Source: an uncultured Clostridia bacterium (GTDB lineage: Bacteria > Bacillota > Clostridia > HGM11327). Taken from it: DNA of 64,000 nucleotides. The notes beneath the pieces were generated by a model that was not told where the DNA came from, did not search any database, and worked only from the letters and a program-made list of their open reading frames with translations. The position numbers were made by a program, and so were the translations under genes. Shown here in pieces: positions 1-64,000 of this stretch (position 1 is the stretch's first letter; the number at the start of each line of letters is the position of its first letter). The stretch spans positions 915 through 64,914 of the forward strand of contig CAMEIT010000001.1 of the NCBI GenBank assembly GCA_945918795.1. The letters are read 5' to 3'.

Positions 1-1793
1 TTTTGCGTCAGGAATCCGGCTTTTACAAGTGTATCATACCACGATACCTCGCTCGGTGCCAGGTGTGCAGGCTCAATGCCGTTTACAAGTGTGATCCAGC
101 GTGCAAAAGACGAGCACGGGTAAAGATTGGTAGGCTTCTGATCCCGATAAGTGCCTATGAAGAGATTATTGTACGCATTCAGGAACTGCGCGTTATTCAA
201 TACGATTGCGTTTGCATTGGTATGCTCTGTCATCTTTTCGCCCGAAAGGATTCCGCAATTAAAGAATATATTGTTGTAAACCTCACAGCAGGTTGCCCAG
301 TCGTCAACATAAATTGCCGATATAGAGTAATCAGCCGCCTTATTTCCTATGTTTGCAAAATAATTGTGACGTATCACTATTCCTATATCAGAGGGATCTC
401 TGCCCCAATATACAGCCGAAGCATCATCGGTATCAAGGCAGGCATTGATAATTCTGTTGTCCTCAATCAAAACATCGTTTATATGCTCAAGAATAATAAG
501 TGCGTGCGGAGCATCCGAAAGCGTGGACTTTCTTACCGAAAGACCGCATCCGTTCTTGAAGTGAACAGCAGGACGATAGCAGGTGAGGATTCTGTTTATA
601 TCTTTAATTACGCAGTTTTCAACTGCCGAACCGGACTCGATAAGATTATACCTGTCACCGCATCCTTCAAAATAAACGCCGCCGCTTGCCGTATCGAATA
701 TGTCGCATGAAATAAATCTGCAATTAAGCGAATTTGTTACAGTTGCCGCCGCGTGTGAAGTGTGCGATATTTCGCAGTTCTCAAAAACAATGCCGTCTGA
801 ATTTTGCACTGTTATGGGTTGATACACGAAGTACGAAAATTTTATACCGCGGAACACGATATTTTCAGCCTTGTCTGTTTTTACTGCAGACGCATTGAAA
901 AGCGATATTGTAACAGGCATTCCCTCTTCATAATCCTCGTTCGGTATAAAATAAAGAGTTGCTTTTTTCCTGTCGTAATAATATTCACCCTCGGCATCAA
1001 GCTCTTCGGGAAGATTTGAAATAAACTGACGTCTGTTCTTCCCCTCGCTCTCACCTGAAACATCATAGCCGCGCCACTTTGTGCCTGCCTTTAATACTCC
1101 GCGCTCGGGATCGCCGCATATGCCCTTGTATACGTTGTAGACCCACTGATGCCAGAAATATCCGTATATATACATATCCTCGTACGCTTCGGCGGACCAT
1201 TTCGCCATTCGCTTGCCTACATTTTCGTCGTCGTAAAAGAATTGTATCTCAAAGCCGCTTTTGTCCTCATTCTCATTGAAAATGATCTTTTTTGAATACA
1301 AATACGGCCCGCCCTTGCCCGTTATCTTTTCTCTGTTCGGGAACCTTGCATTTTCATACGGCATATTGCCCGCAAAGAATCGCGGTTGCCTTTCCGCCGT
1401 GCCGAATAATGTATCCTTGCTCAATGCAAGCTCTCGCAAGTCAACTGCCTTTACCCTGTCCGCATCGGGAAGCCTCTTTTTCATCGCCTCGTCTGTTACA
1501 GCGCCTATCTTTTCACTTCCTATGACAGCACCGCCGCTGAATACAACATTGCCTTTTGCTTCGTACACAACGGGAGCATCTTTAGTGCCGCCGTCCGTTT
1601 CGTTGAACTCAACGCTGTCCCTGAATTCATAAACACCCTCAAGAAAGGTAACTACCGCACCGCATTTTGCGCCCAATGAACGCAAACGATCCCTTGCGCC
1701 TTTCAGCGTTGCAAGCGGCGCCGAAATTGTTCCGTCGGCGGAATCGTTTCCGTTTGGTGCAACGTAAATATGAATATCGTTTTTCAAAATCAA
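1..1793 (-). CDS. Right-handed parallel beta-helix (pectin-lyase-fold) protein. The 3' end runs off the window and the start is uncertain (a TTG near 1793). The six-frame ORF track misses it because no stop codon falls inside the window.
   Basis: A continuous minus-strand reading frame runs from about 1793 to position 1. It translates to IYVAPNGNDSADGTISAPLATLKGARD... with repeated NxxIxNC-type beta-helix turns. An AAGGAG lies upstream. The plus-strand ORFs in 3..1632 are antisense artefacts. Confidence 0.6.
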   Translation of the reverse strand, partial: MILKNDIHIYVAPNGNDSADGTISAPLATLKGARDRLRSLGAKCGAVVTFLEGVYEFRDSVEFNETDGGTKDAPVVYEAKGNVVFSGGAVIGSEKIGAVTDEAMKKRLPDADRVKAVDLRELALSKDTLFGTAERQPRFFAGNMPYENARFPNREKITGKGGPYLYSKKIIFNENEDKSGFEIQFFYDDENVGKRMAKWSAEAYEDMYIYGYFWHQWVYNVYKGICGDPERGVLKAGTKWRGYDVSGESEGKNRRQFISNLPEELDAEGEYYYDRKKATLYFIPNEDYEEGMPVTISLFNASAVKTDKAENIVFRGIKFSYFVYQPITVQNSDGIVFENCEISHTSHAAATVTNSLNCRFISCDIFDTASGGVYFEGCGDRYNLIESGSAVENCVIKDINRILTCYRPAVHFKNGCGLSVRKSTLSDAPHALIILEHINDVLIEDNRIINACLDTDDASAVYWGRDPSDIGIVIRHNYFANIGNKAADYSISAIYVDDWATCCEVYNNIFFNCGILSGEKMTEHTNANAIVLNNAQFLNAYNNLFIGTYRDQKPTNLYPCSSFARWITLVNGIEPAHLAPSEVSWYDTLVKAGFLTQ

Positions 1794-1944
1794 TACCTGT
1801 GATTCGGCAATTATTTTGCCAAACTCCTTTCAGCTGTGATATATCACTAAGTTTAACAGATAACTCTCCGTTTGTCAATACAAAATTTCGGCAAGCAGAC
1901 AGCTTTTGCTGTTGTTTTTTGCATAAGTTTATGGTAAAATATTA

Positions 1945-2706
1945 ATGTATACAATATCCGTTGTCCTTTTGAATAAGGTCGGCGGATATGCGGCTTTATT
2001 TACGGGGAGAAATATAGTGTTTTTAAGAAAATTTTTCAGATTATTAAAAAAAATATTCAAATGCGCGGTAACGCTCGGCATTATTGCCGCGCTGTTCATT
2101 GCACTTTCGAATATTATTGTAATAATCAGCGCAACCGACAGTATTGTAACGGCTGAGGAAGCTGCCGAAAAAAAAGCCGACTGCATTATAGTTTTAGGTT
2201 GCAGTGTTTACGGCAACACGCCGTCACCCATGCTCAAGGACAGACTTTTAACAGCCGTTGAGCTGTACAAAGCAGGCGCCGCGCCTAAAATTCTCATGAG
2301 CGGGGATCATCAGGGGCAATATTATAATGAGGTCATGACAATGAAAAACTTCGCAATAGAATGCGGAGTGCCGTCAGAGGATATTTTCCTTGACCATTAC
2401 GGATTGAGTACATATGAATCGATGTACCGCGCCGATGCAATATTCGAATTGAAAAATGCTATCGTGGTAACTCAGGGCTACCATTTGTCGCGCTCGGTTT
2501 ACGTTGCAGAACGCTTTGGAATAAACATCATGGGCGTTCAATGCGAGGATATTAAATACAGCAATCAATTTTACAGAGATTTGCGTGAAATATGCGCCAG
2601 AACAAAGGATTTTGCATACTGCATATTCAAGCCTGAGCCGAATTATCTCGGCGACGTAATACCCGTAACGGGCAACGGCGATGTCACAAATGAAAGGCCG
2701 TCATGA
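1945..2706 (+). CDS. DUF218 / SanA-YdcF family membrane-anchored protein
   Basis: N-terminal transmembrane segment. The CIIVLGCSVYGNTPSPMLKDRL...ILMSGDH motif is typical of DUF218. The true start is probably downstream of the first Met. Confidence 0.7.
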   Translation: MYTISVVLLNKVGGYAALFTGRNIVFLRKFFRLLKKIFKCAVTLGIIAALFIALSNIIVIISATDSIVTAEEAAEKKADCIIVLGCSVYGNTPSPMLKDRLLTAVELYKAGAAPKILMSGDHQGQYYNEVMTMKNFAIECGVPSEDIFLDHYGLSTYESMYRADAIFELKNAIVVTQGYHLSRSVYVAERFGINIMGVQCEDIKYSNQFYRDLREICARTKDFAYCIFKPEPNYLGDVIPVTGNGDVTNERPS

Positions 2707-3641
2707 AAATAGGAAATTTAGAATTCAAAAACAACATATTTCTCGGGCCTATGGCAGGATTTACGGACTACCCGTTCAGAAAGATATGCAAGGGCTACGG
2801 TGCCGCGCTCACGTATACTGAAATGGTAAGTGCCAAGGCGCTGTATTACGGTGACAAAAAGACAAATGTTCTGCTTGTGCCGGAGGATAATATGTGCGCA
2901 GTGCAGATTTTCGGCAGAGAACCGCAAATATTGAAATACGCCGCTCAGCTGCTCGAAGATAAGGGCGTGCCCATGATAGATGTAAATATGGGCTGTCCCG
3001 CGCCTAAAATCGTCAATAACGGCGAAGGAAGTGCGCTCCTTAAGGAGCCGGAGCTTGCAGTTGAAATAATAGAAACACTGAAAAAATCCGTTAGTATTCC
3101 CGTTACCGTAAAAATGCGCATGGGTTGGGATTCCTGTCCCGATGTTGCCCTTACTCTCAGCAAGCAAATGTGTGAGGTAGGCGTTGACGCTATATGTATT
3201 CACGGCAGGACAAGAGAACAGTATTACAGCGGAAAAGCGGATTGGAATATAATTAAAGCCGTAAAAGAAAGCGTTTCCTGTCCTGTAATAGGCAACGGAG
3301 ATGTGCGTTCGTATGACGACTGCAAAAAAATGCTCGATACAACAGGCTGTGATGCCGTCATGATTTCAAGAGCCGCGGCATTTGATCCGCGCATATTCGA
3401 AGAGTGCATTTCCGGCGTAAAGAAAAGCACAAATTTCAGTGAGAAGGTCGAGCTTATATCGCGCCACTACGAATTATGTATGGAATTTTACGGCGAACAT
3501 ATGGCAATTCCTCAAATGAGAAAGCAGTTCCACTGTTACATTAAGGGAATGCCCGACGCCGCAAGACTTAAAAACGAAATAAATAAAATAAATTCATATG
3601 AGGAAATAAAGCAGTTTTTAAAAAATCTGCCGTGCACGTAA
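2703..3641 (+). CDS. dus: tRNA-dihydrouridine synthase (DusB-like)
   Basis: Motifs LGPMAGFTDYPFR, IDVNMGCP and IHGRTREQ. Overlaps the upstream gene by 4 nt. Confidence 0.9.
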   Translation: MKIGNLEFKNNIFLGPMAGFTDYPFRKICKGYGAALTYTEMVSAKALYYGDKKTNVLLVPEDNMCAVQIFGREPQILKYAAQLLEDKGVPMIDVNMGCPAPKIVNNGEGSALLKEPELAVEIIETLKKSVSIPVTVKMRMGWDSCPDVALTLSKQMCEVGVDAICIHGRTREQYYSGKADWNIIKAVKESVSCPVIGNGDVRSYDDCKKMLDTTGCDAVMISRAAAFDPRIFEECISGVKKSTNFSEKVELISRHYELCMEFYGEHMAIPQMRKQFHCYIKGMPDAARLKNEINKINSYEEIKQFLKNLPCT

Positions 3642-3678
3642 TTAAGTGCGCGGTTGTACTGTTAAAAAATAAGGTACG

Positions 3679-4563
3679 GTGATAAAAATGCAATCCGAAG
3701 TTCAGGATCTTATAGACAGAATAAACAAACACAAGGTTAAAATGAGCAAGGGTCAGAAAGCCATTTCCGAATACATTATAAAGAATTACGACAAAGCCGC
3801 TTTTATGACCGCCGCAAAATTAGGCAAAACAGTAGGTGTGAGCGAATCCACGGTGTCGCGCTACGCCGTACAGCTCGGATACGACGGATATCCCGAGCTT
3901 CAGAAAGCGTTTCAGGGGCTTATCAAAAACAAGCTTACCACAATTCAAAGAATGGAGCTCTCCTCCGAACAGGACGGTGCGGACATTCTCAAAAACGTGC
4001 TCAAGGCAGATATAAACAACATAAAGTCAACGCTTGAAAATATAGACAGCACGGCATTCGAGCGCGTTGTCAGAAAAATATGCTCAGCCGAAAACGTATA
4101 TCTCATGGGCGTGAGAAGCGCCGCAACAACAGTGGAATTTATGGGATATTACCTGAATTTTCTGCTTGACAACGTTCACGTTATAACGTCAGGTATAAAC
4201 GATATTGTCGAGCAGCTTTCCCACATCAAAAAGGGCGATATTCTTATTGCGTTCAGCTTTCCGAGATATGCGCGCAGAGCCGTTGACGGTGCCGAGTACG
4301 CAAAGAAATGCGGCGCAAGCATCACCGTAATTACGGACAGCGAATATTCGCCGCTCGTACCGTTTGCAGATGACGTATTGTATGCAAAAAGCGATATGGC
4401 GTCGTTTGTCGATTCGCTCGTTGCTCCGCTGAGCCTTGTAAACGCTTTGCTCATCGCCGTAAGCACGGAAAACAAGAATCAAGCCGTAAACAACTTCAGG
4501 AATCTCGAAAACATATGGCATCAGTACGGCGTATACACAGAAAAAGACGATAAGGATAATTGA
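3679..4563 (+). CDS. RpiR/MurR family transcriptional regulator (HTH + SIS domain)
   Basis: N-terminal HTH_6 (GQKAISEYII...SESTVSRYA) and a C-terminal SIS fold. Confidence 0.8.
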   Translation: MIKMQSEVQDLIDRINKHKVKMSKGQKAISEYIIKNYDKAAFMTAAKLGKTVGVSESTVSRYAVQLGYDGYPELQKAFQGLIKNKLTTIQRMELSSEQDGADILKNVLKADINNIKSTLENIDSTAFERVVRKICSAENVYLMGVRSAATTVEFMGYYLNFLLDNVHVITSGINDIVEQLSHIKKGDILIAFSFPRYARRAVDGAEYAKKCGASITVITDSEYSPLVPFADDVLYAKSDMASFVDSLVAPLSLVNALLIAVSTENKNQAVNNFRNLENIWHQYGVYTEKDDKDN

Positions 4564-4566
4564 ATC

Positions 4567-5238
4567 ATGGACAAGAATAAATTATACATCATAGCTGTCG
4601 ACGGTCCCGCAGGCGCGGGCAAAAGCACGGTATGCTCCGATGTTGCAAAAAAGCTCGGCATACTTCATCTTGATACGGGCGCAACATACAGAACGTTTGC
4701 GCTTGGACTTATAAAAAAAGGTATAGACGCATCCGACAGCGACGCAATAAAAAATATATTGAATGATATAAATATATCGATAGAATTTGAAAACAACACT
4801 CAGATAATGTATCTTGACGGCGTCAATGTTAACGGTATGATAAGGACAAACGAGGTTTCAGCCGCCGCATCCGCGTGCGCCGTAATACCGGAAGTAAGAC
4901 TCAAAATGGTAGATCTGCAAAGACAGACGGCGCAAAAAATATCCATGATAGTGGACGGCAGAGACATTTGTACATATGTATTCCCCGATGCACCGTATAA
5001 ATTCTACATTACAGCCGATGTAAGCGAGCGTGCAAAAAGACGCGCCGCACAGCTTGCGGAAAAAGGAATCGTATCCGACATCGAGCAGCTCGAGAAGGAA
5101 ATTGCGGCACGCGATCATAATGATATGAACAGAAAAATGGCGCCGCTTCGCATTGCAGATGACGCCGTACTGATTGACACCACACATATGACTCAAAAAG
5201 AGGTTGTGGATAAGGTTCTTTCGTACATCAAGCTTTGA
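4567..5238 (+). CDS. cmk: Cytidylate kinase
   Basis: IAVDGPAGAGKST P-loop, LDTGATYR, 223 aa. Confidence 0.9.
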   Translation: MDKNKLYIIAVDGPAGAGKSTVCSDVAKKLGILHLDTGATYRTFALGLIKKGIDASDSDAIKNILNDINISIEFENNTQIMYLDGVNVNGMIRTNEVSAAASACAVIPEVRLKMVDLQRQTAQKISMIVDGRDICTYVFPDAPYKFYITADVSERAKRRAAQLAEKGIVSDIEQLEKEIAARDHNDMNRKMAPLRIADDAVLIDTTHMTQKEVVDKVLSYIKL

Positions 5239-5339
5239 TTGATGTATCGATTATTGTCTATATTTATTTTATTTGCACGAAATATTGTTGCTGCGACTTG
5301 AATTTTATATTTAAGTTTGTCAATATTTTGTGCATCTTT

Positions 5340-6383
5340 TTATTTATGTATCTGTTTTTTAAGCTCGATGCTCTGAATACCCGTATTCATTATTATTTTT
5401 CTGAAAAACGGCGTATACATAAAATAATGCTTTATGCACTTCAGAAGAAGTCTCAGGCGCATATGCAGTGTTTTATGTTCATATCCTTTATGCGCTCTCA
5501 GCCCCGATTTATTTATTGCTTCACTCAGCACAGTTCCGCTTTTTATCGCACTGCTGATGCCTTCAAATGAGCTGGGGCTTATAAAGCCTGCCGCCTCGCC
5601 TATGAGGTACACTCCACCGCCACCGAGGCAAAAACCGCTTTTTAATGTCGGCCTCAAAACCATGCATGCCTCTGTTTTAATTGGTTCGGAAAATGTAAAT
5701 CCGAAGCTTTCCATTCTTTTTTTCTGCTTTTCAAAGTTCTCGCGGCACTTGCAAGCTTCAAATGCACCGCCGAATATAAAATATGAATCCTTCACTATCG
5801 ACCATGAGCACGACGGACTTGTTTTCGGGTCAAATATGCAGGAGTAAAACGGATTCATTTCGTCTGTTGCAAACCACTGTTGAATTGCAACATAGCTTTT
5901 CGTTTTATAAGACGGGAAAAATGTTCTCCTGACCATTGAATTTGCGCCGTCGGCACCCACAACAGCCTTACATACATAATTAACTTTGCCCATATTTGTG
6001 TTTACAATGACATTGAAGCATTCCCCGCAAGCATTGATTTGTGTGCATTTGCCGTTTACAACGTCAACCTCCCGCGGCACAAGCGACAACAGCCATTTGT
6101 CAAACGAGAATCTGTCCATATTCATGTAAAAACGCGGATAATATCTGATTTTGCCGGTATGTGCATCGATCGTTTTTACCGAAAATATTTGCGGATCGAC
6201 AAGCACGTCCTTTGGCAGAGACAAATCAAACTCTGCCAGAATTTTCTGTGCATCAGGCGCCAGCAAGCCTCCGCACGGCTTTGAATTTTTATCCGTTTGC
6301 CCGTCAACAAGCACAACCTTGTATTTTGCCGAATCGATAAGTCTTGCAAATGTTGAGCCGGCAGGTCCGGCACCGATTATCAT
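5340..6383 (-). CDS. FAD-dependent oxidoreductase (geranylgeranyl-reductase-like)
   Basis: IIGAGPAGS Rossmann dinucleotide motif at the N-terminus, VGADGANS and GEAAGF motifs. The likely start is the Met of MIIGAG. Confidence 0.65.
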   Translation of the reverse strand: MIIGAGPAGSTFARLIDSAKYKVVLVDGQTDKNSKPCGGLLAPDAQKILAEFDLSLPKDVLVDPQIFSVKTIDAHTGKIRYYPRFYMNMDRFSFDKWLLSLVPREVDVVNGKCTQINACGECFNVIVNTNMGKVNYVCKAVVGADGANSMVRRTFFPSYKTKSYVAIQQWFATDEMNPFYSCIFDPKTSPSCSWSIVKDSYFIFGGAFEACKCRENFEKQKKRMESFGFTFSEPIKTEACMVLRPTLKSGFCLGGGGVYLIGEAAGFISPSSFEGISSAIKSGTVLSEAINKSGLRAHKGYEHKTLHMRLRLLLKCIKHYFMYTPFFRKIIMNTGIQSIELKKQIHK

Positions 6384-6671
6384 AATATCGCACTTTTCAG
6401 TCACATTCCGATTGCACATTTGGGTTCTCCCTTTTTCAAAGCTGTAATTTCCTTATATGTTCATAGATTAATTGTAACATATTGTTTCGTGTATGTCAAT
6501 ATGTTTTTATTGTTTTACGATAAGTTAATGTCGATTTTTAATAGATGCAGTATTTGATATATGTGTAACGGGCAATAATACAAAAAAGAGGGTATATAAC
6601 AGATATGTATGATTGCAAGCAATACTCAAGTCTGATTTTCGGAAACGCTGTGCACAACGAAAAGAAAATAA

Positions 6672-6710
6672 CCGCCCAATGACGACCTGAGCGGTTATTA
6701 TATAAATAAT
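6672..6710 (-). terminator. Rho-independent terminator after the DUF815 gene at the end of the ilv-leu operon
   Basis: Hairpin aataaccgc(N15)gcggttatt followed on the minus strand by ttttcttttcg. Confidence 0.5.
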
Positions 6711-6838
6711 AAAAGATTAGGTCAACCGTCTTTATAACGGTACTCCCTTGTTGATTACAGTATATCATATAAAAATTTTTTGTCAATAACCAATTTTCGC
6801 GTTCAAACAGCAATTTTAGTGTTCAAACAACAAAGCTG

Positions 6839-8011
6839 TCATTTTGAAAGCAGATTATCTATAAACTGCCGTGCGAGACGTGCCGATCTTCCGCCGCGTT
6901 CAAGAGCAAAGCGTTCCGCGAGCAATTCAAGCTCCGCGCTCGGCATTGTAATTCCGTTTTCGTCAGCCAAATGGTGAACAATATGAAGGAACGTTGCCTT
7001 GTCGGGTTTACTGAATGTAATATGAATGCCGAAACGTTCCGACAGCGAAACAAGCTCCTGCATAGTATCGTTGCGATGAATATCATCGCCCTCGCGATCG
7101 GAAAATTTTTCTTTTATAATATGACGGCGATTGCTCGTAGCATAAATTACGACGTTATTTGACTTTGCCGTAACAGAGCCCTCAAGAACAGCCTTGAGTG
7201 TATTGAAATTATCGTCATCGTTTTGAAACGAGAGGTCATCTATAAACAATACAAATTTAAGCGGATTGCCCGACAGTTCATCGAGAACCTTCGGAATGCT
7301 GAACAGCTGATCCTTTCTCACCTCAACAACGCGCAAGCCCTCATTGAACAGCTCATTTGCAATGGCTTTGACGGTTGACGACTTACCCGTGCCTGCATCT
7401 CCCGTCAGAAGGATATTTGCGGCAGGCTTGCCGTCAAGCAAAGCCTTTGTATTGTCCAATATAACCTGTCTTTCGTGCTCGTAGTCAACAAGATCGCAAA
7501 GCCTTATATTGTCCGGATTTTTCACAGGCACTATGCAGCTGTTTTCGTCAATGTAAAACATTCTGTTTTTAGCGTAAATTCCGTATCCGTACTTGCCTAT
7601 ATTCTCTACTCTGTGTTTGTAGCTTTCGGTAAGGTTTACTTCACCCGAGGCAAATCCCGGCAAAAAGCCTTTATATTCCAAAGGCGCTCTCAATTCACCG
7701 GCGCTTATTTCAGCCGCCATTTGCAATGAGGCAAGCTCTTCCTCAAGTGCGCTCTGCATAAAATCGGATACTTTTTCTCCCCTGCCGACAGTACGTACAT
7801 ATACATTCTCATTGTTTTCGCATATATCGCGTATGTGTTCGCCGAGATTTCCGCCGTTTGCATTATAAAGTTCCGAAACAAAGCCGGCATATCCCGAGGC
7901 AGTCGGTTCCTCGAGATATGACATAAGACTTTTAAGCACTGTATCGTCAAGTAATTTTCTGAATATCGCCAATGTAGACAGGCGTATTTTTAAATCTTCA
8001 CGTTGTTCCAT
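6839..8011 (-). CDS. DUF815-family AAA-type ATPase
   Basis: LLTGDAGTGKSS Walker A, 390 aa. Its start overlaps the ilvD stop, which implies co-transcription. Confidence 0.75.
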   Translation of the reverse strand: MEQREDLKIRLSTLAIFRKLLDDTVLKSLMSYLEEPTASGYAGFVSELYNANGGNLGEHIRDICENNENVYVRTVGRGEKVSDFMQSALEEELASLQMAAEISAGELRAPLEYKGFLPGFASGEVNLTESYKHRVENIGKYGYGIYAKNRMFYIDENSCIVPVKNPDNIRLCDLVDYEHERQVILDNTKALLDGKPAANILLTGDAGTGKSSTVKAIANELFNEGLRVVEVRKDQLFSIPKVLDELSGNPLKFVLFIDDLSFQNDDDNFNTLKAVLEGSVTAKSNNVVIYATSNRRHIIKEKFSDREGDDIHRNDTMQELVSLSERFGIHITFSKPDKATFLHIVHHLADENGITMPSAELELLAERFALERGGRSARLARQFIDNLLSK

Positions 8012-8012
8012 A

Positions 8013-9683
8013 TCAATTCAATATAGCTCCCGACGCGCCGCCCGAAACAAGCTCGGCATAACGCTTCAGATAGCCTGTCAATTCTTTACGTTTAGGTACA
8101 AAATTCTTCATTCGTTCCGCAAGCACTGCCTCGTCAACCTTAAGCTCGATTTTGTTTTCGGGTATATTAATGCTTATAATATCACCATCCTCAACAACAC
8201 CGATCAAGCCGCCCGATGCCGCCTCAGGTGTTATGTGGCCTACACACGCACCTCTCGTTGCTCCGCTGAATCTGCCGTCTGTAATAAGTGCAACACTGTT
8301 TCCGAGCCCCATGCCCATTATGGCAGATGTAGGATTGAGCATTTCGCGCATACCCGGTCCGCCCTTAGGACCTTCGTAACGTATGACAACAACGTCGCCT
8401 GCAACTATTTTGCCTGCGTTTATGGCAGCCTGTGCGTCCTCCTCGCAGTCGAATACTCTTGCCGGGCCTTCATGAACAAGCATTTCAGGCAGAACAGCCG
8501 AGCGTTTTACAACACTGCCTTCCGGAGCAAGATTGCCTCTGAGTACGGCAATACCGCCCGTTGTGCTGTAAGGATTGTCTATCGGTCGAATGACGTTTGT
8601 ATTGAGATTCTCACAGCCTTTAATGTTCTCGCCTACTGTTTTTCCCGTTACAGTCATACACTCCGTATTGAGCAAGCCTTTTTTATTAAGCTCGTTCATA
8701 ACAGCATACACGCCGCCTGCCTCGTCGAGCTCCTCCATGTACGTTCTTCCCGCAGGAGCAAGATGACACAAATTGGGAGTTCTTTCGCTTATTTCGTTGG
8801 CAATATCGAGATTTATTTCCACGCCGCATTCATGTGCAATCGCAGGCAGATGAAGCATACTGTTTGTAGAACAGCCAAGCGCCATATCAACCGTGAGCGC
8901 ATTCATTATAGCTTCCTTAGTCATAATATCTCTCGGACGTATGTTCTTGTGTACCAAATCCATAACAGCCATACCTGCGTGCTTTGCAAGCTCTATTCTT
9001 GCGGAATATACAGCCGGAATCGTGCCGTTGCCGCGAAGTCCCATACCGAGAGCCTCCGTAAGGCAGTTCATTGAATTTGCCGTATACATACCCGAGCATG
9101 AGCCGCACGTCGGACACGTTTTGCATTCATATTCGCGCAGCTTTTCTTCCGACATTTTGCCTGCATTAAAAGCTCCTACCGCCTCCGAAATGGAAGAGAA
9201 GCTCGTCTTTGCGCCGTCAATGTGTCCTGCAAGCATAGGACCGCCGCTTACAAATACTGTCGGAATATTGAGACGCGCCGCAGCCATCAAAAGTCCCGGA
9301 ACGTTCTTGTCGCAGTTAGGCACCATGACAAGCGCATCAAATCCGTGCGCCATAGCCATAGCTTCGGTTGAATCCGCAATAAGGTCGCGCGTTACAAGCG
9401 AATATTTCATTCCCGTATGACCCATTGCAATGCCGTCGCAAACGGCAATAGCCGGGAATACAATGGGAGTGCCGCCAGCCATAGCAACGCCCAATTTTAC
9501 AGCCTCCACAATTTTGTCTATATTCATATGTCCGGGCACAATTTCATTGTACGAGCTTACAATGCCCACAAGCGGACGCTCTATTTCTTCATCTGTAAGG
9601 CCGAGCGCATGATAAAGCGCGCGGTGAGGCGCATTCTGCATACCTTTTTTAAGAGAATCGCTTTTCATAATTTCTCCTTTCAA
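8013..9683 (-). CDS. ilvD: Dihydroxy-acid dehydratase
   Basis: CDGIAMGH and CDKNVPG motifs, 556 aa. Confidence 0.95.
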
Positions 9684-9731
9684 GAGGAATTAAGCCATAG
9701 GGAAAAATCAATTTCCCTATGGCATAGTATA

Positions 9732-10763
<1,032 letters not shown>

Positions 10764-10769
10764 CTATAA

Positions 10770-11285
10770 TTAAAAATTTATTGTTTGACGAATAGTCGTA
10801 CTGCCCTTTTCAAGGGAGACACTGCCCGTTCGGCAGATTTCAAGTATTTTATAATCCCTCATAATATTGATAAAATCATCTATTCTTTGGGAGCTGTCCG
10901 CAAGGCGGAACATAATCGAGTTTTTTGAGTAATCCACCGTTACAGCGCCGAAGGCTTCGGCGGCTGTACGTATATCGTCGCGTGTTGCGGGATCGTTTTC
11001 CATTTTTATGAGCAGAAGCTCACAGCTTATGGAGTTATCAGCGGAAAACTCTTTTATGGAGCACACGTCGGGCAACTTATAAAGCTGATTCACAAGCTGC
11101 TGCTTATACGTCTCCTCGCCGTCAAAAATAACGGTGATACGCGAAAATTCGCTTGATTCCGTCTCACTTACCGTCAAGGCGCTGATGTTAAACTGCCTTC
11201 TGCGGAACATACTCGTTACACGGTTTAATACGCCGAATTGATTTCTCACAAGTACCGCTACTGTATATCGGTTCATATCAGTCAC
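10770..11285 (-). CDS. ilvN: Acetolactate synthase small (regulatory, ACT-domain) subunit
   Basis: VLVRNQFGVLNRVTSMFRRRQFNI ACT domain. Overlaps the ilvB stop. Confidence 0.9.
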   Translation of the reverse strand: MTDMNRYTVAVLVRNQFGVLNRVTSMFRRRQFNISALTVSETESSEFSRITVIFDGEETYKQQLVNQLYKLPDVCSIKEFSADNSISCELLLIKMENDPATRDDIRTAAEAFGAVTVDYSKNSIMFRLADSSQRIDDFINIMRDYKILEICRTGSVSLEKGSTTIRQTINF

Positions 11286-12945
11286 CCACCTTTACAATAA
11301 TGTCATCCATGCTTCCGCCCGGAGGCAACATGGGGAGAACAAATTCATCTTTATCTATTGCGCAATCGATTACATACACTCCGTTATAATCAAATGCACG
11401 CTTTAATGCCTCGTCAAGTGCTTTTGTATCCGATACCGCCTCTCCGTCTGCACCGAATGCACGCGCAAGAGCCACAAAATCGGTTTTGCGGTTAAGTACC
11501 GTATTTGAATAATGCTTGTCAAAGAACAGCGTCTGCCACTGTCTTACCATTCCGAGCACGCCGTTATTCATAATCAGAATTACAAGCGGCACGTTATACG
11601 AAACGGCAGTAGCAAGCTCATTCAAGCACATACCGAAGCTTCCGTCGCCCGTTACCAGAACACTGCGTTCCTTTGTGCCGAACGCCGCGCCGATAGCAGC
11701 TCCCAAGCCATACCCCATTGTGCCGAGGCCTCCGCTTGATACAAAGCGTCTTGCCTTCTTGAAGCACAAATTCTGTGCCGACCACATCTGATGCTGACCG
11801 ACGTCTGTTGCAACAGCAGTATTATCACCAAGATACTTATTCAACGTCAGTATAGCTCTGCGCGGTGTAAGACCGTCACGGTTGTCAATATAGTCTGACT
11901 CTTCCTTTTTGAAAAGATTTATTGTATCATTCCAATTCGATTTTTTGTTTTCCGTAATAAGAGGAAGTAATTTTTCAAGCGTAAGCTTTACATCGCCCCT
12001 CAGTCCGCACACTGCATTTACATTTTTGGAAAGCTCGGAGCCGTCCACATCGATATGAATTATTTTGGCACCTGCCGCAAATTTCGCACGGTTGCCCGTA
12101 ACTCTGTCGTTAAATCTTACCCCGAGCGATATGATAAGATCCGCATGGTGCATAGCCATAGACGAAGCATAATGCCCGTGCATTCCCTGCATACCGAGAA
12201 ATCTCGGGTGTTGCGTCGGTATTCCCGAAAGTCCCATAAGCGAACAACCGATAGGTGCGTCTATTTTTTCGGCAAGGCAAAGCATTTCGTCCTGTGCCCC
12301 GGAAGTAATAAGACCGCCCCCAAAATAAATATAAGGTCTTTTGGACATATTTATATATTCCGCCGCTTCCTTTATGCGTACATCCTTTGCCGCCAAAGGC
12401 TGATCCGCTTCAACCGGAGGCTCCGGCGTATATTCGCATTTTGCTATCTGTACGTCCTTAGGTATATCTATAAGTATAGGACCGGGTCTACCCGATTTTG
12501 CAAGCTTGAATGCTTCTCTTATTGTGTCTGCAAGATGCTCAACCGAACCGACAAAATAATTATGCTTTGTTATGGGGAGTGTAACGCCCGTAATATCGAT
12601 TTCCTGGAAGCTGTCGGTACCTATCTGAGTTGTCGGCACGTTGCCGCAAATGGCGACTAACGGAACGGAATCAAGATATGCCGTTGCAATGCCCGTGACA
12701 AGATTCGTTGCTCCGGGGCCTGATGTGGAAATAACGACTCCGACCTTGCCCGTAGTTCTTGCATATCCGTCCGCCGCGTGAGCAGCACCCTGTTCATGTG
12801 CCGTCAGAACATGATTTATCTCATTGCTGTATTTATAAAGGCTGTCATAAACATTTATTATTTGTCCGCCCGGATAGCCGAACACGGTATCACAGCCCTG
12901 TTCTATAAGTGTTTTAACAACAATATCCGCGCCTGAAAGAACCAT
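11278..12945 (-). CDS. ilvB: Acetolactate synthase large subunit (TPP-dependent)
   Basis: TPP-binding motif GDGSFGM, 555 aa. Confidence 0.95.
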   Translation of the reverse strand: MVLSGADIVVKTLIEQGCDTVFGYPGGQIINVYDSLYKYSNEINHVLTAHEQGAAHAADGYARTTGKVGVVISTSGPGATNLVTGIATAYLDSVPLVAICGNVPTTQIGTDSFQEIDITGVTLPITKHNYFVGSVEHLADTIREAFKLAKSGRPGPILIDIPKDVQIAKCEYTPEPPVEADQPLAAKDVRIKEAAEYINMSKRPYIYFGGGLITSGAQDEMLCLAEKIDAPIGCSLMGLSGIPTQHPRFLGMQGMHGHYASSMAMHHADLIISLGVRFNDRVTGNRAKFAAGAKIIHIDVDGSELSKNVNAVCGLRGDVKLTLEKLLPLITENKKSNWNDTINLFKKEESDYIDNRDGLTPRRAILTLNKYLGDNTAVATDVGQHQMWSAQNLCFKKARRFVSSGGLGTMGYGLGAAIGAAFGTKERSVLVTGDGSFGMCLNELATAVSYNVPLVILIMNNGVLGMVRQWQTLFFDKHYSNTVLNRKTDFVALARAFGADGEAVSDTKALDEALKRAFDYNGVYVIDCAIDKDEFVLPMLPPGGSMDDIIVKVGD

Positions 12946-12946
12946 A

Positions 12947-14038
12947 TTATTCCTCCCTCTTCAGGTTTTTGATAATGAGGCTTCCGCACTCGGAACAACC
13001 AACCTGTATTTTTCCCGCACTCATAATATCAGCCGTGCGGTAGCCTTCGTCAAGATAAGCCGAAACGGCATTTTCAATAGCATCTGCTTCCTTCGGCATA
13101 TCAAAGCTGAATCTGAGCATCATAGCCGCCGAAAGAATAGTACCTATCGGATTTGCTATATCCTTTCCGGCTATATCAGGTGCCGAGCCATGAATCGGTT
13201 CATAAAGACCGCATGATGCAGCACCGAGGCTTGACGACGGTATCATACCGATAGAGCCTGTTATCATCGATGCCTCGTCCGAAAGAATATCTCCGAACAT
13301 ATTTTCCGTTACAATTACGTCAAACTGCGACGGATTCTTTACTATCTGCATTGCGCAGTTGTCAACAAGCATATCCGAAAGCTCAACATCGGTATATTCA
13401 TTTGCCAGGCGGTGCATAACGCTCTTCCAGAGGCGGCTCGAATCGAGAACATTGCTTTTTTCAACGGAGCAAAGCTTTTTGTTTCTCTTTCTTGCCGTTT
13501 CAAAGCCTATTCTTCCTATTCTCTCGATCTCCTCTTCGCTGTATGTCAGAATATCCACAGCACGTGCTTTTCCGTTTGTATATTCTGTTTTGTGCTCGCC
13601 GAAGTAAATTCCGCCTATAAGCTCTCTTACGATTATAAAGTCAATGCCCTTGTCCACAATTTCCTTTTTGAGAGGTGAGGCATCTGCAAGCTGAGGCCAT
13701 ATTTTTGCAGGGCGGTTGTTACTGTAAACGCCCATTCCCGCGCGAAGACGAAGCAAGCCCTTTTCCGGACGCATATTACCCGGAACATTATTCCACTTCT
13801 CTCCGCCAACAGCCCCCAGCAAAACGCTGTCGGACTCAACGCATTTTTTGAGCATATCCTCAGGGAGCGGATCCCCCCACTTGTCAATAGCACAGCCGCC
13901 CATATCAACGTCCGTATAATTGAACGTATGGCCGTAAAGCTCTGCTATTCTGTCAAGCACTTTGATTGCCTGGTCCACAATTTCCGGGCCTATTCCGTCG
14001 CCGCGGATTACGGCAATATTCTCAGTCATTTGATTCAC
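12947..14038 (-). CDS. leuB: 3-isopropylmalate dehydrogenase
   Basis: Isocitrate/IPM dehydrogenase family motifs, 363 aa. Confidence 0.9.
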
Positions 14039-14525
14039 CTGCCTTTAATGAAGCAAGCAAGCCGCCGCATCTGATTATGTTTTGTATGAACTCGGGGAAC
14101 GGCTGTGCTTTATAGCTTTTCCCGGTTGTATTATCCGTAATAACGCCTGTGTCAAAATCTACATTCACTTCGTCGTTTGCGCTGATTTCATCTGCCGCCT
14201 CGGGGCATTCCAGAATCGGAAGTCCTATATTTATTGCATTGCGGTAGAAAATTCTCGCAAAGCTCTTTGCAATGACACAGCCTGTTCCGCAGGTTTTGAT
14301 AACAAGCGGAGCGTGCTCACGCGAAGAACCGCAACCGAAATTGTATCCTGCTACAATTATATCACCTTTTTCCACGTTTTTCACAAAATCTTTATCTATA
14401 TCCTCCATGCAGTGCAGTGCAAGCTCTTGTGCGTTCGGAGTATTCAGATAACGAGCGGGAATTATAACGTCCGTATCAACGTTGTCATTATATTTGAAGA
14501 CTTTACCTTGTGTATTCATTTTCAA
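14022..14525 (-). CDS. leuD: 3-isopropylmalate dehydratase small subunit
   Basis: Aconitase swivel domain, 167 aa. Confidence 0.9.
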
Positions 14526-15781
14526 ACCTCCTTATATTCGGTTATATAGCCCGTCAATGCGCTTGATGCCGCCGTTTGAGGAGAAGCAAGATATACCTCG
14601 CTTTCAGTATGACCCATTCTGCCTACAAAATTTCGGTTTGTAGTGGCAATACAGCGTTCGCCTGCCGCAAGAATGCCCATATATCCGCCGAGGCACGGTC
14701 CGCAGGTCGGCGTTGATACTACCGCACCGGCATCTATAAACGCCGTGTACCAGCCGCGCTCAACGCACTCGCGCAGAATCTTCATAGTACCCGGAATGAT
14801 TATGCAGCGTATGCCGTCGGCAATGTGCTTGCCCTTCAATATGTTGTAAGCCGCCTCCATATCTTCCATTCTTCCGTTCGTACAGCTTCCTATTACGACC
14901 TGGTCAATCTTTATGTCGCCGAGCTCGCTTGCAGGGCGCGTATTTTCGGGAAGATGCGGACACGCAACAGTCGGCACTATTTTACTCAGATCGATTTTAA
15001 TCTCTCTTTCGTACTCGGCGTCCTCGTCTGCCTCAAAAATCACAGGCTCACGTTCACATCTGCCCTTTATGTATTCCTTTGTTTTTTCGTCCACAGGGAA
15101 AATTCCGTTCTTGGCACCTGCCTCAATAGCCATATTGCAAATGCAGAAGCGGTCGTCCATTGAAAGCTCACCGATGCCGTCGCCAGCAAATTCCATACTG
15201 CGGTAAAGCGCGCCGTCAACGCCTATCATTCCTATTATTGTAAGGATTACGTCCTTACCACTGCAATTCTTCGGCAATTTACCCGTAAGATTGAATTTTA
15301 TAGCCGAGGGCACCTTGAACCATGCAATACCCGTTGCCATGCCTGCCGCCATATCGGTAGAGCCGACGCCCGTTGAAAATGCTCCGAGAGCACCGTAAGT
15401 ACACGTGTGGCTGTCTGCACCTATAATACAGTCGCCTGCCGTTACTATTCCCTGCTCGGGCAAGAAAGCGTGCTCGATACCCATTTTACCCACATCATAA
15501 AAGTGGCTTACGCAGTGAGCACAAGCAAACTCACGGCACGTTTTTGACTGTTCGGCTGCCTTTATGTCCTTATTCGGAACAAAGTGGTCAAGAACAATAG
15601 CTACTCTGTCCTTATCAAATACCGAATCAAAGCCGGCTTTTTTGAATTCGTTCACGGCGACAGGCGTAGTAATATCATTTCCGAGGACAATGTCGAGCTT
15701 CGCCTTGATAAGCTGTCCCGGTGTGACCTCGTCGAGTCCTGCGTGCGCCGCCAATATTTTCTGAGTCATTGTCATTCCCAT
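14522..15781 (-). CDS. leuC: 3-isopropylmalate dehydratase large subunit
   Basis: Aconitase-family cluster ligands ([13 protein letters not shown]), 419 aa. Confidence 0.9.
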
Positions 15782-15782
15782 T

Positions 15783-17456
15783 TTAATTTTCTCCTTTGGT
15801 CATATTATGAAAAGCGCTGAGCAGAGCATTTGTGCTTGCCTTGATAACGTCTGTATCAGTACCTGCACCCCAGAACATATCGCCGTTTGAACGTTCAAGA
15901 CCTATATAAGATGCGGCTACGCTCTGCGAACCCTGTCCCTGCATACTGTGCTGAGTAAATACCTGCAATGTATATTCCTCGCCCGTGTATGCTTTGAGTG
16001 CGTTATTTATCGCGCTGAGAGAGCCGTTGCCCTCTGCTTCCATTTCTGTTTCCTTGCCGTCACGCATAAACGTTATGTTTATTTTTACTGTATCGTTTTC
16101 ACGCATAAAGTCAAAATCCGTAACGCTTATATCGGATGTTATATTAAGATAATTCTCGTTGAATATCTCAAGTACCTCATGCGGCTTAAGCTCCTTATGT
16201 TCTCTGTCCGAAATATCCTTGCATTTATAGCTGAATTGTTCGCGCATTTTCGGCGGCAGAATATATCCGTAGCTGTGCTCGAGCAGATAACCTATACCGC
16301 CCTTGCCCGACTGTGAGTTCACACGTATTACGTCGGCATCGTATGTTCTGCCTATATCCTTCGGGTCGATAGGAATATAAGGAACAGTCCACTGATGAAG
16401 CTTGTGTTTGTTCCTGTATTTCATGCCCTTTGCGATTGCGTCCTGATGACTTCCCGAAAAAGCCGCAAATACGAGCGCACCTGCATACGGTGCTCTTTCG
16501 TATACGTGCATTCTCGTGCATTTTTCATATTCTTCAACGAGATAATTCATGTCCGACAAATCAAGCTTTGGGTCAACGCCGTGAGAATACATATTCAGCG
16601 CAAGAGTCACTATATCAACATTGCCCGTTCTCTCGCCGTTTCCGAAGAGCGTACCTTCAACTCGGTCTGCTCCCGCAAGAAGTGCAAGCTCCGTATCGGC
16701 AACGCCTGTGCCCCTGTCGTTATGCGGATGAAGCGACAGCGTCACATATTCGCGGTATTTGAGATTTTCGCTCATGTATTCCACCTGAGAAGCATACACG
16801 TGAGGCAAGCTCATTTCCACAGTAACGGGAAGATTTATTATTACATTGTTTGTCTCGCTCGGCTCCAGAACATCGAGAACAGCATTGCATACCTCAAGAG
16901 CATATTCAGGCTCAGTGCCCGTAAATGATTCCGGCGAATATTCAAATCTGAAGTTTCCCTCATATTCACTCGCAAGTCTTTTTACGAGCTTTGCGCCGTC
17001 AACCGCTATCTGTTTTATTTCTTCTTTCGATTTTCCGAACACCTGTTCGCGCTGTGCCACGCTTACCGAATTGTAAAAATGGATTATTGCACTTGGTGCT
17101 CCCCTGCAAGCGTCAAACGTCTTGCGGATTATATGCTCGCGGCACTGTGTGAGCACCTGAACAGTAACGTCATCCGGAATCATGTTGTTGTCAATGAGCG
17201 TTCTCAAAAACTCATATTCAGTCTCGCTCGCCGCAGGAAATCCCACCTCAATTTCCTTGAAGCCCACCTTGAGGAGAACCTTATAGTATTCAAGCTTTTC
17301 CTCCAGGCTCATAGGTATAACGAGGCTCTGATTGCCGTCTCGCATATCGACACTGCACCATATGGGAGGTGCTTCGATATGGTCCTTTTTTACCCATTTA
17401 TTGTATTCCTCGGATACCGGAAAGTACCCCACTCGATATTTTGTTGCATCTAACAT
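15783..17456 (-). CDS. leuA: 2-isopropylmalate synthase (long, LeuA type-2 form)
   Basis: [11 protein letters not shown] and HPHNDRGTG motifs, 557 aa. Confidence 0.9.
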
Positions 17457-17464
17457 ATATAAAA

Positions 17465-17842
17465 CTACTCCTTTTCCGCAATTACATCAATCTCAACCAA
17501 GGCTCCCTTGGGCAGTGCTTTTACAGCTACGCATGAGCGCGCCGGCTTGCCCGTAAAATATTCGGCATACACCTCGTTAAAATCCGCAAAATCCTCCATA
17601 TTGGCAAGATAGCATACCGTTTTCACCGCGCTTGCAAGAGATGCCCCTGCCTCGCACAAAACAGCCTCAAGATTTTTGCAAACTCTGTGCGTCTGCTCCT
17701 TGACAGTTGTCCCCTCAAGCAGTCCCGTTTGAGGATTAATCGGAATCTGTCCGGATGTAAAAACCGTATTTCCCACAACTATCGCCTGCGAATAAGGTCC
17801 TATTGCCGCAGGCGCCTTTTCTGTATGAATTTTAATGCTCAT
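17465..17842 (-). CDS. ridA: RidA family reactive-enamine deaminase
   Basis: APAAIGPYSQAIVVGNTVFTSGQIP, 125 aa. Confidence 0.9.
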   Translation of the reverse strand: MSIKIHTEKAPAAIGPYSQAIVVGNTVFTSGQIPINPQTGLLEGTTVKEQTHRVCKNLEAVLCEAGASLASAVKTVCYLANMEDFADFNEVYAEYFTGKPARSCVAVKALPKGALVEIDVIAEKE

Positions 17843-17862
17843 AAATCCGTCCTCCCAAAAAT

Positions 17863-19050
17863 TTACAATATTTTAAATCCTTCATCACGCAGAGACTGTG
17901 TGATAAGTCTTACGTGTTCATAATCTCTTGTTTCCATTTCAATGCGCAAAAAGCAACCGTTTACGCTTTCCGTATTGCCTTTTTCGTAATGCACTCCCGT
18001 AACATTTCCGCCGCAGTCCGCAATTATCCGCGAAATATCCTTAAGCTGTCCGGGCTTGTCTATCAGTTCTATAAGAAGACTCGATGAACGCCCCGTATTA
18101 AGCAGACCTCTGTCTATAACTCGCGAAAGGCTCGTAACGTCAATATTTCCGCCCGATACCACGCTCACAACTCTCTTGCCCTTAAGCGGGAACTTGTCAA
18201 ACATTACTGCCGCAACAGCCGCCGCGCCTGCGCCCTCCGCAATCATTTTTTGTTTTTCAATCAGTGCAAGTATGGCACTTGCAACCTCGTCATCACTTAC
18301 CAAAGCGATGTCATCAACATAATCATTTACAAGAGCATACGTATTTTCGCCCGGCTGTTTAACCGCAATGCCGTCTGCAATAGTATGTACCGATTTCAGA
18401 CATTCGATTTTATTGTTCTTTATCGAATTGTACATACTCGGTGCTCCCGTCACCTGCACGCCGTAAACCTTTACCGAAGGGCGTATCTGCTTTACGGTAT
18501 ACGCGATGCCCGAAATCAAGCCGCCGCCTCCGACAGGCACCGTAATCGCATCGATATTATCAATATCATTCAATATTCAAGCGCTATTGTTCCCTGCCCC
18601 GCAATAACGTTTTCATCGTCAAAAGGATGAACAAAAGTATAACCCTTGCTCTCTTTCAGCTCAAGAGCTTTCCTGTATGCGTCATCGTAACAGCCCTCTA
18701 CAAGGCAAACATCCGCGCCGAAGCGCTTTGTTGCTTCGACCTTTGAGATAGGTGCCGTATCAGGCAGACAAATCAATGATTTTATTCCGTTTTTTTGCCG
18801 CAAGCGCCACACCCTGAGCATGATTGCCGGCTGAGCAGGCAATAACGTCCCTTTGTTTTTCTTCCTCTGAGAGCATTGCGATCTTATATGCCGCGCCCCT
18901 CACCTTGAACGAGCCCGTAATCTGTAAGTTTTCCGGTTTTAAGTACAGCTCGCACTCCGGCGCAATGCCGTAAGCCCTTACAAGATCGGTTTCACGTATT
19001 ATATTTTTCAGCACAGTCTGTGCGTTAAACACTTTGTCAAGCGTCAGCAT
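17863..19050 (-). pseudogene. ilvA: Threonine dehydratase (ilvA) split into three ORFs by two single-base frameshifts
   Basis: The N-terminal piece 18760..19050 carries SFKVRGA and SAGNHAQGVA. The middle piece 18570..18842 reads ...ICLPDTAPISKVEATKRFGADV. The C-terminal piece 17863..18573 carries VPVGGGGLISG plus an ACT-like tail. The frame changes fall at an A7/T7 run (18790-18796) and at gaatattg (about 18570-18578). Confidence 0.8.
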
Positions 19051-19086
19051 TAAATAAACCTCCTCAAATTGCAACAAGTATAACAA

Positions 19087-19420
19087 AAACCCGTCTCAAA
19101 GCCTTATTTAAGCTTTGAGACGGGTATAAATTACAGCATTTACACTCGCGGTACCACTCAAATTGCGGATACACTTGTCCGCCACCTCTTCGAAGTCAAT
19201 CAACTTCTATGCACTTACGCAGCATTCGCGGGGAGCGCCTACACGGTATTATGTATACCTTTCGGACTTCCGGCTCAAAAGTGATAGGAAATTCTGCAGT
19301 CCTTTATCGGGTTTCCACCGTCCCCGACTCTCTGAGAAAATCGTTGCAGGTTCCGTCTTTATCAACGCCTTTATTTTTCGAAGTCTATCAACCTCTATGC
19401 ATTTACGCAGCAATCACGTG
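19087..19420 (-). promoter_or_regulatory. T-box riboswitch leader upstream of ilvA, with the terminator hairpin at 19090-19128
   Basis: The minus strand carries AATTTGAGTGGTACCGCGAG (T-box consensus AATTAGGGTGGTACCGCG), an AGAGAG stem-I motif, and then the hairpin cccgtctcaaagc...gctttgagacggg plus a TTTTT run immediately 5' of ilvA. The UGGU bulge fits a discriminator A, as in Leu, Ile and Val tRNAs. Confidence 0.75.
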
Positions 19421-19574
19421 ATCCCCTACTTTTTCATAAAGATGTTCAGGCATCCGGCTCGGAAGGGAGAAATCTCAAGCATATCCATACCGATTTGCAT
19501 CGTCCATCGGCTTTCTGCAATGTTTCCGCTCAGACAGTCTTCGTCATCGCCTTTAGTATTATTTAATTTCGCAT

Positions 19575-19603
19575 ATTATAACACAGGAAATAATCGTTGT
19601 CAA
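19575..19603 (-). promoter_or_regulatory. Consensus sigma-A promoter of the ilv-leu operon
   Basis: Minus-strand TTGACA, a 17-nt spacer, then TATAAT. Confidence 0.7.
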
Positions 19604-19607
19604 GGAT

Positions 19608-19654
19608 TTTTTGTTAAGTATTTGCCAAACTTTTTGTTAAGTATTTGTCAAGCT
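19608..19654 (-). repeat. Tandem 23-bp direct repeats just upstream of the ilv promoter (possible regulator sites or UP-like element)
   Basis: ttttttgttaagtatttgccaaac is followed by tttttgttaagtatttgtcaagc. On the minus strand each unit holds a TTGNCA hexamer. Confidence 0.5.
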
Positions 19655-19663
19655 TACCCTACA

Positions 19664-20470
19664 TCAGACATTCCTGTAAGGCTTATTCATATCAAGCTCC
19701 GCAAATTCATGTGCCGAATGACGTTTATCCTCAGGCGGAAGCTCGCGCCAGTTGCCGTACAGTGCCGAAAGATACTCTTCATATTTTTCAGGACCGTATA
19801 CAGACAGTCCCTCAAACGAATATACAGTCGGTTTGCCGTATATATCCTTTGACATTATCTCTTTTGTTCTGTACGGGCTTACAAGGTCGCCCACAAAGTC
19901 ACAATCGTCAAAATCACGCTGTGAGCATAATTTATCGATATTGACAGACATTTTTTTTTCGTTCAAAGGCAAGCACTTTCCTATTAAAGCGGCTACATTT
20001 TTCCACCATTTTCTGTCTTTTCTGTATGCGCACACACGCATTGCGCGCATCATATTGAGCCTGTCTATCTCTTTATAATTTTGTATTGCTTCATCATGGG
20101 AATTGCCTATACCGTCAAGTGGGAAAATATCGATATAAACACCTCTTTTTATATTGCGGCGCGCAACCTCTGTCATTGAAGTATTCGTATCGTAAAGCTT
20201 TGCATAAGCGTATACATAATCACGTGCCTCGCTCTTCGGTGATTCAACCACGTAATGCTCCTGCGGCTCTTTTAATAAGCGGATCAATTCTTCATAATCC
20301 TTTCTCGGCATTGCAATGTCAATATCATCGTCCCACGGTATAAATCCCTTATGACGTACAGCGCCGAGCATTGTTCCGCCTATAACATAATATCTCAGTT
20401 CATGCTCGTCAATATATTTTACAAGCCACGTGAGCATTTCCAAAAGTTTTGTTTGTAATGGGTTCAACAT
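19664..20470 (-). CDS. licD: LicD-family phospho-headgroup transferase
   Basis: IGGTMLGAVRHKGFIPWDDDIDIAMPR, a DxD nucleotidyltransferase-fold motif. AGGTG sits 7 nt before the ATG at 20470. The longer ORF start at 20584 overlaps ppd and is unlikely. Confidence 0.8.
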   Translation of the reverse strand: MLNPLQTKLLEMLTWLVKYIDEHELRYYVIGGTMLGAVRHKGFIPWDDDIDIAMPRKDYEELIRLLKEPQEHYVVESPKSEARDYVYAYAKLYDTNTSMTEVARRNIKRGVYIDIFPLDGIGNSHDEAIQNYKEIDRLNMMRAMRVCAYRKDRKWWKNVAALIGKCLPLNEKKMSVNIDKLCSQRDFDDCDFVGDLVSPYRTKEIMSKDIYGKPTVYSFEGLSVYGPEKYEEYLSALYGNWRELPPEDKRHSAHEFAELDMNKPYRNV

Positions 20471-20493
20471 TTTTATCACCTTATTATACTGTA

Positions 20494-21612
20494 TTATTCT
20501 GCAAGCCGAGCCATAAAAGCTTCTTTGTTTTGTTTTGCAGTCGTCGTCGGGCGACCGAGATCGCCTCTGGCGCCTATTGCACATTTCACTTCAATTAATG
20601 AAAGCTTATTCCCGAGCTTTGCTTTATTAAGTTCTTCGTCCAACTTTTCAAACGAATCAACACTTACCGCATTCTCATATCCGCAGCCCTCAGCCACCTT
20701 TACCAGATCAACATTTGCCATTACAGTCGGCTGACCGCCCACCGTTTCATGTGCGCCGTTATTGATCACTATATGAACAACGTTTTCAGGAGCATTTGCG
20801 CCGAGCACTGCCATTGCACCCATGTGCATCAAAGCGGCACCGTCTCCGTCGATTATCCATATCTTTTTCTCCGGCTTTTGAAGAGCAATTTCAAGTGCAA
20901 TGCTCGAAGAATGTCCCATAGAGCCTACCGTCAGGAAATCGTATCCGTGAGATTGCTTGTTTGCCTCTCTTATTTCAAACAGCTCTCTTGAAGCCTTGCC
21001 TGTCGTGGAAACTATCGTATCATCAGCGCTTACTGCGGTAATATGCTTTATAATGTCTTCACGAAGCATTGTGTTATTGTTTTCATACTTGACCTTTCCG
21101 TCAAACTCAAGAGCGCCCTTTCTGACAACGAATGCTACCTGCTTTCCTTTTTTGAGGAGCACATTAAACTCTTGCATTTTCTCACGCACAGCCTCATCTG
21201 TTGTATCCTTTGAAATGATCATGTATGCAATATCCATATCCTCCAGAAGTCTGCACGTAACCTCGCCCTGATATATATGCTGCGGTTCGTCGTGAATACC
21301 CGGTTCGCCTCTCCAGCCCACTATGAAAATACACGGTATACCGTACACCTTATCATTCATAAGCGATGCAACGGGATTGATTATATTGCCAATGCCGCTG
21401 TTCTGCATATAAACAACAGGTGTTTTGCCCGTCGCCAGATGATAACCTGCCGCAAGGCCTACTGCGTTTCCCTCATTTGCGGCAATAATATGATTTGTTC
21501 CGTTCACGCCGTAAATAGAAATGATGTAATCGCACAGTGCTTTCAGCTGTGAATCAGGCACACCCGTAAAAAAATCGGCATTCAATATATTCACTAAGCT
21601 TTCCGCTTTCAT
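20494..21612 (-). CDS. ppd: Phosphonopyruvate decarboxylase (TPP-dependent)
   Basis: N-terminal FFTGVPDSQLKALCDYI and the TPP fold, 372 aa. Overlaps the upstream ADH gene. Confidence 0.8.
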   Translation of the reverse strand: MKAESLVNILNADFFTGVPDSQLKALCDYIISIYGVNGTNHIIAANEGNAVGLAAGYHLATGKTPVVYMQNSGIGNIINPVASLMNDKVYGIPCIFIVGWRGEPGIHDEPQHIYQGEVTCRLLEDMDIAYMIISKDTTDEAVREKMQEFNVLLKKGKQVAFVVRKGALEFDGKVKYENNNTMLREDIIKHITAVSADDTIVSTTGKASRELFEIREANKQSHGYDFLTVGSMGHSSSIALEIALQKPEKKIWIIDGDGAALMHMGAMAVLGANAPENVVHIVINNGAHETVGGQPTVMANVDLVKVAEGCGYENAVSVDSFEKLDEELNKAKLGNKLSLIEVKCAIGARGDLGRPTTTAKQNKEAFMARLAE

Positions 21613-22649
21613 TTAAGTATCCTCCCGTACATTTCTTTCAGTTCACTTTCCGTAAATTGAACAGGATTATTCTTCAGCCTTACAGGATTAACCGACTCCG
21701 CAAGAAGCGTTATTTCATGCTCTCTGTCTCCTGCCGCAGAAGGATTCTTAATGCCGTATTCGGATAATACATTTTTGAACCATTCAACGGCGTCCTGAGG
21801 CGTGCTTCTGCCCAATGCTTTTGCTATCTCGCAAAACAAGGCTGTAAGCTTACCTTCGCAGTCCTTTTTCAGCATCATGCTCCACACCTCGGGCAAGCAT
21901 ACCGCAACAGCATGACCGTGAGGCAAATTATACATCGACGTGAGCTTATAGCTCATTGCGTGTGCAGCCGTTGTCTGAGAAATATTTATTGCTCTGCCCG
22001 AATAATTTGCGCCCTCCATTATTTTTTCGGCTGCCGATTCGTCGTTTTCTTTTATGTAGCTGTCCATATTGGCTGTAATAAGCCGCATTGCCTTTTCGGA
22101 ATAAATTCTTGAATTAACATCGGCATTTACCGACCAATATGACTCTATGCCCTGACACAGTGCGTCAAGCATCGTACATTTTTTCTGATATAAAGGAAGT
22201 GTTTTCAAAACACCCGGTTCAAACAAAACGTAATCCGGGATCACCGACTCATTGCCCAATGATTCTTTACTGCCGTTTCTGTATACAACAATGTGCCTTG
22301 TCGATTCGCTTCCCGTGCCTGCGGTTGTCGGAACCGCGATAATCGGTATTGAAATTCCGGAATCAAGCTTAATGCACTTTGCAACATCAAGAGAGCTTCC
22401 GCCGCCTACCGCAACGATAACATCGCATTTTTCCCGCAACAATAATTTTACACCCTTTTCAGCGTCATCGTGAAGCGGATTCGATGTAAAAGCATCAAAT
22501 ACAGTATGCGGTATTGCAATATTTTCTATCGTATCCCTTATGTTAAGGAAGCGAAATGAAGCATCGCATACGAGCAAAAACTTTTTCGTGTTCAGATCGT
22601 TCAGAAGCTTTTCCAAATTTTCGATTCCGTTTATAAAAATCTGACTCAT
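21609..22649 (-). CDS. Group III iron-containing alcohol dehydrogenase, likely phosphonoacetaldehyde reductase (FomC/PhpC-like)
   Basis: The AVGGGSSLDVAK glycine-rich NAD motif and the His ligands of the Fe-ADH family. Sits between pepM and ppd. Confidence 0.65.
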   Translation of the reverse strand: MSQIFINGIENLEKLLNDLNTKKFLLVCDASFRFLNIRDTIENIAIPHTVFDAFTSNPLHDDAEKGVKLLLREKCDVIVAVGGGSSLDVAKCIKLDSGISIPIIAVPTTAGTGSESTRHIVVYRNGSKESLGNESVIPDYVLFEPGVLKTLPLYQKKCTMLDALCQGIESYWSVNADVNSRIYSEKAMRLITANMDSYIKENDESAAEKIMEGANYSGRAINISQTTAAHAMSYKLTSMYNLPHGHAVAVCLPEVWSMMLKKDCEGKLTALFCEIAKALGRSTPQDAVEWFKNVLSEYGIKNPSAAGDREHEITLLAESVNPVRLKNNPVQFTESELKEMYGRILK

Positions 22650-22650
22650 T

Positions 22651-24657
22651 CTATTCCTCCGGTATAAGAGTAATTATATCCTTAATAGGCATACACAAAT
22701 CGTCGCATTCTTTCGCTCTGTGATTTTCAAGTATTGTTTTTGCCGCATTCTGCATTGCGGGGAATCCCGTTCTTGTCAGCTGGTTAGCGTAAATGATAAC
22801 ATTCGCACCCATTTCTTTCCATTCGTCCTCATAAACAGTATTGAATGACGTCGGAACGAGCACAATAGGCGTTATTGTGTCTTTTGCGCGGAATTTTACA
22901 ATAAATTCTTTAATTTCAGTCGGTTCATTTTTTCTTGAGTGAATCATTATCGCATCGGCTCCCGCCTGAACAAACGCAAATGCTCTCTTGAGCGCATCCT
23001 CCATGCCCTTTTCGAGTATTAAGGATTCAATTCTCGCACATATCATAAAGTCCTTTGTTTTCTGCGCTCTTTTGCCTGCGGCGATTTTTGCCGAGAAATT
23101 TTCAATTGAGTCCTGCGTCTGCTGAACTTCATTGCCGAACAAAGAATTTTTCTTAAGCCCCACCTTGTCCTCAATAATGACCATCGAAACGCCCATTCTC
23201 TCAAGAGATCTTACCGTATACACAAAATGCTCCGCAAGACCGCCCGTATCGCCGTCGAAAATAATAGGCTTGGTGGTTACTTCCATAATATCGTCAATCG
23301 TTCTGAAGCGTGACGTCATATCAACGAGTTCAATATCAGGCTTGCCCTTTGCCGTGGAATCGCAAAGCGAGGATACCCACATCGCATCAAACTGATACGT
23401 TCTGCCGTTTTGCAACACTGTGGTTTTTTCCGCAATAAGGCCTGTAATTCCGCTGTGTGCCTCAAGCGCCGTCACTGTTTTTTTGAGATTTATAAGCTTT
23501 CTGAGTCTGCCTCTCCTGTAATCGGGCATTCCGAGCTGGAGACGCGATTGTTTTTCCAATTCATCATATCTTGAGTCCTTATCATAAGGGAATTCGACAA
23601 GCTCGCCGCCGTAGCCGTTCAGTATTTCAACGACCTCTTCCCTTATGGGCTTCTGGAAGCCTTCCTGCCAATCGTCTCCGTGTACAACTATGTCGGGCTT
23701 AAGCTCATTCAATACGTCCCTGTATGAAAGCGTTTCCTGCTTTATGACTCTACTTACGCCCGAAATATTTTCAAACAATGTTTTTCTGTCCTCATACGGT
23801 ATCAATGGGAAACGCTTAAAGCTTGCCACAGCCTCATCAGACAGTATGCCGACGACTAATTTACCGAGCTTTTCGGTTTTTTTGATAATGGCAATATGGC
23901 CGCTGTGAAGCATATCTGTCGAAAAGCACATATATACCGTTCTGTTTTCCACTTTTTTCAGCTTTGCCTTTACAATTTCAAGATCCTCCGGCGTATCTAT
24001 TTCCGCGCACAGCTTGCCTTTGGCATCAAACGCATAAATACCGCACTCATCGGAAACTCGGTTGAAAGCGTTCTCCGCGTAAACCTTTACGTTGCCGCTT
24101 TCGCAGAATTCCACAATTTCTTTGAGCCATACATTCCAGTCGTCTTTATTCAGCTTATATAAAGCCTGAGCTTCCATGGCGGACTCGAAAAATTCAATTC
24201 CGACCTTTTCCACTCTGCCGTTTTTTACTACCGCCTTGAAATCCTTATCCGGGAGAGGCTCTGTCGACGACACCTTCATACAGCTTTGCTCTGTTCTCAA
24301 AACGCCCAGCAATACCTCAAAATCGAATACAAGATCGCCGTGCATCAAAAGAATATCATCATCTAAAAGCTCTCTTGCGCAGTAAATGGAGTAAATATAA
24401 TTTGTCTCGGAATATTTCGGATTATTCACAAAATCGATATGCAACGGCAAATTCAGAGATTCGCAATAATCCATAAGTATTTTGTCAAAATAGCCCGTCG
24501 TCATAACCACTTCGGTAATGCCCGAAGCCACTATCAATTTCAACTGACGGCTAAGTATCGTATCAGCTGCGGAAATTTCGGTCATACATTTAGGATGAGT
24601 TTTTGTAATATCGCCCATTCTGTGGCCGAGTCCCGAATTAAGAATCAATGCTTTCAC
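22651..24657 (-). CDS. pepM: Three-domain fusion: a LicC/PntC-like nucleotidyltransferase, an HxGH (TagD/GCT-like) cytidylyltransferase, and phosphoenolpyruvate phosphomutase
   Basis: Residues 1-230 start MKALILNSGLGHRMG (MobA-like NTase). Residues 235-375 carry FSTDMLHSGHIAI (HIGH motif). Residues 380-668 carry IEDKVGLKKNSLFG and a PEP-mutase/ICL-fold C-terminus. Confidence 0.8.
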   Translation of the reverse strand: MKALILNSGLGHRMGDITKTHPKCMTEISAADTILSRQLKLIVASGITEVVMTTGYFDKILMDYCESLNLPLHIDFVNNPKYSETNYIYSIYCARELLDDDILLMHGDLVFDFEVLLGVLRTEQSCMKVSSTEPLPDKDFKAVVKNGRVEKVGIEFFESAMEAQALYKLNKDDWNVWLKEIVEFCESGNVKVYAENAFNRVSDECGIYAFDAKGKLCAEIDTPEDLEIVKAKLKKVENRTVYMCFSTDMLHSGHIAIIKKTEKLGKLVVGILSDEAVASFKRFPLIPYEDRKTLFENISGVSRVIKQETLSYRDVLNELKPDIVVHGDDWQEGFQKPIREEVVEILNGYGGELVEFPYDKDSRYDELEKQSRLQLGMPDYRRGRLRKLINLKKTVTALEAHSGITGLIAEKTTVLQNGRTYQFDAMWVSSLCDSTAKGKPDIELVDMTSRFRTIDDIMEVTTKPIIFDGDTGGLAEHFVYTVRSLERMGVSMVIIEDKVGLKKNSLFGNEVQQTQDSIENFSAKIAAGKRAQKTKDFMICARIESLILEKGMEDALKRAFAFVQAGADAIMIHSRKNEPTEIKEFIVKFRAKDTITPIVLVPTSFNTVYEDEWKEMGANVIIYANQLTRTGFPAMQNAAKTILENHRAKECDDLCMPIKDIITLIPEE

Positions 24658-24725
24658 GACTGATACCTCTCTTTCAATATTTTATAATAATCTGAATTAA
24701 TAAGCAGGATTTTACGGATAAAAAT

Positions 24726-26564
24726 TTATTTTACCAAATGCCATACCTGCATGGCGCTTGCGCCCCTGTTTGCAAAAGCGTAATACGGAATAAGCACGGC
24801 ATCAAAGACTCTGAAGCTGTCATGCTTAGGGCTGTAAAGAGGCGCATTTTCGTTGGCGTCTCTGCGATAAGCCTTTACCGTAAGCGTTGGAACGCCAAGC
24901 TCGGCATTCTTTCCCGTGCGGAATTTCGCGTGGCTGTCTATTCTTATATCCCTTAAGTATTCTGTGTTATCGACAGCTTCCATGCAATATACGACAGGCC
25001 CTCTCATTACGGCGTATCTTCCGCAATCAAAAACCGCCTCCGGACGTGCTTCAACAAGCTGCACTTTCATTTTGAAATCAAGCTCAATCGTCTGATTGTC
25101 CTTGACGTCAAAATATTGATAGCCCTTTACCGTCTGATACTCATCAGAGTCGCACCAGAACGGTATTCTGACTGCAAGCCTTGTATCGGCACCTTTTACC
25201 GTTATTTTTACCTTTCCGTTTTGAGGATATGAAGTTTTCTGTTCTATAACAAAGCTTTCACCGTTTCTGTCTATTTGAGTCGTGCTCTGCATAAACTGAT
25301 GCACATAAACAGTGTCATCATCGTAAGTATAAAGCATATTTGCTATCGACGGAATAAATCTGACTATATTGGGCGGACAGCATGAGCACAGGAAAACCTC
25401 GCTTCTTTCTTGGCGCGGCAAATGAATGCTTACGTGGCTTACATCTCTGTCCCTTGTGTGCATATAAGGAATTATCTCAAGCGGATTTTCGTAGAAAAAA
25501 GCCTTACCGTCAAGCGATACGGACGACAAAAATCCGTTGTATATAATTCTTTCGATAGCGTCGGAATATTTTGAATCGGCATCGAACTTAAGCATTCTCA
25601 TTGCAAAAAGTGCAACGCTTATCGCGGCGCAGGTCTCCGTATACGATATAACATTGGGCAGATCGTAATCAACTGTATACGCTTCGCAAGCCGCAGACGA
25701 ACCGACTCCGCCCGTAATATACATTTTTTTATTTACTATGTTGTCAAAAATGCGCTCGCAAGCAGATTTCAGTTCTTCATCGCCCGTTCTGAGTGCAACA
25801 TCAGCCATAGCGCAGTAAAGATACCCTGCTCTTACCGCATGACCTACCGCCTCGGTCTGCTCTCTGACAGGCGCGTGGGACTGATTTGCAAAGCAGTTTG
25901 TGAGCTTATCGCCCGAATCATTCTGCACTCCGCGCTCATTCAAAAAGAACAGAGCAAGCTCGAGATAACGTTTTTCTCCCGTGCAGTCGTACAGCTTTAC
26001 AAGCGCAAGCTCTATCTCCTCGTGACCCGGCGTTCTAAAGCCCGTATCACGGTCGATTTTGAACCGTTTTTCTATATAATCCGCATAACGGCACATGGCA
26101 TCAAGAAACTTTCTTTTGCCCGTCGCCTCATAATATGCCACAGCCGCCTCAATCAGATGCCCCGCACAGTAAAGCTCATGATTATCCCTGTTTGTAAATA
26201 TGTTCTCAGGCTCCTGCGTCTGATAATACGTATTGAAGTATCCGCACGGCTCCTGATTCTTTACTATCAAATCAACTACTTCGTCAACTATTTTCTCAAG
26301 CTTCGCATCCTTTTTCTGCCGCGTAATATACGCCGCACCTTCAATCCACTTTGCTACGTCCGAATCCCAGAAAATATGCGGCTTATTCGGCATTCCCTCT
26401 TTCCAATCACATCTGAATGCGTCAAATCTGCCCGTTTCCTTGAATCTGTCATAAACTGCCCAAACGGTTGTTTTGCGAAGCATTTCCTGCTTCTTCTGCC
26501 AGAAGCCGCCTGTTATTTTTGTTTTTGAATAGTCGGATGTTATCATACAGCTACCTTTCCGCAT
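24726..26564 (-). CDS. Glycoside hydrolase family 127 (beta-L-arabinofuranosidase-like, DUF1680)
   Basis: HELYCAGHLIEAAVAYYEATG, and C-terminal cysteines of the GH127 zinc site, 612 aa. Confidence 0.75.
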   Translation of the reverse strand: MRKGSCMITSDYSKTKITGGFWQKKQEMLRKTTVWAVYDRFKETGRFDAFRCDWKEGMPNKPHIFWDSDVAKWIEGAAYITRQKKDAKLEKIVDEVVDLIVKNQEPCGYFNTYYQTQEPENIFTNRDNHELYCAGHLIEAAVAYYEATGKRKFLDAMCRYADYIEKRFKIDRDTGFRTPGHEEIELALVKLYDCTGEKRYLELALFFLNERGVQNDSGDKLTNCFANQSHAPVREQTEAVGHAVRAGYLYCAMADVALRTGDEELKSACERIFDNIVNKKMYITGGVGSSAACEAYTVDYDLPNVISYTETCAAISVALFAMRMLKFDADSKYSDAIERIIYNGFLSSVSLDGKAFFYENPLEIIPYMHTRDRDVSHVSIHLPRQERSEVFLCSCCPPNIVRFIPSIANMLYTYDDDTVYVHQFMQSTTQIDRNGESFVIEQKTSYPQNGKVKITVKGADTRLAVRIPFWCDSDEYQTVKGYQYFDVKDNQTIELDFKMKVQLVEARPEAVFDCGRYAVMRGPVVYCMEAVDNTEYLRDIRIDSHAKFRTGKNAELGVPTLTVKAYRRDANENAPLYSPKHDSFRVFDAVLIPYYAFANRGASAMQVWHLVK

Positions 26565-26594
26565 TGCTTGCTTATTGACTCGACTGCAAATAAA

Positions 26595-27794
26595 TTACAC
26601 TATTTCATTAAACAATACGCCGAGTCTGCGTATGCCCTCTGTTATCTTTTCGTCCGACATTGTGGAGTAGTTCAATCTGAGCGCACTGCACGTCTTATTC
26701 ATATCAACCATGAACGTATTGCCCGGCACGTAAACTACCTTGTTTTCTATCGCTTTCTTTGATATTGCAAGCGTATCGATTCCGTGCATAAGGTCGCACC
26801 ATATGAAAAGTCCGCCGCCCGGTTGCGTATATGTTATGTCTTTCGGGAAGTATTTTTCCATTGCGTCAAGCATCGTTTTGCATTTATGAGCGTAATTCGC
26901 GCGCATTTTTACTATGAGCGAGTCTATGTCATACCTCTTTAAGTATTCATATGCAAGCAACTGCGTTATCATAGGCGTGTGTACATCGGAAACCTGCTTT
27001 GCCACAACAGCTTTTTGTACTATCGATTTATCGGCGCACATAAAGCCTATGCGCAGTCCCGGTGCGAGTATTTTGGAAAATGAACCGCTGTATACTACTA
27101 TGCCCTCTGTATCCATTGACTTAATTGTCGGCAGCTTTGTTCCGTCAAATGTCAGCTCACCGTAAGGATTGTCTTCTATTATTATTAAATTGTTCTTTTT
27201 TGCAATCTCATAAACGGCTTTTCTCTTTTCAAGGCTCATCGTGACACCCATAGGATTCTGGAATGTCGGAATTGTATATATCACCTTGACGTTACTGTTT
27301 GAAGCTATCGCTTTCTCAAGTGCTTCTATGTTCATGCCGTCGCTGTCCATAGGTACTCCGACAAGCCGCGCTCCGAAAGAACGGAATGCGTTCATTGCAC
27401 CTATAAAGCTCGGTTCTTCAACTATTACAACGTCGCCCTCATTTACAAGCACCTTAGTCGCAAGGTCTATACACTGCTGTCCGCCGGATACGATTATAAG
27501 CTCGTCGTTTGTTCCGCCTATATTTTCAACTCTCTTGATCCTCTCCTTAACAGCCTCGCGCAACGGAGTATACCCCTCCGTTACACCGTATTGAAGTGAA
27601 AGCACCGGCTGCTTCATGAGCAGCTCATAAGCAATCTGTGCCAGCTCCTCATTCGGGAAAAGCTCCGGAGCGGGATTACCTCCTGCAAGCGATATTACCT
27701 CGGGATCCTGCGCATATTTGAATATTTCACGGATCGCCGAACCTTTTATGTCACTCATTCTTTTAGATACTTCGTATTCCATGTTTGCCACCAT
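26595..27794 (-). CDS. PLP-dependent aminotransferase, class I/II fold
   Basis: LAGGNPAPELFP and SFSKILAPGLRIG (the lysine of the PLP site), 399 aa. Confidence 0.8.
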   Translation of the reverse strand: MVANMEYEVSKRMSDIKGSAIREIFKYAQDPEVISLAGGNPAPELFPNEELAQIAYELLMKQPVLSLQYGVTEGYTPLREAVKERIKRVENIGGTNDELIIVSGGQQCIDLATKVLVNEGDVVIVEEPSFIGAMNAFRSFGARLVGVPMDSDGMNIEALEKAIASNSNVKVIYTIPTFQNPMGVTMSLEKRKAVYEIAKKNNLIIIEDNPYGELTFDGTKLPTIKSMDTEGIVVYSGSFSKILAPGLRIGFMCADKSIVQKAVVAKQVSDVHTPMITQLLAYEYLKRYDIDSLIVKMRANYAHKCKTMLDAMEKYFPKDITYTQPGGGLFIWCDLMHGIDTLAISKKAIENKVVYVPGNTFMVDMNKTCSALRLNYSTMSDEKITEGIRRLGVLFNEIV

Positions 27795-28357
27795 TCCTTA
27801 TTCTCAAAAAACGCCGTGCCTGCCGAATGTATATACGGCATATAAAAACGGATTTTTATGTTTATATATTCGTTGAAAGACAATTATTTCATTTTAATTA
27901 TACCATAATCAGGTTGAAAATACAACCTATAACAAATGATTTCAAAACTAACGTTTGCAAAGGGCGACCGAAAAATATATTAATGAAACACAAAACCCAT
28001 GACGTAATGTAAATAACGAAGAAAAAGTGCTGACACTCCGACCGCTTTGACCTCTTGTTTTATTCGCCCGATATTATCCGAAAGCATCTGTTTAACACAG
28101 ATTTTACACATCGGCAACAGTAAAGTTTACACGTTATTTATATAATTATTTATTGTTGATATGTATATGTAATGATTTTTGCAATTCAATTACAAGCATA
28201 CAACATCAACGGTAAATGAATCATTCGACAACAAAAGAGATTCAAAAGTGTTTGATACGATCCCCGAAAATCCGTATCTGTTTATAATCGATTTCTGCAA
28301 TGAAATTGTAAACAGACATCGCAAAAGAAATAAACAAATCAAAAAAGAGGTACAAAA

Positions 28358-28528
28358 ATGTTTGAAACAATTCCCGAAAATCCGTATCTGTTACTGACCC
28401 CCGGTCCCCTTTCCACATCAAAGAGCGTTCGCGCCGCTATGCTTCGTGATTGGTGTACTTGGGATGATGACTACAATCAGGATGTACGTTGCCGTAGGCG
28501 ACTGAAGGAGAACACAATATAATAAAAT
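28358..28528 (+). pseudogene. phnW: Truncated 2-aminoethylphosphonate:pyruvate aminotransferase (phnW) remnant with a duplicated 5' end
   Basis: [43 protein letters not shown] matches the conserved PhnW N-terminus. The ORF stops after about 56 codons. A second copy of the first roughly 35 nt lies about 110 bp upstream at 28246-28280. Confidence 0.65.
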
Positions 28529-28682
28529 CTGTCTCGATTTACTATTACATATGGCTCCTTCCACCGCTGACGCGGTCTTCCCTCAAAGATTGAGCCGGGT
28601 TAATCTATAACTGCAAAAATTCGGTTCGCCGTAATCATCAAGTCAAATTTCCATTTTCTTTACTTTTCTCTTTAAATACTAC

Positions 28683-28868
28683 GTGCCGTATATCGGCATT
28701 GCTCCGTAAAAGCCCTAAATAAAGTCGCAAAAATCAATGCTCATCTTGCCGCCATACTCTCGGCGGGAAGATGAGCGAGCTGCAAAGCGTTTTAAAGTTT
28801 TCGGAGCTTGCGTAATAATCTCGAAGAGATTATTACTGGCTTTTTCAAAAGCGTCCAAGAAAACATCA
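28683..28868 (+). repeat. Structured intergenic repeat, family A copy 1 (bidirectional terminator module)
   Basis: Nearly identical to 45282-45448 and, inverted, to 47093-47230. It holds the hairpin ctcatcttgccgcc/ggcgggaagatgag and a second hairpin gtaataatct/agattattac followed by a T-run. Confidence 0.8.
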
Positions 28869-30389
28869 GTTCATTAATTCATTATTATTTTGTATATCTT
28901 TTTTAAATTCCTCATTAAGTTCGGGGTAAGCGGAGAGCATAGGTTCAACGTCCTTACCGTTTTTACGATCGAAGTAATTTTTAGTTATTTTAACAACGAG
29001 GCCGCTAAGGAGCACGAGTGCAACGAGGTTGGGAATTGCCATAAGTCCATTACACGTATCGGAAATAGCCCAAGCGAGTTCACCGTCTATAACAGCGGAA
29101 GCAACGATAAGCAGAACATAAATCACCTTAAAGACGAGCACAGCGACCTTTTTACCCTTTTGACCGGCTCTTCTGAAAAGGAATTCAACGCATTTCTCAC
29201 CGTAATAAGACCATGCGAGAATCGTTGTGAATGCAAACAACGGCAAAATAATGGAGAAAACGACCGTTCCGAACGTACCGAACACATTACTGAAAGCATT
29301 CATTGCGGCAGCTGTATCGGAAACAGCCTGAGCGCCGAAAAGCTGCTCTTCATTATACGACGTAAGAATAACGAGTGCTGTAAGCGTACAAACAACGAAA
29401 GTATCGAGGAAAACCTCAAATATTCCCCAAAGTCCCTGTTTAACGGGTTCGCGGGTAGCAGAAGCGCTGTGTGCGATAACGGAAGAACCAAGCCCCGCTT
29501 CGTTTGAGAAAACGCCTCTTGCAAGACCTTTTTTGATTATCTGTGAGAACACAAATCCGCCGAAGCCGCCTACTGCCGCCTTGAACGAGAAAATGCTTGA
29601 GAAAATCATTCCGAAAGCATGACCGATTCTGTCAATGTGAATAAATATAAGAATGAGTGCGAGGATTATAAAGAGAAGTGACATGAACGGAACGAGTATT
29701 GAAGCAACCTTACCGATTCTCTTGATTCCGCCGATTATAATAAGTGCAACAAACAGTGCAACCACAACGCCTATTATAATTGCCACCACTTTACTGCTTC
29801 CGTCGGAAACGAATGCCGCCTGAAGCGTTGTCGAAATCTTATTTGTCTGAGCGCCGCTCATGCCTATAGCGGCAAGAACGCAGAACAGTGCCGCAATATA
29901 GCCGAGCCAATTCCATTTAAGTCCCTCGGAAATATAATACATCGGTCCGCCCGAAAGATCGCCGTTCTTTTCCTTCTTTCTGAAGAAAAGACCGAGAACG
30001 TTTTCGGCATAGTTTGTTATCATTCCGAAAAATGCCGAGAGCCACATCCAAAACACAGCTCCGGGACCGCCTGTAAGTATAGCCGACGTAACGCCTATTA
30101 TATTGCCCGTGCCTATTGTACCGGATACAGCGGCTGAAAAGGCTTCAAACTGAGAAATAGAATTAACTTTTGTATCCTTCTGTTTATCTTTGCCTCTGCC
30201 GATTGCTTTTACTGTCGGCACGATTGTCGTTTTAAGTGAATATCCGAACTTATGTACCTGCATGAATTTTGTGCGGATAGTAAGCAGAATACCCGTTCCG
30301 AGGATAAGCACTATCATAGGCCATCCCCATACAATGTTGTTAATAAAGGCGTTTACCTTTGTAACAACATTAACTATTGATTCCCACAT
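28866..30389 (-). CDS. Alanine/glycine:cation symporter (AGCS family)
   Basis: 507 aa, multi-TM, with the AGCS signature region FEAFSAAVSGTIGTGNIIGV. Confidence 0.9.
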   Translation of the reverse strand: MWESIVNVVTKVNAFINNIVWGWPMIVLILGTGILLTIRTKFMQVHKFGYSLKTTIVPTVKAIGRGKDKQKDTKVNSISQFEAFSAAVSGTIGTGNIIGVTSAILTGGPGAVFWMWLSAFFGMITNYAENVLGLFFRKKEKNGDLSGGPMYYISEGLKWNWLGYIAALFCVLAAIGMSGAQTNKISTTLQAAFVSDGSSKVVAIIIGVVVALFVALIIIGGIKRIGKVASILVPFMSLLFIILALILIFIHIDRIGHAFGMIFSSIFSFKAAVGGFGGFVFSQIIKKGLARGVFSNEAGLGSSVIAHSASATREPVKQGLWGIFEVFLDTFVVCTLTALVILTSYNEEQLFGAQAVSDTAAAMNAFSNVFGTFGTVVFSIILPLFAFTTILAWSYYGEKCVEFLFRRAGQKGKKVAVLVFKVIYVLLIVASAVIDGELAWAISDTCNGLMAIPNLVALVLLSGLVVKITKNYFDRKNGKDVEPMLSAYPELNEEFKKDIQNNNELMN

Positions 30390-30441
30390 AATATTTTCCT
30401 TTCTTTTTATGGCACAAAGTGCCCGAAATACAAATTTAAAT

Positions 30442-30690
30442 AAAAAAAACGGAGCGAATAAATTTCACTCCGTATACTTACGCCAACAAATAATAAGCAA
30501 AAATGCCCAATCGTTATCCGCAGTAAAAACTCTGTCCTTTTGCCTGAGAGATTTACACGGCAACATAACCGCGTATTGCCCCTTCGGCACCCGACTGACG
30601 GGTTTCTCCGGAGTGCTGTCTGCCTGCGGTTTCCGACAAAAACTGTCACCTGAGAGTGTCACTCCTACGGCTGCTTAACGCGATCTTCTG
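30442..30690 (-). promoter_or_regulatory. Glycine riboswitch (tandem aptamers) with expression-platform terminator
   Basis: Minus strand reads GGAGTGACACTCTCAGG..., then CCGGAGAAACC...GCCGAAGGGGCAA...CTCAGGCAAAAGGACAGAG. This is followed by the hairpin acggagtg...cgctccgt and a T8 run just upstream of the AGCS gene. Confidence 0.75.
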
Positions 30691-30721
30691 CAAGCTTCGT
30701 CCAGCAATTTACTTACCCAAA

Positions 30722-30750
30722 TATATTAACACACTTTTATTTATTTGTCA
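30722..30750 (-). promoter_or_regulatory. Promoter for the glycine riboswitch and AGCS transcript
   Basis: Minus-strand TTGACA, a 17-nt spacer, then TAATAT. Confidence 0.5.
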
Positions 30751-30905
30751 AGAATTTTTTAATTTTGTCTTATTTTTAATGCCTTCCCGGCCCTATCGGG
30801 AATCCTCCATGCCCCATTCCCGAGCCGTAAATATTCGATGTCATATTAATTTCAACCAAAACAGTGCCGCCTGTTTTCCGGGTATCCGCCGCATATCCGT
30901 TTTCA

Positions 30906-31280
30906 TCACACAGGGAAAGTGATGTCCCCGCACTCTGAGTGTTGCAGCTTTACTTCTTTGTCGGCATTTACAGTGAGCATTGCGTTGTCCGATTCACCGC
31001 TGATTATATATGTGCCGTCTGATTCTATTGTAACACTGCTTCCCGAGGCAAAAGCGCCTTTACCCGTTATCTGAGCGGTGTCGCCCGAAAATACGATATA
31101 TACCGCGCCCGTTTCAGTGTATTCACCGTTCAGATCCGATTTTGTGAAGTCAAAATCCATAGACGGTATATCGGGGGACGGTGCTGTGGGAGCGGGTGTT
31201 TCGCTCACATTCGGCGCTGTCGTACAGGCTGTAAACAGAAGTGATAATACCAATGCAAAAGCAACAAATATTTTTTTCAT
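30906..31280 (-). CDS. Small lipoprotein
   Basis: Signal peptide with an LFTAC lipobox, 124 aa. Confidence 0.6.
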   Translation of the reverse strand: MKKIFVAFALVLSLLFTACTTAPNVSETPAPTAPSPDIPSMDFDFTKSDLNGEYTETGAVYIVFSGDTAQITGKGAFASGSSVTIESDGTYIISGESDNAMLTVNADKEVKLQHSECGDITFPV

Positions 31281-31951
31281 AGCTCCTCATTTCTTTCAGA
31301 GGTATTTGCCAAGGTAATCTCCAAATTTCCGTTGCGGCATCTGAGCTGATCTATAAACTCCTTTGATGTGCCGCCATCTTTAAGTTCTATTTTATATAAA
31401 AGCTTATAAAGGCTTCCCATGTTGGAGGTTTTTACGCTTGCAAGCTCATGTCTTTTCGTATACTGACTGAACAGATCCTCAAACGCTTCGGAAAAGTTGA
31501 GCGTCTCGGGAATGGTTATGCGAAGCTCAAGCTCTCTTTCGGAGCGCAATGGAAGTCTTGCAAGAATGATAAGCGCCACGCAAAGTATAATCGAGAAAAG
31601 TATCGCAATGGCAACATATCCTGCCGCGCAGGCAAGCCCTGCCGTCATTACAAGGAATATAAGCGTTATCTCTCGTGCTCTGCCCGCCACCGAGCGGAAA
31701 CGAACAAGCGAAAACGCACCTGCCACCGCGATTCCCGTTCCGATATTTCCGTTTACCATTAAAATGACCGTCTCTATTATAGGTGCGAGCATGACAAGAG
31801 ACATTGCAAAGCTTTTTGTAAGCTTCGATTTATACGATGCGGCAAAAGTAACTATTATTCCGCACACAAATGCCACCGCCGTACAAATCAGATAATCCTC
31901 AAGCGTCAGAGCGCCCTCTATGACCGTATCAAAAATTTGAGGCATTTTCAT
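31277..31951 (-). CDS. DUF4956 membrane protein
   Basis: Multi-TM N-terminus and a soluble C-terminus. Typically pairs with a VTC-domain protein. Confidence 0.6.
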   Translation of the reverse strand: MKMPQIFDTVIEGALTLEDYLICTAVAFVCGIIVTFAASYKSKLTKSFAMSLVMLAPIIETVILMVNGNIGTGIAVAGAFSLVRFRSVAGRAREITLIFLVMTAGLACAAGYVAIAILFSIILCVALIILARLPLRSERELELRITIPETLNFSEAFEDLFSQYTKRHELASVKTSNMGSLYKLLYKIELKDGGTSKEFIDQLRCRNGNLEITLANTSERNEEL

Positions 31952-32684
31952 ATTCTCCTTTTATATTAAACTGTTTGATTTCATTTTCTCTGCACATAAT
32001 TCTGTACGCCGTTCCGCATTTCGAAAACGACGCCGGCAAAATGCCGCATTCATCAAGTGCGTGTGCAAGCCAAAGAGGCATTGCTCCGTTTGTTTTTATT
32101 TCCATAAGCACGTTGTTTTGTGGCAGTATCTCCCTGCCCGAAGAGCCATGCTCCAACATAAGGTCGTCGGCGCGAAAACGCGGTGCTGTGTCAAATGTTA
32201 TCCTCAGAGACGGGTCCTCACTTGCAAAATACGCCTCCCTCTCGTAGCTCAGCACTACCGCGGGCTTCGGCTTGTTGTAAAAAAACATCATGTAATCGAT
32301 CTCTCTCATTATCTGTGAATCAAACGGTTTTATTCCGTTGTCAATATATCGCCTTGCCTCTTCAAGAGTCATAGCCTCTCTGCGCTTGTATACAACGCCC
32401 TTATACTTTTTCTTTATTTCAAAAAACACCTTGCTGTCATCATCGGGCGTACCGTAGCTCCTGAGTCTCAGCTTTTCCTTGTATGATGTTGCTTCTATCG
32501 AGTTCCTTATCATGAGAAAATCCGAAGTGTCGAGATATATGTTCAATATTGTGTTTTTCGGGAATTTATCTGAAGAAAGTCTGCCTTTTATGATCGAAAG
32601 AAGCGCCTTATGCTGTTCTTTCGTTACAATGTATTTCTTTTCAATTCGCTTGAAAATACATATATCCCGCTCCATTTGCGTCAC
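31929..32684 (-). CDS. VTC-domain (CYTH-like polyphosphate polymerase domain) protein
   Basis: 251 aa, overlapping the DUF4956 gene. Carries the Arg/Lys/Glu-rich tunnel motifs of VTC. Confidence 0.6.
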   Translation of the reverse strand: MTQMERDICIFKRIEKKYIVTKEQHKALLSIIKGRLSSDKFPKNTILNIYLDTSDFLMIRNSIEATSYKEKLRLRSYGTPDDDSKVFFEIKKKYKGVVYKRREAMTLEEARRYIDNGIKPFDSQIMREIDYMMFFYNKPKPAVVLSYEREAYFASEDPSLRITFDTAPRFRADDLMLEHGSSGREILPQNNVLMEIKTNGAMPLWLAHALDECGILPASFSKCGTAYRIMCRENEIKQFNIKGEYENASNF

Positions 32685-32908
32685 CTCGATTTCCGCTTTT
32701 ATTATACAGATTAAAGCTTACAATAATCTGAAAGAAGGTTGAAAGAAAGATGTTCGATTATTTAAATTTACAAAGTACGGCATCACATATCGATATAGTC
32801 TATATTAAGAATAATACATATATAAGCATTTAAAATGCAATACCGCCGTCTTTGCCCGACAGCGGTATTCAGTCAAAACAATATAAATTTAATAAAGTGA
32901 TTTCACGC

Positions 32909-34234
32909 TTACTGCTTTACGATAAGTGTACCTTGAGTAAACACATTGTCAACAGAGCTTGTATCGAGAATGACAACATTATCGTTTTCCGCCAAAACCT
33001 CAATAGGTGCAAACGTTTTTTTGCCGTCGGCGTAAATATAAACGCCTGTCTGATCCTTATTTTTCACAATGTGCTCCTTTGGCACAACAAGACCTGACCA
33101 TGTTTTCTGAACAGTCACTTCCAAAGTTCTTGTTCTGTAAAGCTCCGGGAAAGAGCCCGTCGGTTCGACGGCAATAAAAGAGCTTGTTCCGTTGTGCTCG
33201 GACTTATAAATCGTTGCTATGTACTGAAGCGCGTCACTGTTGAGCCGAATTATTGCTTCATCGTTTACCTGAAGGTATTTCAGCGCATTACCCGTGCCCT
33301 CAAGCACTATATAACACTTCGTCATGTCTGAAATATAATAATCGCAGGAAGTACGCGAGTTTTTAATCGAAACAGAGCAGTTGTCCTCAAAAATATTGTC
33401 AAACGCCGTTTTGGTAACTGAATCTATATTTGAGTAGTTATACAAATTTGCGTATCCGTCCGTATTGTAAGATATAATTCCCGTTTTGAGCGCATAAATG
33501 CTTTGCGTGCATGAATCTATCTTATCCTGAATTATCTGCTCTTTATTGAGATAATCCGCAATATTCTCGTCCGTGCCGAACACCTCAAGCACCATGTCGC
33601 GCTTCTCGATATAAAGGCTGTGGAGCTTTTCGGAGTATTCATTATAGCGTTCCGGGGCATACGCAAGCGTTGTTACCATTTCATCCGAAATACTCTTTAT
33701 CTGCTCATCAATTACCAGGAGCGCATTCTTTAATATCTCGTTATCGTCCCCAAGGCGCTCGAGCATATAATTTACCGTATTTCTGCGTGCAATTTCAAGC
33801 TGTGCATACCAATCGTCATTGAAGTTTGATGTTCTTATTACCGCTATCTCATCTCCCGCATTGACAAACGTTCCGTCCTGAACGCGCGATACTATCGTGA
33901 CGTCATCGGGATATGAATATCCTCTTTCATTTTTTATCAGCAGTGCCCTTGCGTCCTCAAAAATAGTAATACTGCTGCGGTTAAGCTCATAGCAATCCGG
34001 TTCCTTTGAAGAAACGCCTACCGCTATTACCACTACTACCGCAATTATCAAAAGCAACGCCACAATAAGGCGCGGACGTATTATAAAGCCGCCTATTCTT
34101 ATTCCGCGCTTCTTTTTTGCGGCGCGTCTGCGAGCCGCCTCACGCTTGGCATTTACCGATCTGTCATATTGCTGTCGGCGGGTTAAATTGCCTTCCCGCT
34201 CATTTGATCTTGTGTTATTTGTTCTGTCATTCAT
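32909..34234 (-). CDS. Single-pass membrane protein with a basic N-terminus and a large extracytoplasmic domain (HlyD-like adaptor is possible)
   Basis: 441 aa. An RRRAAKKKRG-rich cytoplasmic head is followed by a TM helix. It starts 3 nt after nrdR. Confidence 0.4.
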   Translation of the reverse strand: MNDRTNNTRSNEREGNLTRRQQYDRSVNAKREAARRRAAKKKRGIRIGGFIIRPRLIVALLLIIAVVVVIAVGVSSKEPDCYELNRSSITIFEDARALLIKNERGYSYPDDVTIVSRVQDGTFVNAGDEIAVIRTSNFNDDWYAQLEIARRNTVNYMLERLGDDNEILKNALLVIDEQIKSISDEMVTTLAYAPERYNEYSEKLHSLYIEKRDMVLEVFGTDENIADYLNKEQIIQDKIDSCTQSIYALKTGIISYNTDGYANLYNYSNIDSVTKTAFDNIFEDNCSVSIKNSRTSCDYYISDMTKCYIVLEGTGNALKYLQVNDEAIIRLNSDALQYIATIYKSEHNGTSSFIAVEPTGSFPELYRTRTLEVTVQKTWSGLVVPKEHIVKNKDQTGVYIYADGKKTFAPIEVLAENDNVVILDTSSVDNVFTQGTLIVKQ

Positions 34235-34236
34235 TT

Positions 34237-34695
34237 TTATTTCTGCTTTTTAATATAGTCGTTGATTTCATCAAGGAAGCTGTTTATATCCTTGAACTGT
34301 CTGTAAACCGAAGCAAATCTTACATATGCAATATCGTCAAGGGATTTGAGTTCTTCCATTACATACTCGCCTATTACGGAAGAATCTATCTCCTTTTCCA
34401 TTGCGGCTTCAACTTTTTCTTTTATCTTATTTGTTATGCGGTCAATTTCTTCTATCGGTACAGGCCTCTTCTGGCACGCCTTTATAAGACCGCGCTTTAT
34501 TTTATCCGGGTCAAACAGTTCTCTTCTTCCGTCTTTTTTTACAACATATATTGTGGGTCTTTCAACGTACTCGTATGTTGTGAATTTCTTGCCGCAATTC
34601 GGGCAAACTCTGCGTCTTTTTATTGAACAGTTCTCTTCATCGGAGCGGCTGTCCGTAACTCTCGTATCAGGCGTTGAACAGTATGGGCATTTCAT
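34237..34695 (-). CDS. nrdR: Transcriptional repressor NrdR
   Basis: MKCPYCS...C.NC zinc ribbon plus an ATP-cone, 152 aa. Confidence 0.9.
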   Translation of the reverse strand: MKCPYCSTPDTRVTDSRSDEENCSIKRRRVCPNCGKKFTTYEYVERPTIYVVKKDGRRELFDPDKIKRGLIKACQKRPVPIEEIDRITNKIKEKVEAAMEKEIDSSVIGEYVMEELKSLDDIAYVRFASVYRQFKDINSFLDEINDYIKKQK

Positions 34696-34902
34696 ATGTG
34701 TTCTCCTTTGCGCGTTTTATACATTACTGAATTTTCTTATCAGTTGCGTTTGTTTATATCTGCATTATATATTATTTTTCGGTGTTTGTCAATCGTTTTG
34801 TCACATTCATTCCGCTTTATGCGGAAAATATTTCTTATATATTTCCATTATTTGCACATAATAATTCTACATTCGTTTTCACGAGAAAAAAGGAGTAATT
34901 AT

Positions 34903-35715
34903 ATGAAAAAAACCATTCTGTCAGTAATGTGCGTCGCAATGCTTATTTCATCATGCGCGTGCTCATGCAACAACGCCTCTCCCGAGGCAGCCGCTGTATA
35001 TGCTGAAGCAACAGCCGCATTAAGCGAAATCGACTGCTGTTCATTTGACATATCCGTAAAAAGCCGTATTGATTTGGGAGAAAAAGCGGAAGAATTTCTC
35101 GGTTCGGCATCTTTCCTTGTCAAAGACATTTCCGCAACCGTTAAAGGGTATTTAGACTCGGACTTCATGATGTTTGACGCCTACGGAAACGTCAATCCCG
35201 TTATCGGCTCGCTTGAATTTCAGGCAACCTCAGACGGCAATGCCGCATACTTCAAACTGCCTTGGCTATCGAGAGATGTTTATTCCGTCAGCGCAGAGTA
35301 TATTGAATGTATTTTAGGCCTGCTTTTCAATATAGGCGGGAATTTTTCCGCACTTGATTCCAAAGCATTCCGCACAAGCGCCGTTCGCTATTCTTCAAAA
35401 CAAGGCATAATCAAAGCTTACAGATTCAATACAAACATCTCCTCCGACAAAGTCAATGAAATGCTTTCCGCAGCAGTCGGCAATGTCGATAAATCTTCTT
35501 ACAATGCGGCTTCCTACCTTAAATTTATCGATATAAAAAATGTCGCTTACTCTCTTACCGCTGCAAATGGTCAGGTGCTCCAACAGGCGTTCACTGTCGA
35601 CTTTGACGCACTCGGTGAACTCCGTAATTACGTGAAGTCCGCTGTCGTTTCAATCACCATTGATATTTATGATGCCAATCAAAGCAAAGCCGTCGTGTTG
35701 CCTCGCATTTCGTGA
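34903..35715 (+). CDS. Lipoprotein of unknown function
   Basis: AAGGAG sits before MKKTILSVMCVAMLISSCAC (lipobox). The annotated longer ORF start at 34696 is unlikely. Confidence 0.6.
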   Translation: MKKTILSVMCVAMLISSCACSCNNASPEAAAVYAEATAALSEIDCCSFDISVKSRIDLGEKAEEFLGSASFLVKDISATVKGYLDSDFMMFDAYGNVNPVIGSLEFQATSDGNAAYFKLPWLSRDVYSVSAEYIECILGLLFNIGGNFSALDSKAFRTSAVRYSSKQGIIKAYRFNTNISSDKVNEMLSAAVGNVDKSSYNAASYLKFIDIKNVAYSLTAANGQVLQQAFTVDFDALGELRNYVKSAVVSITIDIYDANQSKAVVLPRIS

Positions 35716-36010
35716 GCTTTTGCAGGGCTGCCGCCCCATTTCACGCAAGGGTATTTATCGGGGCTGCCACCCCATTTCACGCAAGGGTATTTAGGGTATT
35801 TATCGGGGCTGCCTCCCCGCGCCCCGCCAAATTTCTTTTCGTGAGGCTCTGCCTCACACTCCGCAAGCCGGTCTTCGCGGGGCTGCCGCCCCGCACCCCG
35901 CCAAGCCTTTGAAAAGGCTTGACCGAAACTTTTAAACACTTCGTATAAGGCAATCAGCCTCGCCGGTGATCGTCGAGGCTGATTGCCATTTGGGTTTGAG
36001 GTTTTTTCGC
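35716..36010 (+). repeat. Structured GC-rich intergenic repeat, family B copy 1
   Basis: Inverted copy at 47262-47478. Internal tandem units gggctgccgccccatttcacgcaagggtatttatc, two copies of the 25-nt GC motif ggggctgccgccccgc(a/g)ccccgcc, and the 14-bp hairpin ggcaatcagcctcg...cgaggctgattgcc. Confidence 0.8.
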
Positions 36011-36178
36011 ACTTGAACATAGTTGGTGACCACATGCGAAAAATTTCTATAAAAATAAGTTTCGGAGGTTCCTTCTACGCCCTTCTAATGCACTTTCTTT
36101 GGTTACTGTTTATCAATTTAACTTGTATTTGAACTTTTTGGGATAATATGCAGTAATAATCGCAAGCTACGATTACAC

Positions 36179-37072
36179 CTATTTTTTCTTTTCTACAAGA
36201 AATCCATATGTCTTTTCAACCGCTTCCTTAGCTTTGGCGGTTTTGCATTTCTCAAGAAGCCTTTCGTATAACCCTTGTTTTAAATACATTTTCCCCTCAG
36301 GATCATAATATATACCCATAATTATATCTTCACTAAGACTTACAAAATCTCTGATTTGAGAGAAATAATCAGAACGAAATATCATCAATGTAGTATCATG
36401 CTCATTATCATCATACTTAACATATTCTTCTTTGAATTTTCCCGGGATTGATGATATATGCAACACCTCGCCCTCTATTACAGGAATAATATAAGCATGG
36501 AACAAGGTATCGTTGTGATTTTGTTTGAACATAACCTCTTTCGCCCTTTTTAATAGCGTTTCTAATTTGTGTGTATGCGGAACATTTTCACCTTGTAAAG
36601 AAATATAGGCTTTTAATAGTATCTCAGAAAAGAATATTAGATTATGAAACAATGCCATGGTGCGTTCTTCTACCATTTGGTAAGAGGAGCTATCAATATC
36701 ATATATTCTCTCATCGTTACAGATCTCAATTGCATCATCCAATAAATGAATTAGTACCGGTTCTTGGCATAAGAAAGCATTTACAAACTTGTTTTTTGTT
36801 GCTTTGGATGTCGCAACCAATCCCACGGTGCTTATCCATACAAAACCAAACTCACTTTTAGAAATATGTACATTCTTTTCTTTATCAAAATAATAATGTT
36901 TCTCTTGGAATGTTTCGACCGATATGCCAATGGCATCAAAAAAGCGATTGTATAAATCATCACTATCAAAAACAAAAGCCATTGCAAAAGACGGACCATT
37001 GAAATATCGATGTAATAAGTATTCCAAATCATTATCATTTTTTATGATGATAGCATCTTCTTTTGTTACCAT
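36179..37072 (-). CDS. Hypothetical protein (AT-rich gene)
   Basis: 297-aa ORF with no recognisable motif. Its base composition is visibly AT-richer than the flanking genes. Confidence 0.4.
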   Translation of the reverse strand: MVTKEDAIIIKNDNDLEYLLHRYFNGPSFAMAFVFDSDDLYNRFFDAIGISVETFQEKHYYFDKEKNVHISKSEFGFVWISTVGLVATSKATKNKFVNAFLCQEPVLIHLLDDAIEICNDERIYDIDSSSYQMVEERTMALFHNLIFFSEILLKAYISLQGENVPHTHKLETLLKRAKEVMFKQNHNDTLFHAYIIPVIEGEVLHISSIPGKFKEEYVKYDDNEHDTTLMIFRSDYFSQIRDFVSLSEDIIMGIYYDPEGKMYLKQGLYERLLEKCKTAKAKEAVEKTYGFLVEKKK

Positions 37073-37238
37073 GAATCCCTCTTAATAATTTGCATCTAAC
37101 ACTCCACCGCGGCGGCTTCATCATCGAACCAATTCTGCCTCCCGGCTTAGCGTTTTTAATGGGCGGCACAAAGCACAAATACGGTAAAAATTCTTTGTTT
37201 ATGTGATATTTACTCATCTTATTCTCCCTTGCAATACA

Positions 37239-37658
37239 TCAAGTCATATCAAAGGTTTTGTATCCAAGTTCGTTAATTTTTAATTGCAAATTGCAAAAAC
37301 GCCTACGGGTATTATTTTTTGAAAATAATTCAGCCATTCTGCCCTTTTCAATGAATTTTATCATTATAGGTTTAGGCAAAGAATAAAAAGTAAAGCTCCA
37401 ATCCGTAATTTCTTTTTCCCCAACACACTTCGATTTTTCAAGTGAGTTTACCTTTGCCCAAACCTCAGCGCACACATCAAAATCGATATACGTACCATTT
37501 TTCAGCGTAATGCCTTGTGCGGAAATATCGGCTATTTCGTTTTCCGTAAACGCTTCGTAATCCGAGAAATATTTGTCTATATCCATTCTATCACACCTTG
37601 GCTGTATTTCCGGTTTTATTTGAAAACCTTTGAAGTCGTGCTCAAGTTTTTTCATCAT
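37239..37658 (-). CDS. Hypothetical protein
   Basis: About 139-aa ORF, probably starting at MMKKLEHD. Confidence 0.35.
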   Translation of the reverse strand: MMKKLEHDFKGFQIKPEIQPRCDRMDIDKYFSDYEAFTENEIADISAQGITLKNGTYIDFDVCAEVWAKVNSLEKSKCVGEKEITDWSFTFYSLPKPIMIKFIEKGRMAELFSKNNTRRRFCNLQLKINELGYKTFDMT

Positions 37659-37666
37659 GCTCTCCC

Positions 37667-38581
37667 TTACGGCAGGCAATGCCCTGCTGCGCGGTATATT
37701 TCATACCATTCCGCGCGTGTCAGCGTCACGTCTGCGGCTTTGCAGATGTCGGTCAGGTGAGCGGGATTCATCGTTCCCGCAATCAACTGCATATTGGCAG
37801 GGTGGCGCAATATCCATGCAGTCGCCACTCCGGTTTTGGATAATCCGTATTTTTCGCCGATCTCCGCAAGTTTTGCATTCAGCTCGGGAAAATCCGCATT
37901 GTCAACAAAAGTCCCTCCAAAAAATCCGTATTGGAACGGCGACCATGCCTGAATCGTCATTTTATTGATGCGGCTGTATTCCAATAGTCCGCCGTCGTGC
38001 ATTTGGGACTCCATGTTCTTCATATTCACATTCATGCCCGACGTCACCATGCCCGCCTCAGTAACCGAGAATTGCAACTGATTGATGACAAGGGGCTGTC
38101 CGATAGCCGTTTTGAGCAGTTCAATCTGCATCGGGTTATGATTGGATACGCCGAAATGATGCACCTTTCCGGATGATTCCAGAGAGTCAAACGCCTCTGC
38201 CACCTCTTCGGGTTCCATAAGCGTATCGGGGCGATGAAGCAGAAGAAAATCAACATAGTCCACGCCCAAACGGGAAAGGCTTCCTTCCACCGAACGGATA
38301 ATATGTTCCTTTGAAAAATCGTACTGTCCGTCGTGAATGGCGCATTTTGTCTGGATAAACATCTTTTCCCTCGCGCCCTTGTGTCGACTCAGATACGCGC
38401 CAAACAGCAGTTCCGAGTTGCCGCCTCCGTAAATGTCTGCGTGGTCAAAGAAATTGATGCCGTTTCCCAGTGCGCAGTCAATAATCTCGTCTACTCTTTT
38501 CTCTTCAAGCCCTGCCATTCTCATACAGCCCAAAGAGATTGCGGATGCTAAAATCTGTCCGCCTATTGTGATATATTTCAT
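37667..38581 (-). CDS. Aldo/keto reductase
   Basis: DHADIYGGG, LHRPD, and AKR catalytic tetrad context, 304 aa. Confidence 0.85.
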   Translation of the reverse strand: MKYITIGGQILASAISLGCMRMAGLEEKRVDEIIDCALGNGINFFDHADIYGGGNSELLFGAYLSRHKGAREKMFIQTKCAIHDGQYDFSKEHIIRSVEGSLSRLGVDYVDFLLLHRPDTLMEPEEVAEAFDSLESSGKVHHFGVSNHNPMQIELLKTAIGQPLVINQLQFSVTEAGMVTSGMNVNMKNMESQMHDGGLLEYSRINKMTIQAWSPFQYGFFGGTFVDNADFPELNAKLAEIGEKYGLSKTGVATAWILRHPANMQLIAGTMNPAHLTDICKAADVTLTRAEWYEIYRAAGHCLP

Positions 38582-38691
38582 AATTACCTCCGAATTTATG
38601 TTGTTTTTTGTGTCAAGCGAGCAGTCATGATCGCCATAGTAAACTATTTGATGTGTATCTCGCCGTCAATGCAGATACTCTCTCCCCGATC

Positions 38692-39174
38692 TCATTGTCT
38701 ATCCCGTTTCAAAACGGCATCAAGAAGCGCCGTGCACCCCTCGAAAATATCCCGATATGCAACGTCAAACCTCTCTGTATACCACGGATCGGCAACATCG
38801 CCGCCACGGTCGGTGTAGTCCATAAGCTTATGCACTTTCCCGGCCGGATCGCCTCCGAAAATACGGAGTATATCACGGATATTGGCGCTATCCATGCCGA
38901 TGAACAGATCGTATTTGTCATAGTCACTCTTTTTCAGCTGCACCGCACGCTTACCGCCACAGGACAGCCCATGCTTTGCAAGCTCCGCCTTTGCATGTGG
39001 ATGGACGGAATTGCCTATGCCGTTCCATATTTCCGCTGTACTCGTGGCAGAGGAAGCAATCACGAATCGATCTGCCGCGCCTCGCCTTGCAACAATGTCT
39101 TTGAATATAAACTCTGCCATCGGACTGCGACAAATATTGCCGAGGCAGACGAACATGATTTTCGTCATACCCAT
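38692..39174 (-). CDS. Low-molecular-weight protein tyrosine phosphatase
   Basis: FVCLGNICRSPMAE P-loop (CX5R), 160 aa. Confidence 0.85.
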   Translation of the reverse strand: MGMTKIMFVCLGNICRSPMAEFIFKDIVARRGAADRFVIASSATSTAEIWNGIGNSVHPHAKAELAKHGLSCGGKRAVQLKKSDYDKYDLFIGMDSANIRDILRIFGGDPAGKVHKLMDYTDRGGDVADPWYTERFDVAYRDIFEGCTALLDAVLKRDRQ

Positions 39175-39579
39175 TCAAAACTCAACCTTGACAGTTTCGC
39201 TTGTGAAAGAAGTAATGATCGCGACAGCATTTTTCATATAAAAAACCTGTGTATTGCCGTCGTTTTCATCGTACATTCCGTGGAGATCGGGGTAAGCATC
39301 CAGCATGGATTTTCTTGCCTCAACGCGGTCATCCTCGACAAGCTCGCACGCAATGCGAATCCATTCTCCGTCGCAAAACGCGCATATCTCAACCTTTGGA
39401 TTCTGGGCAATCTGACGGCTGACCGGTTTGAGCTTGCCTGTCTGAATACAGAGTTTTCCTTCAAACTCGTTCACCGTCCCAAACGGACGAACTCTCGGCT
39501 GATTTCCCTCGACCGTTGCGAGGTAGTATGTTTGTGCTTTTTTCAAAAAATCATAGACTCGTTTCATTGTGTCCTCCAT
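39175..39579 (-). CDS. Pyridoxamine-5'-phosphate-oxidase-like FMN-binding protein
   Basis: YLATVEGNQPRVRPF split-barrel motif, 134 aa. Confidence 0.7.
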   Translation of the reverse strand: MEDTMKRVYDFLKKAQTYYLATVEGNQPRVRPFGTVNEFEGKLCIQTGKLKPVSRQIAQNPKVEICAFCDGEWIRIACELVEDDRVEARKSMLDAYPDLHGMYDENDGNTQVFYMKNAVAIITSFTSETVKVEF

Positions 39580-39584
39580 AGATA

Positions 39585-41723
39585 TTATATTTCTTTAATA
39601 CCCAAACTCTTTAAATATTGATACGTCCCGTCATAATACTCAGGCAGTCGCGTGCTGTCTTCCCAAAAACCACTGACAGTTTTATTTGAGTTTCCGGCAG
39701 GAACGCATATAACCATTCCGGCTCTTGCGCGGGTAAGCAGTACCCGATATGCGTTCAACATATATTTTTGCAATTCGATATTGTTTTCTGTGTTACCGGT
39801 TTGTCTCACCCATTTTGTCTGCCCATTAAATCGATAAAAACACCATTTGCCGTTTTCATATCTCATATCAGCGTCCCAAAGCAGGCAAGTGTAATCAAGC
39901 TCCAAGCCTTGAACCTGAATTTCTGTTGCGGCATCCTCAAGATAATTCGATGATCTTGTGTCAACTTTATCCTCAAGAAACCAGTGAACTGCGTTCTCGT
40001 CACCCGACGGCAGAATATGTATTCCGAGTGGCTTATACCTCGCAGATTCTTTCGTTACAAGAACTCCGGTTCGTTCTGTGCCCCTCACTTTCTTATGAAG
40101 CCATTCCTTTGCCTTGGCCATATCTCTTGTCAAAACGATCGGATAATGGTCTTTTATCTCATCATATATCCTTGATGCACTTTCATCAAAAGACAATAAT
40201 GCGTGGACAAAAGCAGAGAGCTTTTCCGCCCGATATGATCTGAGCGAAACGCCCAAATGCAAGCTTTCATCAAATGTCACATGCCTATTTTCTTTCAGAA
40301 GCTCATTAACTTTTCCTTCAGCATACTCGGCTTGGATCAATTTCGGAGAAATATAAACGTTCCAATGAGGGAATCTTTCATTTAACGCTTTAATCCATTC
40401 GGATATTCCGGCTTCTCCGGTATTTATCTCTTGCCCACCTCCCACAAGGCAGACAATAGTTGCCCAATCCTCGCGCTGATCAAGCGACCAAATCAGAAAG
40501 GCAGCTTCCGACATGGGAAAATTCGGAACCTTGAGCTTATTTCCATATGTTCCGCCTCTTTTGAGATAATCCGCAAGCCTTTTGTGTGTCCATGACCGTT
40601 GAGCCTCGTCAAATATGGCAACATGCTCAACCTCACCGAATCCGGCCTTCTCCATTTTCACGGCCTTTTCAGGATCAATTTCAAGAACTCCGTTTTCAAC
40701 AGGATTCTTGATTTTTGCCAGCATATTATCGCGGTAGCGGTGAATCATCTGAATTGATTTGCTTACCTCACGACGGGAGTCGGTGAGCTTCTTTTTCTCA
40801 TTTTTATCGCGACACCGCTTGAAGTTATCTTGCGCAAGTGCCTCTGTTAATACTGCAACAAGAGGACCATTGCCGGACAAATAAACAGCACCTTCATCTT
40901 TAACCGGTTCGTCATGTCCCTGATATGTCTGCTTGATTGCAACATCAAGCCCGACAAGTGTTTTCCCGGCACCGGGAACTCCGGTTACAAAGCAGATACT
41001 TTTCTTCTGCTTTTCCTTGCTATCCTGAATGACTTTCAAAATATATGCAATCGTTTTATCGGTGGAAACCTTGTCTGCTTCATGGCGCGTTATATTTTCA
41101 ACTGAATGGTTCTCATATAACGATTTTGCTGCTTCAATGATCGTTGGTGTGGGAGCATAGGGGCTGATAATCCAATTTGAATTAACAGGTGATTCATTCG
41201 GAAATTTCACCAGCACCTCAGAAATCAAATTTGATATGCCATTTTCTCCGGAAACCAACGGATTTACCACCCTATCATCATATACCGACATTTGAATACT
41301 GGTGGACGAATCGTTATGCTTCGTTGCAATCAATATAGGCACAATTATTCTGTCTTGACTGAACTTATGAAAATTCTTTAAGTCAAGCGCATAGTCAAGA
41401 ACTTGGTCTATATCCGATTCTAATATTTTGGATTCCCCCACTTTGAATTCGAGACAAAACACAATCCCTTTTAATAATAAAACCACGTCAATTCTTTTGC
41501 CAAGTCGTGGAATATCATACTCAAAAATAATTTGCCCATTTTCTCCTGAATAGACGGACAAAACCTGCTTCATTATGGAAATTTCAGACTTCCACGCTTC
41601 TCTTGTAGTCGTAAGAGCTTCACCGTGGTATTTATCGCATAGAAGCCCGAGAAGAGAATTACTATCCGCATAAATAAATCTATCAAAACTATCATTGAAC
41701 AAACAGCGAGTGCTATCTCTCAT
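39585..41723 (-). CDS. DUF2075-family ATPase (SF1 helicase-like) with an N-terminal PD-(D/E)xK nuclease-like domain
   Basis: N-terminal EYDIP...RIDVVLL...CLEFKV (E/D/ExK pattern). Walker A FVTGVPGAGKTLVG. Walker B VAIFDEAQR. AAAGGAG sits 8 nt before the ATG at 41723. Confidence 0.7.
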   Translation of the reverse strand: MRDSTRCLFNDSFDRFIYADSNSLLGLLCDKYHGEALTTTREAWKSEISIMKQVLSVYSGENGQIIFEYDIPRLGKRIDVVLLLKGIVFCLEFKVGESKILESDIDQVLDYALDLKNFHKFSQDRIIVPILIATKHNDSSTSIQMSVYDDRVVNPLVSGENGISNLISEVLVKFPNESPVNSNWIISPYAPTPTIIEAAKSLYENHSVENITRHEADKVSTDKTIAYILKVIQDSKEKQKKSICFVTGVPGAGKTLVGLDVAIKQTYQGHDEPVKDEGAVYLSGNGPLVAVLTEALAQDNFKRCRDKNEKKKLTDSRREVSKSIQMIHRYRDNMLAKIKNPVENGVLEIDPEKAVKMEKAGFGEVEHVAIFDEAQRSWTHKRLADYLKRGGTYGNKLKVPNFPMSEAAFLIWSLDQREDWATIVCLVGGGQEINTGEAGISEWIKALNERFPHWNVYISPKLIQAEYAEGKVNELLKENRHVTFDESLHLGVSLRSYRAEKLSAFVHALLSFDESASRIYDEIKDHYPIVLTRDMAKAKEWLHKKVRGTERTGVLVTKESARYKPLGIHILPSGDENAVHWFLEDKVDTRSSNYLEDAATEIQVQGLELDYTCLLWDADMRYENGKWCFYRFNGQTKWVRQTGNTENNIELQKYMLNAYRVLLTRARAGMVICVPAGNSNKTVSGFWEDSTRLPEYYDGTYQYLKSLGIKEI

Positions 41724-41768
41724 TGGAACTACTCCTTTCAACCGCATATTTCCCGGGACTTATCCTTC

Positions 41769-41930
41769 TATCGCCGGTTCTCAGATTTATCCGGTACAAT
41801 CTCAATAATATCATTCATCGTGCAACCGAGTGCCGTACATATTTTAACCAAAACATCGCTTGAAACAGTTGCGCCGTCTTTTTTCATCTTTGCGAGAGTT
41901 GCGGGACTGATTACTATGGAGCAATAAATA
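41769..41930 (-). pseudogene. Truncated XRE-family HTH regulator (only the C-terminal part of the HTH remains)
   Basis: The minus-strand frame reads ...ISPATLAKMKKDGATVSSDVLVKICTALGCTMNDIIEIVPDKSENRR*. An in-frame stop lies immediately upstream, and the first HTH helix is absent. The remnant abuts the 3' end of the 984-aa gene. Confidence 0.55.
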
Positions 41931-41941
41931 TTTTAAATAAA

Positions 41942-44896
41942 CTATCTCTTATCACGATGTGAACATTTATAGCATACACCAAGATTAACGTGATTTACTC
42001 CACCGTATGATACAAAATTAGCCTCTTGATTTATCTCACCGCACAGCTCACACTGAATCCACCTTCTGCCTAATGAATCGCGAATCTGGTATTCTTGCTG
42101 AGTAAACTTATCCTTAACTTCATTATAACCGTTAATACAACGCAACTCAGCAATTTGTTCTTGTCGTGCTTGCTCAATTTCAAGAGCTTTCTCGCGCTCT
42201 TTTCTTAATTTCTCTTGCCGACGAAGATATTTTTCTCGCGATATGCGGTCCTGCTCTGCACATCTATACATACTATCTATACGTTTTTGTTCTTGTTCTT
42301 CGCATACTCGTCTATGTTTCTCTTCCGACTCTTTTTCTCGCATAATTTTATATTCCGGAAAAAGTTCGTCTATAAAAGTGCTTTCCATTCCTTTTATACC
42401 AAATAGACTCAAATTGTTTTTTGCTCGCGTAATGCCAACGTAAAACAATCGTCTTTCTTCTTGCTCACCATCCGCATTATCCTTGGAACGACTAAATATA
42501 TTTGGTCTTGATGATGGGAAACGACCGTCATACACATCTACCATATAAACGCTATCGTATTCCAGGCCTTTGCTTGAGTGGATAGTTGAAAGAATTACAG
42601 CATTATTTGCTTTGGAGAAAAAATCTTGCTGTATTAATTTTTCCAGTTCTGCAAGTCTATTCAAGAACTTTTGTATATCAGGCTCTTGTTTTGAAAGAAT
42701 TTGGAGGATCTCAATCTTTCCGCTATCAAGATGATTATTTTTCACGTATTCCCCATATCCATTATCCATTAAAATTGAAATCGCGTCCGAAGCTTTGGCT
42801 TTCCCAACTCTTCCCATTACGCTTCTGAAATTATCAGCTATATTTTTCTGACGTTTTTTAAGATATTGCATCTGACCTTCAACAGCATCATAAACAGACA
42901 TGTGTTTATATTTGCAATTCTTAAGCACATACTCTTTTTGCTGGCTCTTAAGATATAGGATACCCTTATTGCATATTTTATCAAACGATTCAGCGTCATT
43001 TTCATTCAATGCAAGCGAGAGATACGCTATTATTTCCTTAACTACTCGATTCGCAAAAAAATTCATTTCGGGCTTACGTAGCCTAAAAGGAACGCCATTC
43101 CTTAAAAACAGATCAATAAGAACAACGGAGCTCTCATTATCTCGATATAGAAATGCAGTTTCTCTATCCGCGGTCTTTGCTATTTCAAGCAAGCGTGTGT
43201 ACTGCTTTTCTCTTGAGTCAACCTGTTCTAAAAACACTGCTTCGCCATCACCGCGCTCGGCTGTCATATTTTTCTCATAGCGGCCTTTATTATGTGAAAT
43301 AAATGATTGCGCCTTATCAACAATTTGCCTTGTTGATCGATAATTGCGCTCCATTCGAAGAATATATGGGTTAAGATAATCATATTTGAAATTCAATAAC
43401 GCCTTTGGGTATGCTGCACGGAAACCATATATACTTTGATCTTCGTCGCCCACCATAAAGATATTATTTTCTTTGGCGAGAATCTTAATAATCTCGTGCT
43501 GGATTTTGGATGTGTCCTGAGCCTCATCCACACAAATGTATTTATAGCGTTCTCTCAACGCGGATGTAATTTCATCATCTTTTTTTAAAATCCAAAGAGC
43601 AAATACCATTTGGTCGTCAAAATCCATTTGGCATTTCTCTTGCAGTGACTTCTTATAAGTTTCATACATTGCATTCAAATGTGGGTATTCGGTTTCTATC
43701 TCACTGATTTGCTCTTTCGTGAGCATCATATTTTTTATGTATGTGATAGCAGTGGAAAGCTCAAGAATATCATTCTCAGTCGCATATTCACCATAGTGTT
43801 GCTTAAATATTTCCCCAAGCAAACGCCGTCTTTCATCGCCTTGAATCTGTTTTCTTCGTTGTTTATGGACTTTACTACAATAGTCCACATACACTTTAAG
43901 CGCCAAACTGTTAATTGTACGGAAATCAATTTGCTTACCAAATTTATCACCGAATTGGGCAGAAAACCTGTTCTCCATCTCCTTTGCTGCTGCAGTATTA
44001 TACGTAATGGCAAGAATATTTTCAGGCGCAATGTTTTTATTGAGCACCATGTGACCCAAGCGTTCAACAAGCACTGTGGTTTTTCCCGAGCCCGGGACTG
44101 CCAATAATAGATTTGATCCCTCAACGGCAAGCAAAGCTCGTTCCTGTTGCTTATTAAGGTTAATATGATATTTTTCCTTAAATGAGCAATACTGCTCATT
44201 GTTTTCAATATCTTCTCTACACGGTGGCAAGCACTGTCCATTTTTCAAGCCTATATAAGTCAGAAAATCGTTTTTGCTGATAAAACCGGACGTGTAAAAG
44301 CATTCAAACCCATCTGCAGAAACATCGGTTACTCTTACTATGCATGCGTCGGAATCTGATTGTAGCTGAAAGAAAAGATCTATACAACCACTTTGAATAT
44401 CATAATTATTAAATGCTTTTTTAGGATTCTGCCAATGGAATTCCAGTCTACCGCTTGTTTCTTTGCAAACCAGTTGATCTTCTAACAGATCAGATAAATC
44501 AAATAGCCATATGACTTTGTTACCTAAATTAAAATAGAAATTGTTTCTATCGTCAAAATCTTTCACCGACATTATACTATGCTGAAACTCAATAACAGTG
44601 CGATCAATCATGACATCTGCTCGATGTTTTGTATCTCCCAGAGATAGTTTTACTTCCTGATTTTCTTTAGGAAACAAAGACTGCCATTCGTTATGCCAGG
44701 GAGATATATCATAACTATGGCTACGTTCCCAAGTATCAGAGCAAATGTGATTTTGCTTATGTGCAAAATGGTGTTGACGAATTTCACCTTTTTTCATAAT
44801 CAGAGGTGCTCCACAGTAGGGGCAATAATATTCTTGATTCCCGTGCGTATCCTCAATATGAACTCGATTATCGTTGTAATCAATTGCAAATAACAT
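41942..44896 (-). CDS. Fusion protein: CoiA-like zinc-ribbon nuclease domain, UvrD/PcrA-like SF1 helicase, coiled coil, and a C-terminal zinc ribbon
   Basis: N-terminal YYCPYCGAPL...HHFAHK...HRADVMIDRTVIEFQH (CoiA-like). Helicase motifs AVPGSGKTT, CVDEAQD, IYGFR, NYRST, TIHSSKGLEYD and VGITRAK. The C-terminus has a CxxC...CxxC pattern. An extended -10 (TGGTATAAT) lies upstream. Confidence 0.75.
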   Translation of the reverse strand: MLFAIDYNDNRVHIEDTHGNQEYYCPYCGAPLIMKKGEIRQHHFAHKQNHICSDTWERSHSYDISPWHNEWQSLFPKENQEVKLSLGDTKHRADVMIDRTVIEFQHSIMSVKDFDDRNNFYFNLGNKVIWLFDLSDLLEDQLVCKETSGRLEFHWQNPKKAFNNYDIQSGCIDLFFQLQSDSDACIVRVTDVSADGFECFYTSGFISKNDFLTYIGLKNGQCLPPCREDIENNEQYCSFKEKYHINLNKQQERALLAVEGSNLLLAVPGSGKTTVLVERLGHMVLNKNIAPENILAITYNTAAAKEMENRFSAQFGDKFGKQIDFRTINSLALKVYVDYCSKVHKQRRKQIQGDERRRLLGEIFKQHYGEYATENDILELSTAITYIKNMMLTKEQISEIETEYPHLNAMYETYKKSLQEKCQMDFDDQMVFALWILKKDDEITSALRERYKYICVDEAQDTSKIQHEIIKILAKENNIFMVGDEDQSIYGFRAAYPKALLNFKYDYLNPYILRMERNYRSTRQIVDKAQSFISHNKGRYEKNMTAERGDGEAVFLEQVDSREKQYTRLLEIAKTADRETAFLYRDNESSVVLIDLFLRNGVPFRLRKPEMNFFANRVVKEIIAYLSLALNENDAESFDKICNKGILYLKSQQKEYVLKNCKYKHMSVYDAVEGQMQYLKKRQKNIADNFRSVMGRVGKAKASDAISILMDNGYGEYVKNNHLDSGKIEILQILSKQEPDIQKFLNRLAELEKLIQQDFFSKANNAVILSTIHSSKGLEYDSVYMVDVYDGRFPSSRPNIFSRSKDNADGEQEERRLFYVGITRAKNNLSLFGIKGMESTFIDELFPEYKIMREKESEEKHRRVCEEQEQKRIDSMYRCAEQDRISREKYLRRQEKLRKEREKALEIEQARQEQIAELRCINGYNEVKDKFTQQEYQIRDSLGRRWIQCELCGEINQEANFVSYGGVNHVNLGVCYKCSHRDKR

Positions 44897-45017
44897 ATAA
44901 GCTTGCCCCTTTCTTAATGATCATTTTTATTATACCATAAATTTTCTATATTTTTTACAAGATTTAATAAATATAAAGGTGACAAATAACTCTGCCACCT
45001 TATCTTTGCTTCCTGCG

Positions 45018-45217
45018 AGGTAAATATTACTCCGTTGCCGTCATTCTCCGCTCACGGTCTCGCCTTTCCAGTCTATGATGCCGCCGAACTCCACAAAGCA
45101 CACCAAGCAAACGACCGTGCTGTGATGCAGGCATATGGGTTTGATGTCAAGACAATGACGGAAAGCAGTTGTGTTGCGGAGCTTATGAAGATGTATCAAA
45201 AGTTAGTGGGATGTTGA
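45018..45217 (+). pseudogene. C-terminal remnant of an N6-adenine DNA methyltransferase / type IIG-ISP (MmeI- or PglX-like) enzyme
   Basis: ...VYDAAELHKAHQANDRAVMQAYGFD...ELMKMYQKLV resembles the conserved C-terminal tail of these methyltransferases. A stop codon lies immediately upstream, so only about 66 codons survive. Confidence 0.45.
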
Positions 45218-45281
45218 TAGGAAAACTGACGATATAAGTTACCCACTTCCTACTGATTTGCGGATGCGTCTGCTTGTGAAC

Positions 45282-45448
45282 GTGCCGTAAAAAAACTTAA
45301 ATAGTGTCGCAAAAATAAATGCTCATCTTTTCGTCATACTCTCGACGAAAAGATGAGCGAGCTGCAAAGCGTCTTCAAGTTTTCGGGCTTAAGTAATAAT
45401 CGCAAAGATATTATTACTTACTTTTCAAAAAGCGCCCAAGAAAAATCA
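45282..45448 (+). repeat. Family A repeat, copy 2
   Basis: Aligns base-for-base with 28683-28868. Compensatory changes sit in the hairpin (ttcgtc/gacgaa here versus gccgcc/ggcggg in copy 1). Confidence 0.8.
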
Positions 45449-46000
45449 GTGGTGATGACAGCAATCGCAATCATCGTCATCGTGGTCGTGGTCAAGATCT
45501 GTATCATCATCCGAGAAAGATTCAATTTCGCCTACGTTCATGGATCTGAATGTATCATAATTCTTATCCATAGGCTTCATGCCTTTGATTTTTATAGCAC
45601 TTATATCGTGATTGTCAAAAAAGTCTCTGTACTCATCGGATCTGTCAAGAAGCGCGTCAATGAGTATATCCGGGTTATCGGTGTGAAGGTTCATAGCCAC
45701 ATCCTGGAGCGCGAGTCTGTGAATCAGCTCGTCCCAAAAGGATACGTTGTCATACTCAGATATTCTTTCATCTATTCCCTGATGCTGGTACTCCTTTGTC
45801 GGGAGCCATCCGCCGTACTCTTTATCAAATTCGGCAAATTCGGGCTTATTTATATCCTTAGCATGAGAGAAAATCATGCTCTCAAGCTGATTATATTTTT
45901 CCTCGTCTTTTTCATTGGTTGATGTAATAAGATAATTTCCCGCAAAAACCAAATCAAGCAAATTACGGAACTGTTCTTTTGTAAATTCAAGTGTTATTTT
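45446..46000 (-). CDS. Acidic hypothetical protein with a C-terminal Asp/His/Cys-rich tail
   Basis: Ends ...DDDTDLDHDHDDDDCDCCHHH*. Divergent from the ZIP transporter gene. Confidence 0.45.
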   Translation of the reverse strand, partial: KITLEFTKEQFRNLLDLVFAGNYLITSTNEKDEEKYNQLESMIFSHAKDINKPEFAEFDKEYGGWLPTKEYQHQGIDERISEYDNVSFWDELIHRLALQDVAMNLHTDNPDILIDALLDRSDEYRDFFDNHDISAIKIKGMKPMDKNYDTFRSMNVGEIESFSDDDTDLDHDHDDDDCDCCHHH

Positions 46001-46284
46001 ATCCGCCATACAAATCAAATCCTTTCATGAGCAATTAATATTGTCAACAAACGTGGCAAAGTTTTATTTTAATATTGTCTGTATTCAATATTATAGCATT
46101 AAAACGGCTATTTTACAAGGAAATATTTACACGGCGCGGCTTTAAGTTATTGTTTTTCAACGAATATTTGTGGTATAATTATTAAAATTCCGTTGACACA
46201 GCATCAATGAATTTTGCGGCTTGCGGCATACATTGACCTGCAAAACCGCCATTATGCAAAAAACATCTGCAAAGGAGATATTAT

Positions 46285-47073
46285 ATGTCTGATACGTTGA
46301 ACATTGTATTGGGACTGCTCATACCGTTTGCAGGCACTACTCTCGGCGCCGCAATGGTATTTGTGTTGAAAAAAGAAATGAAACCGTTCCTGCAAAAAAT
46401 CCTGCTCGGGTTTGCCGCAGGCGTTATGATTGCCGCTTCCGTATGGTCGCTCATAATTCCTGCATTGGAAATGTCCGAAAACAGCACCACACCGCAGTGG
46501 CTCCCTGCCGCAATAGGCTTTCTCGCCGGAATGGGCTTCCTGCTCCTGCTCGATACCGTTATTCCGCATATGCACTTGAACTCCGATAAACCCGAAGGTA
46601 AAAAGTCCTCTCTCGGCAAGTCTTTTATGCTCGTGCTCGCCGTTACGTTACATAACATTCCCGAGGGCATGGCAGTCGGCGTTCTCTTCGCAGGCTTACT
46701 CGCCTCTAACACGACAATATCTCTTGCAGGCGCGTTCACTCTCGCAATAGGTATAGCTCTGCAAAATTTCCCTGAGGGCGCTATTATTTCCATGCCGCTC
46801 GCAGGTACGGGTATTTCCAAAACAAAAGCTTTCTCCTATGGACTCATTTCAGGCGTCGTTGAACCCGTAAGCGCTTTCCTTACTATATTGCTCACTTCTC
46901 TCGTTACACCTATCCTCCCCTATATACTCGCTTTCGCTGCCGGCGCTATGATTTATGTCGTCGTTGAGGAGCTTATCCCCGAATCACAGTCCGGTCAACA
47001 CAGTAATGTCGCTACCGTCGGCGTCGCCCTCGGCTTTGTCGTCATGATGATCCTTGACGTCGCCCTCGGATAA
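46285..47073 (+). CDS. zupT: ZIP-family divalent metal transporter (ZupT-like)
   Basis: HNIPEGMAVG and NFPEGAII motifs, 262 aa, multi-TM. AGGAG RBS. Confidence 0.85.
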   Translation: MSDTLNIVLGLLIPFAGTTLGAAMVFVLKKEMKPFLQKILLGFAAGVMIAASVWSLIIPALEMSENSTTPQWLPAAIGFLAGMGFLLLLDTVIPHMHLNSDKPEGKKSSLGKSFMLVLAVTLHNIPEGMAVGVLFAGLLASNTTISLAGAFTLAIGIALQNFPEGAIISMPLAGTGISKTKAFSYGLISGVVEPVSAFLTILLTSLVTPILPYILAFAAGAMIYVVVEELIPESQSGQHSNVATVGVALGFVVMMILDVALG

Positions 47074-47092
47074 GTTTTTATTTTTTCTTTTC

Positions 47093-47230
47093 TTTTGGAC
47101 GCTTTTGAAAAGCGTCCAAACCCGAAAACTTTAAAACGCTTTGCGGCTCCTCATCTCCTTGCCAAGAGTACGGCTTCGGAGATGAGGATTTACTTTTGCG
47201 ACGTTATTTAAGGTTTTTACGGCAAAATAT
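47093..47230 (-). repeat. Family A repeat, copy 3 (inverted)
   Basis: Reverse complement matches copies 1 and 2. Hairpins cctcatctcc...ggagatgagg and ggacgcttttgaaaagcgtcc. Confidence 0.75.
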
Positions 47231-47261
47231 AAATATACAGCACATTTCCATTGAAAAAGAA

Positions 47262-47478
47262 ACGAAAACCAAATGGCAATCCGACTCGACGACCACCGGC
47301 GAGGCTGATTGCCAACCACAAAGTGTTTTAAAGTTTCGCTCAAGCCTTTTCAAAGGCTTGCGGAGTGTGAGGCAGAGCCTCACGAAGAAAAGCTTAGCGG
47401 GGCGCGGGGCGGGGCGGCAGCCCCGAGAGGACGGCTTGCGGAGTGTGGGGCAGAGCCCCACAAAATGATAAAAATGTT
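47262..47478 (-). repeat. Family B repeat, copy 2 (inverted relative to 35716-36010)
   Basis: Reverse complement aligns to 35815-36000, including gtgaggcagagcctcac and the GC-rich ggggcggcagcccc motif. Confidence 0.8.
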
Positions 47479-47485
47479 AACAGAC

Positions 47486-47516
47486 GCACACGGGGGGAAG
47501 AAGTGCGTCTGTTAAC
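47486..47516 (-). terminator. Terminator hairpin downstream of the sipW/tasA-like operon
   Basis: cagacgcac(N13)gtgcgtctg followed on the minus strand by ttaacattttta. Confidence 0.45.
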
Positions 47517-47577
47517 ATATCAAATAAAAGGTACTTTCTGCTAAAATTAATTATAAGACAACGAGTGCTTATTGGAA

Positions 47578-48216
47578 TTATTTTTCCTCAGCAGCGCGTT
47601 TCTTACGAACAACGATGAGCACTACAAAAACTGCCACGCTCAACAAGCAAAGCAATGCAAAGAGGAAAATTGTGCTTTCATCGCCCGTTACCGGATCCTC
47701 AGGGTCAACCGGGAACTCTTCAACTCTGAACTGCCAATTAATGCTGCCGATTGCGTCCTGGAAATCATTATCAAGTTCAATCGGCACCTCAAGTGTGAGG
47801 TTCAGGTCAATTTTGCCGCCGGAATAAACCGTTCCGATATAAGTCCACTCTGTAAGCTGAGCAGTCTGATCAGCAGGTGCGTCGAACATAATAGATTCAT
47901 CATCTGCCTGTTCCACTTTCAGCTTAAGCTGTGAAAGGAACTCCTCGCTACCCTCATTTGCTCCGAGAGAACGTATATAAATTTTAATTTTTACGTCATT
48001 CAATCTTCTGTTTCTGATTGTGATCTTCTGAGTAATACTATCGCCCGGCATTACATTTTTGAAGTTCTCAAAAAGGTCATTCGGCGCAAACACAAATTTC
48101 TGTGCGTTATCATCGCCGTATGAAACCGTGCTTTCCGCAAACGCCGCAACAGATGTGCTTACTGAAAGAATCAATGCCAATGCAAAACCCAAAATACATC
48201 TAAACGTCTTTCTCAT
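47578..48216 (-). CDS. TasA/camelysin-like secreted protein with a C-terminal sorting-signal-like anchor (PVTG, TM helix, KKR tail)
   Basis: Signal peptide, and ...DPVTGDESTIFLFALLCLLSVAVFVVLIVVRKKRAAEEK at the C-terminus. Confidence 0.5.
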   Translation of the reverse strand: MRKTFRCILGFALALILSVSTSVAAFAESTVSYGDDNAQKFVFAPNDLFENFKNVMPGDSITQKITIRNRRLNDVKIKIYIRSLGANEGSEEFLSQLKLKVEQADDESIMFDAPADQTAQLTEWTYIGTVYSGGKIDLNLTLEVPIELDNDFQDAIGSINWQFRVEEFPVDPEDPVTGDESTIFLFALLCLLSVAVFVVLIVVRKKRAAEEK

Positions 48217-48229
48217 ATCCGCCGCCTCC

Positions 48230-48820
48230 TTATGATGCTATTTCTATCGCCGGCATCATAACGCCGTCGGTTATTGTAACATTCCATTCCGTTTCAACCG
48301 TAGTTTCGGGAACAGACTGTATTGCCGATGCTACAATTTCAACTGAAAGATAGAATCCTGCAGGAGCATTGTTGCCGATAGGTGTACAGCTTGCAATGAG
48401 TATTCCCGTGGAAGCGGACGGTGCAACTGCCTTTTTGTAGTAGTAATATCCGTCCGTACCCTTTAACCAATCGGAATTATCGGCAAATATCATTGTGTAA
48501 TCTGTGCCTTCTTGCGGTTTAGCCGCTGTAACCTTTGTTTTGTCCTCAGACATCCATGTTACAACTATCGCCGCTCTTATGTATGCCTCGGTGTCTCCGG
48601 TATTCTTAACTGCAACGTTCGTTTTCACGTCATTCTCGAATGTTTCGGTTACTTGGCAAGCTACCTTAGAAGGCGTCATTACGTTTTCAACCGGATTCGT
48701 CGTATCAATTATGAAGGCTACCGTAGCCGCAACAGCCGTGCATATCAACGCTGCCGAGACAAGCAATGCGGTCAATTTCATCTTGCTTGATGATATTCTC
48801 TTAAAAAAACCGTTCTTCAT
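48230..48820 (-). CDS. TasA/camelysin-like secreted protein (SipW-cognate signal peptide class)
   Basis: N-terminal TM or signal peptide, then ...VAFIIDTTNPVEN, paralogous to 51901.. and 52706... Overlaps the upstream gene by 4 nt. Confidence 0.55.
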   Translation of the reverse strand: MKNGFFKRISSSKMKLTALLVSAALICTAVAATVAFIIDTTNPVENVMTPSKVACQVTETFENDVKTNVAVKNTGDTEAYIRAAIVVTWMSEDKTKVTAAKPQEGTDYTMIFADNSDWLKGTDGYYYYKKAVAPSASTGILIASCTPIGNNAPAGFYLSVEIVASAIQSVPETTVETEWNVTITDGVMMPAIEIAS

Positions 48821-51800
48821 AACTCGCCTCCCAAAGTTTTCAAACCAAACAGGTTGATAATAAAGTTGTCGCCGTCAAGCCACTTTGATTCTGTTCTCTC
48901 ATTTACGAAAGTTACAACGTTTTTGGTCGCATCCTGAACAACCGTTATTGACTTTACGGTTTCATCAGGTGTATATCTCCATGACCAGCCGGTCTGCTCG
49001 ATTACTTTATAGCTACCGAGCGGCAGGTCTGTTATTGTTATCTCGGAATTGCCGTGAATCGTTACGGTAAGCACAATATCGGAATTGTTCGTATCGGTTC
49101 CTATCAATGTAAATATGAATGTCTGATTTACATCGATGTCATAAGCTCCGGTCTTCTTTATTGTAAGCTCTGTGCAAAGCGGATCATATACAAATACTAT
49201 CTCATTCGACTCACCAAATGAAAGCTCTTTGGTTATCTGATACTGTCTCGGAGAATATCCCGGTATTTGAACATATGTTTCCGTAATAATTGAATAATTC
49301 GTTGTTTTTGTTACCGGATCAAGCAAATTATTGCCCTGTGCATCTACGTATTTTACAGTATAATCTACATTACCACCTTTCTTATAGTAGAAAATTATTT
49401 CATTATTATCCGTGTCAAGAACAATACTTGTACTCGTATTCTCAGGGAAATAATTGTTTTGTTCAACGCCGGATACCAGATTCAGCTCTGTACCGATTTT
49501 AGCTTTTTCCGTAATGTTTGTTCCTATAAGTGCCGCATTTGTTTTATCATCAGCAAGCTTTTCTGTTGTTCCTTCAAGATAATAATGTACTGTATAAGTA
49601 ATCATTACCTTATTTGAATACTTAGGATAAAGCTTGTAATCTTTCGTTATCGGCATTGTAAATGAGAATGGCTGTTCATTACCATTTTCGTCTTTATAGA
49701 ACCAACCAACAAATGCCTCTCCCTCTTTTGACGGAGCCACAGGCGCTGTTGCAAGAGTGTACTTCTCTATATCTTTCTGTATACCGAAATAGCCTTCATA
49801 CGTATAAAGTTCACTAAATGAGCTATCCAAATACGTCTCAACTGTATATAAACCGTTTACCCACTTAGCATAAAGCGCTACATTGCTTGCCGGCATTGTA
49901 TGTGAATCAAAAATAAACCGGTCACCTGTGCATTCAGGGTTCAGATACCAACCGACAAACACAGCATCGGCTTCAACCGTATCAGGCTTATTGGTAGGTA
50001 TATATTCATATGCAGAAAGAGGACTTTCATATTGAACGCTGTTGCTCTTATCGGGAGTGCTGTTGCTTGCAGAATAGAAATTCAATTCATAGCTGTTTCT
50101 TCTGTAATAAAAGGTTGCTCCGACACAACTTGAATCAATTTCAGTACCATAGTCAAATGTAAAACCTTCAAATTCGTATCTATCTTCCTCTGTTACATAA
50201 TATCTACCTACGCCACTGACACTGAACATCTCTTGATAGTTTCCATTAAGGTCTTCAGCGTAGTAAGTCATTGTTCCTTCGCCGCCTGTTGCCCCTCGAT
50301 TATAATACGTAGCACTTGCTTTCGGCATTATTCCGAAGAAATTGGTATATGGGCCATTACCACTCTGATCCAGTGTCCAGAAAGTGCTATCGGCATTCTC
50401 GGATATAGCTTCGTATTCAGCCTTAATATTCTGCCCCCAACGCGCTTTTATAGCCTCTGTTGACTGATACTGATAGTTCTTATCCTTACGAGCATAATTA
50501 TATTTAAATGTTAATGTGAATTCCTGTCTTGTGAAGTATACGTTCAAAACAGTTTTGCCGTTTGCATCAACGGTAACCGTATCACTTTTTTCGTAAATCC
50601 ACAAATCCGCTCCCGGATTAAGAGAGTTCATGTAGCACGATGAGTCATGTCCATGTTCATAACCGCAATTTACTTTTGCATTATATTTCTCAAATGTATC
50701 GCTATGAAAGAGGGTGTGTGGCTGTGAACCATACTTGACAGCATTACCGTTTATATTGGCACTACTTGCGGTATACCATGTACCATTAAAGTACAGATAA
50801 TAGTGATCATAGCCACTACCAATAATCGGTGTACAATTGCTATGATAAACATATCCCGATTCGAGCCCAAGCGTATTAAAATATTTCAATTCAGTATCGC
50901 TTGGTGTTACTTTCGATGTTACACCGTAACAAGCGAAGGTATGCGTATGTTCGGTAGCTTCTTCCTTGCAAATAAGCATACCGGGAGTCCAGGTTACCGT
51001 ATTTCCGACATTGCCCCATGCCTCACCGGAGGTAAGATATGAATACTCATCATTATTTGCATTTTGTCCCCAAATAACTATCGTATAATCGGCAATATCC
51101 GTAATCGGCTTCCACTGTGCAAAATACGTAACATCCTCTGTTACTACGCCCGATATTTCCGGCGACCAACCGTCAAAAATGTATCCTGCTCTTGAAGGCT
51201 GTGATATTTTGTCAACATCATATGTTGTTTCATATTTTGCATATATAGGCGCCGGTCCGTTTACACCGCCGTTTACATCGAATATAACAGTGTAATAAAC
51301 TCTGTCATAATAAATATCAACAACTGTTGTTCCGTCGGCTGCAATCGTATATGTAGGTATTCCGGTGCAAACAAAGCCGGTTCCGATTGTTGAGTCCACA
51401 ACAGCGGCAGTATACGCATCAATATCACCCGTCAGTTTTCGAGAATCGTAAAATGTATATTCATCATCATCAAGATTCTGTATATAATGATTTACAGTGT
51501 ATTCAGCCGTGCCCGCTTTATAATAAAGAGTTACCGCAATATCGGCATCTACGCTGTCGAGGTCGAATTTTACAGAGCCGTTGCCGCTTGAATCCTCAGA
51601 ATACGTAATAGTCGAGCCATTAAGTCCCAGTGCCTTATCAACAGGTACAGAATAATTTATAAGCTTCGGAGCAGCAATTTCCTTTTTGAACTCACTTCCG
51701 GCAGGAACGCTTGCGTAATATGGTTGTGCAACCATTCCGTTGTTGCTTAAATAAACATAGTTTACTGTAATAGTTACAATGCCGTCTTCAGCAGCAGCCG

Positions 51801-64000: not shown

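Follow-up and report, generated by a model that had tools for sequence, protein, structure and literature searches.

The early fosfomycin pathway of Streptomyces uses Fom1, a fusion of a cytidylyltransferase domain (CyTase) to PEP phosphomutase (PepM), together with Fom2, a phosphonopyruvate decarboxylase (Ppd), and FomC, an Fe-dependent alcohol dehydrogenase (Fe-ADH). Cytidylylation of 2-hydroxyethylphosphonate (HEP) has been demonstrated for the Fom1 CyTase (Cho et al. 2017, as cited in Rice et al. 2019). In the Pnt pathway, a LicC-like nucleotidyltransferase (NTase), PntC, is fused to Ppm (Tde1415, Ari1348; Rice et al. 2019). The characterised PntCs use aminoethylphosphonate (AEP) and occur in clusters with an AEP transaminase, and the CMP-phosphonate is passed to LicD-like transferases in glycan loci. 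In the Lic pathway (LicA, LicC and LicD) of Streptococcus pneumoniae and Haemophilus, a donor made by a cytidylyltransferase, in this case a CDP-alcohol, is used by a LicD-family transferase with a DxD motif to place phosphocholine, derived from scavenged choline, on teichoic acid or LPS. HEP is itself a decoration of exopolysaccharide in the phosphonoglycans of the Actinobacteria Stackebrandtia nassauensis and Glycomyces (cited in Li et al. 2022), where it is made via a PhpC-like ADH; these organisms use other gene clusters, and no triple fusion is reported from them like the one described below, which is known from the genes of gut and rumen Clostridia and Bacteroidota.

The stretch of DNA that we analysed (the window, 64,000 nucleotides) contains four genes that an earlier note had placed on the minus strand between positions 19,664 and 24,657, and we found all four ORFs there, co-directional. 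They code for a trifunctional NTase-CyTase-PepM fusion protein of 668 residues (22651..24657), a group III Fe-ADH (21609..22649), Ppd (20494..21612) and a LicD-family phosphotransferase of 268 residues (19664..20470). The fusion gene starts with GTG, with a ribosome-binding site (AGAGAGG) immediately 5' of it. The four genes are tightly coupled, as the note had said–for example, the fusion and Fe-ADH genes are separated by a 1-nt gap, and the Fe-ADH and Ppd genes overlap by 4 nt (ATGA)–but the overlap that it implied between licD and ppd is an ORF-calling artefact. We rejected the 306-residue licD ORF, which overlaps ppd by 91 nt, in favor of an ATG at 20470 (M39 of the longer ORF) that has an AAGGTGA ribosome-binding site and lies 23 nt past the ppd stop. 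Gene callers picked the same start on a contig that is 99% identical (L081), and the protein-collection entry is the 268-residue form.

All three domains named in the earlier note were recovered from the fusion protein by Pfam and NCBIfam searches and by matches to PDB structures. Residues 385–668 (22651..23505, including the stop codon) form what we assign from sequence as a true PepM: PF13714 (PEP_mutase) matches residues 385–643 with 180 bits, TIGR02320 scores 390 bits (cut-off 319.5), and PDB entries 5UNC and 1M1B match with E-values of about 1e-38. The Ppm-specific motif is present as EDKVGLKKNS at residues 496–505 (pattern EDKxxxxxNS), and D441, D468, D470, E496, K503, N504, S505, R542 and H573 align to the catalytic residues of Mytilus PepM. 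Isocitrate lyase was considered for this domain and rejected, with TIGR02320 above its cut-off. The middle domain (residues ~241–360; 23578..23937) is a Fom1-type HxGH cytidylyltransferase: PF01467 (CTP_transf_like) matches residues 248–342 with 50.7 bits, the Fom1 CyTase structure 5X3D matches with an E-value of 8.9e-37 and approximately 55% identity over 122 residues, and the HxGH motif (H251-S-G253-H254) is invariant in the aligned family. PepM lies C-terminal to CyTase, as in Fom1, but the window fusion has an additional N-terminal domain (residues 1–235; 23953..24657), for which sequence and fold comparisons both give LicC and PntC as the nearest solved structures. PF00483 matches residues 1–113 of this NTase with 24.4 bits (cut-off 21.2), PF12804 falls just under its cut-off on the same residues (26.3 bits against 27), and the PDB sequence matches are PntC (6PD1) and LicC (1JYK), each with an E-value of 2e-9. 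Its AF2 model (pLDDT 93.4) has as its top Foldseek matches the CTP-dependent enzymes LicC (TM 0.81/0.84), PntC (TMq 0.86) and inositol-1-phosphate cytidylyltransferases, with MurU also among the closest folds.

The triple fusion was described as unusual in the earlier note, which overstates its rarity. Ppm enzymes fused to both NTase Pfams make up 2.9% of Ppm enzymes in the census of Rice et al. 2019, so the architecture is not new, and it is present in many gut bacteria. The 120 best database clusters for the fusion all have identical length and domain set, and it is carried by every one of the best 80 related loci, chosen as species representatives, which we used for comparison. Mean pairwise identity in the family is 70% for the NTase, 72% for the CyTase and 85% for the PepM domain, and each domain keeps its catalytic motifs intact and conserved. 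The earlier annotation is best read as a correct one, of a new member of a family that was already known. The fusion, Fe-ADH and Ppd genes form a cassette conserved in 71–78 of the 80 loci, varying by gene and method; an Fe-ADH homolog adjoins the fusion in 78 (tblastn), and Ppd was found in 76. These loci span three phyla (Bacillota, Bacteroidota and Spirochaetota) and two gene orders, and we consider it fairly probable that the cassette is a compact, horizontally mobile unit that has here been joined to licD.

The other three genes were also identified as the note had called them. Ppd scores 461 bits against TIGR03297 (cut-off 312.5), and it adjoins the group III ADH as in the Fom system. 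LicD matches PF04991 with 174 bits and has a DxD motif (WDDDID); among solved structures, its sole relative is the catalytic region of FKRP. The Fe-ADH matches PF00465 and PF25137, and we infer that it has the role of FomC or PhpC, reducing phosphonoacetaldehyde to HEP. It is not a close equivalog of FomC/PsrA: against TIGR03405, the curated equivalog for phosphonate Fe-ADHs, it reaches only 136 bits (cut-off 423.7), and, while the metal ligands Asp, His and His are conserved in the family, it has Gln at the fourth canonical position. In an alignment of the window protein with 73 family members, Gln occupies this position in 53 of the 74 sequences. Both of these features of the Fe-ADH count against the pathway set out next.

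In our judgment the operon probably makes HEP, converts it to a CMP-activated form and decorates a cell-surface polymer with it. The PepM domain would convert PEP to phosphonopyruvate, which Ppd would decarboxylate to phosphonoacetaldehyde, drawing the unfavorable mutase equilibrium forward. Fe-ADH would then reduce phosphonoacetaldehyde to HEP, and the Fom1-like HxGH CyTase domain would join HEP to CTP, giving CMP-HEP, the point up to which the chemistry is like that of Fom1, Fom2 and FomC. LicD may act as a CMP-HEP:acceptor phosphonyl transferase that links the hydroxyethylphosphonyl group to a surface glycan or teichoic-acid-like polymer through one of the polymer's hydroxyls, with release of CMP; the genes for the polymer would lie elsewhere in the genome. 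Unlike in the Lic pathway, the head group would be synthesized de novo and carry a C-P bond, there is no kinase, and the donor would be a CMP-phosphonate. The note had offered HEP or AEP as the head group. Because the cassette of fusion, Fe-ADH and Ppd is so widely conserved, we favor CMP-HEP as the product, and the AEP half of the proposal falls away: the branch enzyme is Fe-ADH, no AEP transaminase was found, and the amine-binding Glu104 of PntC (Asp105 of LicC) corresponds to an invariant His106 in the NTase.

The presence of two cytidylyltransferases in one polypeptide distinguishes the fusion from PntC, with which it shares the LicC-like fold, the signature motifs and fusion to Ppm. The NTase motifs (G9-x-G11-x-R13...K23, H106-G107-D108, E195 and D221) are at least 97% conserved among 75 sequences, and the domain is predicted to be an intact second cytidylyltransferase under purifying selection. 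Its substrate is probably a non-amine phosphonate from the cassette, most likely HEP or a derivative of it. We tie it to the HEP branch because the same domains recur as split adjacent genes (NTase / CyTase-PepM / ADH / Ppd) and as NTase-FeADH and NTase-CyTase-FeADH fusions. However, two cytidylyltransferases would be redundant for a single substrate, so the NTase may have a different function. It could activate a separate head group or acceptor that is not a phosphonate, for example phosphocholine, glycerol phosphate, inositol phosphate or a sugar-1-phosphate, in which case a composite decoration would draw on two distinct activated donors from the cassette. LicC, inositol-1-phosphate cytidylyltransferase and MurU are among its nearest folds, and many loci have several LicD or TagF-like transferases–for example, there are four LicD genes in L090–as would suit such a role. 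We nevertheless regard it as unlikely: the subfamily is repeatedly joined to PepM or directly to Fe-ADH, the cassette has no gene for a kinase or for any other enzyme that could provide a second substrate, and the His in place of the amine-binding residue argues against phosphocholine. PepM, Ppd and ADH genes accompany the NTase in all the loci examined except two (L082 and L083), which contain P0306, an NTase-CyTase didomain; the glycan locus around it is of the Wzy type, and no PepM, Ppd or ADH gene lies within 8 kb. P0306 favors a non-phosphonate substrate and counts against our explanation.

Alternatively, the roles could be divided the other way, with the NTase as the HEP cytidylyltransferase that feeds LicD, and the CyTase in another role, for example acting on an intermediate before HEP (phosphonopyruvate or phosphonoacetaldehyde, say) or serving PepM in a structural or regulatory capacity. 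The NTase-FeADH fusions would place the NTase right after the HEP-forming step, and PepM, the enzyme that forms phosphonopyruvate, is the fusion partner of the CyTase in nearly all cases. We consider this division quite improbable, given the similarity of the CyTase to that of Fom1, whose demonstrated substrate is HEP, and a purely structural CyTase is hard to reconcile with the invariance of HxGH and many further residues.

The note had also suggested that two upstream genes on the same strand, coding for GH127 (24726–26564) and a class I/II aminotransferase (26595–27794), might belong to the operon. They do lie immediately upstream, with gaps of only 30 nt (aminotransferase to GH127) and 68 nt (GH127 to fusion gene) and no predicted terminator between GH127 and the fusion gene. 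In some Ppm clusters, PF00155 aminotransferases are associated with phosphonoalanine (Li et al. 2022), so all six genes could form one functional operon that makes AEP or phosphonoalanine by way of the aminotransferase. Against this, homologs of the two genes adjoin the fusion in none of the 80 related loci, where the conserved partner is instead Fe-ADH, and the NTase does not have the acidic amine-binding residue. The aminotransferase best matches GntC/MppQ-type enzymes and the aminotransferase domains of MocR-like regulators, the latter with scores that all stay under the curated cut-offs; neither PhnW nor PalB is among its best matches. We therefore view this operon as very doubtful, and place both genes outside the cassette system. 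A single aminotransferase match in the 80 loci (24% identity) was discarded as spurious. Both genes are also missing from close relatives that do not have the cassette.

Within the window the cassette has no glycan-assembly genes around it, and in 31 of the 80 related loci neither a LicD nor a TagF-like gene lies within reach; both observations count against attachment to a surface polymer. The setting of the cassette in the window, outside any glycan locus, and the equivalence of the genes to Fom1, Fom2 and FomC, would fit a soluble natural product made by an early-fosfomycin-like route. This is extremely improbable in our view, since there are no equivalents of Fom3 (B12 radical SAM), Fom4 or FomD nearby and a LicD transferase lies within the operon. 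Surface decoration, the fate that the earlier note had proposed for the CMP-activated head group, fits the usual location of the cassette in glycan loci, among genes for Wzx flippases, GT2 and GT4 glycosyltransferases and LicD (35 of the 80 loci) or TagF-like transferases (21 of the 80).

All four minus-strand open reading frames described in the earlier note are present in the window between positions 19664 and 24657, and Pfam and NCBIfam scans recovered each of the domains that it had named for the fusion protein (668 aa; 22651-24657), the Fe-dependent alcohol dehydrogenase (Fe-ADH; 21609-22649), the phosphonopyruvate decarboxylase (Ppd; 20494-21612) and the LicD transferase. The fusion gene starts with GTG on the minus strand, with a ribosome-binding site AGAGAGG, and its product joins an N-terminal LicC/PntC-like nucleotidyltransferase (NTase), a Fom1-like HxGH cytidylyltransferase (CyTase) and a C-terminal PEP mutase (PepM, or Ppm). 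In the Pfam scan the PEP_mutase domain spans residues 385-643, and the fusion scores 390.3 bits against the PEP mutase equivalog TIGR02320, above its cut-off of 319.55. It contains both the Ppm signature EDKxxxxxNS, as EDKVGLKKNS (residues 496-505), and the metal- and substrate-binding residues: D441, D468, D470, R542 and H573 match residues of Mytilus PepM in an alignment to 1M1B and are invariant in the family. An isocitrate or methylisocitrate lyase, which the earlier note had named as the identity that would overturn its reading of the C-terminus, is ruled out by the EDK motif and by the NCBIfam scores, the fusion falling far below the cut-offs of both the methylisocitrate lyase and the phosphonopyruvate hydrolase models.

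The HxGH segment in the middle is a nucleotidyltransferase, as had been proposed. PF01467 (CTP_transf_like) matches residues 248-342 with 50.7 bits against a threshold of 21, and the HxGH motif itself (H251-S-G253-H254) is invariant in 75 triple fusions. The match to the crystal structure of the Fom1 CyTase, 5X3D (E = 8.9e-37, about 55% identity over 122 residues), is far stronger than that to glycerol-3-phosphate cytidylyltransferase (E = 3e-8). In the account of Cho et al. (2017) given by Rice et al. (2019; PMC6697681), the Fom1 CyTase converts 2-hydroxyethylphosphonate (HEP) and CTP to CMP-HEP, and from its sequence this is most likely also the reaction of the CyTase domain in the fusion. 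An AF2 model of the full-length protein (pLDDT 77, pTM 0.56) has three folded domains with helical linkers between them, but its PepM barrel is poorly modelled and it is too uncertain to indicate domain arrangement or channelling.

Pfam places the N-terminal domain only marginally, with PF00483 (NTP_transferase) slightly over its threshold (24.4 bits; threshold 21.2) and PF12804 (NTP_transf_3) slightly under (26.3 bits; threshold 27). Its closest relatives among sequences with solved structures are PntC (Tde1415, PDB 6PD1) and LicC (1JYK), each with an E-value of 2e-9. When the AF2 model of residues 1-238 (pLDDT 93.4) was searched with Foldseek, LicC (TM 0.81/0.84) and PntC (TMq 0.86) were again the best matches, followed by inositol-1-phosphate cytidylyltransferases and MurU. 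LicC, PntC and the inositol-1-phosphate cytidylyltransferases all depend on CTP and have small phospho-alcohols or phosphonates as substrates. The fold together with the GxGxR...K signature, present as G9, G11, R13 and K23, is of the LicC/PntC type. At least 97% of the 75 triple fusions retain G9xG11xR13...K23, H106-G107-D108, E195 and D221, and mean pairwise identity among these proteins is 70% in the NTase, 72% in the CyTase and 85% in the PepM domain. We dismissed the idea that one of the two nucleotidyltransferases is a degenerate remnant: neither looks degenerate, given this level of domain conservation and the invariant catalytic signatures.

The remaining genes also belong to the families originally assigned. 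Ppd scores 461 bits against TIGR03297 (cut-off 312.5). LicD scores 174 bits against PF04991 (threshold 22.6), its motif WDDDID aligns with the catalytic region of FKRP, and the FKRP catalytic core was the sole match when solved structures were searched for relatives of LicD. Fe-ADH is a member of the Fe-ADH superfamily (PF00465, 110 bits; PF25137, 91 bits), although its score against TIGR03405, the equivalog for Fe-ADHs of phosphonate clusters, is 136 bits and so below the cut-off of 423.7. When aligned to a FucO sequence, it conserves the counterparts of the metal ligands Asp196, His263 and His277. In the same alignment the counterpart of His200, a metal ligand in FucO-type group III ADHs, is Gln in 53 and His in 20 of 74 sequences (73 family members plus the window protein), making the Gln a trait of the family as a whole; in the window the Gln lies in LDALCQGIE, within the minus-strand gene at 21609-22649. 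Three small loop deletions leave the window Fe-ADH about 25 residues short of the family median.

The fusion and Fe-ADH genes are 1 nt apart and the Fe-ADH and Ppd genes overlap by 4 nt; with this spacing, the cassette genes are predicted to be translationally coupled. A 306-aa LicD ORF, which would overlap ppd by 91 nt, is an artefact of ORF calling. LicD in fact begins with an ATG at 20470, 23 nt past the ppd stop codon and preceded by a ribosome-binding site AAGGTGA, so that the gene occupies 19664-20470 and encodes 268 residues. This form is also called on an independent contig that is 99% identical to the window (L081) and is the one in the protein collection.

Together these enzymes suggest a short pathway, every step of which is inferred from homology and synteny. 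The PepM domain would convert PEP to phosphonopyruvate, Ppd would decarboxylate this to phosphonoacetaldehyde, Fe-ADH would reduce the aldehyde to HEP, the Fom1-like CyTase would activate HEP as CMP-HEP, and LicD would transfer the hydroxyethylphosphonyl group to a surface polymer. The earlier note had left the product as HEP or aminoethylphosphonate (AEP). The HEP half of that statement gains support and the AEP half loses it, because Fe-ADH is a conserved partner of the fusion, an AEP transaminase was not found, and the NTase residue at the amine-contacting position is His106. As had been noted, a canonical phnW is missing: neither the operon nor its flanks encode a class V AEP transaminase (PhnW-type, PF00266), and there is none in the 17 neighbor clusters that we inspected (c3-c19 of the 30 largest from the best 80 related loci). 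The aminotransferase near the cassette belongs to PF00155 and is not conserved with it. The fosfomycin biosynthesis enzymes Fom3 (the B12 radical SAM methyltransferase), Fom4 (HppE) and FomD have no equivalents among the scanned window ORFs or on the same-species contig L081. In the inventory of Li et al. (2022; PMC8942020), neighborhoods with a PhpC-like Fe-ADH form the HEP branch, make up 8.5% of ppm neighborhoods, and almost never have a known product.

To see how widespread the fusion is, we searched a collection of 5.8 billion proteins and considered the 120 best clusters. All are 626-678 residues long, and identity to the window fusion is 75-100% among those of full length (668-678 aa). 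Nearly all of the 120 have the three-domain set, the exceptions being clusters P0017 and P0018, which have no NTase annotation. A few are named, as "phosphoenolpyruvate mutase", and these come from metagenome-assembled genomes (MAGs) of Oscillospiraceae, Clostridia, Eubacterium or Christensenellaceae. Scanning a single genome for each GTDB species gave at least 555 stretches with motifs of the NTase subfamily; the best 80 of these are all full-length triple fusions with 71-77% identity to the window fusion, from Bacillota, Bacteroidota and one Sphaerochaetaceae MAG. Cultured carriers include [Clostridium] symbiosum ATCC 14940, Ruminococcus sp. FC2018, Xylanibacter ruminicola D31d and Bacteroides cutis Marseille-P4118. 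An exhaustive search of representatives at 50% identity returned one full-length member (P0121, 69% identity) and, judged by their sequences, the triple fusions are one tight family. Isolates from different phyla share 72-78% identity in the fusion, as against about 50% in Ppd and 45-55% in the ADH. This contrast is consistent with horizontal transfer of the fusion gene, with exceptionally strong constraint on it, or with both; the gene seems to have moved, or to have been constrained, independently of its partners. In the Bacteroidota and Bacillota isolates that we compared (loci L039, L057, L061 and L064, with fusion genes at 10001-12007), the Ppd beside the fusion splits cleanly by phylum.

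The triple architecture is already on record. The census by Rice et al. (2019; PMC6697681) covers 1485 non-redundant Ppm enzymes, with PF12804 as the fusion partner in 33.0%, PF01467 in 23.6% and both in 2.9%. The PntCs characterized in that study are exclusively AEP-specific and lack a fusion to Ppm (Rice et al. 2019, PMC6697681). A full-text literature search found no biochemistry of a Ppm fusion with two nucleotidyltransferases, and for CMP-HEP transferases and HEP glycans of gut bacteria it returned just the 2019 census and the 2022 inventory. The window cassette is an example of a known, inventoried architecture and adds no new kind of system, and the earlier annotation of it was correct and careful.

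The partner genes are conserved to different degrees. By tblastn with the window proteins, an Fe-ADH homolog adjoins the fusion in 78 of the best 80 loci and Ppd in 76; clustering of neighboring ORFs in the same loci gave 75 fusion, 72 ADH and 71 Ppd members. Bacillota have the order fusion-ADH-Ppd, Bacteroidota the order fusion-Ppd-ADH. Fe-ADH thus clusters consistently with Ppm and Ppd, and it also occurs fused to an NTase. The transferases vary more: profile searches found LicD in 35 of the 80 loci, at times in two or three copies, and TagF-like CDP-glycerol glycerophosphotransferases in 21, so that a LicD or TagF-like gene is within reach in 49. Other recurrent neighbors, identified by clustering and by Pfam searches of cluster representatives, are GT2 and GT4 glycosyltransferases, Wzx flippases and acetyltransferases. 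With such neighbors, the cassette is typically a plug-in to surface-glycan loci.

As to the substrate of the N-terminal NTase, a pair of enzymes for a single reaction would be an odd redundancy. The substrate amine is contacted by Glu104 in Tde-PntC and by Asp105 in Spn-LicC (Rice et al. 2019, PMC6697681). In the fusion this position is His106 (in LMHGDL), invariant in the family, and the acidic residue is missing; for the second acidic residue (Glu196/Asp192) the alignment to the NTase is unreliable. AEP as the substrate is also argued against by the genomic context, with its Fe-ADH and without an AEP transaminase. We favor a non-amine phosphonate, HEP or a derivative of it, because there are proteins in which the NTase is fused to Fe-ADH (P0194, 616 aa; loci L087-L089, 8001-9851), with CyTase-PepM and Ppd close by in the same locus. 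That locus also holds an APS-kinase-like gene and methyltransferases. A single NTase-CyTase-FeADH fusion was found as well (P0126, 751 aa; locus L090, 8001-10256), and its locus also contains a separate CyTase-PepM, a metallophosphoesterase and four LicD paralogs. Fusions of this Rosetta-stone kind link the N-terminal NTase with the HEP branch.

The same five domains also occur as separate adjoining genes, in the order NTase, CyTase-PepM, ADH and Ppd (loci L084 and L086), and as NTase-CyTase didomain proteins. One such didomain protein (P0306, 375 aa; 8001-9128 in loci L082 and L083) is 69% identical to the window N-terminal domain. It was found on at least 23 contigs, takes its name from a Lentisphaerae MAG, and lies in a glycan locus with Wzy, GT and rmlABCD genes and with no PepM, Ppd or Fe-ADH gene within 8 kb. 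The cytidylyltransferase pair can exist apart from the genes that form the C-P bond. The detached pair, like the redundancy itself, would fit an NTase that activates something other than the phosphonate of the cassette; we consider this unlikely, as the NTase-FeADH fusions couple the NTase with HEP formation. Two-domain CyTase-PepM proteins of greater divergence (P0131, P0141 and P0158), whose contexts might have shown if the extra NTase is peculiar to the Fe-ADH branch, lie on contigs too short or too heterogeneous to be informative.

A more novel and improbable reading, one that we hold only as a long shot, gives the two enzymes two chemically different activations, which would feed a HEP-bridged phosphonate-ester polymer through LicD and TagF-like transferases. 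In one such scheme CMP-HEP would come from the HxGH domain, and the LicC-like domain would activate a phospho-alcohol that contains HEP, or HEP itself at its hydroxyl end. If so, the product would be a composite or repeating teichoic acid-like polymer, a previously undescribed class of surface polymer that had spread horizontally through many gut and rumen species. The question is sharply drawn: why an intact second cytidylyltransferase with a His-containing pocket is always kept beside the Fom1-like one. The interest of the cassette lies in this unexplained retention and in the HEP surface chemistry of gut bacteria. Surface decoration of the HEP type is chemically uncharacterized in gut commensals, and carriers of the cassette are numerous among Clostridia, Bacteroidota and Spirochaetota of the gut and rumen. 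A head group linked through a C-P bond would withstand phosphatases, could change recognition by phages, the immune system and glycan-degrading enzymes, and would lock phosphorus in a form that few organisms can recycle. The minimal cassette is now cleanly defined, and because cultured strains carry it, it is open to direct study.

Within its own genome the cassette lies in a strain-variable region. LeuA places the host near Hominenteromicrobium sp. (Oscillospiraceae), and at 90% identity the LeuA cluster has 1459 members, compared with 13-48 for the cassette proteins. In relatives that share this LeuA the ilvA-leuA operon is intact, with unrelated genes before it, and the cassette, GH127 and the aminotransferase are found in none of them; it is from these relatives that we conclude the region is variable. 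No glycan-assembly genes lie near the cassette in the window, which suggests that the acceptor genes are in another part of the genome. The earlier note allowed that GH127 (24726-26564) and the class I/II aminotransferase (26595-27794) might share a transcript with the cassette. As parts of the operon they can be dismissed: tblastn found no genuine co-occurrence in the best 80 loci (0/80), the lone aminotransferase match (24% identity) being spurious. A terminator is predicted neither between GH127 and the fusion gene nor past LicD, and a promoter scan found only weak promoter-like sites upstream of the fusion. GH127 may be co-transcribed with the cassette; a functional link between them is unsupported.

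On the 3' side, a perfect extended sigma-70 promoter (TTGACA-17-TATAAT with TG; 19603-19575, minus strand) and tandem minus-strand T-box leaders at 19388-19556 (48.7 bits) and 19113-19374 (67.6 bits), both under the Rfam gathering score of 93, lie directly past LicD and mark the functional boundary of the operon. A strong minus-strand terminator (19125-19089) is located upstream of ilvA. This stretch (19089-19603) is a separate regulatory unit driving ilvA, and begins about 60 nt past the LicD stop codon. When 17-31 kb was scanned with Rfam at gathering thresholds, there was no hit within the operon.

The threonine dehydratase gene ilvA itself (17863-19086, minus strand) is broken into three overlapping ORFs of 108, 90 and 236 residues. 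It is also split on the independent contig L081 (160 + 236 aa), and in relatives with the same LeuA it is intact (398 aa), with no RidA gene between ilvA and leuA. Judging from these sequences, it is probably a genuine frameshifted pseudogene in the window lineage. On the other side of the cassette, a glycine riboswitch aptamer (RF00504; 30522-30621, minus strand; 59.2 bits, E = 2.4e-10) lies upstream of a Na+/alanine symporter gene (28866-30389), and adjoining VTC-domain and DUF4956 genes, which as a pair are associated with polyphosphate, are situated a few kb upstream of the cassette (31277-32684, minus strand). Farther away, a Schlafen-group-3-like helicase (720 aa) sits beside a CoiA-nuclease/UvrD-helicase fusion (984 aa) at 39585-44896 on the minus strand. 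This region may be a defense or mobile island; GC content is lower at 42-46 kb (0.37-0.39). The window also encodes a 1020-residue protein with Listeria-Bacteroides repeats (48817-51879).

Follow-up and report, generated by a model that had tools for sequence, protein, structure and literature searches.

A 64-kb window from an uncultured Clostridia bacterium (the window being the whole stretch of 64,000 nucleotides that was analysed) contains five copies of a structured intergenic repeat. Probably, at a probability of about 0.6, this is a mosaic interspersed repeat with two unit types, A and B, which would act as a portable 3' UTR and terminator for adjoining genes. The unit is about 120 nt long. 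When it is read along the neighbouring gene, a short hairpin (HP1), placed right after the stop codon of this gene, is followed by a 22-nt A/T-rich box, a long hairpin of 14–15 bp (HP2), and a U-rich run. On the modelled strand, A and B units have the same composition: an A-rich leader (..ACG-AAAAnnAAATG), HP2, the box CAAAGYRTTTTAAAGTTTYCGG, and HP1 with the CTTTTCAAAAG centre; B units additionally possess a tail of GC-rich mini-hairpins. Termination at the units and the mobility of the units are what we infer from these sequences. The host is an uncultured Clostridia lineage of the gut; the nearest named homologues of the Na:alanine symporter encoded in the window come from Clostridia and Ruminococcaceae MAGs, with an identity of at most 69%.

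A scan of the window with the covariance model, with the filters off, revealed exactly five units; weaker matches at 62040–62141 and 19065–19132 were inspected and rejected. The three copies named in the preliminary description were recovered at its coordinates: A1 (28683–28868, plus strand), A2 (45282–45448, plus strand), and A3 (47093–47230, minus strand). They align over about 150–190 nt with a mean column identity of 76%. The box GCAAAGCGTNTTNAAGTTTTC occurs three times in the window versus 0.06 occurrences expected from shuffles, and the A2 box has two positions unlike the conserved string quoted earlier.

The A1 unit (model core 28716–28862) has its outer end 3 nt from the TGA stop codon (28866–28868) of the minus-strand symporter gene. 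Its HP2 (28739–28776) contains 15 pairs with one G.G mismatch and the loop ATACTCTC; on the minus strand, the T-rich run ATTGATTTTTGC (28727–28738) comes after HP2 in the direction of the symporter gene, and in sequence this combination resembles an intrinsic terminator. The conserved box GCAAAGCGTTTTAAAGTTTTCGG is located at 28782–28804 (plus strand), where a weak hairpin with G.U pairs is possible on the plus strand only. An AT-rich 25-nt hairpin inside HP1 (28812–28836, plus strand) is followed by TGGCTTTTTC and is terminator-like on the plus strand. The position given earlier for A1 was right, but its left end was set too short, since repeat-derived sequence extends 170 nt further (28545–28715) and shows 89.6% identity to contig L062. 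The part at 28545–28682 (minus strand; 89.6% identity to L062:9551-9815) is a truncated remnant of an inward-facing partner together with a spacer module, and the centre palindrome TGCCGTATATCGGCA at 28685–28699 was assigned to this partner/spacer remnant. In the spacer module, at 28545–28560 (minus strand), a strong RBS-like sequence GGAAGGAGCC is followed by a start and a stop codon (ATG TAA), and this arrangement is kept in both the window and L062 (about 9790–9815).

The A2 unit has its model core at 45298–45443 and a perfect 15-bp HP2 stem at 45321–45358; its outer end is 2 nt from the TGA stop codon (45446–45448) of a minus-strand gene encoding 190 aa. The A3 unit, taken at its full extent, occupies 47074–47245 (minus strand; core 47091–47210; HP2 47149–47187), and its outer end is 17 nt past the TAA stop codon of the plus-strand ZIP transporter gene. 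The B2 unit (47253–47470, plus strand; core 47253–47367; HP2 47275–47313; GC-rich mini-hairpin tail) lies head to head with A3 across a gap of 42 nt and comes after a separate native terminator. The B1 unit (35716–36010, minus strand; core 35895–36010; HP2 35949–35987) also has a mini-hairpin tail, which ends about 8 nt from the TGA stop codon of the plus-strand gene at 34696–35715.

The mini-hairpins of the B tails form arrays of variable number, about 36 nt for each element, at 35716–35894, 47368–47470, and L062:10096-10190. Examples are GGGGCGGCAGCCCC and GTGAGGCAGAGCCTCAC, each with GGCTTG.. before it and GAAAAG after it. They are of REP size, and a 36-nt tandem pair can be noted at 35718–35789.

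Five A copies, three of them in the window and two in an ENA metagenome assembly, served to build the covariance model. It matches both B copies (35895–36010, minus strand, and 47253–47367, plus strand) over the full model length with an E-value of about 4e-8; judging from this match, the second repeat family of the window is a relative of A and not a separate family. In the window and the fetched metagenome and MAG contigs, the model found 29 units, 27 of them distinct, so the family exceeds the three copies of the preliminary description. The E-values of family members go down to 1e-28 to 1e-33, the similarity spans 120–190 nt including the parts outside the hairpins, and blocks of 270–584 nt recur at loci whose flanking genes differ. 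In several assemblies, contigs break off within a unit (at least 12: L009, L011–L013, L030, L051, L061, L065, L068, L070, L073, and L077), as is typical of multi-copy repeats assembled from short reads.

Further copies were found by a protein search in which a spurious 118-aa ORF across B1 served as the probe. The search gave 15 cluster representatives and then 52 small ORFs, of which 50 are present only in ENA metagenome assemblies. Their sequences correspond to A and B units in translation; P0126 covers tandem B units, and P0123 and P0129 cover A+B composites. A coding explanation was rejected: the small ORFs across the units differ from copy to copy, an ATG is lacking in A3, and the stems show compensatory changes unlike the pattern of a coding region. 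A pattern scan for the box gave 47 matches in metagenomes, two of them real (L030 and L051), eight matches in genome contigs, all by chance (the 21-nt pattern alone matched), and none in viral contigs. A distant blastn search with the A3/B2 block against plasmid and phage collections gave no match, and the concatenated six-frame peptides of A units, used as a protein query, gave nothing at E <= 10. No relevant Rfam match was obtained with gathering thresholds for the whole window or with permissive thresholds for the copies; the best one, RNA-OUT (24.7 bits against a threshold of 41), was rejected as a chance hairpin match.

The compensatory changes that had been described in the main hairpin are upheld in the 27 distinct copies. 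Standard pairs make up 92.9% of the cells, 24 of the 34 pairs change on both sides (13 of 15 in HP2), and none of the 500 shuffles reached the observed pairing values; these statistics come from an alignment fitted to the model, with far fewer independent events than cells. When the partners are slid by 1–3 columns, the pairing drops to 32–50%. The HP2 stems exist in three unrelated versions, GCTCATCT... in A units, GGCAATC... in one B subtype, and GTCCTCGAGCGATG... in another B subtype; despite this, the loops and flanks of HP2 stay similar. Every copy folds HP2 singly, without recourse to the alignment. HP1 is found in the compensatory variants GGACGC/GCGTCC, GGGGAC/GTCCCC, GGGAGC/GCTCCC, and AAGCC/GGCTT. 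Taken at the sequence level, this supports the view that the structure of the unit is maintained via compensatory change, although swapping of modules between copies can mimic such change, as it keeps the pairing without selection at that moment.

HP2 has a stability between -16 and -29 kcal/mol in each of the 27 distinct copies. In the direction of the gene, it is always followed by AUUnAnUUUU, with 5–8 U in 12 nt, whereas in the other direction only 0–5 U follow HP2. A simple terminator scan flags A2 and B1, both on the strand of the gene. All 12 independent A units are oriented so that HP2 and the U-run read from the adjoining gene. Nine A units begin 2–17 nt after the stop codon of unrelated genes, which encode the symporter, a His/Asp/Cys-rich protein, the ZIP transporter, an oxidoreductase, a short-chain dehydrogenase, NAD synthase, a hexapeptide-repeat protein (L065), and an unnamed 182-aa protein (L061); the unit of L069, inside which the ORF stops, makes up the nine. 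In both L051 and L069, the ORF enters the unit and stops inside HP1. L030 is the only A unit with a separate native terminator between it and the gene.

The suggestion that copies provide the stop-proximal 3' UTR agrees with the abutment of copies on the stop codons of adjoining genes in the window. The label of bidirectional terminators holds in part. In A1 and A2, and also in L069, the AT-rich 25-nt hairpin in HP1 is followed by a T-run and is terminator-like in the opposite direction, but the conserved HP2 and its U-run point one way. Likewise, every copy lies between convergent genes in this window, but not at L069 and one L065 site, where the flanking genes are co-directional, the A unit abuts the stop codon of the upstream gene, and the B unit faces the start of the downstream gene. 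A terminator pointing towards a gene start has no obvious use, and these two B units therefore speak against the terminator reading. On the strand of the gene, many B units also contain in the HP1 loop and box, just upstream of HP2, a promoter-like TTGAAA-17 nt-TAAAAT sequence matching in 10 of 12 positions (for example, L062:10053-10081, minus strand). The B2 unit of the window reads TAAAAC in place of TAAAAT and is not flagged. Possibly, this likeness of B units to promoters is due to chance.

As a portable 3' UTR and terminator, the unit would work as follows. The mRNA of the adjoining gene would run into the unit and meet HP2 and the U-run as its first terminator; that the mRNA must enter the unit follows from the position of the unit, which begins nearly at the stop codon and is preceded by no further terminator. 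The unit would thus serve as a ready-made 3' UTR plus terminator for its neighbour, and a head-to-head A/B pair between convergent genes would provide two back-to-back terminators. The copies change in number and exchange modules through recombination with each other. A part of the unit is not explained in this way, since the box, HP1, and the conservation of the HP2 loop are all dispensable for a terminator.

The variation between strains bears on this exchange. The common layout is a gene, an inverted A unit, a centre, one or more B units, and the next gene; the centre is about 42 nt long or, with more repeat-derived modules, about 300–390 nt. Head-to-head A/B pairs were found in the window (A3/B2), L051, L061, L062, L065, L066, L068, and L069, and each pair, taken together, forms a long imperfect inverted repeat. 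Direct tandems of B units occur as well. The gene of L071 that is 84% identical to the window symporter gene has no unit in the 197 nt downstream, and the L010 locus, whose symporter is 75% identical, is also without a unit. In strains with flanking genes 97–99% identical to those of the window, no orthologous A2, A3, or B unit is missing, but the units themselves are not alike. A single B unit in the window corresponds to two in L072 and L074, located 300 nt apart, and the B unit at the orthologous site has only 82–85% identity and belongs to another stem subtype. The A3 unit of L076 has a different, fully paired HP1. In L072, the A2 unit consists of an A3-type leader and HP2 joined to an unchanged 3' half, and the HP2 of A2 in L073 is half-converted, with two mismatches. 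Judging from these comparisons, turnover of the units is much faster than that of the surrounding sequence and is due largely to copies exchanging parts with one another. The earlier view of a REP- or MITE-like repeat is borne out insofar as the family is dispersed and dynamic, with copies at unrelated loci and a copy number and modules that vary between strains.

Several features point to the strand opposite to that of the gene. Wobble pairs are biased to it (71 G.U cells versus 21 A.C cells, a count that comprises few independent events in an alignment fitted to the same strand). This strand folds slightly more stably in six of seven copies, A2 being equal within 0.3 kcal/mol, and the small hairpin of the box with its G.U pairs can be formed only there, with one double compensatory change. 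These features keep alive two rival explanations, mobile DNA and small RNA.

According to the first, the units are foremost non-autonomous mobile DNA. Single-stranded DNA hairpins are recognised in a strand-specific way in REPIN/RAYT systems and IS200/IS605-derived elements; here, an enzyme encoded elsewhere would recognise such hairpins, and terminator activity would be a side effect that aids survival at gene ends. We consider this possible, though clearly less probable than a portable 3' UTR and terminator. It agrees with the spread of units over unrelated loci and genomes, with the G.T-tolerant pairing biased to one strand, with stems that vary while loops and flanks are conserved, with differences in presence and copy number between relatives, and with the alternating orientation of units, as in BIMEs. 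Hairpins are located near both ends of the unit, and no terminal inverted repeats were found in a single unit; the flanks are T-rich and show no fixed motif. However, no transposase, RAYT, or integrase was detected among the ORFs of the 64-kb window, nor was a TnpA, and the unit ends, whose exact positions are uncertain, show no direct repeat and no conserved target motif or duplication. The suggestion of a MITE in the preliminary description is therefore not supported, as no transposase was found in the window and no target-site duplication or terminal inverted repeats in a single unit. Moreover, the orientation in 12 of 12 cases follows the direction of the gene and not of replication, since both orientations occur in one window with a uniformly negative GC skew. 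The variation described above also largely resembles recombination between copies and not new insertion.

A bolder version of this explanation, which appears unlikely, is a self-propagating gene-end cassette. An enzyme encoded elsewhere would read the three-hairpin fold with its box and HP2 loop and place the unit on a stop codon or shortly behind it; the unit would take over the 3' end of the gene and sometimes supply the stop codon. The family would then be a new REPIN-like type in Clostridia.

Even less likely is the reading of each unit as a gene for a small RNA, encoded on the strand pointing towards the 3' end of the neighbour; this RNA would have an A-rich 5' end and three hairpins and would act in trans or antisense to the gene end. 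The three hairpins do fold consecutively on this strand, with the slight gain in stability, the strand-specific G.U pairs, and the double compensatory change of the middle hairpin noted above. However, no promoter-like site was found upstream of the window units on this strand, and for the A unit of L062 there is just a weak site (9 of 12), located 190 nt before it. The last hairpin, HP1, is not followed by a U-run except in the A1/A2 subtype, the transcripts would collide head-on with those of the neighbouring genes, and no Rfam family matches. Finally, ordinary terminators that evolved independently and are alike by chance would also lie at gene ends as a hairpin and a T-rich run, as every copy does, but this is refuted by the box enrichment, the model E-values, the 120–190 nt of similarity with its non-hairpin parts, and the long blocks shared by unrelated loci. 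Integron attC sites were rejected, because housekeeping genes in either orientation surround the units and no integrase was detected in the window; CRISPR/tracrRNA, retron, and DGR were dropped because the expected partner genes and arrays are absent.

Among known systems, REP/BIME elements of enterobacteria and pseudomonads are credited with transcription termination and mRNA stabilisation in two papers (PMC2817692, PMC3733652). Like the present family, they are extragenic structured repeats, often located at gene ends, and form mosaics with units in alternating orientation; the GC-rich mini-hairpins of the B tails, of about 36 nt, are also of REP size. The differences are several: REPs are 20–40 nt long compared with about 120 nt and three hairpins in a unit, neither HP2 nor the tail hairpins start with a GTAG or CGTC head, and no RAYT gene, as in REPIN-RAYT systems, was seen among the ORFs of the 64-kb window. 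In addition, the present family belongs to a Clostridia lineage, its orientation is locked to the adjoining gene, and its units directly adjoin stop codons.

BOX elements of Streptococcus pneumoniae, a Firmicute, are composed of end modules and of internal modules that vary in number; they are intergenic, fold stably, encode no transposase, and have no known means of movement. In this general description they resemble our family. No lock of their orientation to stop codons, and no canonical terminator in each unit, is known for BOX elements. Structured intergenic repeats of 100–150 nt are also represented by the Correia elements in Neisseria and the ERIC/IRU elements in enterobacteria; these are co-transcribed with their neighbours and can be terminators or RNA-processing sites. 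A Correia element possesses terminal inverted repeats and a TA duplication, and ERIC is a single large imperfect palindrome; none of these features was seen in a single unit here. What the unit shares with intrinsic (Rho-independent) terminators is a hairpin and a subsequent U-run, placed behind a gene on the same strand; in our family, these are embedded in a conserved repeat of 120–600 nt common to unrelated genes and genomes. Apparently, the family is a fairly ordinary type of bacterial repeat, though one not described before; most likely, it supplies the transcription terminators of the genes it adjoins. The tight apposition to stop codons is the single feature that ordinary models of such repeats fail to predict.

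If units do supply 3' UTRs and terminators, many unrelated genes of this lineage draw both from one exchangeable repeated module, and the common box in these 3' UTRs could be a shared handle for an RNA-binding factor. REP/BIME-like mosaics would also be extended to a group in which, as far as could be found, none have been described. For annotation, the units are a source of spurious ORF calls, 52 of which are in public data. The breakage of public short-read contigs at units is a practical problem for assemblies of the lineage. As for genome plasticity, the units swap modules, vary in number, and in one case border a plausible deletion.

This case concerns A1. It had been proposed that copies follow truncated genes and are linked to rearrangements. 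For phnW, this is plausible: the N-terminal fragment of the gene (28376–28486, plus strand; profile positions 1–39 of about 365) reaches to within about 55 nt of the left edge (28545) of the A1 repeat block, which is itself truncated relative to L062. A deletion reaching from inside the A1 repeat into phnW would be a plausible explanation. The C-terminal remnant of an MmeI-type enzyme gene near A2 (45035–45217, plus strand) does not fit the proposal. Its homology to the intact L073 gene starts at window position 45084, so the breakpoint is 200 nt from A2, and L073 has an intact 920-aa MmeI followed by the same A2; the element is thus not the place where the remnant was cut. Of MmeI, the window keeps just the last 133 nt.

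The breakpoint coincides with the end of a defence-type island that differs by strain (window 39585–45084 versus L073:4225-8191). In the window, the island encodes a Schlafen-like helicase and a CoiA-nuclease/UvrD helicase, and in L073, an HTH protein, a rhodanese, and the intact MmeI-type enzyme. Near phnW, a 50-nt direct repeat with 88% identity (28233–28282 and 28343–28392) duplicates the start region of the phnW fragment; it adjoins a phosphonate gene cluster encoding PEP mutase, a TPP decarboxylase-like protein, Fe-ADH, and LicD. A glycine riboswitch with a single aptamer (30522–30621, minus strand, 59.2 bits) is located upstream of the Na:alanine symporter gene that bears A1 at its 3' end. 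Two tandem c-di-GMP-I riboswitch aptamers (54637–54720 and 54773–54856, minus strand; 59.9 and 63.7 bits) were found upstream of a minus-strand cluster with signal-peptidase-like and camelysin-like genes, further along which a 1020-aa Listeria-Bacteroides-repeat protein and a sortase-B-target-like protein are encoded.

Follow-up and report, generated by a model that had tools for sequence, protein, structure and literature searches.

A Nhi-like nuclease–DUF2075 ATPase of the PDC-S41 family, a probable stand-alone defence enzyme, downstream of a truncated XRE regulator in an uncultured Clostridia bacterium

The window – the whole 64,000-nucleotide stretch of DNA analysed here, from an uncultured Clostridia bacterium – carries on its minus strand an open reading frame (39585..41747) that counts 720 aa from the first ATG and encodes a predicted nuclease fused to a helicase-like ATPase (Table 1). 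Gene callers run on identical metagenome contigs place the start at Met9, giving a product of 712 aa, and an AAGGAG ribosome-binding site lies 8 nt 5′ of this start; exact look-up returned no record of the 720-aa form, and the called product is the 712-aa form. The gene is preceded by the remnant of an XRE regulator gene and by a strain-specific segment with a 984-aa CoiA-nuclease/UvrD-helicase gene, and is followed by genes for a PNPOx-family protein and a low-molecular-weight phosphotyrosine phosphatase (LMW-PTP). Rfam and tRNA scans found no RNA elements in the locus.

Table 1. Features of the locus, with positions in the window and the basis of each assignment.
Feature	Position	Strand	Basis
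LMW phosphotyrosine phosphatase gene	38692-39174	-	Pfam
PNPOx-family gene	39175-39579	-	Pfam; starts 5 nt past the DUF2075 stop
Nhi-like / PDC-S41 gene, 712 aa	39585..41723	-	ORF, gene calls, PADLOC, AlphaFold
DUF2075 / Schlafen-group-3 SF1 helicase-like ATPase, aa 241-683	39675..41003	-	PF09848, motifs, Foldseek
Predicted PD-(D/E)xK nuclease domain, aa 1-185	41169..41723	-	AlphaFold, Foldseek, residue conservation
3′ remnant of XRE (HTH_26/HTH_3) gene	41768..41912	-	Sequence, small ORFs, same-species comparison
Strain-specific 3135-bp segment with the 984-aa gene and its promoter region	41913..45047	-	Same-species comparison, GC, Pfam
984-aa CoiA-nuclease/UvrD-helicase/Zn-ribbon gene	41942..44896	-	Pfam CoiA_N, CoiA_nuc, UvrD-helicase, UvrD_C
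Rhodanese 3′-end remnant	44998-45094	-	85-87% identical to L100 7690-7785 and L119 6384-6482
MmeI-type (type IIG) restriction-methylase, last 60 or so codons	45035-45217	+	MmeI_C E=2.9e-6; PADLOC REase_MTase_IIG E=3.6e-10

AlphaFold models the whole 712-aa protein with a pLDDT of 90 and a pTM of 0.87. The N-terminal domain, confident over residues 10-185 (pLDDT about 90) and with an alpha-beta-beta-beta-alpha-beta core, models as a PD-(D/E)xK nuclease. In a Foldseek search of the PDB its 16 best matches, all with modest E-values (4.5e-4 to 0.03), include Cdn1, McrC, R.BspD6I, Can2, Can1 (6sce) and EcoO109I, the ones recognised by name, which we take to be PD-(D/E)xK nucleases. An E...D...ExK pattern, picked out in an earlier note made from the letters and open reading frames of this DNA, corresponds to E68, D79 and E92-F-K94 in 712-aa numbering (codons at about 41442-41522) and is conserved throughout the family, with E68, E92 and K94 unchanged in 64 relatives of 33-65% identity and D79 kept in at least 90% of them. 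The Mrr_cat-like N-terminus that the same note had proposed to look for cannot be claimed, as residues 1-248 match no Pfam nuclease family even at E<=10, Mrr_cat included.

The remainder of the protein is a helicase-like ATPase. In the 720-aa form, aa 249-683 align with the whole length of the Pfam profile PF09848 (SLFN-g3_helicase, previously named DUF2075) at E=3.9e-64, and this match and the modelled nuclease fold together bear out the anticipated combination of a PD-(D/E)xK-like N-terminal domain with a DUF2075 ATPase. Walker A (G248-T255), Walker B (D372-E373, in a DEAQ motif) and the arginines R660, R665 and R667 can be identified, and all of these, together with Q375 and R376, are invariant in the 64 relatives. 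The full-length model has SLFN11 and SLFN14 as its best structural matches in Foldseek, with RecD, Upf1 and nsp13 also at the top. A Schlafen-related architecture had been suggested, and this holds for the helicase half, which is the same Pfam domain as in the human Schlafen group 3 proteins (SLFN11, SLFN14 and SLFN5), but not for the nuclease: the tRNA-cleaving Schlafen AlbA_2 domain (PF04326) has no Pfam match in the window protein, whose N-terminus is instead modelled as a PD-(D/E)xK DNA-nuclease fold. Profile similarity to SLFN11 does not extend beyond the P-loop region (E of about 1e-3), and a sequence search of the PDB found no solved relative, the resemblance to SLFN11 and SLFN5 there being at the level of the P-loop only. 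Neither NCBIfam nor PHROGs has a match to the 712-aa protein.

The family assignment comes from PADLOC, whose candidate PDC-S41 (PDLC05014) is matched at E=1.1e-244, with aa 14-720 of the 720-aa form aligned to profile positions 3-653 of 657; all 64 distant relatives match the same model. In the supplement of Millman et al. (2022) the 'Nhi-like' entry SG141, from Bacillus cereus FSL H8-0482, has the status 'v' ('Verified'), and the authors describe Nhi-like as an N-terminal nuclease plus DUF2075; another pair in that study, 'pyrophosphatase + DUF2075' (SG192), was scored 'x', i.e. no defence. Our comparisons used the first 399 residues of the verified protein (gene 2729017301), which match PDC-S41 at E=8.8e-76 and align with the window protein in BLASTP at 26% identity (E=6e-34, aa 37-461), the E-D-ExK, Walker A and DEAQ motifs of the two proteins falling opposite each other. 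The verified and window proteins have in common the PDC-S41 profile, the arrangement of N-terminal PD-(D/E)xK nuclease and DUF2075, and the single-gene format. They differ in length (611 and 712 aa), most of the additional residues of the window protein lying in a region between Walker A and Walker B where the alignment is gapped (query aa 297-363), and the gut/rumen clade to which the window protein belongs is far more conserved and often has an XRE gene upstream and a Nudix gene downstream. Because the verified protein matches PDC-S41, of which the window protein is a full-length member, the family is already described, and the locus does not represent an undescribed system as had been supposed; a literature search for 'PDC-S41' found the name absent from paper texts.

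Two further systems are comparable. Nhi of Staphylococcus epidermidis (Bari et al. 2022) is likewise a single protein with the same domain order, an N-terminal restriction-endonuclease-like nuclease followed by a DUF2075 SF1 helicase, and is activated by phage SSB and degrades phage replication intermediates; phage mutants that escape Nhi carry their changes in SSB or replication genes. The window protein does not match the PADLOC Nhi model (PDLC02372) at E<=0.01, and the Nhi profile has weak similarity to 22 of the 64 family members (best E=1.3e-8). The lactococcal abortive-infection protein AbiO (PDLC02350) is weakly similar to the window protein in the nuclease and Walker A region (E=0.0028) and to 23 of the 64 relatives (best E=2.8e-9), but constitutes a separate profile family of about 470 positions that the window protein does not match over its full length.

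The broken XRE regulator reported upstream of the gene is confirmed by same-species contigs. The 74-aa XRE gene is whole in five of these (L091-L094 and L096), homology to the window resuming at position 41912, such that the window retains the C-terminal 47 of the 74 residues and has lost codons 1-27 and the promoter. In L091 the operon with the intact XRE gene lies at 2960-5420. Intact XRE orthologues match Pfam HTH_26 at E=1e-19. Among 80 related loci, about 13-15 have an intact XRE gene directly upstream with a conserved promoter layout, and the operon promoter contains a palindrome, TATAGTATACTATA, which covers the -10 box and is a candidate XRE operator. We infer that the normal state is a small operon headed by the 74-aa XRE repressor; in the window, the intact upstream HTH regulator of an XRE-regulated defence cassette is absent.

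Sister lineages have different genes in the same slot. In one (L120) the order is XRE, M, HaeIII REase, M and Nudix, with an orthologous XRE gene (90% identical) heading the HaeIII-type M-R-M cassette, and in another (L119) it is XRE, a 39-codon remnant of the nuclease-helicase gene, LMW-PTP and Nudix. Because a restriction-modification system or a remnant occupies the slot in these lineages, the nuclease-helicase gene is, as judged from these alleles, exchangeable defence cargo and not a housekeeping gene. C-protein-controlled restriction-modification cassettes are similar in that the first gene of the operon is a small XRE/HTH_3 gene; they differ from the window locus, whose cargo is a nuclease-helicase without a methylase.

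The segment that truncates the regulator replaces 536 bp of the L091-type alleles and, on this comparison, is an independent insertion lying outside the DUF2075 unit. No junction repeats were seen by eye at either end, and a mobile cassette with defined ends was rejected, the repeats nearby belonging to a scattered intergenic family. The left junction (44998..45217) contains gene debris, consisting of the rhodanese and MmeI remnants. The junction at the other end runs through the XRE gene, and the juxtaposition of the 984-aa and DUF2075 genes is therefore secondary. It had been proposed that these two genes form a two-gene nuclease–ATPase block, but joint action of their products as one defence system, with a logic like that of Gabija, is most improbable: the genes are co-oriented across a 194-nt gap that contains no terminator-like site, each encodes a nuclease together with an SF1 helicase, and the two families occur within a few kb of each other in two other places (in L015, with a 66% homolog 5 kb downstream, and in L103, where 2.4 kb separate a 984-aa homolog from a restriction-modification module headed by an XRE gene), but a 984-aa gene adjoins none of the 80 related loci, is missing from the five same-species contigs that have XRE and DUF2075, has a lower GC content (0.373 as against 0.417), and has relatives that are solitary, in unrelated contexts and without a DUF2075 neighbour. 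The DUF2075 gene occurs whether or not a 984-aa gene is there, and at 0.417 its GC content is close to that of the window (0.434). Observations of this kind had been named in the earlier note as pointing to a housekeeping role; they count against the two-gene reading, but a housekeeping role does not follow, since sister lineages have a restriction-modification system or a deletion remnant in the slot.

Decay of the system had also been considered, but the ORF and all of its catalytic motifs are intact and only the regulator is broken; as far as the sequence reveals, the nuclease-helicase gene is intact and without visible decay, and its regulation is broken. A gene that is whole may nonetheless be silent, and removal of the XRE promoter could have left it unexpressed, functionless in this strain and heading for loss. 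We consider this unlikely. The native promoter and the 5′ end of the regulator are gone, there is no promoter-like site on the minus strand from 41748 to 41941, the corresponding gene of L119 is already down to 39 codons, and the MmeI_C and rhodanese remnants are further debris in the locus. However, the DNA of the intact ORF is 99.6% identical to the XRE-intact allele, with all catalytic residues present, and the inserted gene is co-oriented, has a region that looks promoter-like by eye and is not followed by a terminator, so that read-through transcription is plausible. Moreover, among nine contigs with the exact 984-aa protein of the window, the DUF2075 gene is directly downstream in all six that are long enough, and is complete (711-712 aa) in five.

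The PNPOx and LMW-PTP genes are probably co-transcribed with the DUF2075 gene, and no minus-strand terminator-like sites were found within or around them down to 39000. The view of the nuclease genes as lying between housekeeping genes is doubtful, since both of these neighbours recur beside relatives in other species: in L010 the gene immediately after the homolog is an LMW-PTP gene (82% identical), and a PNPOx gene lies within 8 kb of the homolog in L025, L032, L044, L069 and L075. The expected association with defence islands is supported by the neighbours of many relatives. The 144 immediate neighbours of the 80 relatives include, by PADLOC type, 18 PDC-S07 Nudix, 6 SoFic, 4 PDC-S01, 4 type IV REase, 4 PbeA, 4 type I REase and 2 JetA genes, and McrBC adjoins distant plasmid relatives. 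A Nudix gene lies directly downstream in 24 of the 80 loci (about 30%), even where the Nudix proteins are just 32-37% identical, and this Nudix family is itself the PADLOC defence candidate PDC-S07. L011 is one example of an XRE–effector–Nudix cassette.

Plasmid and phage collections yielded only distant relatives of the protein, at most 44% identical. Scanning viral contigs for close relatives of either gene found nothing, and a profile scan of viral contigs found only 10 loci, at 38-45% identity. For the JGI metagenomes the aldo-keto-reductase flank served as the working query; a scan with the 187-aa left-flank protein returned nothing.

Members of the gut clade are 76-86% identical across phyla, with pS of 0.76-0.94 (saturated) and pN of 0.085-0.147, and the GC content of the gene tracks that of its host (r=0.77). 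Recent horizontal transfer was rejected as the source of the high cross-phylum identity because synonymous sites are saturated and the GC content of the gene is adapted to each host. For a defence gene, such conservation is unusual. Very strong purifying selection of this kind, a GC content that follows the host and in the window comes close to the core value, the occurrence of the gene in all same-species contigs of sufficient length, and the recurrent Nudix gene downstream would all suit a cellular DNA-maintenance nuclease-helicase acting on damaged or stalled DNA alongside the MutT-like Nudix, PNPOx-family and LMW-PTP proteins. Such a role is nevertheless very unlikely, given that the distribution is patchy and the genomic contexts differ with no shared synteny, that many neighbours are defence genes, that a restriction-modification system or a deletion replaces the gene in sister lineages, that anti-phage activity has been verified for one member of the family, and that the downstream Nudix genes belong to a family which is a defence candidate in its own right.

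We therefore favour, with a probability of roughly 0.8, the reading that the window gene encodes a stand-alone Nhi-like (PDC-S41) defence enzyme, with a PD-(D/E)xK nuclease at its N-terminus joined to an SF1 helicase-like ATPase of the DUF2075 type, and we regard the 712-aa protein as a candidate anti-phage effector. This reading is based on the folds of both halves, the family-wide active sites, the profile shared with a verified protein, the defence neighbours and the exchange of cargo in the slot. Counting against it are the distance of the verified relative, which shares only 26% identity with the window protein and is shorter by about 100 residues, the unusual conservation of the clade, the GC content close to that of the window, the unmatched PADLOC Nhi model, and the 'x' scored for SG192. 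By analogy with Nhi, the ATPase would load on phage DNA, probably in single-stranded form or as replication intermediates, and track along it, the nuclease would degrade that DNA, and accumulation of phage DNA would be blocked with no need for a partner protein. In the window strain, a 3.1-kb segment with an unrelated CoiA-UvrD gene has taken the place of the operon promoter and the first 27 codons of the XRE gene, so that the enzyme would either be made by read-through transcription that comes from the inserted gene and escapes XRE control, or be poorly expressed.

A more elaborate proposal, to which we attach little probability, is that in the gut/rumen clade the enzyme is the effector of a portable XRE–nuclease-helicase–Nudix hydrolase module (PDC-S41 + PDC-S07), with its constraint reflecting a universally conserved target or signal. 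If this were true, the CoiA-UvrD insertion that removed the repressor would have turned a regulated system into a constitutive, read-through one.

The inclusion of the verified Nhi-like protein in PADLOC candidate PDC-S41 links two catalogue entries, and PDC-S41 matches in gut and rumen surveys can therefore be read as a validated family. The locus also illustrates the turnover of defence genes, in that close relatives differ in what stands behind the XRE gene of a single slot, be it a nuclease-helicase, a restriction-modification system or the scar of a deletion, and in the window strain a second helicase-nuclease gene has landed on the regulator itself.

The DUF2075 gene encodes a two-domain protein whose size of 712 aa, reported in the earlier note, is also that called on identical metagenome contigs, and an AAGGAG ribosome-binding site lies 8 nt 5′ of the Met9 start codon. 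Pfam family PF09848 (SLFN-g3_helicase, formerly DUF2075) matches aa 249-683 (E=3.9e-64). No Pfam family was matched by residues 1-248, even with the cutoff relaxed to E≤10, so Mrr_cat, the domain proposed for this region, cannot be claimed, and the nuclease assignment was therefore examined on structural grounds. AlphaFold models the N-terminal domain with confidence over residues 10-185 and gives it an alpha-beta-beta-beta-alpha-beta core; when this model was compared with the PDB by Foldseek, the 16 best matches (E-values 4.5e-4 to 0.03) included Cdn1, McrC, R.BspD6I, Can2, Can1 and EcoO109I, those recognised by name, which we take to be PD-(D/E)xK enzymes. For a full-length model made with 64 diverse relatives (pLDDT 90, pTM 0.87), the best structural matches are human SLFN11 and SLFN14, then RecD, Upf1 and nsp13, and the C-terminal half is modelled as an SF1 helicase fold. 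In these 64 relatives, 33-65% identical to the window protein, E68, E92 and K94 never vary and conservation of D79 is 90% or higher; the Walker A motif (G248-T255), the DEAQ box (D372, E373, Q375), R660, R665 and R667 are conserved in the same way. The PF09848 match, both modelled folds and the conserved motifs confirm a nuclease-like N-terminal domain joined to a DUF2075 core, and the Schlafen kinship also proposed holds for the helicase half and not for the rest.

PDC-S41 – a PADLOC model for a single-gene "phage defence candidate" – matches the window protein end to end (E=1.1e-244), and likewise all 64 of these distant relatives; the name PDC-S41 was not found in literature text. The model also matches 399 residues of the 611-aa Nhi-like protein of Bacillus cereus FSL H8-0482 (E=8.8e-76), and the same residues are 26% identical to the window protein (E=6e-34) in an alignment that brings the E-D-ExK, Walker A and DEAQ motifs of the two proteins into line. 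This Nhi-like protein is system SG141, with the status "v" / "Verified" in the supplement of Millman et al. 2022. Because the PDC-S41 match is common to both, the window protein's family has an experimentally validated anti-phage member, and the DUF2075 gene product is probably an Nhi-like defence enzyme (a probability of roughly 0.8). The gene was correctly observed, and is of a known kind rather than undescribed. The domain plan is shared with staphylococcal Nhi (Bari et al. 2022). PADLOC's model for Nhi fails to match the window protein and gives only weak matches to 22 of the 64 relatives; the AbiO model behaves similarly, with weak matches to relatives.

The clade of close relatives is unusually conserved, with 76-86% protein identity across records labelled Clostridia, Erysipelotrichaceae, Elusimicrobiaceae, Alphaproteobacteria, Prevotellaceae, Spirochaetales, Anaerolineaceae and Methanobrevibacter, although labels of metagenome-assembled genomes can be wrong. 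Independently of these labels, gene GC (0.30-0.545) tracks that of the flanks (0.27-0.62; r=0.77). Synonymous sites are saturated (pS 0.76-0.94) and pN is low (0.085-0.147), which argues that the transfers are old and that the gene is under a constraint unusually strong by the standards of immunity genes. The wider PDC-S41 family (816 representatives at E<1e-30, down to 33% identity) shows ordinary conservation, unlike the clade.

Features of the DUF2075 locus and of other parts of the window
Feature	Position	Strand	Remarks
DUF2075 ORF from first ATG	39585..41747	minus	720 aa
DUF2075 product, start Met9	39585..41723	minus	712 aa; gene callers' choice on identical metagenome contigs
XRE remnant	41768-41912	minus	encodes only "ISPATLAKMKKDGATVSSDVLVKICTALGCTMNDIIEIVPDKSENRR"
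Strain-specific segment	41913-45047		3135 bp, GC about 0.37; stands in place of 536 bp of the L091-type allele
984-aa gene	41942..44896	minus	CoiA_N, CoiA_nuc, UvrD, UvrD_C domains (Pfam)
Rhodanese 3′-end remnant	44998-45094	minus	left junction lies inside
MmeI-type (type IIG) restriction-methylase remnant	45035-45217	plus	last ~60 codons; abuts rhodanese remnant at left junction; ORF longer (95 aa) in L091 allele
GC-rich hairpin-forming intergenic repeat family	28626-28819, 35700-36010, 45283-45390, 47118-47468		
Inverted arms of one repeat pair	35902-35997, 47265-47360		96 nt, 89% complementary; flank 11.3 kb holding the entire locus
Glycine riboswitch aptamer	30522-30621	minus	59.2 bits
Tandem c-di-GMP-I riboswitch aptamers	54637-54720, 54773-54856	minus	63.7 and 59.9 bits; upstream of minus-strand genes beginning with the 54042-54644 ORF

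The earlier note had paired this gene with the adjacent 984-aa CoiA-UvrD gene as a two-gene nuclease-ATPase system, which three comparisons refute. In 80 loci from GTDB species genomes, chosen as encoding a DUF2075 protein 76-86% identical to the window's, the 984-aa gene never adjoins the DUF2075 gene (0/80), and only one carries a homolog (66%), 5 kb away. Three proteins related to the 984-aa protein, at 71-84% identity, are encoded alone, in unrelated contexts. Lastly, contigs of the window's own species fall into two alleles: nine (L001-L009) carry the 984-aa protein, followed by the DUF2075 gene wherever the contig reaches far enough, and five (L091-L094, L096) lack the 984-aa gene and have the left flank, 536 bp, an intact 74-aa XRE gene, the DUF2075 gene and PNPOx.

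The 536 bp missing from the window include the XRE promoter and XRE codons 1-27. The XRE regulator 5′ of the DUF2075 gene is genuinely broken, and a strain-specific insertion accounts for the break. Since a gene once truncated does not grow back, the XRE-intact allele is the older state for the XRE gene. The DUF2075 ORF itself is not decayed: its DNA identity to the copy in the XRE-intact allele is 99.6%. The same rhodanese found at the left junction lies directly upstream of the 984-aa homolog on contig L100, which suggests that the 3135-bp segment arrived by recombination with DNA carrying a rhodanese-CoiA-UvrD neighbourhood.

In about 13-15 of the 80 relatives the DUF2075 gene is directly preceded by an intact small XRE gene, and the layout there is conserved: a -35 box, an extended -10 box, a leader of 40 nt and the ribosome-binding site GAGGTG. 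The XRE-intact allele of the window's species has a perfect 14-bp palindrome, TATAGTATACTATA (L091 2966-2979), overlapping the -10 box at the XRE promoter, with variants TGTAGTATACTACA and TAGTATACTA in other contigs of the species; this palindrome is a likely operator, and the window lacks it. Between the 984-aa and DUF2075 genes the window has no promoter-like or terminator-like site, so any expression of the latter would be expected to depend on transcription reading through the inserted gene and to escape XRE control. By analogy with Nhi, XRE would hold the operon low until needed, the SF1 motor would engage phage DNA, most likely single-stranded or replication intermediates, and the PD-(D/E)xK domain would then cut it. 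The data directly support the two folds, the conservation of their active sites, membership of the family and the genomic context; the particular substrate and trigger proposed here are put forward tentatively.

The 984-aa gene may be an uncatalogued defence gene in its own right. PADLOC returns for its protein only generic GajB and DRT-helicase matches and no specific model. Its C-terminal charged stretch ends in CxxC...CxxC motifs (translation read by eye), and its family (CoiA nuclease, UvrD helicase and C-terminal Zn-ribbon, about 950-1000 aa) is widespread, with more than 100 relatives 59-100% identical among the matches listed. One relative, on contig L103, is 2.4 kb away from an XRE-M-M-R module and also close to an LlaJI-type restriction gene; on an Exiguobacterium plasmid, a CoiA-family gene adjoins McrBC. 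About 115-130 nt 3′ of the CoiA-UvrD homologs of L100 (11058-11195) and L103 (11085-11222) is a conserved 45-aa ORF (M.YS.F.PNVVKHV.KPVFE...ADV.EAVQTPK.PKKPVK), with no counterpart in the window.

Defence genes among 144 immediate neighbours of the 80 relatives include PDC-S07 Nudix (18), SoFic (6), PDC-S01, type IV restriction enzymes, PbeA and type I restriction enzymes (4 each) and JetA (2), and McrBC adjoins distant plasmid relatives. A NUDIX_4 hydrolase gene (125-130 aa; PADLOC candidate PDC-S07, best E=1.5e-49) starts -3 to +47 nt from the DUF2075 stop codon in 24 of the 80 loci (e.g. L011 10124-10510), among them loci whose Nudix proteins share only 32-37% identity. The window carries no such gene; there PNPOx and LMW-PTP, both recurrent near DUF2075 relatives, stand downstream instead. 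A "pyrophosphatase + DUF2075" pair appears in the supplement of Millman et al. 2022 as SG192 (no defence) and SG193 (failed cloning), so pairing with a nucleotide pyrophosphatase recurs beyond this clade; the DUF2075 protein of that pair is nearer to Nhi and AbiO than to PDC-S41.

Two sister lineages, located via the downstream aldo-keto reductase (91-92% identical), show most plainly that the DUF2075 gene is exchangeable defence cargo. In both, the XRE-headed slot ends at one and the same Nudix gene (L119 1500-2916, L120 4692-8215). L119 has XRE, a frameshifted DUF2075 remnant (first ~39 codons), LMW-PTP, Nudix and further genes to the reductase; L120 has the orthologous XRE, a C5-methylase, a HaeIII endonuclease (PF09556, E=2e-140), a second C5-methylase, the Nudix of L119 and further genes to the reductase. 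Since this Nudix lies beside different cargo in L120, it may belong to the slot's flank and not be a functional partner. The scar in L119 and restriction-modification genes in L120 answer the presence/absence comparison proposed in the earlier note and argue against a housekeeping role, despite a GC near that of the window (0.417 against 0.434). Close relatives thus have an Nhi-like gene, a restriction-modification system or a scar in this one slot, and one small XRE regulator appears to front interchangeable defence cargo.

Follow-up and report, generated by a model that had tools for sequence, protein, structure and literature searches.

A CoiA-type nuclease fused to a UvrD-like helicase: a candidate immune protein of gut Clostridia encoded in a defense hotspot

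The window, i.e. the whole stretch of 64,000 nucleotides of DNA from an uncultured Clostridia bacterium that was analyzed, carries a gene for a protein, here called CoiA-UvrD, in which four parts follow one another in a single chain: a CoiA_N zinc ribbon with a PD-(D/E)xK nuclease, an SF1A helicase, a charged helix, and a Cys4 zinc ribbon (Table 1). Because its family sits among anti-phage genes, CoiA-UvrD is regarded as a credible candidate immune gene, and it is proposed, with moderate confidence, to be a nuclease-helicase in one polypeptide whose most likely target is invading DNA of phages or other mobile elements. Its enzymatic activities, its substrate, and an anti-phage or anti-plasmid phenotype are what we infer from the domains and the genomic surroundings described below. 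The reading frame agrees exactly in coordinates and length with the 984-aa minus-strand frame given in a first-pass annotation of this DNA, and the domain architecture proposed there was recovered by Pfam domains, helicase motifs, and structure models. The start ATG at 44896 is consistent with the N-termini of 30 homologues in the family alignment, and the exact 984-aa protein was found on 8 contigs. The catalytic motifs are intact, and the gene is under strong purifying selection.

Table 1. Features of the CoiA-UvrD gene and its flanks (positions in the window; residues are those of the protein)
Feature	Position	Strand	Basis or remark
CoiA-UvrD fusion gene	41942..44896	(-)	complete, 984 aa + stop codon (ORF listing)
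CoiA_N zinc ribbon, residues 10-53	44738..44869	(-)	Pfam CoiA_N; N-terminal model pLDDT 92
PD-(D/E)xK nuclease core, CoiA type, ~residues 60-140	44477..44719	(-)	E81, H91, D94, E103-F-Q105
Beta-rich second half of N-terminal module, ~residues 141-235	44192..44476	(-)	common to stand-alone CoiA-like proteins
SF1A UvrD/PcrA-like helicase core, residues 246-835	42392..44161	(-)	Pfam, PDB sequence matches, Foldseek
Single long helix, residues 846-926	42119..42361	(-)	DSSP of structure model
Cys4 zinc ribbon, residues 944-984	41945..42067	(-)	C949xxC952 ... C975xxC978
Putative promoter + ribosome-binding site	44906..44937	(-)	read from sequence; consensus match only
MmeI_C remnant, 60 aa	45035..45217	(+)	Pfam E 2.9e-6, 27.9 bits vs cut-off 27
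HTH_3 gene remnant, 39 aa	41795..41911	(-)	blastn 80% over 117 bp
DUF2075 / Schlafen-group-3 helicase gene, PADLOC PDC-S41	39585..41747	(-)	E 1e-244, full length

The N-terminal zinc ribbon belongs to CoiA_N (PF25164; E 3.5e-14, 52.5 bits against a Pfam cut-off of 26.3), with the putative zinc ligands C25, C28, and H46 being invariant and C52 at least 90% conserved among 67 diverse homologues. The segment behind it (residues 86-138) exceeds the Pfam cut-off for CoiA_nuc (PF06054; E 1.7e-6, 28.7 bits against 20.3), matching positions 29-85 of the 158 in that profile, i.e. only about one third. It constitutes a CoiA-type PD-(D/E)xK core with the catalytic D and E in place, and the predicted nuclease residues E81, H91, D94, E103, and Q105 show no variation among 31 to 67 homologues. 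Many stand-alone CoiA-like proteins of 300-470 aa align with the module at 37-45% identity, up to about residue 215-230, and the N-terminal structure model places strands at residues 142-207. No NCBIfam CoiA model matched the protein, and in PADLOC v2.0.0 the N-terminal 245 aa gave no more than a weak hit, in which residues 1-55 align with the N-terminus of DruB (E 1.2e-4).

The helicase part contains both UvrD domains (UvrD-helicase, residues 247-507, E 5e-59; UvrD_C, residues 514-831, E 4e-43; Pfam) and every helicase motif, including the Q-motif LNKQQERA (247-254), the Walker A sequence GSGKT with K272, DEAQD (457-461), GDEDQSIYGFR, and YVGITRAK, all invariant in the family alignment; with the Q motif and motifs I-III and VI present, it belongs to the SF1A UvrD-like superfamily. 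Sequence matches in the PDB to PcrA, UvrD, and Rep reach E 1e-65 to 1e-54 at 24-28% identity over about 650 residues, and Foldseek aligns the model with UvrD/PcrA at E 1e-34 and a target-normalized TM score of 0.58-0.67. The full 1A/1B/2A/2B core is thus shared with these enzymes, from which CoiA-UvrD differs in the added 240-residue N-terminal nuclease module and in the coiled helix and zinc ribbon that stand in place of the usual C-terminal tail. Since its NCBIfam scores lie far under the cut-offs (310 versus 911 bits for pcrA, 287 versus 951 for rep, and 255 versus 1144 for uvrD), it is not an orthologue of PcrA, UvrD, or Rep. AddA and RecB are likewise ruled out (addA 123 versus 708 bits, recB 110 versus 696). 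In AddA, RecB, and AdnB, too, a single chain joins a UvrD-like SF1A motor to a PD-(D/E)xK nuclease (Foldseek E 1e-24 to 1e-17), but these belong to multi-subunit enzymes and have a RecB-type nuclease at the C-terminus, whereas here the nuclease is N-terminal and of CoiA type.

The long helix that follows is 51% charged (E/D/K/R) and varies more within the family than any other part (columns 880-990 of alignment A1). The terminal zinc ribbon is modeled with beta strands at residues 944-974 (pLDDT about 80-86), and its CxxC pairs are kept in 27 of 31 homologues, the remaining four having a different tail. Neither Pfam nor PADLOC matched the zinc ribbon or the C-terminal 154 aa. The alternative tail, found in P0032, P0051, P0085, P0113, and L018_B as well as in distant members, gave no Pfam match; it may resemble the Tudor tail of PcrA/UvrD.

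In the model favored here, the UvrD/PcrA-type SF1A motor would load on single-stranded DNA and translocate 3′ to 5′ with ATP, thereby bringing the CoiA-type zinc-ribbon endonuclease to junctions between single- and double-stranded DNA. Examples of such junctions are the forks, flaps, and D-loops that arise when foreign DNA replicates or recombines. The nuclease would cut there, while the variable charged helix and the Cys4 zinc ribbon probably serve oligomerization or the recognition of a target or partner.

The genomic neighborhood points to a role in defense. In the window, the full-length PDC-S41 gene next door and the restriction-modification remnants on either side of CoiA-UvrD count in its favor. 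PADLOC-recognized defense systems occur in at least nine of about 17 homologue contexts, a count based on neighbor proteins picked by size rather than at random and on contexts that are phylogenetically related; as a control, one of 42 other window proteins matches PADLOC at E ≤ 1e-20. The neighbors include Hachiman HamA/HamB (L103, E 1e-236), AbiLi (AbiL; L094, E 1e-64), a type IV methyl-directed restriction enzyme (E 1e-225) and a Mokosh-like helicase (L095/L096), type III restriction-modification (L018), GmrSD with HNH and DUF2075 genes (L017), HKD+Snf2 (L130), a type IV restriction enzyme with HNH and DUF2075-like genes (L136), and LlaJI-type restriction-modification (L011). Three contexts (L009, L012, and L098) have no defense neighbor. 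In the nearest relatives sampled, whose PNPOx is 86-88% identical, the slots flanking PNPOx-LMWPc-NUDIX-PDF hold Mza, SoFic, DRT, or integrases, the DRT (defense-associated reverse transcriptase) near PNPOx being of the RT_UG5-nitrilase type (E 9e-186), and CoiA-UvrD is absent from these slots. Exact-sequence look-ups of the PNPOx and Zip proteins of the window returned either no match or the same arrangement only, and so revealed no presence/absence polymorphism within the species. With its recurrent defense neighbors and variable occupancy among relatives, the locus is a defense hotspot whose content changes between close relatives and between strains, and this strengthens the candidate-defense reading. 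Syntenic conservation with core GC, which the first-pass annotation had named as the outcome that would speak against its proposal, was looked for and not found. Its description of a candidate single-gene defense effector is strengthened by the context as far as defense is concerned, while the single-gene part is uncertain in view of the coupled operons and the PDC-S41 gene at 194 bp discussed below.

The family of CoiA-UvrD is large, occurs in gut Clostridia, and has no name, nor has any of the more than 120 protein clusters (59-100% identity) that carry the fusion. One of these clusters holds 1,425 member sequences; at least five full-length matches occur among the GTDB species representatives listed. 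Full-text literature searches found no paper describing the fusion. The gene has a GC content of 33-40% in 14 of 16 homologue loci and of 43-45% in the other two (L018 and L136), with hosts ranging from 35 to 54%; it lies well under the host value in all hosts but two (39% versus 54% in one case) and thus bears a signature of horizontal transfer, to which the tRNA-Pro arrangement described below adds. In about half of the family contexts CoiA-UvrD comes third in an operon with translational coupling, behind DUF6442, a small membrane protein, and an XRE-HTH regulator. Some observations weigh against the immune reading, namely the high conservation of the family, with a mean column identity of 70% across species that is unusual for an immune gene, the fixed site of the cassette beside feoAB in one very abundant gut species (about 12 contigs), and the contexts that have no defense neighbor. 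A further one is that CoiA proper is a recombination protein and not an immune protein.

Some of these observations bear on the strongest alternative, which we judge unlikely, that CoiA-UvrD is a host recombination or repair factor of Clostridia, a fused equivalent of CoiA-RadA that resolves or dismantles D-loops in homologous recombination or transformation. CoiA of Streptococcus pneumoniae is a structure-specific endonuclease with the active site D95/E105 that partners a helicase (bioRxiv 10.1101/2024.02.06.579203). It is a competence-induced D-loop resolvase of Bacillota working synergistically with the helicase RadA, and CoiA-UvrD resembles it in that a zinc ribbon precedes an atypical PD-(D/E)xK core, with D94/E103 placed almost equivalently. 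The above-threshold Pfam matches, the identity to stand-alone CoiA-like proteins, the conservation and fixed locus, and the possibly Tudor-like tail of distant members and of four close ones are all compatible with such a host function. Against it, the protein matches no NCBIfam CoiA model and no more than a third of the CoiA_nuc profile. It also differs from CoiA proper in being fused to a UvrD helicase and in its length of 984 aa, stand-alone CoiA, a competence-regulated protein needed for transformation, having about 320-370 aa. It is found outside competence contexts, in defense islands, with low GC and a patchy distribution: none of the about 17 contexts contains a competence or recombination gene, and in the closest relatives the syntenic slot lacks the gene and holds defense systems instead. 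Hence the protein is not a stand-alone CoiA, and the low number of full-length matches among the listed species representatives (at least five) may also speak against the recombination role.

A bolder proposal, which must be considered distinctly unlikely, would treat CoiA-UvrD as a third, covalently fused D-loop-processing nuclease/helicase beside CoiA-RadA and YraN-ComM that was repurposed as an immune sensor-effector. It would read, and then destroy, branched intermediates of invading DNA that depend on recombination or replication, rather than sequence or modification, and many members would be controlled by the small membrane protein DUF6442 together with an XRE repressor. If CoiA-UvrD is active in defense, the immune repertoire would gain a nuclease-helicase family that is widespread in human-gut Clostridia and as yet unnamed, the recently characterized D-loop resolvase chemistry of CoiA would be tied to anti-phage/anti-plasmid immunity, and the coupling of nuclease and helicase could be studied in a natural single-chain model. 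The flanks of PNPOx-LMWPc-NUDIX-PDF are themselves a hotspot worth mining for more systems of these poorly cultured bacteria.

With 37.3% GC and a GC3 of 33%, CoiA-UvrD has the second-lowest GC content among the window ORFs (44.0 ± 3.4%, GC3 45.6 ± 5.9%), and the AT-richness, the extended -10 promoter of its own, and the degraded regulatory and methyltransferase neighbors noted in the first pass all held up, the promoter as a consensus match. The extended -10 element TGGTATAAT is located at 44937-44929 on the minus strand and the ribosome-binding site GAAAGGGG at 44913-44906, 9 nt ahead of the ATG; a terminator-like hairpin (45001-44976) directly upstream appears, from its sequence, to insulate the putative promoter. 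Because the -35 hexamer TTGTAA lies 20 nt away, the promoter was missed by a simple sigma-70 scan. Upstream, the MmeI_C remnant derives from a restriction-modification enzyme of the MmeI family, whose C-terminal domain it represents, and bases 44998-45094 are 86% identical to the DNA that lies upstream of homologues in L009 and L014. The downstream HTH_3 remnant matches a gene of L011 (tblastn 85% over 39 aa, E 2e-21) that stands ahead of C5 methyltransferases and an LlaJI-type restriction enzyme.

CoiA-UvrD lies 194 bp upstream of the PDC-S41 gene (Pfam SLFN-g3_helicase E 4e-64), on the same strand and with no terminator-like site between them, so that a two-gene system with this DUF2075/PDC-S41 helicase, or membership in some multi-gene system, has to be considered. 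DUF2075 relatives within four genes in L017 and L136, and the DUF6442 and XRE-HTH genes coupled upstream in about half of the family, fit this proposal, which we nevertheless rate as very unlikely. DUF2075 is absent from most contexts, and order and distance vary: the PDC-S41 gene is adjacent and downstream here, whereas in L017 its relative, 75% identical, is upstream with three genes between. The gap in the window is occupied by the defunct HTH gene, a sign that a deletion brought the two genes together, PADLOC lists PDC-S41 as a single-gene candidate, and DUF6442 and XRE-HTH genes have left no remnant in the window. The PDC-S41 neighbor may be an independent resident of the island or a partner of CoiA-UvrD; literature searches on PDC-S41 and on the function of DruB found nothing useful.

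Highly improbable is the suggestion that CoiA-UvrD is a gene of an integrative element or prophage with a replication, recombination, or anti-defense function. Its low GC relative to the hosts would fit, as would the inverted repeats of about 200 nt that bracket an 11.3-kb segment of the window, the match of the helicase part to the phage DNA helicase family PHROG 1967 (E 2e-117), and an integrase about 4 kb upstream in L098, the sole mobile-element gene nearby. A tRNA-Pro lies 290 bp downstream of the gene in L009 and L098 and is reduced in L011 and L014 to its 3′ 45-46 nt, followed by island DNA, which leaves att-like remnants in these relatives. In L011 and L014, however, CoiA-UvrD is situated outside the element inserted into the tRNA, and neither the ORF listing nor Pfam revealed an integrase, a transposase, or a structural phage gene in that segment of the window. 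Among 50,697 phage and 72,556 plasmid records no match reached 80% coverage, and IMG/VR contained zinc-ribbon fragments only and no fusion.

CoiA-UvrD is absent from the known named systems, in agreement with the first-pass annotation, which did not recognize the architecture as a named one: no PADLOC v2.0.0 model reaches beyond the generic helicase core. That it is an orphan or degenerate GajB-type helicase of Gabija can be given next to no weight, since the GajB matches (E 1e-71 to 1e-23) span only residues ~242-839, i.e. the generic UvrD core, RTasHel, the helicase model of another system, scores equally, and the N-terminal nuclease and C-terminal tail have no GajB counterpart. The likeness to Gabija and Nhi drawn in the first pass holds for architecture only. 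Gabija likewise has a UvrD-like helicase with nuclease activity in a defense context, but its nuclease is the separate OLD/TOPRIM protein GajA, whereas that of CoiA-UvrD is a fused CoiA-type PD-(D/E)xK domain, and a scan of adjacent ORFs in the window revealed no GajA/OLD-type ATPase-TOPRIM gene. As for Nhi, the helicase here is SF1A, and Nhi models were neither among the 25 best PADLOC matches nor matched to the N- or C-terminal parts. Nhi, Hna, and DdmD are defense effectors with nuclease and helicase in one protein; their helicases are SF1B (Upf1/Dna2-like), as in Nhi, or SF2, and their nuclease families and domain order differ from those of CoiA-UvrD. A precedent for CoiA domains in immunity is their presence in one experimentally validated E. 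coli defense system (PMC9519451).

Two further genes may be mentioned. Another ORF adjacent to CoiA-UvrD in the window encodes an acidic 190-aa protein that gave no matches. The second UvrD gene of L018 was considered as a CoiA-UvrD paralogue and rejected, as it encodes an unrelated helicase that is 25% identical in the core only; its C-terminus is cysteine-rich and apparently Cas4/RecB-like.

The 984-aa reading frame singled out in the first-pass annotation is intact in the ORF listing, with an ATG at 44896 that alignment places at the same N-terminus as in 30 homologues. Pfam matches and invariant motifs bear out the proposed fusion of a CoiA nuclease to a full SF1A helicase, the helicase motif set (Q-motif, Walker A, DEAQD, GDEDQSIYGFR and YVGITRAK) being complete and without variation in the family alignment. 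In the AlphaFold model of the entire protein (pLDDT 77) the core is UvrD/PcrA-like, and the top PDB matches are UvrD, PcrA and Rep (Foldseek E 1e-34; sequence search E 1e-65), those to AddA, AdnB and RecB being much weaker. The core is followed by a single 81-residue helix, 51% charged, and a beta-rich tail with C949xxC952 and C975xxC978, a predicted structure which agrees with the charged coil and CxxC..CxxC ribbon described earlier. The extended -10 promoter claimed for the window copy likewise stands, as a consensus match.

Coordinates of CoiA-UvrD, its domains and associated features
Feature	Location	Strand	Evidence or detail
CoiA-UvrD gene	window 41942-44896	-	984 aa
CoiA_N	residues 10-53		Pfam, E 3.5e-14
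CoiA_N ribbon resembling DruB	residues 1-55 (window 44732-44896)		PADLOC, E 1.2e-4
CoiA_nuc	residues 86-138		Pfam, E 1.7e-6, profile positions 29-85 of 158
UvrD-helicase	residues 247-507		Pfam, E 5e-59
Walker A	G269-S-G-K272-T
DEAQD	residues 457-461
UvrD_C	residues 514-831		Pfam, E 4e-43
Charged helix	residues 846-926		AlphaFold model, composition
DUF2075 / Schlafen-group-3 helicase	window 39585-41747	-	PADLOC PDC-S41, E 1e-244, full length
297-aa ORF	window 36179-37072	-	32.7% GC, GC3 30%
~200-nt repeat	window 35802-35997; 47265-47468		inverted copies
DUF6442 + HTH pair	L094 552-1087; L147 3742-4277; L098 5845-6380; L012 9463-9998
Homologue with alternative tail	L018 9992-12793
899-aa UvrD-like helicase	L018 488-3187
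tRNA-Pro(GGG)	L009 13230-13305; L098 9548-9623		290 bp downstream of homologue
tRNA-Pro remnant	L011 13256-13301; L014 3834-3878		3' 45-46 nt
PNPOx operon with variable flanks	L162-L166, 1-20393; L158

Across 67 diverse homologues, C25, C28, H46 and C52, which constitute a CCHC zinc site, are invariant or nearly so, as are E81, H91, D94 and E103-F-Q105. CoiA of S. pneumoniae, which has active-site residues D95 and E105 and an N-terminal zinc finger, is a structure-specific endonuclease that cleaves 5'-tailed duplexes at the junction, resolves D-loops and acts in synergy with the RadA helicase (bioRxiv 10.1101/2024.02.06.579203). Because the conserved residues (D94/E103 for D95/E105) and the N-terminal zinc site correspond to those of the pneumococcal protein, the module is, as judged from its sequence, a genuine CoiA-type nuclease, which is covalently joined to a helicase here.

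By itself the module has matches to 4,215 cluster representatives at E <= 1e-3 (249 at E <= 1e-30), forming the N-terminus of 840-1116-aa UvrD fusions and occurring also in 300-470-aa proteins whose C-terminal halves are without Pfam annotation. Many proteins of 300-680 aa, the cluster representatives P0176, P0182, P0186, P0222 and P0214 among them, combine a CoiA-like module (37-45% identical) with some 200 residues lacking any Pfam annotation, and in P0214 the module lies at the C-terminus instead; it is evidently used with several partner domains. The sole PADLOC match of the N-terminal 245 aa is a weak one to positions 1-56 of DruB of Druantia type I, which hints that DruB may begin with the same zinc ribbon. 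A CoiA domain has been reported within one validated E. coli defence system (PMC9519451).

More than 120 clusters (90% identity) of proteins 59-100% identical share the architecture, none of them bearing a name for it, and their sources are gut metagenomes together with MAGs assigned to Clostridia, Acutalibacteraceae and Oscillospiraceae by their labels. The nuclease and helicase regions are strongly conserved throughout, the charged helix is variable, and the zinc ribbon is swapped for a different tail in five members, four of them close and the fifth distant. This alternative tail (VGMxxxHxxYGELTI.../HATYGEGIIVG...; P0032, P0051, P0085 and P0113, columns 930-1030 of family alignment A1, and the L018 homologue), which had no match in a Pfam scan, may be akin to the Tudor tail through which PcrA and UvrD bind RNA polymerase. 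Orthology to PcrA, UvrD, Rep, AddA or RecB was rejected, the NCBIfam scores being 110-310 bits against cut-offs of 696-1144. PADLOC v2 matches, to RTasHel and GajB, are confined to the helicase core, with none in the C-terminal 154 aa, and a full-text literature search found no description of the architecture, in keeping with the earlier remark that this exact architecture was not recognised as a named system.

The window PNPOx shares 79% identity with its counterpart in the loci L095/L096, where the CoiA-UvrD homologue, 60% identical, is likewise found one gene away, which indicates a shared neighbourhood. The nearest relatives found (PNPOx 86-88% identical) possess a conserved operon, PNPOx-LMWPc-NUDIX-PDF (PDF, peptide deformylase), whose flanks carry MzaB-E accompanied by a C5 methyltransferase and Vsr, as well as SoFic, a 994-aa defence-associated reverse transcriptase (DRT) of the RT_UG5-nitrilase type (E 9e-186), integrases, and barnase/barstar. 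Since these flanks differ between strains and CoiA-UvrD is absent from the relatives' PNPOx loci, the slot is, on this comparison, a defence hotspot with rapid turnover, worth mining for further systems. The gene is indeed AT-rich, as claimed, at 37.3% GC (GC3 33%) against 44.0 +/- 3.4% for the window ORFs; its homologues have 33-40% GC at 14 of the 16 loci, L018 and L136 being at 43-45%, and their hosts range over 35-54%, with 39% against 54% in L009; this low GC points to horizontal transfer. Syntenic conservation with core GC was checked for and not found. The tRNA-Pro downstream of the homologue is reduced in L011 and L014 to a 3' remnant followed by unrelated island DNA, an att-type scar, the mark of integrative elements. 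The non-coding stretch from gene to tRNA, about 330 bp, is highly conserved.

Defence genes beside homologues comprise Hachiman HamA/HamB (L103), AbiLi (L094), a type IV methyl-directed restriction enzyme with SNF2 and Mokosh-like helicases (L095/L096), type III restriction-modification (L018), GmrSD, HNH and a DUF2075 gene (L017), HKD+Snf2 (L130), a type IV restriction enzyme and an HNH protein (L136), LlaJI-type restriction-modification (L011), and GmrSD with an SF1-DUF2726 helicase (L148). At PADLOC E <= 1e-20, 10 of the 25 scanned neighbour proteins are hit and 1 of 42 other window proteins, a comparison that is indicative and carries no statistic, the neighbours having been selected by size and the contexts being related to one another. 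No defence neighbours were found in the L009, L012 and L098 contexts or at the site beside feoAB that is common in one abundant species. In L018 the type III system also separates the homologue from an 899-aa helicase with a cysteine-rich, Cas4/RecB-like C-terminus, seemingly a second, unrelated helicase-nuclease of the same island.

The analysis establishes the domains and catalytic residues of CoiA-UvrD, its context and the signature of transfer; activities, substrate and phenotype are inferred. The best-supported reading, somewhat likelier than even, is a nuclease-helicase effector against foreign DNA. The SF1A motor would bring the endonuclease, junction-specific and of CoiA type, to forks, flaps or D-loops, with the variable helix and zinc ribbon serving recognition or oligomerisation. 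Such a protein would belong with the single-protein nuclease-helicase effectors, and its architecture would not surprise a defence specialist; the first-pass proposal is partly supported, as that of a credible unnamed candidate, its single-gene status and defence function being candidate attributes only. The main rival, a host recombination or transformation factor forming a fused counterpart of CoiA-RadA, draws on the strong conservation of the family and a fixed site in one species; hotspot turnover, the GC of the gene and the lack of competence neighbours speak against it, and we consider it unlikely. As a defence effector, this large, unnamed family, common in the human gut, would be a candidate link between immunity and the CoiA chemistry described recently.

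CoiA-UvrD is the third cistron in roughly half of the distinct contexts, after genes for a DUF6442 membrane protein (105-120 aa) and an XRE-type HTH protein (71 aa) that are translationally coupled to it, with starts and stops that overlap or abut, in what looks like a three-gene operon; neither gene is present in the window or in L009, L011 and L014, the closest relatives. The full-length PDC-S41 gene lies 194 bp downstream in the window, with no terminator found in the gap. A two-gene system with either partner is, in our estimate, distinctly improbable. A mobile-element function has a slighter chance still; the fusion was not found in the phage or plasmid records searched, and IMG/VR gave only zinc-ribbon-like fragments. 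An orphan GajB is scarcely credible, given the core-limited match and the lack of an adjoining GajA-like gene in Pfam and PADLOC scans of the neighbours.

The 194-bp gap consists of what is left of a dead HTH gene, its 3' part; the counterpart in L011 heads a C5-methyltransferase/LlaJI restriction cluster. An MmeI-family remnant lies upstream of CoiA-UvrD, as of the L009 and L014 homologues; degraded regulatory and methyltransferase neighbours, as had been proposed, are present. The DUF2075 gene of L017 is 75% identical to the PDC-S41 gene of the window and 3.5 kb from the homologue, and a DUF2075-like gene adjoins the homologue in L136. A GC-rich, hairpin-laden repeat, with only two copies in the 64-kb window (arms 89-90% complementary), brackets 11.3 kb in which no transposase or integrase lies, the genes there being CoiA-UvrD, PDC-S41, PNPOx, LMWPc, an aldo-keto reductase, Zip and two unknown ones. 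The 297-aa ORF, which has no match in Pfam, PADLOC or NCBIfam and the lowest GC of the window, may be another foreign gene.
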